From assembly GCA_964658305.1 (NCBI GenBank), contig OZ210885.1, positions 6,820,001 through 6,884,000 on the forward strand: DNA of 64,000 bases. The letters run 5' to 3'. Source of the DNA: Leptogorgia sarmentosa. Lineage: Eukaryota. The notes beneath the pieces are model-generated. The model had not been told where the DNA came from. It did not search any database and saw nothing but the letters and a program-made list of their open reading frames with translations. This document shows, one piece after another, positions 1-64,000 of the stretch; positions within the stretch are counted from its first letter, which is position 1, and each line of letters opens with the position of its first letter. Made by a program: the position numbers and the translations under genes.

Positions 1-1228
1 TGCAGGTTTTAAAACTGTAAGTTTGTAAACCGCACGTACAAAAACAAACAAGTAAGCGCTCTTTAAAAGGGAAACGTGTAAAAACAAAATCACATCGTCA
101 TTATGGATTGCCCACACAAGTCGGTCGCAAACAAAGACAAAAATGAAGAAAATGAAGACAAAAATATTGATCGAGAGCTTTACGAAAAAGCATTTACGGC
201 TTTTAACAAAGCAAACCAAGCACCACCCATGTGTTGCGATAATAACGTGGCAAAATTCCGTGTAGTTCTCGACAAAAAAAAAGACAACTACGGGCGGCCG
301 TTTTTTGTGTGTTCAAAACATACAGATAGATGTGAATATTTTGAGTGGGGAGATAAAGCTATAGTTCAAAGACCGCGATGCTACCACAACGAAACATCAA
401 AGAAACGTCGCGTCAGAAAACCGGGACCCAATAAAGGACGGCTCTTCTTCTTCTGCCCTCGGCAACGCGATGATGTGGCTCAATGTGCCTTCTTTCAATG
501 GGAAGATGAAATTCCAATCCCTAAAACGCCACCTAAAGAAGACAAAAAAGATGACTTGGATGATATATTGAGCCGATTCACCTTCCCAAAGATACCCTCC
601 AGTCAATACCGAATCCCGAAGCGTAAAAAAGCACCACCTCAGGAAGAAAAAAACGATGATGATATCATACCCGACAGTCAACCCCGTATTTCAAAATGGA
701 TGACTCCGCAGCGGAAAAAACAGAAGATTTTAAGCAGCGATAGTGAAGAAGAAGAACAAGAAAAACAAGAAAAAGAGGAAAAAGAGAAAGAAGAAAACCC
801 GTTTGACAGCCCATTTATTTTCTACACAAGACATCACAATGGATTTTATTGAAACTATATTGTTGAAAACACTTTAAGTTGAAACACTCTTTATTTTAAA
901 ACTGTTATAAGATCACTTTGTATATTTTAAAAAATATTATTTTTAATAAATACCAAAAAATGTTTAGAATTACAATTCTAAACACATCCTATCCCAAAAA
1001 CTCTCCTTTCTGCGCAAAACGCGCAAACACACAAAACGCGCAAACACGTAAAACGCGCAAACACGCAAACACGCGCAAACAAAACTCTCGAGAAATATCC
1101 ACGCGTGAATATCTACACGCGAGAATATGGATATCTATCGGGAATATAGCGCCTTCCCCCGCGTGACCGCGCAGCGTCCACGCGTGGGGGCCTGGGGGAA
1201 GGCGCTATATTGCCGGTATAGTACTACT
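1..1228. mobile_element. Right end of a Polinton/Maverick-like element (remainder lies outside the window)
   Basis: Ends in ...GTACTACT at 1228 (5'-AGTAGT on the minus strand, the typical Polinton terminus). Subterminal AAACGCGCAAACAC-type repeats at ~1011-1080 and a GC-rich stem (1136-1160 vs 1194-1218). No pPolB or integrase is visible in the window. Confidence 0.55.
103..852 (+). CDS. Intronless protein with two GRF-type zinc fingers and an acidic/basic low-complexity tail; probably cargo of a Polinton-like element
   Basis: Two zf-GRF-like motifs: C..C...NYGRPFFVC...C.YFEW and CYH...GPNKGRLFFFC...C.FFQW. The ORF lies ~370 bp from a putative Polinton terminus. Confidence 0.7.
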   Translation: MDCPHKSVANKDKNEENEDKNIDRELYEKAFTAFNKANQAPPMCCDNNVAKFRVVLDKKKDNYGRPFFVCSKHTDRCEYFEWGDKAIVQRPRCYHNETSKKRRVRKPGPNKGRLFFFCPRQRDDVAQCAFFQWEDEIPIPKTPPKEDKKDDLDDILSRFTFPKIPSSQYRIPKRKKAPPQEEKNDDDIIPDSQPRISKWMTPQRKKQKILSSDSEEEEQEKQEKEEKEKEENPFDSPFIFYTRHHNGFY

Positions 1229-2288
1229 GCCGATCCGTCAATATAAACCTTCGAATTATAGGTTGAAATCGACCTATTTGATGAGGCCCACCGGTTGATG
1301 AGGAGTTAACATTAGTCGCGATATAGAATTTTCCTGCTGGGGCGCTATCGATTTCATTCCCATAGTGTTGGGAAGAGCGTACTTGTCCCATCGAATATGT
1401 TTTGTTTTAAAAGTGACAGCACATGGATCTATCCAATAATGGGCTAGTGACCTTTTTTGGTTTAACATTGATCTCTCAGTTCTATATATTGCCGAGTTCA
1501 ATGTTTACTGCACTGAAAAAATTTAACTTGTGTTGTTTTAACACAGGTGCACTATATACAGGGTGTTTAAAAAAATTACTGATGAAAAATATTCTCTAAA
1601 ATAAAAAGCGCTCGAAATTTGCACAAAGTTTCAGTTAGCCTGGCTAGTTCAACACCCTCTGGTACATCTAGCACTAAGTTTATAGTCTAGGAGTTTAGAA
1701 TGTCCAGTCCATGTTGTAGTGTGTCATCGTATATTGGCCAAAACACAATATTTGCACAGGGTCTATATTAAGACTGTCCTGTGTGGTGTTTTTGTAGAAA
1801 GATATGCATATAACCACAGATACACACATATACATATAAATATGTACATTTCACATGCACCCAATTAACCGCAGAGTACTAGGTTGAGGTAGCTTGGCTT
1901 TGTGGAGGTTGGTGCCGGTTGTGGTCTTGGGCTGCATCTGGCCTTAACGACCAGAAATCATGCATCACACAGGGCAACTACATTGCTAGCAACAACTGGT
2001 AACAATAGCAGCAAAAAAGGAGTTTGCCATGACAATTCTGCCAGGGCATCGCTCCGGCACCAGTCACACTGACTAATCAGTGGAATGTATACGATCTATA
2101 GTCGTTTATACATCGTATTGTCCAGTCAATAGGAGAGGACAATAATAGTAAGAACCAGCCATCCATGGAGACATTCCCTGGAGCTCGTCGTTTTCCTTTA
2201 CCTTGTCACGTACAACCTCCAGAGTTATTGCACAACTTTTTAATTCTTTTCCGAAGCTATTTTCTATCTTCAGGAGCTCATCAGCCGT

Positions 2289-3718
2289 CTAGAGTGTTCT
2301 TGCCTTCTTCTCGGGTGAATCCTTTGCTTTATGGTCAGACTCACCAAAACTAGCTTTGCTCTCATCATCAAAATTGCCTTGGTTGCGCATAACTTGGCTA
2401 AGCTTTTTTGACGCTTCCAGTGATGCCTTTGTCTTCTCCGCAATTATGTAGTATTTCTTGGCGGTTGACTCATTGTGCGCCATGAGGTTTGCCAGCTTTG
2501 AACTCATTTCTGGGTTGCTTTTGTACATATTGGTGACAGCAGTCTTTCGAAATGATGTTGACATTACATCCAAGGGAACTTCAGCTTTCTTGAAAATTGA
2601 TTTTACAGCTTTGTTTATTTGGCTAGATGTCATCCTTCGGCCATTCCAGGACAAAAAGACAGGACCAGTGGTAGATGTTGTCACTTGGGCTCTCATCACT
2701 TTCACAAATATGGACAACCAAGCTTTAAGTTTACGGTTCAGAATGATATAAGCTGGGCCATGGACGTGGGAGGTCTTGTGCTTCATCACTGAAATTACAT
2801 AATTATCACCATCTTTTCATACGTTTTTGAACTCCTCCATTGTGAAGTGTGAGAAAACGCCGGGCCTGTTAGCGTTATCAATAAAGATCTGCGTGAAAAG
2901 GAAGTCTCGTACCAGAGTGAACGTTGTTTGGGTCACTGTAGCACTTTGTGCAGGATCACTATGCTGGCCAAGTATCTTGATTGCTTCTCGTGCTGCTTCA
3001 CTTTTCTCAAATGTTTGGATGTTGGCAGGAGTAAGACGTCTCATTGCATCTTCTTCCAACTTCTGCCATCGACGAGTGCATGATTCTTTTTTGTAGGATG
3101 TTGACCACATGGAGATCTTATCCCTCGCTCTCCTGATTTCATCTGTGCAGAATTGAACTTCGGTTGGCCTGTCCGATACCAAAAATGAGAAGTAGTGGTG
3201 GCGTAAGCTCATTAAATACGACTTAATAATGCCTGGCTTGTAGTTTTTCTCTTCAACATATGCTTCTTCAAAAAGAGATGGCGAACAAGGTTTATGTAAT
3301 GAAGGGAACTGATGTCACCGGAATCATCAATCACTGTCAATATCTTCCACAGCTGGGAACTGTGCTGCTTCACAGTCTTCCTGTCTCTTCCTCCATCTGG
3401 TGATTCCAACCATTCTTCAAATCTTGCTATTACGGGATGGGGAGCGGGCTTTTCGGCAGCACCGGTAACTACTTGATCATCATCACTATCATCTTCATCA
3501 CTATCATCTTCATCATGACCATCAGAAGTGGAGCCAGAAGACGTGTTGTCACCAAACGATTGTCCCATCAGTACATGGGTTTTGCGTTCCTCCTTGTAAC
3601 GTAGCAAATGGTGCTTTGTGTCAGGAACAATTGTAGCATATGCCAGGGAATCTTTATATGCTTTAGAAGACCTCTGGAATTTGTGCACTTTTTGGAGATG
3701 TACTAACCTAACTAACAT
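2289..3718 (-). pseudogene. Tyrosine recombinase (Crypton-like), frameshifted into three ORFs
   Basis: Core-binding-like FEEWLESPDGGRDRKTVKQH; catalytic R in RDFLFTQIFIDNANRPG; K in KHKT; TSFRK; LMAHNESTAKKYY (H and Y). Confidence 0.8.
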
Positions 3719-4019
3719 AACTTCAAAGAAAACTTTGTTTTGTTCAGGTCAGGTCAAAGAATCCACTTTCATATAGTTCTTGACGTCGTTGTTTTTGTTA
3801 ATTGACGGTTTATGGACAGTTTTTGCTTTTCCTTTGAGTCATCACAATGTCCCTGTAAAGCTAAACTCTGCCTGAATGCCAAGATGATTGTACCAACAAT
3901 AGAAGTAATCTTGATTGTACTGAATTCATTCGCTTCAAAGATTGTCAGCCTGTTCATCAATACCTTTAACTTTTGCCAAAATCACACTTTTAAAGCTTGT
4001 TAATTTGAGCATAGAATCT

Positions 4020-5542
4020 TTATGCACAACTGAGCCTGTTTCCTGCACTGCCAACTGTTATATTGCTTTTTTCCACTATTGTTTTCCACTTACCAAAAAG
4101 CGCACAATAAAGGCAAAAAGCACCATCGCATAGCTTTGAATAACATAACCAAGGCCAGCGCTTGAGCGAACTGATGCAAAACCTTTGGCAAACTATAGTT
4201 TTGGATCCAAACTCACAATAAGGAAATTTGTATGATGGAGGGGGCTTCCAGCGAATGTTGATCAAATCGTTTGGGCATGGCTCAACATATTTTTCACTGT
4301 CTGAATACCACACGTTTTGGCTATTGCGAGATTCAAACAATGGCTGGAAGAATGGACGTAAAGTGCTTTCGGCACTTGACATCACCTTCGATTTACTGGA
4401 CTTTGTACTAGCACCATCATAACCTTGGCCACAACATTGCCCCAGTGGTAAGCCAATCTCGCTCAAAGTGTCTGTGATATTCTTCGCTGATGCCTCACCA
4501 GTCCTACCATCCTCACATTCAACAAACTTAACAAAACGTACCGCAAGAGTATATGCATTTGTTCTTTATTGCTACAGTCCGTACCTTCATCTGCTAAAAC
4601 AGAATAGACGGGACAAACTTCGCTGTTTACTTCGTTCACAATATGTTGTCGGATGTGGTCACCACAGATCCTCACTAGCTAATTCTGAATGGTTTTGGAA
4701 CGATACGTGTCATTCTTCCTCGCATTTTCAAAGTGATGTTGAAGATTCGTGTCACCTGCTTCAGCTCAAAAATCCAAAAACGCTTGGAAGTTACCAGGAT
4801 TCGGTGAAGAGTAATGCTGCGAGTCATCCTGATGCCCTCTCAATGCACAATTCTGCCTACCAGCCAAAACAACTGTTTTAGTGATCGAACTGAGAATGCT
4901 CCTGTTGTACTCTATGTGCTTATTTCTCAATTTGTCAGCTTGCTCGTCGATGCCCTTGCTTTCGCCCATCATCACACTCCTAAAATGCACCATACACATC
5001 ATGGAATCGTGATGAATGGTTGAATGTTTCTGATGATATTCCAGTTGGTGAAGTGCTCCTTGAATAACTTTGTCAACTTCGAGCCTTTAAGACCAGTTTC
5101 ACTGCCAAGCAGAACACAAGATAGACAGAAGGCTCCATCAAATAGTTTAGAATAGCACGACCAACGACCGAGCCAATTCGCACAAAATTTACGCCATGTC
5201 TGACCAAACTCAGTAACAGGAAAATTATATGTAGGGGGTGGCTGGCTTCCAATGATTGTTAATTAGCTTAAGTTTTGTGTCATCATCTATTGCGATATTT
5301 CCACAATTTTTACTATCTACTGCTGTTTGTGATGCAGAAACAAACCGTCCAATATACGCAATTGTCGCTGAAAATCTTTGGGCTGTTCTTGACATTAAAC
5401 TTCTCCCCCGGGAACTTGATGAAGCCTTTTCTATTTCAGCAATTGTCCATGCTCCTTTGTTAACATCTGACAAAGACCACTCCTTACTACCATGATAATT
5501 GTTAGGCCTACTCCAGGGTGCAAGATTGCCTATGATCGACAC
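4020..5542 (-). pseudogene. hAT transposase remnant (ZMYM1/THAP12-P52rIPK-like) with TTF-type zinc-finger fragments
   Basis: Motifs ALRGHQDD...NPGNFQAFL, SVLADEGTDCSNKEQM..LLRYV, GQGYDGAS, WPWLCYSKLCDGAFCLYC; several frameshifts. Confidence 0.8.
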
Positions 5543-7429
5543 ATATTATATACAAAGAAATAGGCATTCTGGACTTAATAGGGGGTCTGAATTGAGAGAA
5601 GGCATCAACTTTTTTAAAAGTAATTTAGGTTCCTTTGCATATAAGACATGTAACATGTAATTTTATTTTGCAAGTCACTGCCATGTTTCCATTTTCGCTG
5701 TTCTCTTCTGCTGTTGTAGGACTCTTATCTGATAGCTCTGGATTGCCAACCCTTGGAACACTTTGTTGAATCTATAAATTATAAATTTTATGGAGTTCAT
5801 TGATGTACATGTTTACATCACATTCACCACAAATCCTGTTTACCTACCTAAATGGTAAGCTGTTTTTAATTGCCAGTATTGGGTATATTAAAAAATTTAG
5901 TAGTTTGGGAATGATAGTATTTATATCCACATATCAAATGTTGATGATGAAAGTAAATTGTACATTTAATCAGGTGCCAGTATACTGCATGCTAAATCGG
6001 ATACATATACGAAAGAATACTCAGATCATTGTTTTAATCTAATGACTTTCAAGCATTTACCTTCTGGCACTGCTTCAACCTCTTCAGCATTTTCCATTGT
6101 GATGTCAGTAGTGGGTGTTGAAGTAGGATTATCATTACATGGATCTTCATTGTCATTTAACTCACTCGGTGGCAAAACTGAATTGTCAAGGGATGAATAC
6201 TAAATAATTCAATGATATCTGGTTGTGGAATCTCTTCCTCTTGGCAGTTTGTTGATGGTTCCTCATCATCCTGCAGGATACTCTCTTCATTTGGTGGGAT
6301 GTTCTTTGTTTGTTGTCTAACAAGCTTCATTTGGCCATGCTCGTCTTCAACCCTAATTACACTTATTGGTAAGGAAGCACCATTTGCTAGACATTCCTGC
6401 CAACACTTCTGAAGGTATTTTTCCTCTGCACTGAAGTTACTCGAACAAAAGTGATGTAGCAAACAACCCTGTGGATGAGTGCTTATGGCTTGTTTTTGGG
6501 ATGCTCTTTCACGCTACTGTTATGAATTGTACTATTTCGAACTTTTTAAAAATTTTGTCTATTATGCAATTGGTCCATTCTAACCTTTGTATGCCAGTAG
6601 AATGAACCAAATCTTAATATAAGTATGTAGATGTATTATAGCTATATATGTGCTTATGAATGGTTGTTAATAGTCCAATTTATGAAATGCACTTGTGTGT
6701 TTCTCGTATCGAACAACAAAGGAATGGTACTAGATTTCGCATGTAAATGAGAGCGAAATAAACAGGTGTGAATTTTTATTTTATATTTGTGTATTATATT
6801 TGTTACGGTCGTACATAAATAATGTGCACTCATGGTCGAGCTCTATCTCATGCCATTCATGTTTCTTGTGTGCATGTCGAGACTGCATTAAAAAGACTGT
6901 GATCAGCTAGGATATATCATATATGACATGACTGAGGCTTTCTTTATATCTTTCAAAAAGTTTGATCAAAAGAGCCATCTCGAGTAAAACGCTGACTGTT
7001 GATACAGTTGTTTTATTGAATCTTTTTATTGAAAACTCAAGATACAATAATCACAGTATTCAGCCACCATGGGGAAAACTCTGCCACTGATTGTCATTTT
7101 TATTTTTTCAGATATATGATGAATAAACTACAGCAGTCTTCCAATCATCCAATGTACACCTCATATAAGAACATACATAAAGAACATATAGCTTCAAAGT
7201 AAATTGTGGCAAGGTAAAATTTTGTTATCGACAAAAATATAAAAATCCCTAATCGAAAATATTTTCGTGGTCTGTATGAGCACAAATATACTTGCACAGC
7301 ATGGCTGAGTTGAAATTTATTGTTTGATGATAAGATTGATTACATATTTACATGAAAATTATGAACAAAATTTACATTACATATTTACACAAAATCTACT
7401 ATAAAAAAAATTATGAAACATATTTACAA

Positions 7430-7770
7430 TATTGTGAAAATTTGAAAGGTTTAACACTTCTTTAAAATACTTAACTATTGTGTTCATGATTTGAAAAGTT
7501 CAAGTGTTAAACCTTTCAAATTTACAATTTTGGAAATTCAAAATTTGCCCCCTTTTGGGGGGCATGCTGTCGATTTGTGGCCACATTGGCCACAGGTCCA
7601 GCACTTTGATCCTCCTGTTGGTGAAAAAGTAGTGGTTAACATTAAATTAATGACAAGACAGGTACAGTTACAGTGCACAAATACACTACTACCTGTACAA
7701 CATTCAAAAGATACATATGTGTTCTGCAGTTATTTGCTCTGTGGCCCCTGTGGCCACACCTGTAACACTG
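7430..7770. repeat. Structured dispersed repeat, copy 1 (related copy at 38180-38545)
   Basis: Inverted repeat TTGAAAGGTTTAACACTT/AAGTGTTAAACCTTTCAA, followed by a ~190-bp block bounded by TGGCCA(CA) palindromes that aligns by eye with 38340-38545. Confidence 0.6.
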
Positions 7771-9831
7771 GCTTAAAGAGTAAATATTGTGAGATTTAAT
7801 TTATTGCTTTCTTGTCATGTGGCACACTATAAATGTTATAGACATTTAACATACCACGAAATACGGGAACCCGGCCAACACCTTTGCCACGACCCTGGCC
7901 ACGACCCCTTCCTATCTCATCATCATGTACCTCCGGAAAAAATACCTGAATGCTTCTTTAATGTCTCTATACAATGATAGCATAACTGAGAAGAATCGTA
8001 CAAGTATAATAAGTGTTGAAGTTAAATTTAATAAAGATTTTTCCTACTGAACTGGAAAGAAATAGGTTAGTCATTACAAAGATCAAATTATTTCATTGCA
8101 TTTTACAAATATGCATGATACCTTGTTCATTCATTTCTTGCTGATTCTGCTCTGAGAGAAAAATGTGTTATCTACAGATACTGATATTTAATTTACAAGA
8201 ATGATTAATAAATTGTATAAAATATGTATATTTTATAGACTGCATACCATTCTCATCATGGTCTTCAGCTAGTACTTCATCTGGAGGTGAGTAGTACAAA
8301 GATGAAATTAAATGAACTTGGCTGTGTAGATCATTTCGATCATGAGTAGTAATTGTAAAAACTTGCGTTCCAGCTCAGCATTGAAATCTGCCTACCCACC
8401 ATTATCTAAAGTGAAAGGCGAGATTGGGGAAAATCAATGGAAAATGTTTTTTAAACATCTTCTTCATTTTCCACTAAGTAAACATGTATTGATTAATGTA
8501 ATGACACATTGGGGTACATTGTAATGGTCTACCATGTACGTATGATGTATCGACTATGAATAGAACTATAATACTGTATCTCACTCACATAGGGTTTTTT
8601 AAAAGATAAGGGGCCTTTAATTCGAACAATTTACATAGAACAACTTCTAAAAATGATTGTGAAACGTACTTGTCTGTCTTTTTTCAAGTCTAAATAGTGT
8701 TGTGGCAAAAACATAAAAGAAAACATATTCAGAAACAGCATTCAAAACCATATAGTGTATAGCACCAATTTGAAAAAAACACACACTATTTTACAAAAAA
8801 CAGTCAGTTTAAATAACAAACTCACATTGCCCAAACTATTGATATTCCCTCACTATATATAAAATTTTAAAAAATACAATAAAAACATTTATGCTGGTTT
8901 ATTAAAAAACTGTAAGGGCGAACAACATGAACTATGTAAAGTAGTTTTGCTCAAAAACGCCGTTCATCTTGTAGTATGAAAATAGGTGTATTACAAATGG
9001 TAATAAACAATTAAATTCACTATTTTAATATCTCTATTTTCTTATGGAAAAATAGAATCACCGCAGCACAATCGTCCGAAGTCCGATATTCTGAGACGAT
9101 ATTTTGGCGGGCTTTTTGAAACTTACCGTTACCATAGTAATACCATGTTTATATATGATATGAGCAATGGAATGTTTGTGGTAACAACATTCTTGATCCC
9201 TCTGTTTTAATACTGAAAATGTACACTTCAAAAACTTAAATATATAGATATATAAAATTGGATTGTAATCTTAAATCAACACAGTATAATAGATGTATTT
9301 ATTATCGAGTTTATGCCATCATGTACATGGTTAGACACCATAGTTAAAACTTCCAAGAAAATTGTCATAAATAATGCTGCAACTGATTGTACTGTTATTA
9401 TTTATGACGTTTATGAAAAAAAAGTATTGAATTAACCTAATGAGCTTTAATAATTTGGATATTACTAATTGCAGCCACTCGCCCCTGGGGCCCATGTTTC
9501 ATTTTAATAACAGCTTGCCATATTACTAAATATACTATTCTATATAATATTTTGTAAAATAAAATAGGTCAGTTAGACTTGGCCCATGGAATTATATAAA
9601 GGTTAGGTTTCACTTATTTTTCCGACTGTTAAATGAAGCTAGTGTTATTTAATTGTCAATTTCTGTCCTTGTCTTGTAACTTCAAAAATATTTTGTCAGT
9701 ATTTCCAAGTCATAACATTATTTCCTGGAAAAGAAAATGATCCTAATAGTACTTCATTCAAAACTGTCATTGCGACTGTTGAAAAAAATATTTTAATCAG
9801 CCTATAAACGTGTAAAACGACGTTAACTTAA

Positions 9832-12588
9832 GGTGGAATGACCCCCAAATTATTTTTTTTTTAAAAAAAGCTTTCAACAAAATTTAAATTGCATGGATGT
9901 TATAAGCACAAAAGAGTATGAATATTTTTGTGGTAATGACATTTTCTGTTGCCATGGTTACCGGGATAAAGCGACAAAACCCGTACTTTGAGCCAAAACG
10001 CCAACAACCATAACTTGATTAATTTTTAGGCAATGTCTATGAAACTTTGGGGATAAAATCATCTTTAATACGTCTATGCAATGAACTAAAAGCTTTTTGA
10101 TCAGAGAAGTGGTTATTAATTTGTTTAGTCAATAGTATACATACTCGGTATCAGAATACATATTTCAAAATAATTCAAAATCTAGTAAACCATATCCCAC
10201 CATTCTAGTTCATTGCATAGCTTTACATATGTAGAATATTCACTGAAAATTTGAGTAAAATCTACCAGATACTTTTTGAGTTATCAATGTTACGAGTTTA
10301 CAAAATACCCGAAAATTGATATTAGAGAAAATACAGTTTAAAGTTTGTCTACCAAGTTTCACAGCTACATATACCCCTGCTCAGCTTTAGAAATCACTAG
10401 AACTCTCCTGCTCCATATTTTAGTCCCTCTGCTTCTTGGTTCTTGTCCTCCTTTTTCTTTTTTAGTCCTCTGATCACCTTTCTTCTCTTTTTAGCTTTTG
10501 GCGAGCTTTTATATTGTGCAGACGATACACGAGACTTGTCTTCAGCATGACAGGCAAATTCAGTGTACTTGCCAGCAGGAATATTCATTGACTTGAAAAG
10601 TTCAACAATTGCATTGCAACCAATATTGAAGTGTAAGACAGCATCATACACCCCAAACTCTAGGCAGTCTCTGTGAACAAAGACTTCCTTGGGAACTCTT
10701 TGCCAAATTAGAGCGTTCAGAGCCTCGTTCTGATTTTGCGTTTTCCCGTGCAAGCACTTTTCCAAAAGACTGTTATCAGTAAGCCTCTGGTACACAGGCT
10801 TAACCAGCTTAATGATGTTTTTTGGAAGACCAGGACCATGTTTGTACAATTTTGTCCCATTTGCTTTGTCTTGTTGGTAACGACACCAGCTATCACTACC
10901 AGGTGGGCAATGGAAGGTATGGTAAGGGTTCGCATCACTTGAAGCACAATGGAAAAGACTAGCATGGATGCCTTTTGCCATCTTACCCAGATCTCCAACA
11001 TTGGACCTAAGAGCAATGCCATAATAATTTTGCAGCTTATCTATCATGGCATTTGTCAGCTTGCCCTTTCCACCCAGTCCAGGATTATCTTTCTTTAATT
11101 TTCGGAGTGCCGTTCCTACTCTTTTCTGGACATGGCCGATACACTCTCGTTTCGGCACTTCAATGCCAGGATAGGTATTCTTTACTTCAGAGAAGCTTTT
11201 ACTATCCCCATCACCATAAAAATCTGTGTATCGCAGATTATTCTCTTCCACTGATCTTTTAAACATTCGTAAAGCTCCTTCTGGTTCCATGGCCGGAGCA
11301 GATCCTTGGTAATTTGCCTTACACGTAGTGTGCTTGGCTTTCCATTCTCGATATTGTTTACTATTTTTGTCCAGCTTTTCATGGTACTTACACTGTTTAC
11401 AGTGGCTAGTCATGGCTTCAACGTCGAGAACTTTCCCCGTCTCCATGGAGATAATGGTAACACATCCATTCAGCGAAGAATGCCCCCTTCTCTGCCAGGA
11501 GCCATCGCATGAAATTCCACAGTCGACAGGAATAGTGTCATCAGAGTCGACAGTTCTTTTCTTAGTACGTACTTCTTCTGCGGCAGATTTCATACATGCT
11601 TTTGCAACTTTCTTGACATGTTGGGTAATAGTTCGTGAAGACTTTCGAAACGACTTCGCTGTCAATGGTGATGGCATGTTCATAATAGAACAGAACTTCG
11701 AGGCCCCCGCATGACCTTTCCCTATTCTTCGCATGCCATAAATAAGACGCTTATTTACTTCAAAGCTTTTTTCTGCTCGCTTAGAAGTCCAAAACAGATG
11801 CTTCCAACTGCAGTTTTGACAACATAAACGAAGCTTTGAGGCACAGCCTTTGCGACTTACATCATCTTCTTCGAGGGAAAGACCAACACAGTCACACTCT
11901 GGGCATTTCAACAGACAAAACACATCAGCAATAAGTCCCATATCACACAATCTGAAACCAGTAATACTTTTATCACTATTATCCAACGTTTTACGGTTAG
12001 ATCTTTCGTTGATAAGTTGTTGCAGCTTTCCAAAAGAAGCTGAATTTCCGGAAGCCATGTCCTCATCATTTGTCTGGGTATCCACAGAAGAAATCTTCTT
12101 TCCAGCGTCTTTTTCTGGTATATTTACATCGCCCCCTTCTTCATTATCAACACGAGGACGTTTTGTAAAACGATTGCCAGAGAATTTCCGTTTATTGCGC
12201 CTTTTAGAGGCAAATTTCCCCATCTTATTTTTGAAAATATCTTCGAATATAAAACGACCTTCGATTTTATTTTGCTAATATGGCGTGCTGGATCCGGAAA
12301 GGCCTGGGAATAGTTTAAAATAGAACCCAGTCCTTCATTGCTACCCCACAATTTCTTTTGGGTTGATTTGTTGGGATAACTTTCAAGCTATTGGCCAAAA
12401 ACAAAGAGTAAACAAATATGTTTCCATGGCAACGAAGCCACGAACGTCTAATAATCCTAAAATAACAGCCGTTATATGTATAATATAAATGTAAAATCAA
12501 CATAGGATCAAAGTTTCATACTCTAGGACATATATAAGGGGAAAAAAAATTTTTCAAAAATTACTAATTTTTTGGGGGTCATTCCACC
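9832..12588 (-). mobile_element. Full-length Kolobok-type DNA transposon (2757 bp)
   Basis: Perfect 18-bp TIRs GGTGGAATGACCCCCAAA / TTTGGGGGTCATTCCACC; TTAA TSD at 9828-9831 and 12589-12592; single intact transposase ORF. Confidence 0.88.
10397..12223 (-). CDS. Intact 608-aa DDE transposase (Kolobok / 'Mutator-like' domain)
   Basis: ISCDGSWQRRGHSS, YGDGDSKSF, ECIGHVQKR, TQNQNEALN; N-terminal CxxC...CxxC zinc ribbon; no stops. Confidence 0.9.
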   Translation of the reverse strand: MGKFASKRRNKRKFSGNRFTKRPRVDNEEGGDVNIPEKDAGKKISSVDTQTNDEDMASGNSASFGKLQQLINERSNRKTLDNSDKSITGFRLCDMGLIADVFCLLKCPECDCVGLSLEEDDVSRKGCASKLRLCCQNCSWKHLFWTSKRAEKSFEVNKRLIYGMRRIGKGHAGASKFCSIMNMPSPLTAKSFRKSSRTITQHVKKVAKACMKSAAEEVRTKKRTVDSDDTIPVDCGISCDGSWQRRGHSSLNGCVTIISMETGKVLDVEAMTSHCKQCKYHEKLDKNSKQYREWKAKHTTCKANYQGSAPAMEPEGALRMFKRSVEENNLRYTDFYGDGDSKSFSEVKNTYPGIEVPKRECIGHVQKRVGTALRKLKKDNPGLGGKGKLTNAMIDKLQNYYGIALRSNVGDLGKMAKGIHASLFHCASSDANPYHTFHCPPGSDSWCRYQQDKANGTKLYKHGPGLPKNIIKLVKPVYQRLTDNSLLEKCLHGKTQNQNEALNALIWQRVPKEVFVHRDCLEFGVYDAVLHFNIGCNAIVELFKSMNIPAGKYTEFACHAEDKSRVSSAQYKSSPKAKKRRKVIRGLKKKKEDKNQEAEGLKYGAGEF

Positions 12589-12677
12589 TTAACTGAAACC
12601 AGTACACTGCGCTGGTAGCTTGAGCGCAGATACATGTACACTTTGTGTACTTATTTTTAGTGTTTTTACCGGTTTTA

Positions 12678-12820
12678 CACTCGCCGACTCGAAATACTCG
12701 CGAGTGCAGCGAGTGATCTATTTGGCGAGTGAAGCGAGTATTTCGATCTTGCCAACATGATTTGCGCGTACTCGCAAATCAAGCAAGTACTCAAACAATT
12801 CGTGAGTGACTCGTGCGTAC
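12678..12820. repeat. Cluster of ACTCG/CGAGT motifs in both orientations, probably a TE subterminal remnant
   Basis: Many ACTCG(C)/(G)CGAGT words within ~140 bp; no clear termini. Confidence 0.4.
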
Positions 12821-13629
12821 GGTAATGTATATGTATTTCTAGTATACTTACAAGTTGTTCATGGGCGTTTCAAACTCGCCATCTGTTGATGTCTACGTCT
12901 TTGTTCTCTCCTTGAGGTGTATCGAGGTCCGAGTCGCTCAGGTAAATAATCTGGCGAACTTCAGGCGAGCGGACAAAATACAGGTGGAACAGCATTCACA
13001 CAATGGCAGAGGCCAAAGCAGGATTGGACACTCTCCTTAACTGGGTTGGTAGCTTGTGTTCTTTTTCCTCCATGAACAAGTAGCATGATCTATACTACAG
13101 TACATCACAGGAAAACCAGTGCTGTTGTATTTGACAGTACTGATTTATGGCCTACCTAGGCCAAAAAGGCTCAACACTTCTACTAACCTCTTGTTCCATA
13201 AATCAGTACACTACATGTTTCATGTACAAATCGTAGTTAAATCCAGTACGATCTGGAATTTGGGGGCCCACCCCTTTGCATGTCTACCCAGCATGTAAAT
13301 ACACTTCTACTATATACAAATATCTAATCAATATTAGCTAATTGTCAAATCCGCTCCCTACACCTAGAGCATTCATAGATAGGGAAACGTTTCAGTAATA
13401 TAACTCTTACCTCGCACTATAGGTTGTCGAATCAAAAGTAACTCAAGGTCAACTAATGAACGAGAAGAAGGGGGGTCAGTCCACAGATTCGTAGATTGCG
13501 TGGTGTATGCCCAATACGATGCAAAATCAATAAAGGAAATTACCAAAGCTTTCTCGGAGAAGCACAAGAAACCTGTGCTTAGTGGGATGAAGAAAACGAG
13601 TTATAGTCAGACCCTGGATCGGCTTGCAA

Positions 13630-14224
13630 TAGTGCTGTGCAAACTCCGGGTTTTTCAGCTCCGGTTCCGGCCAAAAAAACTCCGGCTCTGGCCAAAAAAA
13701 CTCCGGCAAAATTCGTGAAAATTCGGTATTGGTTGCACAAGATGGGAAGCAGTCGCTTAAAGCAAACTCACAAACGCAAAGTCAATGTGGTTAAAACTTT
13801 TTATAATTAAACTTAATAAAGGCAAGTTTTCCGATGTTCCCTGGCAAAAGGGCGCACCGTTTTTTCGTTACAATGTTCCCTGCCAGAGAAAACACTCGCT
13901 CAGATGTTACTGACGAGGGAGGACAAGACAAATATGAGAGTGCCAGCCGTGTAAGTGCCGGCCACTCGTTCTTGCGGCGATACCAATATCTTGTCAGCTC
14001 TTCCAGATTAGCCTTGCCATACATAGAATACTATATTTAATGTTTATAGCAAGCCTACACACTTATCGCTGCGAGTATTTAATTTTTCGTCGATGGATAA
14101 AGGTTTTTTCACCGATGTTCGACAGTAGTTTGCAGCACGAATAAGTGCTGCCGGAGTTGAACTAACTCCGGCTCCGGCAAAATAGGCGAAAACTCCGGCT
14201 CCTGCCCTCCGGCGCACAGCACTA
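13630..14224 (-). mobile_element. Non-autonomous hAT element (595 bp) retaining the C-terminal dimerisation domain
   Basis: TIRs TAGTGCTGTGC/GCACAGCACTA; 8-bp TSD GCTTGCAA (13622-13629, 14225-14232); CTCCGG subterminal repeats; ORF 13791-14024 WPALTRLALSYLSCPPSSVTSERVFSLAG. Confidence 0.92.
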
Positions 14225-14946
14225 GCTTGCAAGAGAGGACACAAAGATTTCCTTTTTGACCTAAGGCTTTAACTAAGTTTCATAAACTTACCAATGCATG
14301 TGAGTCATGTTGAGAACAATATGCGTTTAATGACTTGAAGTCTAAAAACTGTGCGATGGGGTAGCCACAACAGCATTTTAGCACTGTATTCCACAGAGAC
14401 AACAACCATAATTTAGTAAATAGATAATTTACATGCGAAAGTCACTTTTATATTCTTTTTCTTATTGTTTGACCAATTCAAACAGTTATTAAATAGAAAT
14501 CATGCAATTTCTCATGCAATACAGTTCGTAGAGACTTGTGCTTTCTATTGCAAACTACATTCACTGATTCACAATGTTTCACCTGGTTCCACATAGAAAC
14601 AAACAAGAAAAAAAAATCGAGCAAATGAAAAGGTTGCTCAGGCAGCTGTAAATTGTGAGTACTGTGTTACAATTACAGAATAATTAAACATTTTCGTTCT
14701 CTTGGACCTCTCAGTGCTGTCTTGGCGCAGTTTATTGCTTTACATGTTTTTGTCTGTTTTGGCGGGCGTGTGAGTTTTGGCGCAGCTTCAAATTAACTTG
14801 AAAAATCTTCGGTGCAGGAAATTCGAGAAATTCACCTTGGGTTACAAGATTACAGTGTCACAAAGATCACAGACACATGTCAAATTCCGAAAATGAGAAA
14901 ATCCAATCTAAAGTTTTTGTTTATGTTTTTCTGACAAAATAATGTT

Positions 14947-15465
14947 TCAGAAGCTACCTGCTTCGTAGGTTACCCCTTCCTTGTCCTCAACATCATCAAG
15001 AAACTTCTTCCTGAGGTGTCTCTGTGATTTTCTTCTTGATTTCACTTTTTCTGAGCTCTTTCGGGCCAACGGCCTGATCCTCGCTCTGTCGCAATCTTGA
15101 GCACCTTTACGAGTGAAGAACCCAGGCGTTATATCCAAATCTTCCAGAATTTTCAGATAGAATATGTCCCCATCATTGAACTTCAAGACTGCTAAATAAG
15201 TGGCAAGAGCTACAGTTTCCTGTTCTTCATATGTCGTCTTGGGACATCTCTCCCAAATCATTCCGTTCAAACACTCATTTTCAGGTTCTGGGTCATATAT
15301 AGGTTGAATCAACTCAACAATGGGCTTTGGAAGACCATTGTTATGCTTGTATGATTCAGGATCTCTTTGGTAGCCACACCGACTGACCTTTCCTTTCGGG
15401 CAAAGATGATGCTGCAGGTTATCCTCCGTTGAAGCAACATGGAGAAGAGAGGCTTTTAGCGATTT
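14947..15465 (-). pseudogene. C-terminal fragment of a second Kolobok-type transposase
   Basis: HHLCPKG...YKHNNGLPK, NECLNGMIWERCPK, AVLKFNDG and the end YEAGSF parallel the C-terminus of the 10397-12223 protein. Confidence 0.75.
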
Positions 15466-15689
15466 ACGTGTTGTGATTGGTTTAGTGCAAAAATGTCAAC
15501 AAATGCGCTGATTGGTCGAGAACGAAATTCCCCCTTGTTTGGTATTATAGCAGTCTACAAGCTTGTCTAGCTCAGATGCAGGGTGCTGACACAATTTAGT
15601 ACCAGACAGATCCTCCACTGTCTGTCACTGTATTAATAGCTTTTGTTTTCCTAAAAGTTACCTTCTTAAAAGTTACATTAGAATAGCGA

Positions 15690-15907
15690 TGTCCTGCTAT
15701 TGATATCCTATTATGCAGCGTAGGTAAATTAGCTCTACGTAGTAAGTCCTCGTAGGCAGATTGTTTATCCTTAAAGACTCCTCTTTCCTGGATTTGTTCA
15801 AGCTTTCTGGTATCACTGGCTTTACAAAATTGCCAGGTACGATGGCAATATGTGAGGTACGGTAAAATTGCTGCTTTGTATAATTGCAACTTGGTGTTCA
15901 CTACCAC
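15690..15907 (-). pseudogene. Non-LTR retrotransposon (L2/CR1-like) ORF2 C-terminal fragment
   Basis: KLQLYKAAILPYLTYC..W....KLEQIQER...YEDLLRRANLPTLHNR. Confidence 0.65.
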
Positions 15908-16316
15908 CTAATGTACATACGACTATACAGAGGTACTGATATTAAGACAGTATTTTGGTTCAATGATGCAACATAACCTGATCATATATCATTCTAGTAT
16001 GTCTGTTGTGTTATAAATATTAGCACTGCTTTGGGTCAACATATTCTCATATTTAATATGTCAATCAATTTCATGTGGCTCTTTACACCTTCATTTCATA
16101 TTCATTAGTAGTGTTTCCACCAAACATTCAACTCTGAAATGAACTTGGAAGCTAATGACAACCTCCAACATACCCAATTAGAAAACCTAGCCAACAGCTA
16201 ATCATTTTAAGGTGTACTGGTCACAAATGAAATTGATAAAAACTGTTTGATGTAACAAATAAATATCAATTGAAAACTGACAACAATATGTAGTCCATGT
16301 TTTTGAATGTTCATCT

Positions 16317-17318
16317 TCACTGTGATGGGGGAAGGCAGGTTCGAATGTAGGAGGTTAAAATCCCCCAAACAACTTCACCTTCATCACTGTTGGTAGAGTA
16401 AACTGGGTCAGGTAAGTTTCCATTTTCTTCTTCATTTGATTTTATTAATTCAACCTGCTTTTGTACCTGTTCATGATCAACATATGCTTTATGCTGTTCA
16501 CAAACATTATGCAATGTAAAACAAGCATAAATAACTATTGGGAGTATGTTCAATGATAAGTCCATTTTTCTGATGAGAATTAACCATTGTGCCTTGAGAC
16601 GTCCAAAAGCGCACTCGATTGGATTTCTCACTGACCTAAGCATCTGATTAAAAACAACCTGTTCATTGCTTCTACAGCTTTCATATTCTTCCAAGTAAAA
16701 TGGGGTTAAGGGATATGCAGGGTCACCTATCAGGTAATTTGGTACAAGGTTACAACCAGGAACAACTGATTGAAAGATTCCATGTAGTTTGTTACTTTAC
16801 AGCTTGTCATTTATAGAGGAATTAACAAACACTTTGGCATCATGCACACTGCCTGGCGATAGACACTCAACATCCATAAATAAGCCTTTATAATCACAAA
16901 CAGCTTCTACATTAAGACAGTAGAACTGCTTGTAGCAAAAATAATCCTGTGAGTTCTTAACAGGCCGTTTGATTGGTATATGTGTACCATCAATGCAGCC
17001 CATTGCTTGAATCATTCCAAATTTTGTTTCAAATTCGGACACTTTATTTCGCATCTCTTCATAGTTCCTTGGCATGTGAATGTATTTTGGTCCTAGGTTC
17101 TTTGAAATTGCCGTACACACTTCAGCAATGACTACAGAAGCAGTATTTATTGCAATACCAACTGTATTCGCAGTCATCGCAAGAGAGCCGGTATCTTTAA
17201 GATAATACAAAGTTATGGCAAGTTTCTTTTCCAGGCCAGCCCGCCTCATATGAAGCAAGTACAAACTAGCTCGGCAAAGCGGGCTGGCACGCTTTACCAA
17301 GCTCATATGAACAGCCTC
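16317..17318 (-). pseudogene. PIF/Harbinger transposase remnant with one element end
   Basis: GCIDGTHIPI, PGSVHDAKVF, LIGDPAYP, RNPIECAFGRLK; in-frame stop at ~16797. TIR-like CATATGAACAGCC at ~17304-17316 resembles the Harbinger end at 27006-27021. Confidence 0.85.
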
Positions 17319-17819
17319 TTAGAGAAGCCCATATCCTTAAGCAAGGTATGAAGTGAAAATGAAATACTTCTAGTTACAATAGTTATTTACATCTCTTATC
17401 CTATACCACGATTATCAGGGGCAAACATCGCTCCGCACTCTTTCATCCATGAATACTATTGACTGGAGCATTAGTAAACCATACTCATGTTGTTTTGGAA
17501 TTGGGGAGAGCATATTATATATCTTCTGAAAGCTTAGATCTTAGATAGCTTATATCTTCTATAAGCTACAATATAATTCTAAAAATTGTTAACAGTAGCA
17601 AGATCCAAGTGGTACAAATCACAATATAAAAATATCCTTATTTTGGCCATTTTTTCAGATTTTTATAATGTTTGAATAAAAACACTAATCTACTTGTTCT
17701 CAAGGCTATCTCTATAATAAAATAATGTTTTACAACTAAAAATAATAACTATAGTACAATAAAATGTTGTCAAAGTAACATTTGACAATGTTTTTCCCAT
17801 CAAAGGGTAAACCTTTATT

Positions 17820-18964
17820 TCCGTCCATCATGATAACTCTGCTTGTGCCAAATCTCAAAGCAATTATTTTTGGGATTACAATGTAAAAATACTCCACATT
17901 GAGGGGCACTGCAATATGAAGCTACCTTCCTTTCCACACCATCCTTGGCATAACACACTTTGCAGTTACATCTGCTTGCACTGAAGGCTAACATGTGTTA
18001 GGTTTCAAAGGTGCTCGGATCTTTCTTCGCTTTCTCATACTCTGGTGGATGACCATATTCATTCAGCCCAACCAACTGCCTGACTATTTCTTCTCTGTAC
18101 TCAAGAAATGAGTACTTGTTTGGCCTTTTTAGCTCTTCCTTGTCAGGGTTGCCTTTCCTATGACACTGGAATAGAATATGGCTATTGACGACAGCAATAT
18201 CAATCATATGAAAAAATAAAGTTTTCCACCATTTGACACACTTTCGAAGACTGTTGTTCTTGGCAAGGATCTGGTCTGCTCTGTCCACACCATTCATGAA
18301 CTGGTTGTAGACGTCAATTGCTTTTGGTTGTTTTACATTATTGTCCTTTGTCCATTTACCATCAGCATCTTTCACCTTTCTGGTGACTTTTACATGCTGA
18401 TTGGCAGCTGTCCTGCCAAAACCCACAACTTCAGACCCCACTTGTTTGGCTTATTTTTTATGTACTCTCGAATACCAGACCGATGTTTTGACTTTACCAT
18501 ATGTTCATCAATGGACACTTGTTGGGAAGGCTGGTATAGCATCTTACACTACATGATTTACCTTGATTCTTCGTCTGGCGATTCTCCTCCAAGTAATTCC
18601 TCGTCCAAATTAAACTCCTCAGAACTAGACATGCCACTAACATCACTATCAAAGTCCTCGTCATCGTTTTCCATGCTTTTATCTAACATATCTGCCACTT
18701 CTTGCACTGAAAAATGCGTTCTTTGACGCTTACTTGAAGATGCCATTTTGAAAGTGAGAAGCGAAGGTGAAGTGAATATTTTGAGGAAATTATAAGCAAA
18801 AAAATTACGTCAGATCAAATCTAGTATACCAAATTGGATTGGACAACTATACTAAACAATGCTACACTAAATTTTTACTTGTGCGCACAGATGCGTTGCT
18901 ATGGAAATCAATTTAGGTCATCGATCATATATGATCGATTTTACTAGGAGCTGTCACCAAAGAG
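17820..18964 (-). mobile_element. Internally deleted piggyBac (PGBD4-like) element
   Basis: KQPKAIDVYNQFMNGVDRADQ, KWWKTLFFHMIDIAVVNS, C-terminal Cys-rich domain (CKVC...C..PQC...LHC...CF..WH) and acidic N-terminus. The 5' end CTCTTT abuts TTAA (18965-18968); the other end was not found. Confidence 0.82.
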
Positions 18965-19839
18965 TTAACCTACTAGTTTTCGTCTGGGATGGTTTCAGTC
19001 TTTTCTTATAACCTTCAGCATGATCTATAAGATCATCAACTCTTTTTCCTAGCCTATGTGGAGATCTTATACAATATGTATGATCATGTTCAGTCAAAGA
19101 GGTGTTTACACAGGTTTTTCATTGCCATCAATATCAAACTCGCCAGGGAGTTTCCTCTTTTTTCCTGGCAAACTACTTACAATACCTTCAGTCTTTGTTT
19201 CCAGATTGACCCAGTTTCCAGCACTTATACCGACCTCAACACATCCTGTTTCTCTTCAGTTATGATAGTCTACTAGTAGTCACCTCATTTTCTTCCACCT
19301 GAACATAATTTTAAAAATAACATTCCTGTTATTTTGAAGTGCAATTGTTACAGGGCTTTCTATTTTTGCCTTTTTTCCTAGATTGCCTAAGTCGTTTGTC
19401 AATGTTTGCTGTTTTGAATTCAAGTATTGAAACAAATTAGGTGGTCAGGTGAATTTTTTATTTGAAGAATTTGTATTAAAATGAAATGGTCATCTTATAC
19501 TTATATATATACTGATATATAGATGGACAGGCTAGGAAGGACAATGCAAGTGTGAATGGGAGTCGATAACAAACTCATGGCTGTGTGCCCTTTTAATAGG
19601 ATTTCATTGATTTCCAAATCAAACTCATCGGTAGACTGCACATTACATGTTTTTGAATTACTAAATGTAAACACAGACTGTACATCAGTACATGTGCCTA
19701 CTTTATATAGACAATAAATATTACGTTTGGTGATTTATTAGATATAGTGTACACAAATTAAAAGATCAACACTTAATACGACAAAATATATCACCAAGCC
19801 ACACACCTGAGCAAGCTGCTTGAAAAGCATAATATGGGT

Positions 19840-20020
19840 TCAGCACTGCTTTCTCACCATGGCTCTCTTCAAACATGTCAGCACTAAAATGCTCTGAACA
19901 AATATGGCTATCTTTCACAGGGACAAACTTGGATTGTTCACACCTACCTCCGTTCACATTTTCAACCCACATACTGTGCAGCCCAGGATTTTTTACTGAA
20001 TCTGGATATCTTGAACACAA
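19840..20020 (-). pseudogene. THAP zinc-finger exon/fragment
   Basis: P.....W...V.......P...SHICSEHFSADMF, the THAP C2CH core. Confidence 0.6.
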
Positions 20021-20966
20021 CAAATAATCTTGTTATTGCATGAATACCCAATATGTGAAACATAACAGCATGTGTCATATAAAAAAAAACCAATACATGT
20101 ATTTTAGTTGATGGACGGAAACTTTGTCAGGTTTTGTATTTCTGTTAAAAATTTCAGAAAAAATGCTTGAGTTTAAGCCCTTCAAAACGCCACAATCCTA
20201 GCCAGGATCCTCAATGAATCTTACAAAGATCCTATAGGATTGACTCAAGATCCTAAGGGATTCTGGTAGGATGCTACATGGGAATTTGTCACAATCCTAA
20301 AGGTTTCGATAGCCGTATATCTATGCATTCTGTCAATGCAGAGTAAATAAATATATTCGTTTTCATAGACAAATATTAGTCGATGTCTCCACTTTATGTT
20401 TTTTATTTTAAAAGGTAATTAGGTTGCCAAATATTACTCACTTTTTATGAGGTTTATCTTGTCTTGATCTAAGAGACGTTTTTTACAGTTCTCACCTGGT
20501 TCCACTGCACCCTCCCTAATTCGTCCGTAAAAAGGTGCGACAAAAGGCTTGTCGCGTACAAATTAGGTTTTTTAAATTTTGCAGCTACATCCTGCAAAAG
20601 ATTCGCGCTACCAACCATCTAGAAAAAGATTGTAGTTCTATTAATTCACAATAAGTTCAATTACGTCTATTAATTTATAAAAACAAAACCTTCTTTATTC
20701 TCTATCTTGTTGACGGTTCTACAATTATTATTTAGCAACATACAATACTTACAATACATACTTACTTCCTCATTAGAAACAACAGATTGTATTTCTTCTG
20801 AGAAAGAGGCACCACCAGGAGACTATTTGTTCTCTGCAAATTAATTTTTTTAAAATTGATAAATACTTGGAATCATCACAGCGTTTAATTAACAGCTTAT
20901 GTATTTGCTTAAACTTACAAAATTATTCACAATGTTATATGATATAATCAGTTCTAAATGTATATG

Positions 20967-22440
20967 TCAGATATGGGACGTCAAAAGCATGTTAATACTT
21001 TTATGCTGGGCGTGATTGTCGGAATTTATTGCATAAAGTATATACCTGTATTGATCCATTGGAGTTACTCCCCTGGAGTTTAACTTTCTTTTGCGGTGGT
21101 GTGATTGGTGGCGCGATGTATCGACATACTGTCGCTTCAATTTTTGGTCATCAACCAACTCCTGAAGCAGGTTTTTGATGGCGTCCAATTTTGTTGTGAC
21201 CTCTTTTAGGTTGTCAATACAGGAACACAGGTCTCATTAACACTTAGCGATGTCTATAAAAACATATTGCAATTACATTATAGGTATTTTTTGAAATTTG
21301 TTTTGTCTTCATCTCGGGTATTTGCATGACCAGTTCCCAACAGTTATATTGATAGTGTATATACCTCTTGTTGTGACCTTTTCCAAAGGCTATTTTTTTC
21401 TTTTTGCTTCATTGATGAGTTCCGTTATTTCTAGGTATGCAAATTGTAATTCGCTATCATGCCCACAAAAACGTGCATATAATAATCATGCGGTCATTAT
21501 GCGATCCAACCATGTTGTACACAAATGAATACCTTCACATTATTACACATAATATTTTTCAAAAGTAAAACTCTTATACCGTTTTCCGTACTGCCTTCAT
21601 ATTCTTCCTCCTCATCTGTCATATCGAGCATTTGGGTCCTTCCCTGTTTTTTTGATGAGCTCGCCGTACATGCAGCTTTCTGCTTTCCTACTAAAATAAA
21701 ACATAAGTTATAGACTTAGTTATTTTCTAGTAATAGAGTCAATTCAATTGTTTAAATACCTTTCTTAGATGACATATTGGGTCTCTCTTCATCGTCATCG
21801 CTATTGTCCACCCTTTTTTTAGTCACGTCCTCCACCTCACCAAAATCACCACCCAACACCTTTTCTAATGCTAGGTCCAATGATTCCTGCTTTTTGGTGC
21901 ATGCTTCTCTGTCCCCTGAAGTATAAAACAATTGAGAATCACAATTTATGACCATTACTAATGGGGCTGTTTCATGATTGAAACCGCAGCATTGGCTATA
22001 CTTAGCTTGTCTCATCAATAGCTGTAGTTTTATAGAACTGTAAGTCTCAAGTGTATAAGAATATGTTTATGTGCATGTTTGTGCTAGGAATTCGACATGG
22101 ATCTCATACAAATTCTAAACAGTCGATATATATTTTATATATAGTTCCCTTTCACTTACCAATAAAGACAACCTTCCCTTCAAACGTATTGCCCATCTTT
22201 TAATGTTACGTTGTCTTTGACTGCTGGATTTTCTGGGCTTACGATATTTTTCCCATCGACCAAAGAGTAGCGCATTTCCGTCAGATAAAATATTAGGAAG
22301 CATACTTCTCTTTTACTTGGAGAACCTAAAATAGCAAAACAGCTAGGCTCTATAGATACTATAAGCACAGGAAGATGGAGAAAAGGCAGGAAATTCACCT
22401 TCTTCCTTCTTCTGACATCGGAATTCTATTTGTGGCCATA
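20967..22440 (-). pseudogene. Multi-exon gene remnant, acidic/low-complexity, product unknown (likely TE-borne)
   Basis: Short open segments bounded by GT/AG at about 22398-22440, 22187-22260, 21738-21917, 21578-21690, 21363-21432 and 21045-21255; contains stops. Confidence 0.35.
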
Positions 22441-23019
22441 TTTGTCTTCTGTAGAATAGATTTTTAAAAAATGTGCGCACAAGATCTTTGCGTTAAGAGA
22501 GGCAGTTTAAAATGACGTCAATCGGATAAATGTCGCTGAGATAATGTACATGACATGTGGGTTTAGTTAATAGCCTGTGTGCCAATCATTTCAGAAATTT
22601 GATAACAACGGCCATTCAATACAGCCAAAGGCAAGGAAAGCGCAAAAAATTCCGCACAATTCACAACGCGCCATGTGGTAATAATAGCTACTTAGTTTTT
22701 TTACCATGTCCTAGCGTCATATTAATGATCCTCAACAAGGTTATTCTTCAGATTCTGAAGATACTGATGGTAGTGATGAATCGCAGGAACAGTAAAAAAA
22801 CTGTCGCTTTAAATCTAGTTCAGAGTCAACTCAGTCAAGTGAAGACGAGAGCAATGCGGTATTTAAATACGATAACATGTTTAAAAAAGGACAATCAAGT
22901 TGTAAAGAAGAGTATAATACAAGTACTTCTAGTGGAAGCGAAACAGACAAAGGCTTCTCTAGGGGTAAGCTTATGATATTGCTTCTATTTCTCCAATAGA
23001 TAATATAATTCAAAGGCAC

Positions 23020-23225
23020 AAACCTCAACATTGTGAAATATTGATGGGACAGCATTTGGCTTCAGGATGACTCTCATTCTATCCTCTTCAATCATGTCTT
23101 TGCTGAAATGCTTCGAGCAGAGGCGACTGCCCTTGGAGGGAACAAACTTGATGGGAGAGTGCTTACCTACACTTTCTACCCAAATGGCATGGAGCTCAGG
23201 GAATACATTTGGATCTGGAAAACTA
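23020..23225 (-). pseudogene. THAP zinc-finger exon/fragment
   Basis: FPDP....W..SV......PSKGSRLCSKHFSKDMI....LKPNAVPSIF, including the AVP box. Confidence 0.72.
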
Positions 23226-24028
23226 CAAAATACAGTAAAATGTCCATTACCAAACCATATAGTACGCACAACTTCTATTAATATTGTTTTACAATTTGCA
23301 TACCTGTAGTTCTTATGTCTAGTTCAACTTCTTGACCTTTGAAAAGGTCCTAATAATAATATTCATGGCATATTTTTTCCAGTCGATTTTTCCTCAAATT
23401 TTTCTAGCATATGAACCCCCACTATACAATTTCTCTTGACTACAATAATAAATTCGACTATATACTTGATGCAAAGAGAATTCTTTTGCCGAGGGAAATT
23501 TCACAATATTTTGATGTTGCCAGCAGCTATTACTTTTGTTTTTTAGATGTTGTCACATCAGCATTTTTATGTTTTCGGATTTTTCAGATTGCTAATTTTA
23601 CAAACTAGAGGCAAATATAACACGTATTTATTTCATGAAATCACATTTTTATCCTTTTAACAACCATCGATAAACCTTCGAGTTCTAAAAATTAGCTCCT
23701 GCACGATAAAACATGGATGTCTAACTTAAAAATACATCATTTTGAGCAAAAATGAACAGGCCCTGTTGATATGATCCCGCTTGGCGAGATGTTTCGCCTA
23801 CCTATGATCTCGCCTCGCAATTGTTTTCCTATTAAAATTGTCATTGCGTTCATATGATAAAGCGAGCTGGCCCACTTGCCGAGATCATAGGTAGGCGGGA
23901 TGAAAAATTTTCCATATGAACATGTTGTCCCGCTTGCCGGGATAATAATGTGTGCATTGCGCATGCGTCCAAACCAATTATGCAATCGCGTTTGAAAGCG
24001 AAAGTTGAAATTAAGAATAAGCAAGGTC

Positions 24029-25100
24029 ATGGTTAAGGACAAGCTTCCTAAGAGAAAGAATTTCAGATGGAATTCTGATATGATTGAAGTGTTGATCAAA
24101 TCATTGATGGAATATAATATAAGACACAGATGTCTTACAAAGGTATTGATTTTGACAGAGATAACCCCATGCAGTATAAAGAAATACGTTTGATGATGGC
24201 CAAAGTTTATGACGAACATATTTCTATGTTTGGTCCTTTGTGTGTTGATCATTCAGCTGATAATTTTAACGAAATGCCAAAGGAAGAAAGAGATGAAGCA
24301 AAGGAGCTTATTAAGATCTCCAAGGAACAGATTGCCAAAGGAACAAAAAGAGTGATGGAAAAGGCAAAGGAAATTTAGACAGGCTTTCTCAAAGCTGTGA
24401 TATCTGGTACAAGAAGCGGTAGTGGAAAAATAGTATTTGAATTTTATGATAAGCTAGTATTGCTGTGGGGTGGCTCAGCCAATGCAACTCCTTTGACCTG
24501 TGGTATTGGAAGCGATGATCTCGAGTACGAAAGTGATGGTGAACAGCTGCAAGACACATTAAATGAGCAAGATTTTGATGATTTCTCTAATGCAATAACA
24601 CTGCCACTGGAGATAAGTGTTTCGTCATTGCCTGAGGAAAGTTATAATACTGAGGAAACTCGAGCTAGTTCTGCAACTTCTGCAATGTCATCCAAGAAAC
24701 GGAAAGCCAGCTGTGTGCCACAGGTAATTGACAATAAAAAAGAAAGCATTTAGAAAAAACTCTTTCAGCAGCTGAGAGAGACAAAATGCTATTTGAAGAG
24801 GCTATAGAAGATGCTAAATTTAGGAAGGATTTGACAGAGTCAGTTAAGGACTCCTCAGCTGCTTTTGCGCAAGGCATAAAAGATGTGAGCAAGGCCATTT
24901 TGGATATGGGTGCAGGACTGCCTCGGTCATTTGAAATGCTATCAAAAAGTCATGGCTATCCACCAGGACCACCACACCCATTGATTCAAAATATGTTCTA
25001 CCAATATCCAGTTCAATATATGCCATCAAATTCCAGCTGCCCAAGTGCTCAAATGTCAAATGAACAGTATCTTCATGCGATGCAACAAGGTGATGATTGA
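24029..25100 (+). pseudogene. Harbinger accessory Myb/SANT(MADF)-like DNA-binding protein, frameshifted
   Basis: FRWNSDMIEVLIKSL...KGIDFDRD...TRSGSGKIVFEFYDKLVLLWGGS spread over four ORFs inside the TIRs. Confidence 0.7.
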
Positions 25101-25619
25101 CATGAGGAAGCTATGTACAGTAGGGTTTGCCCTGAACATATATACTGTTATGAAAGTTTTTATTGTTTTCAAGATTGTTTAATGCTTTAAATGTTCACAT
25201 CATAAATAGGAAACTTTAACATTTAGTGGCAAACTAGTCCATGTTCTCTCAGGTTTCCATGGGTAATATTTATAAACCCCTTGATGTTAACCTAAATCAT
25301 GCCAAATTCTTTTCATATTGTTGTATACTGTTACATGAAACTTTCAAATATAGTTACAAAAGGAATTTTAAAAAGCTTGTTTTTGATATTATCTAATTGT
25401 GTCATTGCAGGTTTATGCCTGGTAAATTTTAAAGGAGACTTTGCTTGTAATTTCTTTTGATTTGCATATACTGCGTTCAACATAATATTGCTAACACAAC
25501 AATATTTCTGAAAACGTGACAAAATCTGAAGATATGTGTCCCACCATGACCCCTCCCTGTGATAAAATTCATGTTTGAATAAAATTCATTTCAATGCTAC
25601 CACAGATTATATGTCAAGT

Positions 25620-26890
25620 ACTAATTTTGTGAGTGTTTCCCTGACAACTACACCCTCTTCTTCATTACAAGAGTAAATTGGATCTGGATTCTTTTGAAAT
25701 CTGGCTTCATTTCTCCTGAGATTTGACTACATCTTCACCAACATATACACTTTTTTTCACAGTAATTATGCAAGACAAAGCATGCATACACTACTTTTGG
25801 AATTGTTTCCAATTTCAAGTCCATTTTATGAGTAAGTATGGCCCATCTAGCTTTCAGACGGCCAAATGCGCATTCGATGGCATCTCTTGCAGCTCTCAAC
25901 ATGTTGTTGAAAATGACTTCTTCATTACTGGTGCAGGTTTTGTATTCTTTCATACAGAAGGGAAGTAATGGGTAGGCAGGGTCACCAATAAGGTAGTTTG
26001 GAACTTTGGCTTGTCCTTCAACTGGTGTCTGATAGGTAGTTGGCAATTTATTCTCCCTAAGCTTCATATTAATTGAGGAGTTAGTGAAAACCTTTGCATC
26101 ATGGACACTTCCTGGCCACTTGCACTCAACATCCATGAAATCGCCTTTATAATCACATACAGCTTGTACACTTAGTGAATGATATTGTAAAATAAAAAAT
26201 CTTATGAGTTCTCAACTGGGCACTTGATTGGAATGTGTGTGCCATCTGCACAGCCAAATGCCTGGGTCATTCCATATTTTGCTTCGAATTCAGAGACCTC
26301 TCTTTGCATGCTTTGTTTGCTCCTCGGAAAGTATATGTATCTTGGACCCATTTTAGTTGAGATGACTTGACAAATCTCGGTTATGAGAGCTGAAGCGGTG
26401 TTTATAGCAACTCCAAATGTGTTTGCTGTCATTCTAGAGACCCTGTATCTTTCAAGAAATATAACGTCAATGCTAATTTTTTCTCAGCGCTCAGTGTCCT
26501 GTAGTTTGGAGAACTATCATTGGGTGAAATGTATGGGTTTAATTCTGCTAATAAGTCTCTGAAAGATTCTCTTGACATTCTAAAGTTCTTTCTCCATTGT
26601 TCCTCTGGCGCTATTCCATTCCACATGTCCTCCCACCATAAATCTGTACGTCCTTTTTTAAACCAGCAGCTGCGTGGTCTTTTATTTAAGAACTTTAATC
26701 TACAATGTGCCAGCTTTTCGCGGAAATAATTTCGTTTCCTTGCAATCATAGTGATAATCTTGTTGTTTTGTTTTGATGCGTTTATACCCCAGATAACAAC
26801 AAGGCCAAGTACTGATGTAATCGGAGAAAAAACAAAACGGATGCTAGCAACAAGACTTTGTTCAATTTTCATTCGCTTTGAAGGCGCCAT
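25620..26890 (-). pseudogene. Harbinger (HARBI1-like) DDE transposase, frameshifted
   Basis: WRKNFRMSRESF, GCADGTHIPI, WPGSVHDAKVF, LIGDPAYPL, IECAFGRLKARW, ACFVLHNYC. Confidence 0.9.
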
Positions 26891-27659
26891 GTTTTTATTT
26901 AATTTTTTGCGGCATTTTGCGCCAATTCATTTCCGGTGTTCAGAGGCGAGATAAATTTCCCATATGAAAGCGGGTCGTATGTAATTACGTAATGTTCATA
27001 CGTATGATATGAACAGGGCCTCAGTGGGTTTCCAACGTTATGGTTGCCATCTTGGCATTCTTTGTAGCCATGGCTATGCGGGACACCGCTGCTTATAGAA
27101 CGGGGGCTCCTTTGACAAAAATGGCGCTTATATTTTTAATTTATTTACAATACGAATGTGGTCTTCAATCGCCTTGCAGGGAAGGATTTTATTATTAACC
27201 TTTAAAGGCTTATCAGCTAATTAATTACAAAATGTTCCAAACTTGGTGAGGAATGTTGGAAATCTGGTGAGATTTGCATTTTTAGTAGGTTTAATGTCCA
27301 GAAATATGCGGTTAGCAACGCATGTTTTTATTTTCGATCCAGTTTACGCAACAATAGTAAAGTATTTTTGAAGATTCAAGTTTGAATATTTTAGAATACT
27401 TCATTGACAATATATTTGTAGTTAAAAGCTTTCGTGGATATCCGCATAACATGCCCTGCAAAGCGGTCATAAAAGTGCCATTTTTCTGTCACTATATTTC
27501 CACGAATAACTGGTCTTGTAGGTTTTTCATCAACAAAATATGTACTATCCTCCTTTTTAGTGCAAAGTTCCAAAGAAACTTTGCAGTATTGTGATGAGTG
27601 GGGAAAATTCACATCAGTCATCGAGTAATCGAGTCATCGAGTAATCGAGTCATTCAGTC

Positions 27660-28960
27660 ATAGTGTAAACTCCGGGGGGAGTGTCCCAATTTCTCTTGAT
27701 GTACGAAACTCCGTAGTGTACCGATGTCCTTTCAATTTTTAAGCAAAAATTATCCAATTGTAACGTTATACTATTGTTCATCATTGTTTGCAGCTATTTG
27801 TATGGATAAGAAATTTAACTGGGGAAGTAATGTAATCTAAAATGCCTCGAGTTATAGTACACAATGCCGCAAAGCCCCTCCGGAATTTGGATTTTTGCGA
27901 AAATTGCAAGCTCAGCACGTGTTCGTGGGATGAAATATTTGTGTAATACAATATGGCGGACGCTAAGGAGTGCGACATTGAATCAGTAATGTGGCCAAGT
28001 TTCAACAATGTTTGAGCATGTTGCCAAAGCGGTTAAAATGTTATTTGAATATCTGCGATGAATCTAGAAAACAAGTATGGGTTGTCATGAACAAAAATAG
28101 CCATAGCCCATACTATCAACTGCTGCCGTGGATATTATAAATCTGCATACATTTTTAGTTTGCCGTATTTGCCTTGAGGGTACACTTGATGCAGTAACAC
28201 AGTAAACTCGTCGCAACAAGAAAACCATAATTTTAAATCTTATTTAGTTCATACGATTGATATATAATGGTCGATATATTCGCTTCACGCATTTATTTGA
28301 ACGTGTTTGTTCCATTTGTTCTCGCCATAGTCCCAGCCTAGCTGTTATGGAAATATTCGCATTCATGTACTCCGAATGTAAAAGAATAATTTACTACAAT
28401 CAAATTCAGCCAGTTGCTCGCTTTTGCCTTGTAATATATTTTAGTCGACTGAATAGACGACATGATTCATGATCATACTGATAGAAAATAGTCAACAGGA
28501 CAACAGCTTCAGTAAGCTTGGGTTGCTTGTCTAGATTGTTTACATGATAACTATATATGTAGGCGAAGAAAAGTAAATTTAACGTTGGCCTAAAATTGTG
28601 ATAGACTGAATTTCTATTACTACGCAGAGGTAACCTACAGGTTATACATTTGTTGAGTACTGTATAATCGCCCGTTCATTGTTACACTCCGTTTCATTAT
28701 TATACCGTGAGGGTCAGAGGTCAGAGATTCGACAAAATAATGTGGAGCACGCGAAATTTGAACGTGCGGATTTCCTTTTTTGGCTATAAAATCTTTTAAA
28801 TTATTTTATTATACTACATCAAGCTTTTCTTTGAGCTGATGTTACATGGAATGATTTTTAACGGCAATTCGGATCACAACAGGGCCGAACAGGCCGCCAA
28901 GCGACATTAGCTTTAGCTCGATATCTTCGTAGAAACTTTGCACTATCCTTGGATTCCTAG
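27660..28960. repeat. Dispersed non-coding repeat, copy 1 (related copy at ~34235-35277)
   Basis: Collinear shared blocks CATAGTGTAAAC(T/C)CGGGGG, CCCTCCGGAATTT, AAAAGTAAATTTAACGTTGGCCT and TAGAAACTTTGCACTATCCTTGGAT. Confidence 0.6.
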
Positions 28961-29067
28961 TCTGGAACTTCTGGGCACAATATAAATATGGAAATGACGG
29001 AGAATTTCATGAATATGCAAGCAAATAACGACTTAGCATCAGAAGCTGTATACGGTATTTATATGTA

Positions 29068-31356
29068 TTAAGGACTTATTAACCGAGTGCGAGGTCTGTA
29101 CGGGAAAGTATTGCCTGAGGGTTTTCGTACAGACCGAGCGACGAAGGAGCGAGGTCTGTGCGTTAAAAACCGAAGGCAATACTTTCCCGTACAGACCGAG
29201 CAAACGAGGTTAATAAGGGATTTATTATATGGCTTTGTTCGATCGCAATTTGTTCTGACATTGTAGAAAGAACTAGAAAACACTTTCGCTGCTAAAACGT
29301 TCAGCCGTATACAGTGCGACCCACGGTATTAGTTTGGTATGATATTAGTACATTGTACATTACATATGAGGAAAATTAAACATAATAAAGGTGAATTTTG
29401 TTTGGTTCATGGTAGAAATAATATTGCAATGATTACATTTCATATTAGTCACGTGACAACAAAATCCAGGTGTTCCTCCATAAAAGAGGTAGTCCACGCT
29501 ATTAGTTTCATAAATCGCCGAGCAATATGAGAAGTAGAAAAGACCTAACCTGAGCCAAGAAAGCCATTATTATGAAAGAAATAGCAAAAACCAACACTAC
29601 AAAAGCAATTTTTGAAAGATTTGATGGTCATGTTGTGACAATGACAAGATTTTTGCAAAATCCATTCTTCAAGTGGAAATTTCATGCTGATCGAAGCTAT
29701 TAAAGCCAATTTCAAAGCAGGATACGAGTTGAGCAACGAGTAATTTGCGTAAAATGCTTCCAGCAGCAAGTGGAAAATTTTCCAAGAAAGCTGGTCTGGT
29801 CAATGTTGCAAAAACCACTCGCAATCGTGGACCTGCCAAGATGGGTTCCATCTAGATGATATAAACATGACGCTTTATTATCCACCACAAGTTCTCAATT
29901 GGGTTCAAATTTGGCGAGTTTAGTTGCCAAACCATTACGATTTTGTTCACAAAACCAAACGACTGAAGGGATTCTGTTGTTGTCTTTGCTGCATATGACA
30001 TGCTTTAAGGTAATCTTCTTCAATGTTGCTAAAGGAAGTTTATCCAACCGTGACTCAAGGGATTTCTTCAGGTAAGGGCAATACGTAGCAGAAGACAACT
30101 TCTGACCTTCAGGTACACGGAAGGGACCAATGAGTGCATCTGTGATGCTTCCACTACTGTTCATAATCCTCCAACACCATGTTGGCGTCTCATCCCCTTA
30201 GCGCATTCTTCATTCCATCCTTTACTCCAGTCATCTGGACCATCCAGTGTCGGCCTTCATTCGTCAGTGAAAAGAACAAACATTGTGTTCGTCCTCATAT
30301 ATTTTCTCGCCCATTCCATCCTCAATTGATCGTGTCTAGCAGTGAAAGGTCAACAATTCTTCATTTACTCCATGGAACCTGTCTTCGCAGGTCCACGATT
30401 GGGAGTGGTTTTTGGAACATCGAGAGGACCAACTATCTTGGAAAATTTTCCAGTTGCTGTTGGAGGCATTTTACGCAACTTACTCGTTGCTCAACTCGTA
30501 TCCTGCTTTGAAATTGGCTTTAATAGCTTCGATCAGCATGAAATTTCCACTTGAAGAATGGATTTTGCAAAAATCTTGTCATTGTCACAACATGACCATC
30601 AAATCTTTCAAAAATTGCTTTTGTAGTGTTGGTTTTTGCTATTTCTTTCATAATAATGGCTTTCTTGGCCAAGGTCAGGTGTTTTCTACTTCCCACATTG
30701 CTCGGCAATTTATGAAACTAATAGCGTGGACCACCTTTGTAATGGAGGAACACCTGGATTTTGTTGTCACGTGACTAGCATGAAATGTAATCATTGCAAT
30801 ATTGTTTCTACCACGAACCAAACAAAATTCACCCGTATTATGTTTAATCCTCCAAACATGTAATCTACAATGCACTAATATCGTACCAAACTAATACCGT
30901 GGGTCGCACTGTACACTGGCATACTGAATGGCGGTTTCTGGCCGTTCACTGCTGTACAACAACAAAACAATAAAAATACAACAAAGGAAAAAATTGAATA
31001 AAAAAATATAATGTAAATGTCGTGATAAACAACAAATGTTCGACGCGAAATGAAGCCATTTAAGTGCTGTGAAAACAATGTTCGCAACAGTTTTCGAACT
31101 GTTGTTTTGTTCGCCGTTATTTTCACTTTAAAACTCAGCATTTTGGATCGTGTGTTTTTCTGGGACAGCAAAATTCAATCGGGGAGTGTTCTTCAACGTC
31201 ACCGTACGGCATAATAAGATTTAGTTTCCTTAAAAATTTAATTTGTATAATAGTTTCACGAGCGGGCAAGATGACTTTCCTGAGCGGGCAAGATGACTTT
31301 TTCCGGACCGCTAATCAACCAATCAGCGTGCGCCATTTATGTCAGCCATATAATAA
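29068..31356. mobile_element. Non-autonomous Crypton-V-like element
   Basis: 5' hairpin (29077-29216), then TTATTATATGGCT (29222-29234) inverted to terminal AGCCATATAATAA (31344-31356); GAGCGGGCAAGATG repeats. The family assignment is from recalled similarity to coral repeats and was not searched. Confidence 0.55.
29312..30911 (-). mobile_element. Tc1/mariner derivative with ~540-bp inverted repeats
   Basis: Ends CAGTGCGACCCACGGTATTAGTTTGGTA with TA TSDs; NSPNLNPIENLW (Tc1 SPDLNPIE motif) at ~29885-29920; 29312-29850 is the inverted copy of ~30372-30911. Confidence 0.85.
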
Positions 31357-31392
31357 AAATTCTTATTGTAGCGAATGTGTCCTAAAGCCCGT

Positions 31393-32156
31393 GCTCCGGT
31401 GCATCTTTTTGCCGCGAAGGTTTTGAATTCATTACAATTTGTCAATTTCACTTCCAAAATGGTTGCCTTATACAAAATATTTTTGTTTGCATTGACTGCT
31501 GCAAGCGTGCTGCAAATAATGTCGTGTTTGTATGCCCTAAATATCCAACATTATACGATACGAAGACATCTTCGACAGCGGAGCGGCGTAGGCCCCTATT
31601 ACACTATACCGGATTACTTTTCGTTCTGGATCAATTTTGACACGGATGAAAAAAATGGCAGGGATTACACTACGCCGCTGCGCTGTCGAAGACGTCTTCG
31701 TATCGTATAATGTTGGATATTTAGGGCATACAAACACGACATTATTTGCAGCACGCTTGCAGCAGTCAATACAAACATAAAAATATTTTGTATAAGGCAA
31801 CCATTTTGGAAGTGAAATTGACAAATTGTAATGAATTCAAAACCTTCGCGGCAAAAAGATGCACCGGAGCGTACCGGATTTGGTGATTACACTTGGCTTT
31901 TCCCGGTACGGCATGCACATACCGGATTACCTACTTTTCGTATCACGAACGAAGCGGAGTGATTTTTGCTCCGCCGCACGTACCGGATTACAGTGGCGTA
32001 GTGTAATCAACAGCCCAATCCGATATAAAAATCGCTCCGCTCCGATGCAATCCGGTATAGTGTAATAGGGGCCGAAGTGTAATCGCCGCCATTTTTTTCA
32101 TCGGTGTCAAAATTGATCCGGAACGAAAAGTAATCCGGTATAGTGTAATAGGGGCC
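31393..32156. mobile_element. Nested/rearranged Harbinger-type MITE complex
   Basis: TIR GGCCCCTATTACACTATACCGGATT at 31591, inverted copies ending at 32073 and 32156; overlapping ~190-bp inverted repeat 31393-31580 vs 31681-31870. Confidence 0.7.
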
Positions 32157-34042
32157 TAATTCTCTTCTCTACGGTGCTGTAAGACGGTTTTTCACTGGCG
32201 TTTCATTCCGTCAATCTACATTTCTCCTAGTCGAAATACAGTAATAGCGAGGTTCAGATCTGACTTCCGCTATCAGACCATAAACCAATCAGATAAGTCT
32301 ATCCGGTTAACCAATCAAATGTGCAATAGTGGTAGTGGAATTCAAATGTGAACCTCGCTGATATGACGCTCATAGGCGATGAACAAGGCACAACTTACTG
32401 TATCTCGTTCTTTCTTTGCATTTTTAAAAGAAAAAAGGAGGAGGAGGAGGAGGTTTCCAATTTAAGCGCGCAACTCAACGATAAAGATATAGGTAAGGAT
32501 ATGAAATTGTCATGGAATATGGCGGCGTTGGTATATGGCTATGGAAAGTTTGTTTTAGACTTCTTTACACAACCGCTGGTGGTAAAAAGTGACGGCAAAA
32601 TTTGATTGGGTTTACACTGTCCCGTTTGACCAAAAACTATTAGTATGAAGTGCAGCGAAATATCAACGGCGACAGTGTTTAAACAACGCCATGTGCCACT
32701 CCGTTTTCACCCGACCACGTTTAGAAAGTGTGGTCGTACCACCACGACAAACAAAAGTGACGTTTTTTAACAAATCCGCTTATACAGTACAACCTGTAGT
32801 CGCTGCTTCTGTGATGTATTTACAACATTCTAGCGCTGTATCTAATGAATTTTTTTTAAATAGGCACAAGTTTTGCGAACGAATACAATCAAGTTTCGTA
32901 AGTATATGGTCACCTGTACTATATATGTCGCTTTTTATTCTGCCAGGCTATGGGCCGTAAGATCAGATGAATCTAAAACACAATTATGATTTTGCCGTGC
33001 AAAAAATCTCTCAATTTCAGATCAGCGCAACTTTTAAAGCTTGAAAATGAAAACCATCGATTAAAAGTCACGATCGCCGAATTAAAACAAAATACACTGA
33101 CAGTTGTGTCACAGGTACGGTGAAATGAGTGTTTTTTTAGCCTCGTAGCCAGGCCGGGTGCTTTTTTAGTTAAAGCAAAAATGCCAATTATCCCTGCATA
33201 TATATAGATCAGTTACGCGTTTGTTCTTGACTAATGAGTGCATTTGTTTACCTTTAGTGTTAAGTCAATCAGAACGCGTACATTCATTTAGGGACAACAC
33301 AAAATGAGAAAAAAACCTTTAATAGTTAAAATTGAAATTTAACAAAACGCCCCCAAAAGTTGTTTACATTATCATTTCTTTGTCGTAACACTGGCGCTGA
33401 CTACTGCACTGTTCTTCAGAAATAATCCTACATGCTTTGCGATCTCCTTTAGGAAGTGGCCGATTTTAATTACTATACTATTTCACAGGAGGAACTACAT
33501 AGTACAGAACATGTCGAAGTCACTTCTTCCAAGGAACTTAGCGTTGTTCGCAAAATCCTCTTTTTGTCTGAGTTTCTCTCTAACAACGTTTCTGAATCAT
33601 TATCCGCCATGGAGCAGGAAAACAATGAACTACAGGACAGGTAGGGACATTTAGGGTCTTCAAGAAGTGACCAGCGACGAGCACTGAAAGGGGTGGCATG
33701 GGGGGTGAAGTTTAAAGAATCGCGTTTTTTATTTTTTTTTATTTAATTTATAACAATATTTCAGTAGGAAACTCCACTCACAACTAGGTGATTTACAGAG
33801 AGGTCCTACAATAACAGCTAAAATTACAAAAGTGCATATTTATATATAAAAAACCCCATAAAATCTAAAAAGCTACTAAGAGAAGAAGTTTTCGGTTTAT
33901 GTGGATTGATTGAGTACTTATAATGTAGAAGAAACGAAAATATTTTGTAATTTGAATTTTCAAAACCCGGGGGGGGAGTGATTTTTTCAACAGATATAAA
34001 ATATATTGCCCACGAAATTTAAAGACTCAAAAGCAATTTTGA

Positions 34043-35277
34043 GTTGATGGACGGAAACTTTGTCAGGTTTCTATTTCTGTTCAAAATTTCAGAAAAAAAT
34101 CTTGAGTTTAAGCCCTTCAAAACGCCGCGCAAACTTTCATTTTTTGGAATAATTCGCCTTTTGCGTGTCTAATTGCCAAATTTGCATATGCAAATAAGAT
34201 ACGAGCATATGTATGTTGCATAGCGATTTATTCATAGTGTAAACTTCGGGGGGAGAGTCCCAACTCCCAAATTCTCCTGACATGCGAAACTCTGTATTTG
34301 ACTGATATCCGTACAATGTCTGAACAAAAACGATTCGATTGCAGTTATATATCATTGCTCATCTTTATTTGTAGTTCTTCTCGTCGATATGAAAGTTAGT
34401 TAGATAAGAAATGTGATCAAAGAAGCGCACAAATACAGTACACAATGGCGGAGGCCCCTCCGGAATTTAAGTTTTTATAATATAATGTGGCGAACATGTC
34501 TGAATACGTTGATAAAGCAGTTAAAATGTTCTTTATATATCAGCAATGAATCTAGAGATTTGAATTTATTATCATTGTTAGTAGAAAACTTGTATTTGGC
34601 TCGTCATACACAATTTAAAATAGCTACTGTTAACTGCCGCCGTGCGTATTATATTAAAACATTTAGAGGCTGTTTATATGATCGCGCTTACCCGGGATTT
34701 AATGAAGCGTTAAATGATTTTGAAGTATTGAAATGAGTCATAGTTTATGATTCGCAGACAGTGTTGAATTGCTGATTGCTTAAGATTTTGTTCTGTTAAA
34801 ATGTCAAACAGATAAAATGTTGTTCGGCATTGAACTTTGTTAAAATATATCTTTTCTATTGATCAGTACTATAGAAGTGACCTAACTTTGGTTGTTTCGA
34901 CAAAAGTAAATTTAACGTTGGCCTGATACTGTGAATAAACTCGATATTTTATTACGACGCAGAAGTATCAGTACGATGTGTATGTATTTTAAAACGGTCA
35001 GATGTCAGAGATTTATCTGATTTGCTTTTAACACGCGCGCTGCTGCGACTGCCAGTTGCTTTCTGACAATAAAATAGTGATTATTTTCAAAATATGATTT
35101 TAATGTCTTCTTAGGCCCGTTTCAAACGTGGAATTTTGGTCTCATCGAATGCAATTCAAACATTAATGGATGAGATGACTAACTTTATTATCCATTGTTT
35201 GAATTGCATTCGATGCGACCAAAATTCGACGTATGAAACGGGCCTTAGAAACTTTGCACTATCCTTGGATCCCTAGT
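34043..35277. repeat. Dispersed repeat, copy 2; the first ~85 bp also recur at 20105-20190
   Basis: AGTTGATGGACGGAAACTTTGTCAGG...GCCCTTCAAAACGCC shared with 20105; downstream blocks shared with 27660-28960. Confidence 0.6.
35114..35244. mobile_element. 131-bp Harbinger/Tourist-type MITE
   Basis: ~48-bp TIRs GGCCCGTTTCA(A/T)ACGT...GCAATTCAAACA; TTA TSD on both sides. Confidence 0.88.
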
Positions 35278-35309
35278 TGTCACACTGTATGAGATGGATT
35301 CTCATTGTC

Positions 35310-35700
35310 TTCTTCAACAAATCTTGCAACAATTTTCATCGTAACCATTTCCCATGAGGAATCCTTTTCGCAATCGGGTATATTTTGCTGCGTGCTTGTC
35401 AATATCTTCGTCAGAATCATCAGAAATTTGCTGCGAGACTGCTTTTTCAGACGTTTGGTCTGTGGATGAAGATGGCAGGATAACATGCTTGTGTACCCAT
35501 AGCTTTGCTGTTTTTCTCGCATACAGGCCACATATAGGATTCGCCATCGTCACAATTGCTATAATGGCCACCTTCGTCTAAAGATTTTAAATGATCAAGC
35601 CCAACGCATTTTGGATGATAGTACATTAGACAGCCAGCAGATCCGAAAATACACACCCTCTTGTTGGCATAGACAATACATGCTGGTCTCACTGCTATTT
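35310..35700 (-). pseudogene. Cys/His-rich PHD-like finger fragment
   Basis: CI......C....GC..YYHPKCVG....C pattern, followed by an acidic stretch and CCKIC; frameshifted. Confidence 0.4.
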
Positions 35701-36529
35701 GGAGTGAACACTTGATATGTGCCTTGCTCTATTCGATTTATGTGTGCAGACTTGCGGACATTCCTCATTTTTTAACTCTTTTTTTGTCGTTTATTATTTT
35801 TGTGCTGTAATAAATCATTGCTTATTTCATGTTGTCCAAGCATAGCTTCAGACCTAGATTGATTTCTTGTTACTGAATTTTCAGGGTTTTTTTCGTCGAT
35901 TAGTTCAGGGAATTCGTCCGGATCACCCACGCGACTGATAGTTGCCGTCGCAAATTATTCACATTTTCTTACCCACTTTTTTGACACAGTCTTACTTCTT
36001 TGTGCTGAAATTTTTGAACGGAGAGCCTGCATGTAGAAATTAGACCAAGTGCAAAACTTAGTGATGATACCTTTTAAAAGCAGTTGTGCACTAAGCAATG
36101 GTCATTGATGTCATGATGTGCTAAAGCACTAAGTCTACAAAGTTGCACAATCGGTTAACTACATACTGGTTTATACAGTAAATATATGAAATGTCTATAC
36201 AATACTTGCCCCAAAAATGTCTCTCTTATCAATAAATCTTGTAAAATATTATACTTATATTATACAAATTTTCCCCTCCAATGACCATCCCTAAAAGCAA
36301 CCCTTCTGAACACTATAAGCACTTCAGAAAAGCTGTTGCTTTTATTTTTTGGAAGTTAGAGGTGTGTCAACACTGCCATTTTAGGGCGGGGTCATTTTGA
36401 GCACTTTTGTCCTGGATTCAGGTTTTGGCACATATGCCATGTTGACCGGCATGGTCAATTTACCCTAAAACAGTTGAGATTATCTCTCCTAAATGAAGTT
36501 CAAACAAACTCATATACAGGTCGTAGACT

Positions 36530-36715
36530 ATGAGCTTTTTCCAATACGAGGTTGGCCGCCATATGTGTCACTACGAGTTCCAAATGCGGTATGGTCAGGT
36601 TTCTCTTTGCTATATGGGACTTACAGCATACAAGACCCTGTGTTGTGCCACTTGCCAGCTCTATCACAGCGTACACCGCGGCTGCTACCCCGTCTTTGCT
36701 TGCATCACCCAAGGC
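36530..36715 (-). pseudogene. BEL/Pao LTR retrotransposon RNase H (A17) fragment
   Basis: GDASKDGVAAAVY......LVCCKSHIA...LTIPHLEL. Confidence 0.8.
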
Positions 36716-36949
36716 ATGAAGATGGAGTGTCGTATTTCTTTATTAACTTCTGAATAGCATTCCACGGTGATGCTATTCTATTCAGGCTTTTAACCTTATG
36801 AATAATGCATGCTTAGAAGAGTTGTGCTCGAGGTTTTATACCAATGGTGATGACCTAATTTTCTATTAAGTTCGTGGGCGCTAAACCATTCGCTTAAGCA
36901 TGCAAGGTTAACCAAGGTCTTAGAGTATATCATAAAAGGTATCATGTAA

Positions 36950-37055
36950 CAGCACCGCCAGTCAACTTCTTCACTGCATCTAACAGCAGTTCGATACGCG
37001 TTTATCGAGATCCCACTGTTGCAAGTCCGGTGTTGCCATCTTTCGCACAAATGCA
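36950..37055 (-). pseudogene. PHD-finger fragment
   Basis: CERWQHRTCNSGIS...Y......DWRC. Confidence 0.55.
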
Positions 37056-38179
37056 GTTATCTTCAGCAGACATCTTCAGTAAATAGAACGGTGAATACAA
37101 CTGTAGCGCAGCAGTGGTGAATGTTCAAGTGAAGATACTGTATACTTGTAATCCATTTTATACAATTGTGTTTGGCCATTGATGATAATGACTGCGCAAG
37201 AACAATGACATGGTATCATCATTGTATCACAATAACATCCGGATGACTCATACATGCTTGTGTTCAAGTGTTGTTTTTGATATTTTTAAATGTTTTGTCC
37301 CAAAAATATAGTACGTTAGCAATATATCTCAAGGCAATATATCTCATACATGCGTATTTGATTGGGTAATGAATGGAAGTTGCACATCAATCGCAAATTT
37401 ATACATGGACATTTTTGAGGGGTGATCACCGCCATAATAAAACATGTATATTATGCAATTATCGAAAGCATTTCATTTTGATGCATTACATTTTGTTATA
37501 TCTTGCGTTGCATTTAGCCCGACAAATTCGGTACACTGCATTGTGCACTTGAATCCGGTATTTCATTCTGACACAGTCGTATTTCGATATTCGATTTTTT
37601 ATTTCGTTATGCTGACGTAACCTTATGCATGACCACTGAGATAAAGAATTACTGGAGAGAGTGCACGCCACCAAAAGGTGAAGCTGAAATAATGGCGGAT
37701 TTTTCCTTTTTCTGACGCCAGATCCACGCCATATGGTTCCTCCGGCTCATGGTATTGCCGCTGATCTGGCTCGTTTTTGAAGCAGGCTCAACATTCACAC
37801 CCCCTGGTTTTCCCGAAAATATAATAAATTTTTTGCACTTTTTTATTTTGGAGTTTTTATTTCTGGTTGTTTCGGTCTTGCTTTAAATCTTTTCGACAAA
37901 GATATGGAACTGTGTACACGAAATACAACAAGTGAAAATGTGAAGATCGTCCAATGTGCACTTTGCAAAAACATATGGCTTCAAAGGAAGTGTATGAACA
38001 CAAAAATATTTGCATAGCATCACCAAATTGTCAGGCTGGCTTTGTCACTGCTATTTTTAACATCACAATATAATGGAAATATGTTTTCAAATTGAGGGAA
38101 ATTTGATGATAACATTTATTAATATTTTATTGTTGATAATTTATTACAATAATTTAATACGTAATTATAAAAATATACT

Positions 38180-38815
38180 GCAAATTTGAAAAGTGTAACA
38201 TCTGAACGTTTTGAACCTTTCAACATTTCATTATTCAAATGTTACACTTTTCAAATTTACTGTTGGTAAATGTTACACTTTACAAATTTACAGTTGGTAA
38301 AACTATGAACTGGCCCAGCTTGAGATTTGCAAAAGCTGGGCCTTGTGGCCACGTTGGCCACATCTCCAACACTTTGATCCTGTTGGGAAAAAAAATTGTG
38401 GTCAGAAATAAATTGATTACACTACAATTACAGATTGTAAATAACAAAACACTACTAACTGTACAACATGAAAAATTTACAAGATACATATGTGTAGAAC
38501 AACGATCAGCACGATGGCCTCTATGGCCACAATTATAACACAGTCCTATGGTGGCCCAGGACTGCCAACAAAAGAAAATGTCAATTTAGCTTAAAGTTTA
38601 TTCAAATCTATGTCATTATTAAATAACATTATTAAATAATTTTCTTTTCTATTCAAATTCAATTCAATTCTTTTTAAAAAGTAAATATAGCCTAAAAAAA
38701 AGTAAAAAATAATTATCGTTAGCACCCTATTCCCTAGCTGAAAACCATTTTATACATCGCTGGTAACCAAGCTACATAGGCGCAGATACATGTACACTTT
38801 GTGTACCTATTTTTT
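38180..38815. repeat. Structured dispersed repeat, copy 2, ending in a hairpin motif shared with 12624-12660
   Basis: IR TTTGAAAAGTGTAACAT/ATGTTACACTTTTCAAA and TGGCCA block; identical 27-mer GCGCAGATACATGTACACTTTGTGTAC at 38780-38806 and 12624-12650. Confidence 0.6.
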
Positions 38816-39019
38816 TTTGAAAAGCTTTTATTTGCATGACCTATTTACAGGTATTGCTAAGCATATAAAGTATTACAATGGTATAACAAGGAAAGGGTTA
38901 GATGTAACAGAACAGAATTAGGGATTAGTAATATCATGTCTCTATAATGTCTCTATAATATAGTCTTTAGAGCATGTAAATCTATTATAAGTCATTTTAT
39001 ATATATATATATATATATA

Positions 39020-40720
39020 AGTACAACGACTCAACAAATTCCACTAGGCATCTTTATTACTATTAGTTTCGTACCACAAGATGTGGCACTCATCAGATAA
39101 ATTAGCCTTATGACCACAGCAAAAACCTACAGTATTTATGTACAAGTGGATGGAAGCTTTAAATTAATCCTATTTACAAAACACGCAAAGTAATTATTTT
39201 GTTTCTTTATAGAAGTGACAGGACGCGGAAGTATTAACAACGCATAACATAACACCAAGCTATTAATATTGCGCGGTATATTTAAAACAAAAATTCATCT
39301 GTCTCGAGTGCATGCCCTTTAAATATTAGCTAAAAGAAATTTTTTCGCGTGTCTGCATGAAGACACTAATTCATTGCGTTTATTCAAAGTAGCCAGTTCA
39401 GGTTTACATATAATAAAGTACTTTTCCCACAGGCAGAGATTGCACCGATTAGAAGCAGGGCTGTAGGGTTTGGCTTGTTTCAAGGTTTGCCATTTAATGT
39501 GGAATTTGATTCCTTTGCGCTTTAATTGCCAGACATATTTACTAAGTTCAGTGGAGTTCCTTTTCTTGTACGAAGTGAATGACGTTTTGTGGTTGTAATA
39601 TCTGGTTTTGAAAGAGTTTTCAGTCAGACCAACATATGTTTGAGGTGGATTATTGTCGTTTGTAGTAACTGTCGCTTGATATACAATGGACTTGACCAAA
39701 CATTTTTTGGACATTGGGCACTCCTCTTTCTTTCTTTCTACAGTTGCATGTGCTTTCTTCGCTCGTAAGGGCGTTTTGGGACAGTTTGGTCTTTTTGTGT
39801 CCGTCGATGGTTTGTTTGATATTAGGCATGCAACTGTAGCTTATTTTAACAGTGTTGCGGTTGAATATTTTATGTAAGGGGTGACCTATCGGGAATTCAT
39901 CATCGATGATTTTCAAAAATGTTTGTCCAATATTTGTAGATACATTTTTACTAAACGGTGGATTGTACCAAATAATATTTCGTCTTCGATTTTGGGTTTG
40001 GTGGGTTGTAACTGGTGTTTATAGCCACTATTCTGAAGTGCTTGCTGGTATTGTTGCAAGGCACATTGAAGTGATTCCTCATCGGATGATATTTCGGTTA
40101 GGCGTTTGTTGATAGATAGTGGAATATTGCACAGGATATTAGGTGGGTGGTTAGATTTCTTGTGCACGTAAAGGGGTATGTTATTAGGTTTGGCGTATGG
40201 TTGATATTTTCCGGTTGACAAATTTAGGGTAACGTCAAGAAAATTGACTATTTTCTTGTTAGCTTCAATTGTAATTTTGAGTCCGTATTTGTTGAAAATG
40301 GAACACAAATCTTTTTTGATATTTTCTATCTCAGCGCTGTCGCTTTGATGACTCCTAACCCGTCATCTCTATATAATCCAAACTTGTTTCCATGCTTTGC
40401 TGTAATAAGATGTAGTAAATATGAGCCCACTAGTTCACACGATTCTGCACCGTCGAAGCTGCCCATTGTAACATCAAAGAGACTAGATGATGTCCGTTTA
40501 CCCCGATAGTTTCCCGAACTGTGCAAACATGATGTTTTGGCGTGCATAATAATTTCTCGTTCCTCGTCCGTAATATTGTCGTAATTTGATGCGAATTCTA
40601 AAGCAGCGTCGAGAAGTTCAATGGAAATAGATGGATAAAAGTCAACTACGTCAAACGCGATAAATGAATGCTGATCTTTGTCGGCGATGTTATTAAACCA
40701 CGTCAAAACAGATTTCGTAT
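39020..40720 (-). mobile_element. 5'-truncated Penelope-like retroelement (RT + GIY-YIG endonuclease), frameshifted
   Basis: [48 protein letters not shown]...YVGLTENSFKTRYYNH. The 3' end abuts (TA)n at 38998-39019. Confidence 0.92.
39047..39107 (-). ncRNA. Type I hammerhead ribozyme in the Penelope pseudo-LTR
   Basis: The minus strand reads TTTAT-CTGATGAG-TGCCAC atctt GTGGTA-CGAAAC TAATA GTA-ATAAA: complete catalytic core, stem II, minimal palindromic stem III and a GUA cleavage triplet. Confidence 0.88.
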
Positions 40721-41316
40721 TTTAATTTAATTTATGTTGTCCAGGAAATGTCATTGAATTTGTCTGTTTGTTCTTTCGTATATAGAGTTCTTTATAGAAC
40801 TTTTGCACTTCATTCAGGATGTCTATATCATTGGTGACTTGTTCTTCGGGTGTTTGTAGTGCTGTGATCGTATGTTGTTGTTTTTTTTTCTATGCCGAAG
40901 AAATACCGTGTTGGCTTCTCCCCATGTTCTTGCCACACTGCTCAGCTACGTCCTTTTTGTTCGTCTTTTTATCTTTACGTGCTTTTTTGTGTGTTTGTTT
41001 ATTTGATTGTTTCGGCGAGTTCTTTCGGTTGCGCCTCTTCTGTGTTACTTGAGTAAAGAAAATCTCGTTCTGGTCGTATTCACTTGTCCGGTCGTCATCT
41101 TTGATGGTGGACTCCGAGTCGCTGTCCGTGTTGACTGCCCCTGTTGATTTGCTCGCACCGGGTGGATCGTCGGCTGTTGCTTCGGTTGTTTCCGTCGTTT
41201 TGGTCGTACTTGAGGTCGCTTGGGTTGATCATGGTTTCCCGTCTGTGGTTTCTATTTCCATTGCGTTCTGGGTTGCTGACGTAATGCTTTATACCGCATG
41301 CTGCTTTGATAGCGAG

Positions 41317-41600
41317 CTACCCAAGGGAAACAAACGGGTCGGAAGAGGACAGCATTTTGATGGCCTGAGTGATGGTCTGAACGTCGACTTCAGCTGTTGG
41401 ATCTTGGAAGCCAAGGCCACCAGCTTTTGCTGGGGTGGATATGAAGTGGGATGTTGCACATAGTGGGTTGCAGATGTTACGAATCACTTCGATCAGTAGG
41501 TCTACGCATTGGTCGTCAGGAAGTTGTTGAATGGATGAGACTTTGATCATTCCGATAGGAACCCCAAGGTACTAGTAATGTTCATAGTCATTAAGTGTTG
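41317..41600 (-). pseudogene. R2/NeSL-like non-LTR RT-thumb fragment
   Basis: YLGVPIG...FISTPAKAGGLGFQD...QAIKMLSSSDPFV. Confidence 0.5.
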
Positions 41601-42029
41601 GGATTGTTTTGCCTTGCACATATTTGTGATTGATAGACTAACTCAAATGACTGCGAAATACATGAGTGGTGTAGTAAAAGAGGGAAGACAGAAGCAGAAG
41701 CAATGCAACCTCGTACCCAGGGCTTATTGGCTTCTCTGCGCATAAGCCCTGGTGCAAGCCAAGGCGGAAGTGATTGATTTCATTGGTCGCTTGAATGCAA
41801 AGTGAAATAGAAATATATAAACTTTCGAAAAATGAGAGTTAACACCATGGTATTACCAATAATCAATATAAATCCTGGTTATAAATAATGTAATGTATAG
41901 CTAGTTGGCAGACTTTGGATACAACATTATAATATTCAGCATATTATCCGTATTATTAATATATCAAAATACACACTCGCACAGTATAAAATGTATACTA
42001 TCATTGAAGTAATAGGAAAGTAATTAAAG

Positions 42030-43415
42030 TTATAAATAAATATCGTATTGCTTCTCTCTAATGTCCATTCCGGCTTTAAGTTTGTGGAGAGATTTGGAAA
42101 GCGTAGCTTGAAACAAATCGTCTTGACACTGCTTTCTACCTCGTCTGCACACATGTTCACTGCTTTCTGCTTCGTCTGGGCATTCACTGCTTTCTGCTTC
42201 GTCTGGGCGTTCACTGCTTTCTGCTTCGTCTGGCCGTTCACTGCTTTCTGCTTGGTCCTCAATATCGGACGGGGAGGTATTATCTGGCATGGCCGGTTCT
42301 TCCTCTTCTCCCGAGCTGTCCGAGAGAAGCTGCTAAGTATTCCTCCTCTTTCGCAAGAGTTGTCGTGCACGGACCTCCGCAGCGAAACGTGGATGAATGG
42401 TTGCGCCCGTAGACTCATCAGTCTGGGTGTTGTCCTCCTCCTCGTGGAGATCAGCATCGGAGATGGCACATACGTGGGCTTCGTTGAACAGCCGCTCACC
42501 TTCGTTCGCTCCAATCGTCGTGAGGGCGGAATTGTTGGCCTCATACCAAAGTTCGTTTGCATCGATGTGGTGGCGATTGGCGATTGCTCTGCAATCCACG
42601 CGATACAATCCATGGCGTTGTCATAGATCCAGTGGTCTATTCCCGGGATGCATTGCGGCAAGGATGTGGTTTCATACACCTGGATTCTTCGCCTCACATT
42701 CTCGTCTTCCTCAGCGCCAAATGCTGGTAGATGGTTGGTGGTAATGTAGTAGGGGCTGTTGTTCATCACCGCCTTTGGCATAGTGTGTTTCACGGCAGTC
42801 ACCATCTACCCACGTTGGAGGATGCATTTGGTCATGTCGGCATGCATGTTGGTGGATGACCACTTGTTCACAATCACGAGCTGGTTGTTGTTGGTGATCA
42901 TCGCGCCGGAAAATTGCCTCTCGTTCATGAGGGAGGCTATCTCACTTGCTGGAATTATTCGATGAAATATATTTGCCCAGGATTACTTCCTGGAATCTCT
43001 AGGACCGATGAGAACCAGTTTGCGCACCTTGTGGGGCATTCCAAATGCCATGAGGCATTGGTACAACTTGTTGAGAAATGTGGTACGCTGCTCGTCATCC
43101 GGAAAGGAGTTGATGCCTTCGCGAAAGTAACTGGGTTATGGGGCCGTCGAGCAGTCGTATGGCACAAAGGATCTTGGCGACACTTTGCCATGCATTGACT
43201 CCGGTATGGGACACTCAATGAATGAGCAGTATTTGATAGCGAAACATTAGCCATCACACACCTCTATCAGTTCCACATCGAATTTGATCTGAGGGATGAT
43301 GGCACAAGCAGGATGCGACAGCATTCTTTCCACAGCTTGGAGATGCTGGACAAGCTTGTCTCGTAGCGCTTCGTTTGCAGCAATTTTTTTCAGGTAGCTG
43401 CCTACGTGAACCTTG
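42030..43415 (-). pseudogene. D5-like SF3 helicase, copy A (5'-truncated, frameshifted; 27-bp tandem repeat at ~42157-42252 in the tail)
   Basis: LSHPACAIIPQIKFDVELIEVCDG; VTAVKH...SPYYITTNHLP (motif C); DNAMDCIAWIA. Confidence 0.8.
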
Positions 43416-43546
43416 CACGCTCTGGTTTCGTCAACACTTTGCCGCGATACAACACGTGGTCGCATATCTTCATCAATTTTTCTATTTCCTTTATCAATAT
43501 GGTCTTTCACCACTTGGAAGAGTTGCCTGGATGCTGTGAATACGTA

Positions 43547-43860
43547 GTAGGAGAAGTGAAAATCTTTCACTATCATGTGTGAATATATTAAAACATCATA
43601 TTAGGAACACATGTAAATGAAGGGGTCGTTCCCCTTTTGAAAGGGAACAGCAATTTAAACGGAACACATTGTTCCTTTTAAATTTAAGTTGTTCCGCACC
43701 GCTTATGTTCCGAAATTCGGAACGCTTTAATAAATGTTGATTAAGGAACAATAATAATTGTAGTTCCTTTCTTTAGGAACAAAATGTTCCGCTCTTGCAC
43801 ATATAAGTTAAATTAAGTTAAAGTGGAACGATTTGTTCCCTTTGCATGTTCCCCTTTTAT
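43547..43860. promoter_or_regulatory. Putative origin/control region with iterated GGAAC/GTTCC pentamers, copy 1
   Basis: 15 pentamers counted between 43604 and 43852, including three GGAAC-N5-GTTCC dyads and the palindrome GTTCCGAA-A-TTCGGAAC. Function is inferred. Confidence 0.55.
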
Positions 43861-43924
43861 TGTTTGCATAAGTTGTTGTTATAAAAGCCAACATACTTTT
43901 GGTCGCAAACATTTTATCGTTTAT

Positions 43925-46417
43925 ATGTTTGCACGTAGAAAAGCTCAAATAGATTGGAAGTCTGTAGACGGGGCGTTTACAAAACCGAGGCGATTGCATT
44001 TGGTGAAAGGCACCGATGGCTTGCATCGTTGTCCAGTAATAGGTTGTGAACATTCAGGATTTGGCAGTCAAAGAGGCTGTCGTAAACATGTTAAAACGAT
44101 ACACAGCTGGTATTACTATTTTGGAGAAAACTAAATGTTTACTCATAGGCAGTAATCGTAAACTTGAAAGCAAAGTTTCTCTAACAGTATCGATTGTAGA
44201 TCATAAAGTGGAAAATGTCCGTAGTTTTAAATACCTGGGAATTATTATATCAACTGATTTTACAAGGACAGAACATGTTGAAAACATTGCTAAAAAGATT
44301 AACCTAAGGCTGGGTCTCCTGAAACGCATTAAACATTTATTGCCATTTAAATCGCATCTCCTCTATTATAATAGTATTGTTATGCCTTTGTTCGATTATG
44401 CTGATTTAGTGTGGGGAGATAAGCACAACTCAACCTTAATGTGTAGTTTACAGGTACTTCTAAACAAAGTTGCTAAACTAATATTAGACAAACCTTTTCA
44501 CTCATCTGCATCGGATGCCTTAGCCACGCTTAAGTGGGTGTCGCTACAAAAAAGATGCTACCAAAGGAGATGTGTATAAATGTCTAAATGGACTTATACA
44601 TCATAATATGAACTTGTCAAAACATGAAGATCAACATACGTATAATACTAGAAATAAGGAGAAGCTGAGACTTCCCAGTACAAAGAGGCAATGGGGTCAA
44701 CAAAGGACTGCGTATCATGCCGTTAAAGATTTCAATTTATTGAATCGGGACATCAAGCGATCATCGAATCTTAACATTTTTAAACGCGAGATTTTAAAAT
44801 TATACTAGTTTTGATTGTAAACATATGTAATAGATTTCATCTAAATTGTTATTTTAGCTACTTATGTAACATAATTTTTTTCTTGTATCTGACTGAGATC
44901 CTTTTTGAAAATCACATTATGTGAAAAAGTTATCTCAATAAAGATCATCATCATCATTTTGACACAAAGCCTGAAGTGTGCCTTTTGCTGCTTGCAATCA
45001 CCGAAACGCAGCGAAGATGTGGTAAAACAGACCCGGGCTGTTCTACAGATAATGACTTTGCTAGATCGTTTTCAAAATGGCTTCAAAGGAGCTGTGGCGG
45101 CGGCAAATGTGCCACACAATCGGATGTTTCAGTTAAGCGAGCATTAAAGTTCATAAAGTTTTGTTGTGACGAGAATGGCGAGGGCAAAGAAGATGTGCTC
45201 AATGCACCTAATCTCATCGATTACGCCTTGGGGTCTCCACAACTATTAACAAAGTTTGTGGACGCTCTCAAAGAGAAGTGGTGTATTGGAGAATCAGGAC
45301 AAATTGGGTATGTCGCCAGTATTTCTGATTTACTAGATTTTCGCAAATTCAATCGTCCCCCTGCAACAGTGCTTCAAAACTTCGCAGTTACCGAAGTCTA
45401 TGTAAAGAGAGCACGAAAGTATTTAGCCAAAAACATTTAGCCAAAAACATGAGATCAAATTGGACAACCGAAATGGCTATAGAAACCCTCAAATCCCGTA
45501 GAAGTTGGGCAACTCTTTCCGAAGTACAATCCGTCATTCCATTTCATGAGGACTGTTATAAATCTGTATTAGAAAATTGTATGATATCACCTTCTACAGT
45601 CAAAACAGGGGACGTGACATTTGCCACCAGATTCGTTGCAGCTTACATGTTCCTCAAAGTGAAAGGTTGCCGCCCAATGACCGGCCAACATCTGACCTTG
45701 CGAATGTTTGAATGTGCGAAAAGAAACGAAGGAATAGTGGATCAGAAAGTATTCAAGACGGCTAAAATGTATGGGTTTGACAGTGTTTACTTTGACAAAT
45801 GTGGTATGCAGTTACTGGAAAAGTATATAGCGTATGTAAGGCCCCTTCTTACACCCACTTGCGACTATGTGTTGGTGAATCGAAACGGTAAACAGTTCCA
45901 AAAACTTTCTAATCTTTTGAGTGTATTGGTGTTTGAAGCAATAGGAAAATACATTCATCCAACTAGGTACAGACAGATTATCGAAACAGAAAGTGCGCAC
46001 GTTCTACTGCCAAACGAACAGCAGTGGATATCTGAAGACCAAAAGCATAGCTCCAACGTTGCCTGTGTACATTATCAGAAGAAAAGATCCCATGAAGTGG
46101 CCATGAGAGGACGTGAGTGCATGAAAAAATTAATTGAGAGAAGTAATAGTTCACAGAGAGAAGATGAGCATGAACAACAGTCCTCATCTGCCCCCATACA
46201 TGTTGGCGAAGACACGCCCATTGTATCCTGCCCGAAAATAGCCAAATGTACTCAAGGCCCTCGCTTCACATGTGAGGAAGATAACGCCATACGCTTGGGC
46301 ATTGGAAAGTTCGGTTTTCTTTGGACAAGGATATTACGGCATGCAGAATATAACTTTCATGCATGTCGTGTTGCAAATACTTTAAGAAAGAGGGCGGAAG
46401 CCTTGAAATTAGTGTAA
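43925..46417 (+). pseudogene. Tyrosine recombinase with N-terminal C2H2 finger and C-terminal TRF-like Myb domain (~546 aa when reconstructed)
   Basis: CPVIGC...CRKHVKTIH; KGCRP (R), VFKT (K), HPTRYR, DQKHS (H), VHYQ (Y); RFTCEEDNAIRLGIGKFGFLWTRIL...R..TLRKR. Broken by the LINE insertion and a 14-bp duplication at 45421-45448. Confidence 0.85.
44124..44961 (+). mobile_element. 5'-truncated L2/CR1-type LINE inserted in the YR gene
   Basis: FKYLGIII...LGLLKRIK...PLFDYADLVWG; AATAAA plus (ATC)n tail; ATTTTG duplicated at 44118-44123 and 44956-44961; empty site visible at ~49235-49258. Confidence 0.9.
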
Positions 46418-46499
46418 TGATTACGTGTAAACCTTAAATAATTGTTGGTATTATTAGTGTGAATTACATGGGGAACTGGCGGTGGAATTGACTGGCCGT

Positions 46500-48405
46500 G
46501 CACATGGTCGTTTCCTCATCATGTGTCTCCTTGCTTCCGTCGTGAAGCTCGCATGGATTGTGTCATGTGTGGTGGTGGGTTGGGTACCGGAATCACCATG
46601 AAGATCAGCCTCGGTGATGTGTAGAATCTCCCCTCTGTGCCACGGAGTGGGGGTATTCAGAGACGGTAGAAGACGACTTAAAGTCTGCTCGTCCTCATAC
46701 CAGCACTCCTCCGGAGGGATGAGGATGCGTATTTATTTCGTCGGCGGCCCACGCGATGCAGTCCATTGCGTGATCGTACATCCACTGGTAACCGTCAGGT
46801 GTTATGGTTGAGAGGGAGGAAGTGGTGAATATCTCAACGTTGGAAATTTGCGTTATCTTCATCAAAATCCGGCACTGCATTGGTGGTGATGTAAAATGGG
46901 CTGTGGCAAGTCACATGTCTTGGTTGGGTGTGCTTTACTGCAGTTGCTAACCAACCGCCTTGCAGGATGGTCTTCGCGAGATCAGCGGTCATTGTGCTTC
47001 CACACCAATCGTCAATGATGATGAGTTGGGTGTCCTCCTTGATCATCGCAGCAGAAAATTGGCGCTCGTTCGTGATGGATGCGATGTACTGGGCTGGAAC
47101 AATGCGCTGAAGGATACGTGCCCACAAGGTTTTGCCGGAGTCGCGAGGTCCTGCGACAACCAATTTTCGTGTTTTCTGTGGGATTTTATGGGCGAGTAGG
47201 CACTGGTAGAATTTATTGATGAAGTTCGTTCGCACGTCGACATCGGGAAACATATTGTATAGCCCTTGGCGAAATTATAGAGGTTGAGGTGGTGTGGAGG
47301 AGTCATAGGGTGTGTACGCTCGCGGCGACAACTTCCCAATGCTTGATTCTTCGATGGCATTTGGTATGAACGCTCGACTGCAAATCGCCAGACAAACACT
47401 GTTCGAGACTTCAATAAGGTTGAAGTCAAAGGCTAGCTGCTCTATGATCTCGCATGCCGGATGGGAGAGTATGGTTTCGACACTTTTGAAATGTTTGACC
47501 AGCTGCTGATTGATAGTGTCATTGACAAGCAGCTTGTTCAAATAGCTGCCAACGTCCATGAGCCGTGTGTACGTGAATTGGGCTCCATCGGGTCTTGCAT
47601 ATATGTCACCACGGTACAGGGCGTGTTTCGACAGGTGCATAACCCGTTCCACCTTGCGGATGGTAGATATAACATCTGTGGAAGGTGATTAAGATGAACG
47701 TGGGTGCAAGTTTGGGCGCCGTGTACTTTCCACAACCAGGCCATCACATTGTGTCCTCTCTATGGCAGCGTCAAATTCCTCCAGATACCCTTCATGATTG
47801 ACAATGACGAAACAACAAGGAGAGGTTGGAAAATGGACTGGGCAAAATTCATCCGACTCCTTGTCTTCCTCGTCCTCGCTTTCACTGCGGGTGCATTGCT
47901 ATAGCAGTACCTGTTGGAGGCGTTCAGCATTTCTTGCACCGACGGATTGTTGTGATCGTTCACCATCTGAAAGAGCTGTCTAGCTGCAGTTTCCAGAGCT
48001 TTCTGCGGCTGCGCACCCTGATTGGCATGATTTCTGGCTCGACGTCCTCATTGTGCAATACAGCAAAAAAGGTTGTGTTGCTGCTTGGCCCCTTCTTCGT
48101 GTTTGCATTGGAAGAGACGGCAGATATGGCAGAGAAAAAGAAAGCCACACCTTCGATGGCTTCGATCACCTCGTTCAGCTGCAGACGTTTGGAGGCAATT
48201 TGTAATGTAGCCAGTTCGATGTCCTCACGAGGAACTCGTCATGTTGCGCGACGATATTATTTAGCTTGCATATACATCGGCTACATAGGTTTTTGCCCAA
48301 ATCTAGATAAAGAATGTCATGGCAACTTACCAAGCTCAAAACATTTGCGCGTAGAGAGTTTTGCAGGCGTTTCGAATCTAGTTCTTTTCTTAGCTTTGGC
48401 GGCAT
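46500..48405 (-). pseudogene. D5-like SF3 helicase, copy B (most complete; probable short first exon 48331-48405)
   Basis: D5_N-like FDFNLIEVSN; Walker A GPRDSGKT; Walker B IIIDDW; motif C FYITTN; several frameshifts. Confidence 0.85.
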
Positions 48406-48476
48406 TTTGCAAGAGAACTTGTTCTGTGCAGTGAACGCGTCTTCTCACATGTTTTGCTATGATGCTATTTACATAG

Positions 48477-49003
48477 GGAACAATATTTAGTACTTTGATT
48501 ATCATGCGTATCCCTAAATATTGTTCCTTTAACAATGAAATTTAAACGCCAATTTTGCATGATTCACAGTCTGCTGCACACATAACCATTATTGGGCCAA
48601 ACCACAACATTATACGCATGGTCAATGAAGCGAAAAAATAATTTAAATTTGCAAATACAAAGTGGAAAAGTTTTGGTAGGAGAAGTGGAAATCTTTCCCT
48701 ATCATGTATAAATATATTAAAACATCATATTAGGAACACATGTAAATGAAGGGGTCGTTCTCCATTTGAAAAGGAACAGCTATTTAAACGGAACACATTG
48801 TTCCTTTTCAATTTAAGTTGTTCAGCACCGCTTATGTTCCGAAATTCGGAACGCTTTAACAAATGTTGATTAAGGAACAATAATAATTGTAGTTCCTTTA
48901 TTTAGGAACAAAATGTTCCGCTCTTGCACATATAATAGGTGTTAAAGTGGAACGATTTGTTCCCTTTGCACATTCCCTTTTGTTTTTCCCTTTTATTGTT
49001 CCC
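48477..49003. promoter_or_regulatory. Putative origin/control region, copy 2, between divergent helicase and YR starts
   Basis: Near-identical to 43547-43860 (offset 5129 bp), plus a perfect 14-bp IR GGAACAATATTTAG/CTAAATATTGTTCC (48477-48490, 48514-48527). Confidence 0.55.
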
Positions 49004-49148
49004 TTGTGAAGGAAGCAATGTCATGAAAAATACATTTCTCACAATGCAGTGCCTTAGGCTGTTAATAGGAAACTCAATTTATGCAGTTTGCATAAGTTGT
49101 TGTTATAAAAGCCAAGGTACTTTTGGTCGCAAACATTTTCTCGTTTAT

Positions 49149-52100
49149 ATGTTTGCACGTAGAAAAGCTCAAATAGATTGGAAGTCTGTAGATGGGGCGT
49201 CTGTCGTAAACATGTTAAAACGATACACGGCTGGTATTACTATTTTGACACAAAGCCTGAAGTGTGCCTTTCGCCTCTTGCAATCACCGAAACGCAGCGA
49301 AGAAGTGGCAAAGCAGTCCCGGGCTGTTCTACAGATAATAACTTTGCTAGATCGTTTTCAAAATGGCTTCAAAGCAGCTGTGGCGGCGCAAAATCTTCCA
49401 CATAATCGGACGTTTCAGTTAACCGAGCATTAAAGTTCATAAAGTTTTGTTGTGACGAGAATGGCGAGGGCGAAGAAGACGTGCTCAATGCACCTAACCT
49501 CATCGATTACGCCTTGGGGTCTCCACAACTATTAACAAAGTTTGTGGACGCTCTCAAAGAGAAGTGGTGTATTGGAGAATCAGGACAAATTGGGTATGTC
49601 GCAAGTATTTCTGATTTACTAGATTTTCGCAAATTCAATCGTCCCCCTGCAACAGTGCTTCAAAACTTCGCAGTTGCCGAAGTGTATGTAAAGAGAGCAC
49701 GAAAGTATTTAGCCAAAGACATGAGATCAAAGTGAACAACCGAACTGGGTATAGAAACCCTTGAATCCCGTAGAAGTTGGGCAACTCTTTCCGAAGTACA
49801 ATCCGTCATTCCATTTTCATGAGGACCGTTACAATCTGTTGGCAATACCAACTTTTGTTATGTCCTAATGTTTGCCCCACGGCATCCATTGTTTTACTCC
49901 AATAGGTTTGAGGTGCAGCCTCTTCTTCTTCGGACGTGGATATGTGTTGGCGCTTCTGGCCGGAGGTGGATGGATTTGCAGTGGATTGGACTGCACTATG
50001 TTGTCTCGTCTGCTCGCTGTTACACGTATTCCAGTGTTCTTCGTTGGTTTCAGCGGAATTGGCGGACGCTGCTTGCATTTGGGACGACTGTGATGATTCC
50101 CCATGGACAGCAATATTTGGAGGAATGTTGACTTCGGACTGAGTGGACTCCGTGGAATCGTCATTGAATGGGGTTTGTGTTCCATCACCACGTCTCTTTC
50201 GTCCCAATTTGCGCGCTCTCACCTCTGCTGCGAAGCTGGCGTGGATTGCTGGTGGCGGCTCATCTTCACTTTCGCCTTACTCGACACGTAGATCGGCGTG
50301 AGATACACCTCGTACTTTGGCATGGTCAAACAACGCTTCACCCTTGTTGGCGTTTATCGTAAACATGGGCGTGTCCCTCTGTTCTTGGTACCAAAGATTT
50401 TCTTTGGGGACGAGATGGATATTTGCATTGATCTCATCAGCAATCCACGCGACACAATCCATGGTGTGATCATAGAGCCATTTGTCGATTCCGGTTCATG
50501 TGTGTGGAAGGTATGTTGTGGTGAAAATCGAAATTCTTTGCCTCACATTCTCGTCATCTTTGGCAAAGTCTGGGATGTGATTGGTGGTGACGCAGTATGG
50601 ACTATTGCTCATGACAGTCCGTGAAAGGTCGTGCTTGACCGCGCTGACCATCCAACCTCCCTGCAGGATGCATTTGGCAAGGTCCGAGTCCATTCTTGTC
50701 GCCGACCGTTCGTCCACGATGACCAGTTGGGTTTGGTTGTTGATCATTGCTGCAGAAAACTGTCGCTCCTTGGTAATGGAGGCGATGGCATTTTGATGAC
50801 AATTACGTCTTTCCCGAGTCTTTGGGGCCTGCAACAACATTGCAACAGACATTGATAAAACTTGTTGAGGAATTCCACTCGTACGGCTTCGTCTTCGAAC
50901 GAATTGAAGATTCCTTCCCAGAAATACTCTGGCTGTGGAGGAGTGGTGTGGTCGTAGGGGACGAAGCTTCTTGGGGAGACTTTGCCAAGCATTGAGGTGG
51001 GAATCGGACATGGAATGAACAATCTCGATTTGATGGAGAAACAGTAGCCATTGAGCACTTCAATCAGGTCCAAGTCGAATTCTACTTGTGGAATGATCTG
51101 ACACGCAGGGTGGGAAAGGAACTTGTGGATGGCATTAAAATGCTGTAAAATTTTATCGCGCAACTGCTTGTTGGCCATTAGTCGGTGAAGGTAACTCGTC
51201 ACATCAATCATATGCACAAACATCATGGAAGCTTATTCGGGTTTTGCATACACTGCGGAGTTGTACATACCGTGGTGGAGGAGTGGAGAGTGATTTGCAG
51301 GCATGTGAAAGAGCAGACCATCTGACTGGAGCTTCCTGGCAGCCATGTTTATTTGGGGGCCAAAATCGTGCATATTCACCACAATCAGGCAACATGGAAA
51401 GACGGGAAAACGGAGGCATTGCGATTGGAGTATGTCCTTGCATGTTTGAAAGTGCGAAAACAAACGAAGGATTAGTGGATCAGAAAGTATTTAAGACGGC
51501 AAAAAAGTATGGGTTTGACAGTGTTTAGTTTGACGAATGCAGCATCCAGTTACTGGAAAAGTATATAGCGTATGTAAGGCCCCTTCTTACAGCCACTTGC
51601 GACTATGTGTTGGTGAATCGTAACGGTAAACAGTTCCAAAAACTTTCAAATCTTTTGAGTGTATTGGTGTTTGAAGCAATAGGAAAATACATTCATCCAA
51701 CTAGGTACAGACAGATTATCGAAACAGAAAGTGCGCACGTTCTCCTGCCAAACGAACAGCAGTGGATATCTGAAGACCAAAAGCATAGCTCTAATGTTGC
51801 CCGTGTACATTATCAGAAGAAAAGATCCCGTGAAGTGGCCATGAGAGGACGTGAGTGCATGAAAAAATTAATTGAGAGAAGTAACAGTTCACAGAGAGAA
51901 GATGAGAATGAACAACAGTCCTTGTCTGCCCCCACACATGTTGGGGAAGACACGCCCATCGTTTCCAGCCAGAAAATAAACCAATGTACTCAAGGCCCTC
52001 GCTTCATATGTGAGGAAGATAATGACATACGCTTGGGCATTGCAAAGTTTGGTTTTTGTTTGACAAGCATATTACGCCATCCAGAATAACTTCCATGCAT

Positions 52101-52153
52101 GTCGTGTGGCAAATACTTTAAGAAAGAGGGCGGAAGCCTTGAACTTACTTTAA
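49149..52153 (+). pseudogene. Second, closely similar copy of the C2H2-YR-Myb gene, split by a helicase fragment
   Basis: 49149-49839 and ~51436-52153 align with 43925-46417; internal deletions and stops. Confidence 0.85.
49843..51432 (-). pseudogene. D5-like SF3 helicase, copy C
   Basis: FDLDLIEVLNG, AGPKDSGK, VIVDE, QGGWMVSAVKH, YCVTTNH, MDCVAWIADE. Confidence 0.82.
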
Positions 52154-52248
52154 TAGTTAAGCGTACACCTTAAATCATTTTTTGTATTCAAAGTGTGGAT
52201 GAAATGAAATAAATTGTGTTAAAATGAATACATGTTTTTTGGCAAAAG

Positions 52249-53103
52249 TTGACATTTAATAATTTTAAATGGACACAGCAAATTAAACATGTTAAATCAA
52301 AAATTGCTAAAAACACTGGAGTCCTTAATAAACTGAGGTACTATGTTGACTTAAGGATGCTTAAGCAACTCTATTACACATTAATATACCCCTATCTTAA
52401 TTACGGATTAATGAGCTGGGGAAATACGTACAGAACTAATTTAAATAAAATTCGATCTGCCCAAAATACATGTGTAAAAAGCATATTTTTCGCCTCAAAA
52501 AGAGAGAATGTGACACCGTATTATAATCTGTTGAAGATTCTTAAATTTGATATTTTTAAATTAAAAATTAGTATATTTATATATAAGATTATACATGATA
52601 AGACTAATATTCCCACTGTATTTTCTCAAACAATCCAACTGGCTTCCACATGTCATTCCTATAACACTAGATTTGCAGCTAAACAAAACTTTGGTAGACC
52701 AAAAGTCCGAACAAATTATGGTGTACATACTTTCAACTTTGTTTCATCTCAGATATGGCAAACTATAGATCTCGAAACTAAATTGTCTAATTCAGTCGCT
52801 ATGTTTCACAAAAAATATACTCAATCTTTACTTCTTTCACAAATTTAGTTACAATAGTAATAAGAATCAAGAAACACTGTATATAAATGTATATTAATAC
52901 GTTTCGCTTTAAATTTTTAAATTGATATTACTGATAGACATGCAGTGATCAACTCGAAAGCTTTTGGCTACTTTGATCACTGCGCACCATAATTTATTTG
53001 TAATTATTGTAACTTAATTTCCCTTTTTTTGTGTAATAATTGTGTATCTGTTGTATTAGAATGTATGTATATATAATTGTGCAAATTTGAATGAAGTCTA
53101 AAG
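52249..53103 (+). mobile_element. 5'-truncated L2/CR1-type LINE (ORF2 C-terminus and 3' UTR)
   Basis: WTQQIKHVKSKIAKNTGVLNKLR...LYYTLIYPYLNYGLMSWG...HSYNTR...RTNYG; its 3' end abuts helicase copy D. Confidence 0.8.
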
Positions 53104-54660
53104 TGACCATCCAGCCACCTTGCAGAACCTTTTTCGCTGGTTCTGCGCTAATTGTGTTAGCTGACCATTCGTCGATGAAGACTAGTTGCGTCTTGTTGGT
53201 TATCATGGCTGCGGAGAATTTGCGTTCGTTGGTTATCGAAGCAATGTATTCTTCCAGGATGATGCGCCGGAAGATACTCCCCCAAGATGTCTTGCCAGAG
53301 TCACGTGGCCCGGTCACAACCAATTTTCTTGTCTTCTGCGGCATGTTGTAAGCCAGCAAACACTGATAGAACTTATTGACGAACTTGACACGAACGTCTT
53401 CTTCGGGGAAGGAGTTGTGGATGCCATCACGAAAGTGGTGAGGTTGAGGGGCCACTGAACATTCGTACGGGACGTAGGCTCTCAGGGATAACTTGCCAAT
53501 CATTGAGTCGTTGATGGGATTGGGGACGAATGTTCTGTCGGAGATGGAGAAGCAGAAGCCGTTGGACACTTCTATGAGATTCACGTCGAAGCTGATTTGT
53601 TCCACAATCTCGCAGGCTGGATGGGAGAGGAATCTTTGGATGCTGCTGAAGTTTTTTGCAAGGCTGTCGTTCAGCGCATCGTTCGCAAGCAGCTTGTTGA
53701 GGTAGCTGGACACATCCATCAACCGTACGTAAGTGATTCTGGCTCCATCGGGCTGCCGTAGATCTTACCTCAGTACAAGGCTTGATTACACAATGCCATA
53801 ACGCGTTCAATTTTGCGTATTGTGGAAATGGTGTCGTCGAATGCTGTATTTGATGGGCCTTTATCACATTCGTCGCGAACTTGAATGTCCAACACTAGCC
53901 CGTCACATTCCAATTTTCTTAAAGCGTCCTTGAATTGTTCCACGTCTCCACAATGGCTCACAACCACGAAACAACAAGGACGCGTGGGAAAGTGGGTTGG
54001 ATGCAATTCCTCGACATCCCCTTCATCTTCGTCCTCGCTTTCACCTGACGAATGTGGCGCATTCTCGAAGCAATACTGGTTGGAGGCGTCCACCATCTGC
54101 TGCATTGAACCATTGTTATGCCGCACTTTCCATGTCGTGATTACCGCGGTTTCTCACACGGATCGGTCGAATTTCCGGCTCCACGTCCTCGTTATGCAAA
54201 GCCGCAAAAAATGTGTCGTCATCACATTTCTTGTTTGGCTGGTACACGATAAAAGAGGAGACACAAGGATAGGTGTTTTCTCCAACATTAGCGTTGCTCT
54301 GTTGAGCTTTCGTGGTGTTCGGATTGGAACGGACGCTCGAAATGCAGGGGAAGTAAAAGATCACACCTTCGATTGAAGTGATGGCATCGTTGAGTAGGAG
54401 CCTCTTAGAGGCGACCTGTAGCTTGGCCAGCTCTATATCTTCAGGGTTTACTCATCAAATAGCGCGACACGCGACTGCTCGCTGCTTGGGTCTAATCTAA
54501 TGCACGTAAAATAGGGAAGTTTATTTGAAGCTACAGTACGTGCATTCATTTGCAGGAAAACAAGGGAATACTTGCATGTAATTACCAAGCTCAAAATGTT
54601 GGCTCGAAGCGAGTTTTGTACGCGCTTGGAGTCTAACTCCTTTCGTGGTTTTGGTGGAGG
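53104..54660 (-). pseudogene. D5-like SF3 helicase, copy D (3'-truncated by the LINE; probable first exon 54586-~54660)
   Basis: FDVNLIEVSNGFCFS, TGPRDSGKT, VFIDEW, LQGGWMVT; N-terminal region homologous to copy B. Confidence 0.85.
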
Positions 54661-54669
54661 CGTTTCTCC

Positions 54670-54770
54670 TCACTTTTCTTCACTTTCCTTTTCTTCCTTT
54701 ACTTTACTTTCCTTTCCTTTTCTTCCCTTTTCTTTCCTTTCCTTTCCTTTCCTTTACTTTTCTTGACTTG
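54670..54770. repeat. Pyrimidine-rich (CTTTC/CTTTT)n microsatellite
   Basis: Directly visible. Confidence 0.85.
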
Positions 54771-54859
54771 ACTTTAATAATAACTTTTTATAACGGTTTA
54801 TAACCACCCCAAAAAACAACCAAACACCCCTTCAAACTACCAACAAAATTTACTAGCGC

Positions 54860-56628
54860 TCCAACATCAGATAACAGTAACCTACATGAATACATATCCA
54901 ATGTTTATCATGACATCAAGACTTCACATAATATACAGCGTAAATCCCAACCACCAAACCTATCGAAACAGGAACTAGACTCCATGTACAAACTTAGGAA
55001 AGATAATGACTTGGTAGTCAAACCAGCAGATAAATGAGGGGCCATTGTAATCTGGCCAAAAGAATCTTATCTGGCTGAGGCATACAGACAATTAAACAAC
55101 TCAAATCATTGTCATAAAATTCCACATGACCCAACCCTTGAAATACTAGCAGAAACAAAAAAACTTGCCAACAAGTTACACAAATCTAACATTATAGACA
55201 ACACAACACACAAATTTCTCACAACAGACTCAGTTGCATGAACACCACACCTATACCTCTTACCAAAAATCCACAAACCAGACATTCCAGGACGATCCTC
55301 AAAAACATTCCATCATATGTACAAGACACAACAGACTTTCTCCGCAGAATCTTCACTCTAAACCAAAATCTACCAAAAGACATCATACTTATCACAATTG
55401 ATGTTAGAAGCCTATACACCAACATACCTAATGATGAGGGCATTCAGGCCTGCATAGATATGTTGGAAGAACATCACATGATAACTCCAGAATTAAAACA
55501 ATCCGTGAAGTAGATCTTATCAACTGTACTAAACAAAAACACCTTTACATTCTATAATGAGCACTTTTTACAAATTCACGCAAGACCGTCGGAAGCGGGG
55601 GGGCTGGGGGGCTTAAGCCCCCCAATAATTTTTACATGTACAAAAAAAACCCAAAACAAAACACTCAGACTAGAAAAAATGCGAACCTGATCTTCAGAAT
55701 TCTAGAAAATGTACTTCTCAAAACGCTGGAAATCGGGGGTTCTTGATTTCAAAATGTTCTACGGGGGGCATACCCCCAAGCAGCGCGAACGTCTTTGGCA
55801 TTCGCCTAGTGCTCAGGCTTTTGGCGAGCCCCCCCCCAATGTATATTTGCTTCCGACAACCTTGTTCACGGCACTGCCATGGGATCTCCCATGGCACCCA
55901 CATATGCTGATATATTCATGGCTGTACTAGAAAGGGAGTTACTTAAAACGGCACCTAATAATCTGATACCAATTGAGTGGATAAGATTTATAGATGACGT
56001 ATTTGCAATTTGGACACATGGCACTGAAAAACTCTAACTATTCCTAACATACATCAACCAATTCCACCCGACCATTAAATTTGACTACACATACTCACAT
56101 AAATCAGTTAACTTCCTGGACACAACCATTTACATCAACCCCAGTAACAAACTTGTATCAGACCTTTACATTAAACCCACTGACAGAACACTCCTACTAC
56201 ACCACAACTCCTTCCATCCCCAATCGTGTAAGAACGCAATAATATACAGCCAAGCACTAAGATACAGACGTATTATAACGGACGATGACAAACTACACAA
56301 TAGACTTAACCATCTCCTTGTCGCACTCGTACATAGAGGATATACACATAATAATATCATAACTCAATTTAACAAAGCACTAACATACAAAACACAAAGG
56401 GAACTGCTCAACAACACCAAGTCCTCCAAGACTAACAACAGCCCCATTTTTGATATACAATATAATAACAACATGAAACACATAGCACACATACTTCGCA
56501 AACACTGGAGTGTCATTGAGAATGATCCTACATTACGAGTTCTATGGCCTGAACCTCCTATTGTAGCGTATCGTAAAAATAAAAACCTCAGAGACACACT
56601 AGTTACTGCAAAACTCAACATAACTTGA
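54860..56628 (+). mobile_element. Decayed Penelope-like RT (second family); no GIY-YIG domain visible
   Basis: KPADK*GAIV, TIDVRSLYTNIP, QIHGTAMGSPMAPTYADIFM, RFIDDVFAIW, VNFLDT, LYIKPTD...SFHP; many stops. Confidence 0.85.
55581..55864. mobile_element. 284-bp hAT-like MITE inserted in the Penelope RT
   Basis: TIRs CAAGACCGTCGGAAGC/GCTTCCGACAACCTTG; TSD TTCACG; removing the element restores QIHGTAMG. Confidence 0.85.
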
Positions 56629-57904
56629 CAACTTTGTGACACCATCAATCATGGGTGGCAAACCACTCGGACACCACCAACCCACCACCTCAACTGGCAA
56701 CACCTAATTAAACCACTGCCACCAAACTCCCACTGAATCCACCATCTGGAAACCCATTTCAACACCAACCCACAATCCATACATCCCCTCCAAGACCCAC
56801 TCACCACCCTGACACCACCTAGACCACCCAACCCATCCCACCTTCCCTCCTAAATAAAACCAATATGGAAGGCAGAAGACACTGGCATGTTAGAGGTACC
56901 ACACAATAGAGTCTCCACACACTGGCAACCTGAAAATCAAGATTCCAACCCAATTTGAAACACCTCACATGAACAATGCACAACTGAAGGACAATATGAA
57001 GAAACTAAATACAGGGAATGTTGAAACACCGCCATACATACACTAATATAAGCAATCATTGTATAGTCAGATATGCCATTGTAGTTTAGGATTTCACGGT
57101 ATACTGAAGCCATAGAAATAGATCTCGTCTACTCACATAGACCTTGCACCATGTCATGTCTTTCTATGTACATTCTACTAAATACTACATGGTCATGCCC
57201 ACACAGGGAGGGGCGATAGCCTAACTAAACCATACAGAAAAATTGCAACAACTAGGATAAATGAAAACAACTGTTATTTTTCTGATCAGCACACCTTTAA
57301 CAAAAGTGAAAGATTTTGTTGATATTTCTGAATCTTTATTTTCCAGTAATTGTTGAATTTCAACTTCACCAAGTTTGACAAACCTTTCAATGGAAAAAGC
57401 CTCTTGAATTTAAAAACAACAAAACCTTAATCATTTCGCAGCTATTGTCATGTCAATTACGTCAGCGAGTCAATACGGCTCTCGTCGTCAAAGAAAAATG
57501 TCGCAAATACGTCCAACTGTGTGATAGTCTAGATAATGTTTTCAAAGTCATAGGAACAAGTACAAGAACAAGGACAGAAGAGATCAAATCATCTGAACTA
57601 AAAACGATCTGGACACTGAATTTGGCAATTGGACATTCGGAAACTGAATTTGCGGGAAAGAAACTTGCACTCTGATGTGAAAAATTAAACATTACTTTTT
57701 AATTTCTAATTTGGTTTTCCGAACAAACTTCCAAGCTGCCTTTCATTGTGCGAAAGCTAGTTCGATGCTAAATTGCAAGCAAAATACCTCGGCAATCCAT
57801 CCGCTACGCAATTATGCTTGGCAAATGACAACGTAGCTAAGTATAAATAAAAAATTCGGGGTCATTCGGAAGCAACTACACTAAAAAATGGTAGTGATGT
57901 TTCA

Positions 57905-58280
57905 CATAGGCGTACGGGCACATTTTTTTGGGTGGGGCTGGGCTGAATTTGCCCAAATTACATGACGTCATAGATTTCATGATGTCATCATAATATTATA
58001 TAATCTGAGAATACTATAAATGAAAAGCTTTCCTTTGAAGATATAAAATGAAATATGTCGTCCCTAGCCATTTCAATTATAAGCTGAATATATTCATTAC
58101 GATTTACAGAGAAAGAGAAAGTTACTAGCGTAACAACATTTTATCTAATCACCAGACCGTCGCTGAACTGAATGAATTCTCAAAAAATTCGAGGGGGCTG
58201 CAGCCCCCCCAGCCCCACCCCCTCGTACGCCTATGACATAGGCGTACGGGCACATTTTTTTGGGTGTGGCTGGGCTGAAT
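57905..58280. mobile_element. hAT-like MITE (57905-58235) immediately followed by a second copy of its left end
   Basis: TIRs CATAGGCGTACG/CGTACGCCTATG; the left ~45 bp are repeated from 58237. Confidence 0.75.
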
Positions 58281-61200
58281 GTCGCTCAACTTTGGGAGAA
58301 GACCACGCGTAATCGTTTCGCCATATTCTTGAATTAAGAAGCTCTTCTGGCCTTTAGTCAATTCCTTTTCCTAAATGAAAAAAGAATTATGAACAACGAT
58401 ATCTTTCGTAGGAGAAACCAATTCCTGAAAACGTATTTATATCAGGTAGTTACCTCCTCCTCGTCGGATTCTTCTTCCTGTTCCTCGCGATGTCGTGGCG
58501 TTTCCGTCATGGGACCGGCTAAATAAAAAAAGAATCATGAACAACGATATCTTTCGTAGGAGAAAACAATTCCTGAAAACGTATTTATATATATGGTAGT
58601 TACCTTTCTTTTTCGTGGCGGTTCCTCCCTGGCGGACGCTTCTCCGGTGGAAAGCTCTTGCTCTTGCTGTTGCTGGTCAGGTAAAAAAATGCCCCATCCT
58701 CCTTTGTTTCGATATGAGTGATTTTCGGAGGCCAGCTCCGTGGACGTCCACGCCCATCCTCTTCCCCATCACTTTCATTCGCTGAGACACTCTTGACTCA
58801 GTGAGACGCTGTCCCGACGCGTTGACAAAGAATACCGGTTCGGGCGGTATACCCGGCTTACCCTCCGTCAGCGATTCACTGTTAGCATATTGAGGCCTCA
58901 ATTCATTGAGGTATTTTTGGCCCATTTTTTTTAGTTCCTCGTCCCAGAACAGCTTGGCTGGGCCAACCGAGGATCCGATCTTATGCTGGGTCGTTTGCGT
59001 CACGTACAAGTCTCGAGTTTGTTTGCCTGCCTTGAACTCAGCCACCGTGAGATTTGCGAGTGCCCCAGCTCGCTGACCGCTTGCGACGAGGAGCCGTAGC
59101 ATCAAATAATCCCTCATCTGTGCGAAATCCGATAAGGAAGTGGGCTCGTCTTCGTCTTCGTCAATCTCGGAGAAACGTTGGCGAATGGACTGGCTCATTG
59201 GACTCGACAACATTCGGGCGAAGTCTTCAGGACCAAGAAGACGATCTTGGTCCCTTTTTCTGACCTCCGCCCGACGGCGAGTCAGTGCTGGTGTTAATGA
59301 CCCAGTCCAATGTACAATCCGTCTGACGGCGGCTTGTATCAGCTCCATTTGACGGCTTGTGACGGTGCTATCGATCCGTTTAATTCCCTCCTCCCTGCTC
59401 AACAGGAAGTTGAGAAAGAGTTTAAACGAGACTACATACGTCTTGAGGGTCTGCGCCTTTCTTGGTTTCTCTAGCAAATCGTTTCCCCGGAATAAATTGT
59501 TACGGATGGTATCGAGGGATGCGTCGGCCCAGACCAGCTTTACATCCCTCCCTTCCGAGTCCACTTCGTAAAGAAGGCGACAGACCCTCCTCATATGTTC
59601 CTTGGCATCGGATTTTTTTCGATTCTTGCCCTCGAACGAGACCAAATGGCCCAGGAACATTTGCAATATCGGGTGTTTTGAGATGTCGGTGAGTACCTGG
59701 GGCAGAGGGTCTTGTTTGGGGGCCCTTGGAGGTCGATTCATCTCGTACAGTTCTTCCTCCAGACTGCCTTCACCCGGTGGTGGTGGTGGTGGTGGTGGGG
59801 ATGGTGAACGGTCCCTTAAGGTGGAGGAAGAGGCCGGCGGTCTTCTTTCCGCATCCATCCTCTCGCGACGAGCACGCCTCCTCTCCTGGTTCGCGTTTTC
59901 AGTGTATCTACGAGAAAAGATCATATATGCTCAGTTGATTGCTTTACGATTACTATTTATATTATATTTTATATATAGGTGTATGTATGTAATATTATAC
60001 ACATACTAACCGCTTGAAATCCGCATCATCGGCTTTCATCCCATGGACCCTTTTGAGGTGGTTGTCCAACCTCAACTGCCATTCCTGGCAGTCTACGATT
60101 GGGCATTGCACCTTCATCTGATCTCCGGATCCAGGCTTGGAGCTCAGGCTGAGCGCCTCTTGCCTCGACTTTCCGTGGATTGTACGGAGATGCTTGGGCA
60201 TATTCTTAACTTTGGCATCGCACAAGCTGCATGCACACCTCTTCCTTTCGTACTAAAAGAAAATAAACTCCTTTTAATATATAACACGGAAACTATATTT
60301 ATATACGAATATATACGGAAACTAAATATATTCTATATATATTATATACGAACCTTCCCCTCTTCTTCGGCTTCGGGAGAAGTTTCTTGCCGCTGTGATG
60401 GTATATAGTCAGGTCTCTTATGTCAAAATATAGGTCGGATCGTTACATAAATGACAAAAGCGCCAAATTTGGCAGAGACGTTCTTTAGGACTTCCTGTTT
60501 CATATTAGTGGGGGAGCCCAACAAAATCGTCAATATATAAAGATTAAGGGGGCTTTTAAAAATTATTTTAATTACAAATTGGGCTACCTGTGGTTGTTTG
60601 CAGTTTTCTAGTAAAACCGCTGTAGTGACATTTATAGACTGAAACTATTAATTCTTCTCACTCACTTCTCACTCCTTTCTTCACATATTTTGTCATAAGC
60701 CATTATTTATATCTTGCATAAAGCATATAAATATATACTAGTTACCAGACCCTTCTCGGTATAGTTGATTCATATTACACGATCCCTGTGTTTTGAACCA
60801 AAATTACTGCTGTTTCATTCATGATAAGTCCATATTAATTCATAAATGTACTTTCTAGTAACGTTATACAACCCCAGAAACGTCAATAGATAGCTATATG
60901 GCAACATAACGCCAACAATGCGGATTATTTAAACAATTATAATTTAATCTTGATTAAGTTAGGATAGGATAAGGGTTAGGATAAGCATTGGCATCTGCAA
61001 AGAGGAGTACATTCCAAGGACGCCTTGGCACACTTGCATCTTGTACACACGCCTTTACAGGAACACTTTATCAGCTCACTACAAGCCCTGGATACTTCAG
61101 GTATGGTTATCCATTTGGGAGACCATTTGCCGTCAACTTTAAACCATGAGAACTGCCCCGGTGACGGCACATGTGGCTGTGGCTGATCGCTTACTGCCCA

Positions 61201-63627
61201 GATCCCGGCTTGGAAAATGGTGCGGCGAACATGCTGCAAAAGGGCATCCTGCAAATAACAAGTGTCGATGTTGTTAAGGAAATTAGAAAGAGATTATAGT
61301 TTTTATAGAGAGAAGGTACAGCGGGTTAGTTCAAAATTGGCATTGTGAATATATGTCCCAGGCACCTGGGTCCCTTCCCCTCACACACGCCCCTGCTTGG
61401 TGAAACGTAGAAAACTTGTAATAAAGAAGTAACACTTACCTGTGTAGGTGGTACCTACCACTCTTACAAAATAGCTCCATCCGGTCAGATTGATGTCAGA
61501 TGAGGGGCTGAGTTTATCGTACAGGATTACCGTGTATCTCTCGATCTGTTTGAAGAGGGGCGCATCTGCAGTAAGCTGCATAAATGGCGTCTTGGCAAGC
61601 ATTTCAAATGTGGGCGTGACCTCTGGAAAGATCTCCCATGCCTGCCAGGCTGACTTCTTTCCTTTCCCGAAGAAGCAGGAGGTGGTATCACATCCAGTTA
61701 GTGCGTGGAATACAGGCAGGGAAGTGGATCGTGGTTCACCAAGAACATCACAAATAGAGTTGACGCTGATGAAGCGGAAGTTTCGACCCATACCAAAGGC
61801 AAGCCACAGATCAAGTTCCGGCTGGATTACTTTCAGGTTATGAATCTGTCCCACCAAAATAACTAGGACATCAGTGTCCACGGTTCGGACGAGGATAGTT
61901 TTCGCCTCTTCAGCTTGGATGGCATGAATTATATGGACCACAACTCTCGTATCCGCCTCCTCGTGAGTGCAATCTATCATGGAGGTTGCAGTGCCAATTG
62001 AAATCACAGATGTACCTGGAAAAGAATTATTTTGGTAGTTATCATTTTCATGTGGGATTTCAACATGGGATATACACCGTACACATTATTATTACATTTT
62101 TACCTGATGTAACGTGGACTGTCTTCCACTCCGGCCAGTTATGTCCAGCAACCTTTAACGATAGGAAGTGAAACAACTCTTCTTTGTTTAACGGATCACG
62201 CAGGAATGACATCCAGTTGGATGGCAGTTTAGTAGCCCCACCAACTTTTCGGCGAACGCCTTTGCCTCTTTTCTCCCTGGTGGATTCCTTGAGACTATTA
62301 GGTATATATGTGTCCCAGACAACGTCTACTCTTCTGCTTCTCTGACTGCTGAGGTGGGGAATGAAGACATTATGTGCGTAATCGTCAAAGGTGATGGAAC
62401 CAGTTACGGGAAGGCAGTGTACCACGACAGCTCCGTCTAGAACGTTGCAGTCAAATTGCGTGGGAGGCTCTGGCATAGTCGATGGAACAATGCACTTGAG
62501 GAGTTCCGATTTAGCGCTTGGTAGGCGAAGTTTGCCGAATTCTGACAAAGAAGGAGGAAATGGTTGAGAAACGTGACATAGACTGATATGGGGTCATAAC
62601 ATGGGCCACATGCTTTAAGAGGACATCTTAAATCTTCTGTTGTGGTCTTTTGACATATGATACATTGACTCCAAGATATTTCCATTTTCGATTCTGAAAT
62701 TTGAAATGGTAGTATTTTCCGAATAATTTCAGTTAGCTACTTCAAAAAAATACTTAAAATTGAAAGGAAAACTGTTAAAAAACTGTTGCAATATAAAAAT
62801 AACTCGATTATAGCCTTTTAGTAGCAAAATACTTACAGGTTTTGTAGGTATGCCTGGCAGCCACCATCTTGGATCAGACAATGGCCGAGAGAGACTGGAA
62901 ACCAGTGTAACAAAAAGATGCAGAAAGTAGTTTTTTTTTGCTACGATTCGGGGTTGTAATCGACCAGTCATGACAGATATTGCATTCTAATGGATAGATA
63001 GCTTTTTCAAAGTATATCTGAAACGTTTTTACATATTCAGTAACTAGATTTAAAATAAGTACCACAGGGAGCCCAAGTCGTGAAATTAGTAAACGTTAAT
63101 CCTCCCTAGTTTCCCGTAAAGGAATATTTACGCTGGGCTCCCCCTCTAACGTTAATAGTACTACCATAAGCTACATCTCTGCCAAGTTTGGTGCTTTTGT
63201 CAGCTGTGTAACGATCAAGACCCTAAGAGACCTGACTAATATCGGGCGCACTCGGCCGGGAAGGTGAACATGAAGATAACTGCGGAGGTGGCTTTTCTTG
63301 ACCTCTCTGCAGGCTCTTTTGCGGCGTTGGCGCGATGATGTCGATGCCCTCGAAGATATTTTCATCTAAGAACAAAGGTGTTTCTGTTAAGCTGTAAATG
63401 TTATGTTACAATCATAGTTAGGGTGACAATTGACAAAGAAATGACAGGTCGGGATATCAGATAACATTATACATATGTATTATATAAAAGAGCCATTTTT
63501 TACGTTTTTATAATTCACAAAGTTATATACCTTCCGAACCGACTTGTGAAACCGCTTCGCTAGAAGATTCATCTGAATCGCTAGCTTCGAATAACATCAT
63601 TGTTCGTTTTGAAGAAGACTGCGACAT
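58280..63627 (-). pseudogene. Spliced tyrosine recombinase gene with two C2H2 fingers, interrupted by an Academ element
   Basis: GT-AG exons at 63531-63627, 63239-63366 joined to ~60354-60405, ~60011-60252 (CSLC..H..H; CPIVDC..H..H) and ~58605-59908 (RDYLMLRLLVASGQRAGAL, QHK, GLRK), then small downstream exons. The terminal catalytic H/Y segment appears deleted. Confidence 0.8.
60406..63238 (-). mobile_element. Internally deleted Academ DNA transposon (2833 bp)
   Basis: TIRs TAGTCAGGTCTCTTA/TAAGAGACCTGACTA; 3-bp TSD ATA; XPG/PIN-like HEEADTR, VDTDV, LTGCDTTS..FGKGK; C-terminal Cys8 finger CSCKGVCTRCKC...CTPLCRC; spliced. Confidence 0.88.
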
Positions 63628-64000
63628 TCTAAATAAAAACATAATATATAGTTGAAAGTTCCGAAAAAATAATTTTCACGCGCACGTGTGCGCTTCGGTT
63701 ATACAAGCTTGCGCTTATGCTTATATTCAGTGAGAACCAACCTAAAGTCAGTTGAATATAATATAGTAATGGTATGCGCAACGAAATTTCTACAACATAA
63801 TATAACTACTGTTTCAGGCGTATGAGACGGACACGTAGATTTTCACATAGACTGTATTTAAACACATAATGACATAAACTATATACAATAAATCGATAAA
63901 CGTTTCGAGTTCGAGTGTTCGGTTTTTGCTTCGACGAGACGTTCGTGAGATTAACAACAACAAGAAGTATTATCCTTGACCGCGTGGTTTTCGCGCAACG

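What the first reader, a model, noticed from the sequence alone, without database searches (positions are those of the whole stretch)
42030..54660. Candidate new mobile element: tyrosine recombinase + D5-like SF3 helicase + origin-like region, repeated head-to-tail
Seen: the order helicase(-) / pentamer region / YR(+) / helicase(-) / pentamer region / YR(+) / helicase(-). The period is 5129 bp, or about 4.3 kb once the 838-bp LINE is removed. No RT, capsid, pPolB, HUH endonuclease or TIR was recognised inside the unit. Established: Cryptons typically encode only a YR and are thought to move via circles; DIRS/Ngaro need RT; YR plus SF3 helicase occur together in larger capsid-coding elements such as some Polinton-like viruses and P4-like satellites. 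Inference: a minimal, plasmid-like animal element that excises as a circle, replicates using its own helicase and reintegrates, possibly as concatemers. I do not know of a described family with this layout. All copies here are decayed and some junctions are deletions.
Basis: partly seen in the sequence, partly recalled or inferred. Interest (0 to 1): 0.92.

Follow-up and report, generated by a model that had tools for sequence, protein, structure and literature searches.

The report
Helicase-carrying recombinase transposon of cnidarians
A broken stack of copies of a two-gene mobile element found across corals and jellyfish, which carries a site-specific recombinase and a virus-type DNA helicase and likely cuts itself out as a circle, likely copies itself with that helicase and re-inserts; if so, it would explain how this kind of transposon multiplies.

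Summary
The window holds four helicase relics, 51-59% identical in protein, alternating with three recombinase pieces and two GGAAC-rich regions that are 91-93% identical in DNA; most joints are deletions. Folds confirm a Xer/Cre-type tyrosine recombinase (YR) and a D5-like SF3 helicase. In metagenome contigs, 25 of 30 loci with enough DNA carry the helicase convergent to the YR. Complete copies are 7.8-8.2 kb with only these two conserved genes, a GGAAC array and lox-like ends; one contig shows a rejoined right-end/left-end site. Left ends often abut microsatellites, and helicase and YR histories are decoupled. Best reading: a Crypton-like YR transposon with its own replication initiator, here piled into a mixed head-to-tail array. 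Circles and replication are inferred, not seen. I found no description in nine paper searches, but Repbase CryptonV (cnidarian, target-specific) and the label Crypton-H could not be examined and may cover it. The scan earlier noted a 32-kb YR+SF3 element with lox-like arms in another genome (e1-7802896).

The parts
41793..42029 (.). 3' flank of helicase H1; left limit of the array (approximate); a short common repeat and then low-depth DNA lie to its left
   Evidence: contig depth 41-60 here against about 8 at 41300-41585 in run X1; loose ends at 41793 in 3 runs
42030..43540 (-). H1: SF3 helicase relic, N-terminal part deleted, stops and frameshifts
   Evidence: tblastn with natural homolog P0151, 44-73% over the longer pieces; loose end at 43498
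43547..43924 (.). NC1: GGAAC/GTTCC array (15 copies), left part deleted relative to NC2
43925..46417 (+). YR1: C2H2-like zinc finger, core-binding and catalytic YR domains, C-terminal TRF-like Myb domain; split by the insert and one frameshift; R, K, HxxR, H, Y motifs present
44124..44961 (+). 838-bp insert with (ATC)n tail, including one copy of a 6-bp target duplication; LINE 3' fragment by inspection (no Pfam hit)
46473..48405 (-). H2: helicase relic with first exon and GT donor at 48330; C-terminal part deleted at the joint with the YR1 3' flank
   Evidence: 88% to P0129 in the core; loose ends both ways at 46473-46475
48477..48527 (.). Likely right-end/left-end junction: 14-bp perfect inverted repeat around 23 bp; 3-mismatch copy of the conserved left-end arm at 48507
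   Evidence: deep contigs begin at 48507 and H2-type contigs diverge after 48500
48501..49148 (.). NC2: left non-coding region with GGAAC array, putative origin
49149..49840 (+). YR2-N: YR residues 1-256 with a 100-bp internal deletion and stops
49841..51432 (-).
   Evidence: 62-75% to P0144; the same joints occur in low-depth contigs of other runs
51433..52150 (+). YR-C: YR residues about 306-544 (second half of YR2 or a third copy); 3' flank shared with YR1 to 52206
52228..52848 (+). Second LINE-like 3' fragment (by inspection; no Pfam hit)
53100..54663 (-). H4: helicase relic, C-terminal part deleted; 89-bp GT-AG intron at 54497-54585 after a 26-codon first exon
   Evidence: 75-85% to P0121
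54670..54775 (.). (CTTTC/CTTTT)n microsatellite at the right limit of the array

Best explanation
The region is a decayed, mixed head-to-tail array of three or four members of a cnidarian two-gene mobile element (tyrosine recombinase plus D5-like SF3 helicase) that likely excises as a circle, is likely amplified by its helicase from the GGAAC array, and likely re-integrates by site-specific recombination. Shown: fixed order left end - GGAAC array - YR(+) - helicase(-) - right end; 12-bp inverted terminal arms that form a lox-like arm/8-bp spacer/arm site when ends are joined; a shared TCC (or TCA) in the spacer and target; no third conserved gene; a spliceosomal-type intron in the helicase gene; helicases swapped among YR lineages. 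Inferred: YR binds the arms and excises and inserts a circle; the helicase N-terminal alpha/beta domain, which lacks HUH and primase catalytic motifs, binds GGAAC pentamers as SV40 T antigen binds its origin, and host polymerases copy the circle; because a resident copy's end is itself a target, different subfamily members stack head-to-tail; recombination in such stacks or between co-resident circles swaps helicase modules; deletions and LINE insertions then killed this array.
For: YR fold: the top Foldseek rows are XerA, YopR and Cre (no E <= 0.001), and VIA gives XerD Z 10.7; catalytic motifs are conserved in the 51-sequence alignment. Helicase fold: D5/ASFV PrimPol/SaPI5, E 7e-9 and Z 14.2. 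Linkage: 25 of 30 loci with >=2 kb downstream carry a convergent helicase, 0 of 12 with >=2 kb upstream carry one upstream; 11 of 15 clusters at 95%. Four YR/helicase protein pairs of the window's own clade share exact longest-contig lengths. Ends: left arm in 21 of 23 loci examined (motif derived from these loci), exact right arm plus ATCC in L004 and L006, rejoined site at the start of L036. GGAAC >=10 upstream of the YR in 21 of 31 loci. Simple repeats at 6 of 16 left flanks against 0.3% background. Decoupling: Spearman -0.09 over 55 pairs of 11 elements, e.g. YR 92% with helicase 44%; trees agree at depth and conflict within clades. Whole-model VIA alignments to SV40 T antigen and Vientovirus Rep start at residue 1.
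Against: No free circle, copy-number excess or replication was observed; the L036 junction also fits tandem insertion. The N-terminal domain was not folded alone: the T-antigen alignments have rmsd 12, and the Atlas hint points weakly (<0.9) to primase families instead. 5 of 30 loci lack the helicase, and the closest locus, L001, has none and carries its GGAAC array on the other side. In the window both YR/helicase joints are damaged and the end junction at 48.5 kb is degenerate. No locus of the window's own clade shows an intact convergent pair. Both ends were seen together in only two elements with a helicase.
Confidence: 0.65

Rival explanations
1. Same element, but the helicase serves the transposition step (copy-out or strand unwinding at the donor) and no freely replicating circle exists.
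For: No episome was seen (searches are contigs only); no primase or HUH catalytic motif is conserved in the N-terminal domain.
Against: A dense two-orientation pentamer array next to a D5/T-antigen-type initiator is the layout of replication origins (established knowledge, recalled); it is conserved across YR clades about 45% identical.
Confidence: 0.15
2. It is the replication/integration end module or a satellite of a larger capsid-coding virus such as a Polinton-like virus.
For: YR plus D5-like primase-helicase next to inverted repeats forms PLV end modules (PMC11296320, passages); 52 of 4862 coral polintoviruses carry a YR (PMC11131425, passage).
Against: Complete elements with both ends hold only two conserved genes; no relative in IMG/VR for either alignment; helicase gene has an intron. 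Dependence on a helper virus in trans is not excluded.
Confidence: 0.08
3. Two separate mobile units: a YR-only Crypton and a helicase cassette that keeps inserting into it.
For: YR and helicase histories are decoupled; helicase-less copies exist (L001, L028/L031).
Against: The helicase always sits on the same side, on the same strand, inside the two termini; deep trees are congruent; a deep contig is H1-like in the core and H3-like in the tail, i.e. swaps occur inside the gene (records matched by length and depth).
Confidence: 0.07
4. The window is a rolling-circle concatemer of one circle.
For: Regular alternation and orientation; NC and YR copies 91-93% identical.
Against: Helicases are 51-59% identical and span the whole clade, each closest to a different natural homolog.
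Confidence: 0.05

Closest known systems
Cryptons (YR DNA transposons; Kojima and Jurka 2011, PMC3212892, passages; active Cryptons in PMC9977147, passages)
   Same: YR with full catalytic set, no reverse transcriptase, short repeated sequence at the crossover, proposed circular intermediate, animal host.
   Different: Second gene for an SF3 helicase, a GGAAC array, a C-terminal Myb domain and 12-bp terminal inverted arms; the passages describe animal Cryptons as encoding only a YR, and 'helicase' does not occur in that paper.
CryptonV (Kapitonov and Jurka 2012, Repbase Reports; seen only as a citation and one sentence in PMC8869645)
   Same: Cnidarian YR DNA transposons, target-site specific, some families in microsatellites.
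   Different: Unknown: gene content and sequences not seen. The window holds two other, unrelated YR families, so a cnidarian YR need not be this one.
Crypton-H (RepeatMasker/Dfam label; seen only as a name in PMC11118728 and bioRxiv 2024.03.05.582530)
   Same: A Crypton subgroup name, with three zebrafish families.
   Different: Definition not found; whether H stands for helicase or a host could not be checked.
Polinton-like virus end modules (PMC11296320, passages)
   Same: YR plus D5-like helicase beside inverted repeats, with domain swapping.
   Different: No capsid, protease or packaging ATPase; 8 kb against 14-40 kb (size from the listing of PMC12220804); no recognisable primase motifs.
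SV40/papillomavirus replicons and SaPI/P4-type satellites (structures; biology recalled)
   Same: SF3 initiator helicase with a pentamer-rich putative origin; SaPI and P4 also pair a YR with a D5-like helicase.
   Different: No capsid genes; eukaryotic intron; sequence identity to these proteins only 9-20%.

Membership tests
Crypton (broad sense) | Tyrosine recombinase with R-K-HxxR-H-Y catalytic residues | tested here: met
Crypton (broad sense) | No reverse transcriptase or DDE transposase in the element | tested here: met
   complete relatives hold two conserved genes only
Crypton (broad sense) | Short (4-6 bp) direct repeats at both ends, no TIRs | tested here: inconclusive
   3-4 bp TCC/ATCC repeated at both ends of L004 and L006, but 12-bp inverted arms are present
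Crypton (broad sense) | YR is the only protein (animal Cryptons as described in PMC3212892) | tested here: not met
   convergent SF3 helicase in 25 of 30 loci
Crypton (broad sense) | Circular intermediate | not testable with these tools
   rejoined ends in L036 fit a circle or a tandem
CryptonF | C-terminal GCR1_C domain | tested here: not met
   0 of 51 members list GCR1_C; 46 of 51 match Myb instead
CryptonA | DUF3504-type YR | tested here: inconclusive
   not among the 25 families listed for 51 members, but Pfam's catalytic integrase model also misses this YR
CryptonV | Cnidarian host | tested here: met
   named homologs from Paramuricea, Dendronephthya, Oculina, Rhopilema, Clytia
CryptonV | Target specificity, often microsatellites | tested here: met
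   6 of 16 left flanks and 1 of 5 right flanks are simple repeats, background 0.3%
CryptonV | YR sequence falls in the CryptonV clade | not testable with these tools
   no Repbase or Dfam sequences held; Kojima review not held
Crypton-H | Definition and sequences of the group | not testable with these tools
   name only
Polinton-like viruses | Capsid proteins and packaging ATPase within the termini | tested here: not met
   no third conserved coding block in 7 elements compared, two with both ends
Polinton-like viruses | YR plus SF3 helicase as integration and replication genes | tested here: met
DIRS/Ngaro retrotransposons | Reverse transcriptase and RNase H | tested here: not met
Helitron/Replitron/CRESS replicons | HUH endonuclease motifs | tested here: inconclusive
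   no conserved HUH motif in the N-terminal 205 residues; the domain was not folded alone

The most novel reading that the evidence does not exclude
An undescribed class of animal integrative plasmids: capsid-less 8-kb elements spread across corals, octocorals, jellyfish and hydrozoans that replicate as episomes from a T-antigen-like pentamer origin, integrate through a lox-like site into microsatellites and into each other, and trade replication initiators like plasmid incompatibility groups.
Probability: 0.35. Interest if true: 0.9.

Novelty: new variant of a known kind. Interest (0 to 1): 0.72.

Why it matters
Cryptons were seen to excise cleanly and yet rise in copy number, which the authors called a complex, unexplained mode (PMC9977147, passage). 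An element with its own initiator helicase and a conserved pentamer array offers a directly testable route: excise, replicate, reintegrate. It would also be a minimal link between transposons, Polinton-like virus end modules and small DNA virus replicons in animals. Natural copies with open reading frames and 99% identical relatives at different sites exist (L005-L013 family), so its lox-like recombinase and origin can be assayed and may serve as tools for coral and anemone genetics.

Tried and rejected
No genome was held for the window, so empty sites and copy number in the host were not examined. Pfam, PHROGs and PDB sequence searches did not name the YR catalytic domain; folds did. IMG/VR gave no relative of either protein and no joined-end pattern. 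No RNA holder was listed among sequencing runs. Contig depth was used only as a rough hint of repeated against single-copy DNA. I first read H1 and H3 as reciprocal chimeras from one crossover; rejected because each agrees along its length with one natural homolog (P0151, P0144), which makes the deep contig the recombinant. A strict lox-like search (arms >=10 bp, <=1 mismatch, spacer 5-9) found no site at 48.5 kb. Whether H3 sits inside one YR or between two YR copies could not be decided; I lean 60:40 to two copies because both flanking deletions have parallels in the array. The Atlas look-up of the YR gave no answer. Paper searches returned no description of a Crypton with an SF3 helicase; I read only term-matched passages of 15 papers, not whole texts; one supplement was searched; bioRxiv supplements, Repbase Reports and the Kojima 2019/2020 review were not available and may bear on novelty.
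Full report
Observation. Self-comparison shows the non-coding region and YR pieces repeated at 91-93% identity and the helicase pieces at 61-65%. With natural homologs as probes the order is: H1(-) 42030-43540, NC1 43547-43924, YR1(+) 43925-46417 with an 838-bp insert, H2(-) 46473-48405, NC2 48501-49148, YR2-N(+) 49149-49840, H3(-) 49841-51432, YR-C(+) 51433-52150, a LINE-like piece, H4(-) 53100-54663, then a microsatellite. The period of 5129 bp (4291 without the insert) is right for NC and the YR N-half. GGAAC/GTTCC is strongly enriched in both NC regions (15 in 378 bp and 15 in 743 bp; shuffle maxima 4 and 5 of 2000). All copies are broken.

The proteins. The YR frame has 760 homologs within the length limits searched; full-length ones are mostly 544-590 aa, and named ones come from Paramuricea, Dendronephthya, Oculina and Rhopilema. 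A profile finds 2470 clusters at 50% identity (these include Myb-only matches that I did not separate). The model (pLDDT 75.5) matches XerA, YopR and Cre as top Foldseek rows without reaching E 0.001, and XerD at Z 10.7 with a core-binding domain and a TRF1-like Myb domain; the R, K, HxxR, H, Y motifs are conserved and present in YR1. The helicase has 74 longer homologs, up to 975 aa; its model matches D5, ASFV PrimPol and SaPI5. Its N-terminal alpha/beta domain shows no conserved HUH or primase catalytic motif. Two whole-model alignments, to SV40 T antigen and Vientovirus Rep, start at residue 1 but with rmsd 12, while the Atlas gives a weak primase-like hint, so origin binding is an inference. 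H2 and H4 share a short first exon and a GT donor; H4 keeps an 89-bp GT-AG intron. The host is likely an octocoral-like cnidarian (73% to a Paramuricea protein, 48% to Oculina).

The native element. Of 144 confirmed metagenome stretches the best 80 were returned. In 25 of 30 loci with at least 2 kb downstream, and 2 of 50 with less, a related helicase lies downstream on the opposite strand; none of 12 loci with 2 kb upstream has one there. At 95% clustering that is 11 of 15 clusters with enough flank. Seven elements compared by tblastx share only the YR and helicase coding blocks. A left-end arm of 12 bp lies upstream of the YR in 21 of 23 loci examined (motif derived from them; in L063 it is separated from the YR by an insertion), its reverse complement followed by ATCC closes L004 and L006 (7.8 and 8.2 kb), and L036 begins with right arm, 8-bp spacer, left arm, the form expected of a circle or tandem junction; the DNA before that right arm differs from L006's, so it likely belongs to another family. 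Ten or more GGAAC lie upstream of the YR in 21 of 31 loci. Six of 16 distinct left flanks and 1 of 5 right flanks are simple repeats, against 0.3% of background windows. These loci belong mostly to a sister clade at about 44% YR identity; for the window's clade the outside evidence is four YR/helicase pairs with identical longest-contig lengths and one helicase-less locus, L001.

The window's array. Contigs of four runs (at most three samples, two studies) show loose ends at 43498, 46473-46475 and 49841 and an uninterrupted YR across 49816-45570, so those joints are deletions; low-depth contigs repeat the window's own H3 joints, so they are not assembly errors. Deep contigs start at 48507, where the best local copy of the left arm lies (3 mismatches; one of 12 such matches in 13 kb) inside a 14-bp inverted repeat, and H2-type contigs diverge after 48500. 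I read 48.5 kb as a degenerate right-end/left-end junction. The two YR C-halves are sisters in a tree while the four helicases span their whole clade (FastTree on about 170 residues, rows under 90 residues would have been dropped, none were). The same decoupling holds among 11 outside elements (Spearman -0.09, 55 non-independent pairs). One deep contig is H1-like in the core and H3-like in the tail (matched by length and depth). So the array was stacked from different subfamily members, not copied from one circle.

Mechanism. Shown: gene order, termini, target bias, module swapping, intron. Inferred: YR excises and inserts a circle through the lox-like site; the helicase loads at the GGAAC array and host polymerases amplify the circle; ends of resident copies act as targets. 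Confidence is about 0.9 that this is one two-gene mobile element and about 0.6 that it replicates as a circle; 0.65 for the account as a whole.

Known relatives. It works like a Crypton with an added replicon. Papers were seen as search listings and term-matched passages only: PMC3212892, PMC9977147, PMC8869645, PMC3706591, PMC5753468, PMC9004415 (plus one supplement searched), PMC13465315, PMC10871703, PMC11071296, PMC11118728, bioRxiv 2024.03.05.582530, PMC13465017, PMC11296320, PMC7805219, PMC11131425. None of these passages describes a Crypton with an SF3 helicase, and 'Crypton' with 'SF3 helicase' returns 0 papers.

Verdict. Real, widespread in cnidarians, a new variant of YR DNA transposon unless Repbase already holds it; interest 0.72.

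Noticed in passing
window 2292-3748 (-): Relic of another tyrosine recombinase (Phage_integrase E 2e-7), not alignable to the family studied (hhalign probability 0.6%).
   Followed up: partly
window 58680-59930 (-): 417-aa open frame with a Phage_integrase match (E 1.2e-6): a third YR family in the same window.
   Followed up: partly
window 10400-12274 (-): 625-aa open frame matching Mutator-like transposase (E 3e-86).
   Followed up: partly
window 16320-17318, 25738-26926, 18001-18450: Harbinger-like (DDE_Tnp_4) and piggyBac-like (DDE_Tnp_1_7) transposase relics.
   Followed up: partly
window 39319-41228 (-) and 55000-56630 (+): Penelope-like reverse transcriptase and GIY-YIG relics, by inspection (RVT_1 only E 0.07).
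   Followed up: no
window 29307-30916: 545-bp inverted repeats, 92% identical, around about 520 bp.
   Followed up: no
L001 845-3833: Helicase-less relative with the GGAAC array downstream of the YR and a different repeated motif upstream, ending in a (CAACAG)n repeat.
   Followed up: partly
L008 922 and L009 4427: The element sits inside a BEL/Pao-like retrotransposon frame at a GGTCC site; a comparison with uninterrupted copies would fix the crossover point.
   Followed up: no
window 48806 to 46724 and 51154 to 48499 (contig joints): Other copies join the GGAAC region to helicase pieces in further deleted forms (3 runs and 1 run), resembling defective derivatives.
   Followed up: no
L027, L032, L033, L038, L046, L049, L053, L055: More distant YR relatives (36-41%) on short contigs with no helicase in view; hosts unknown.
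   Followed up: no
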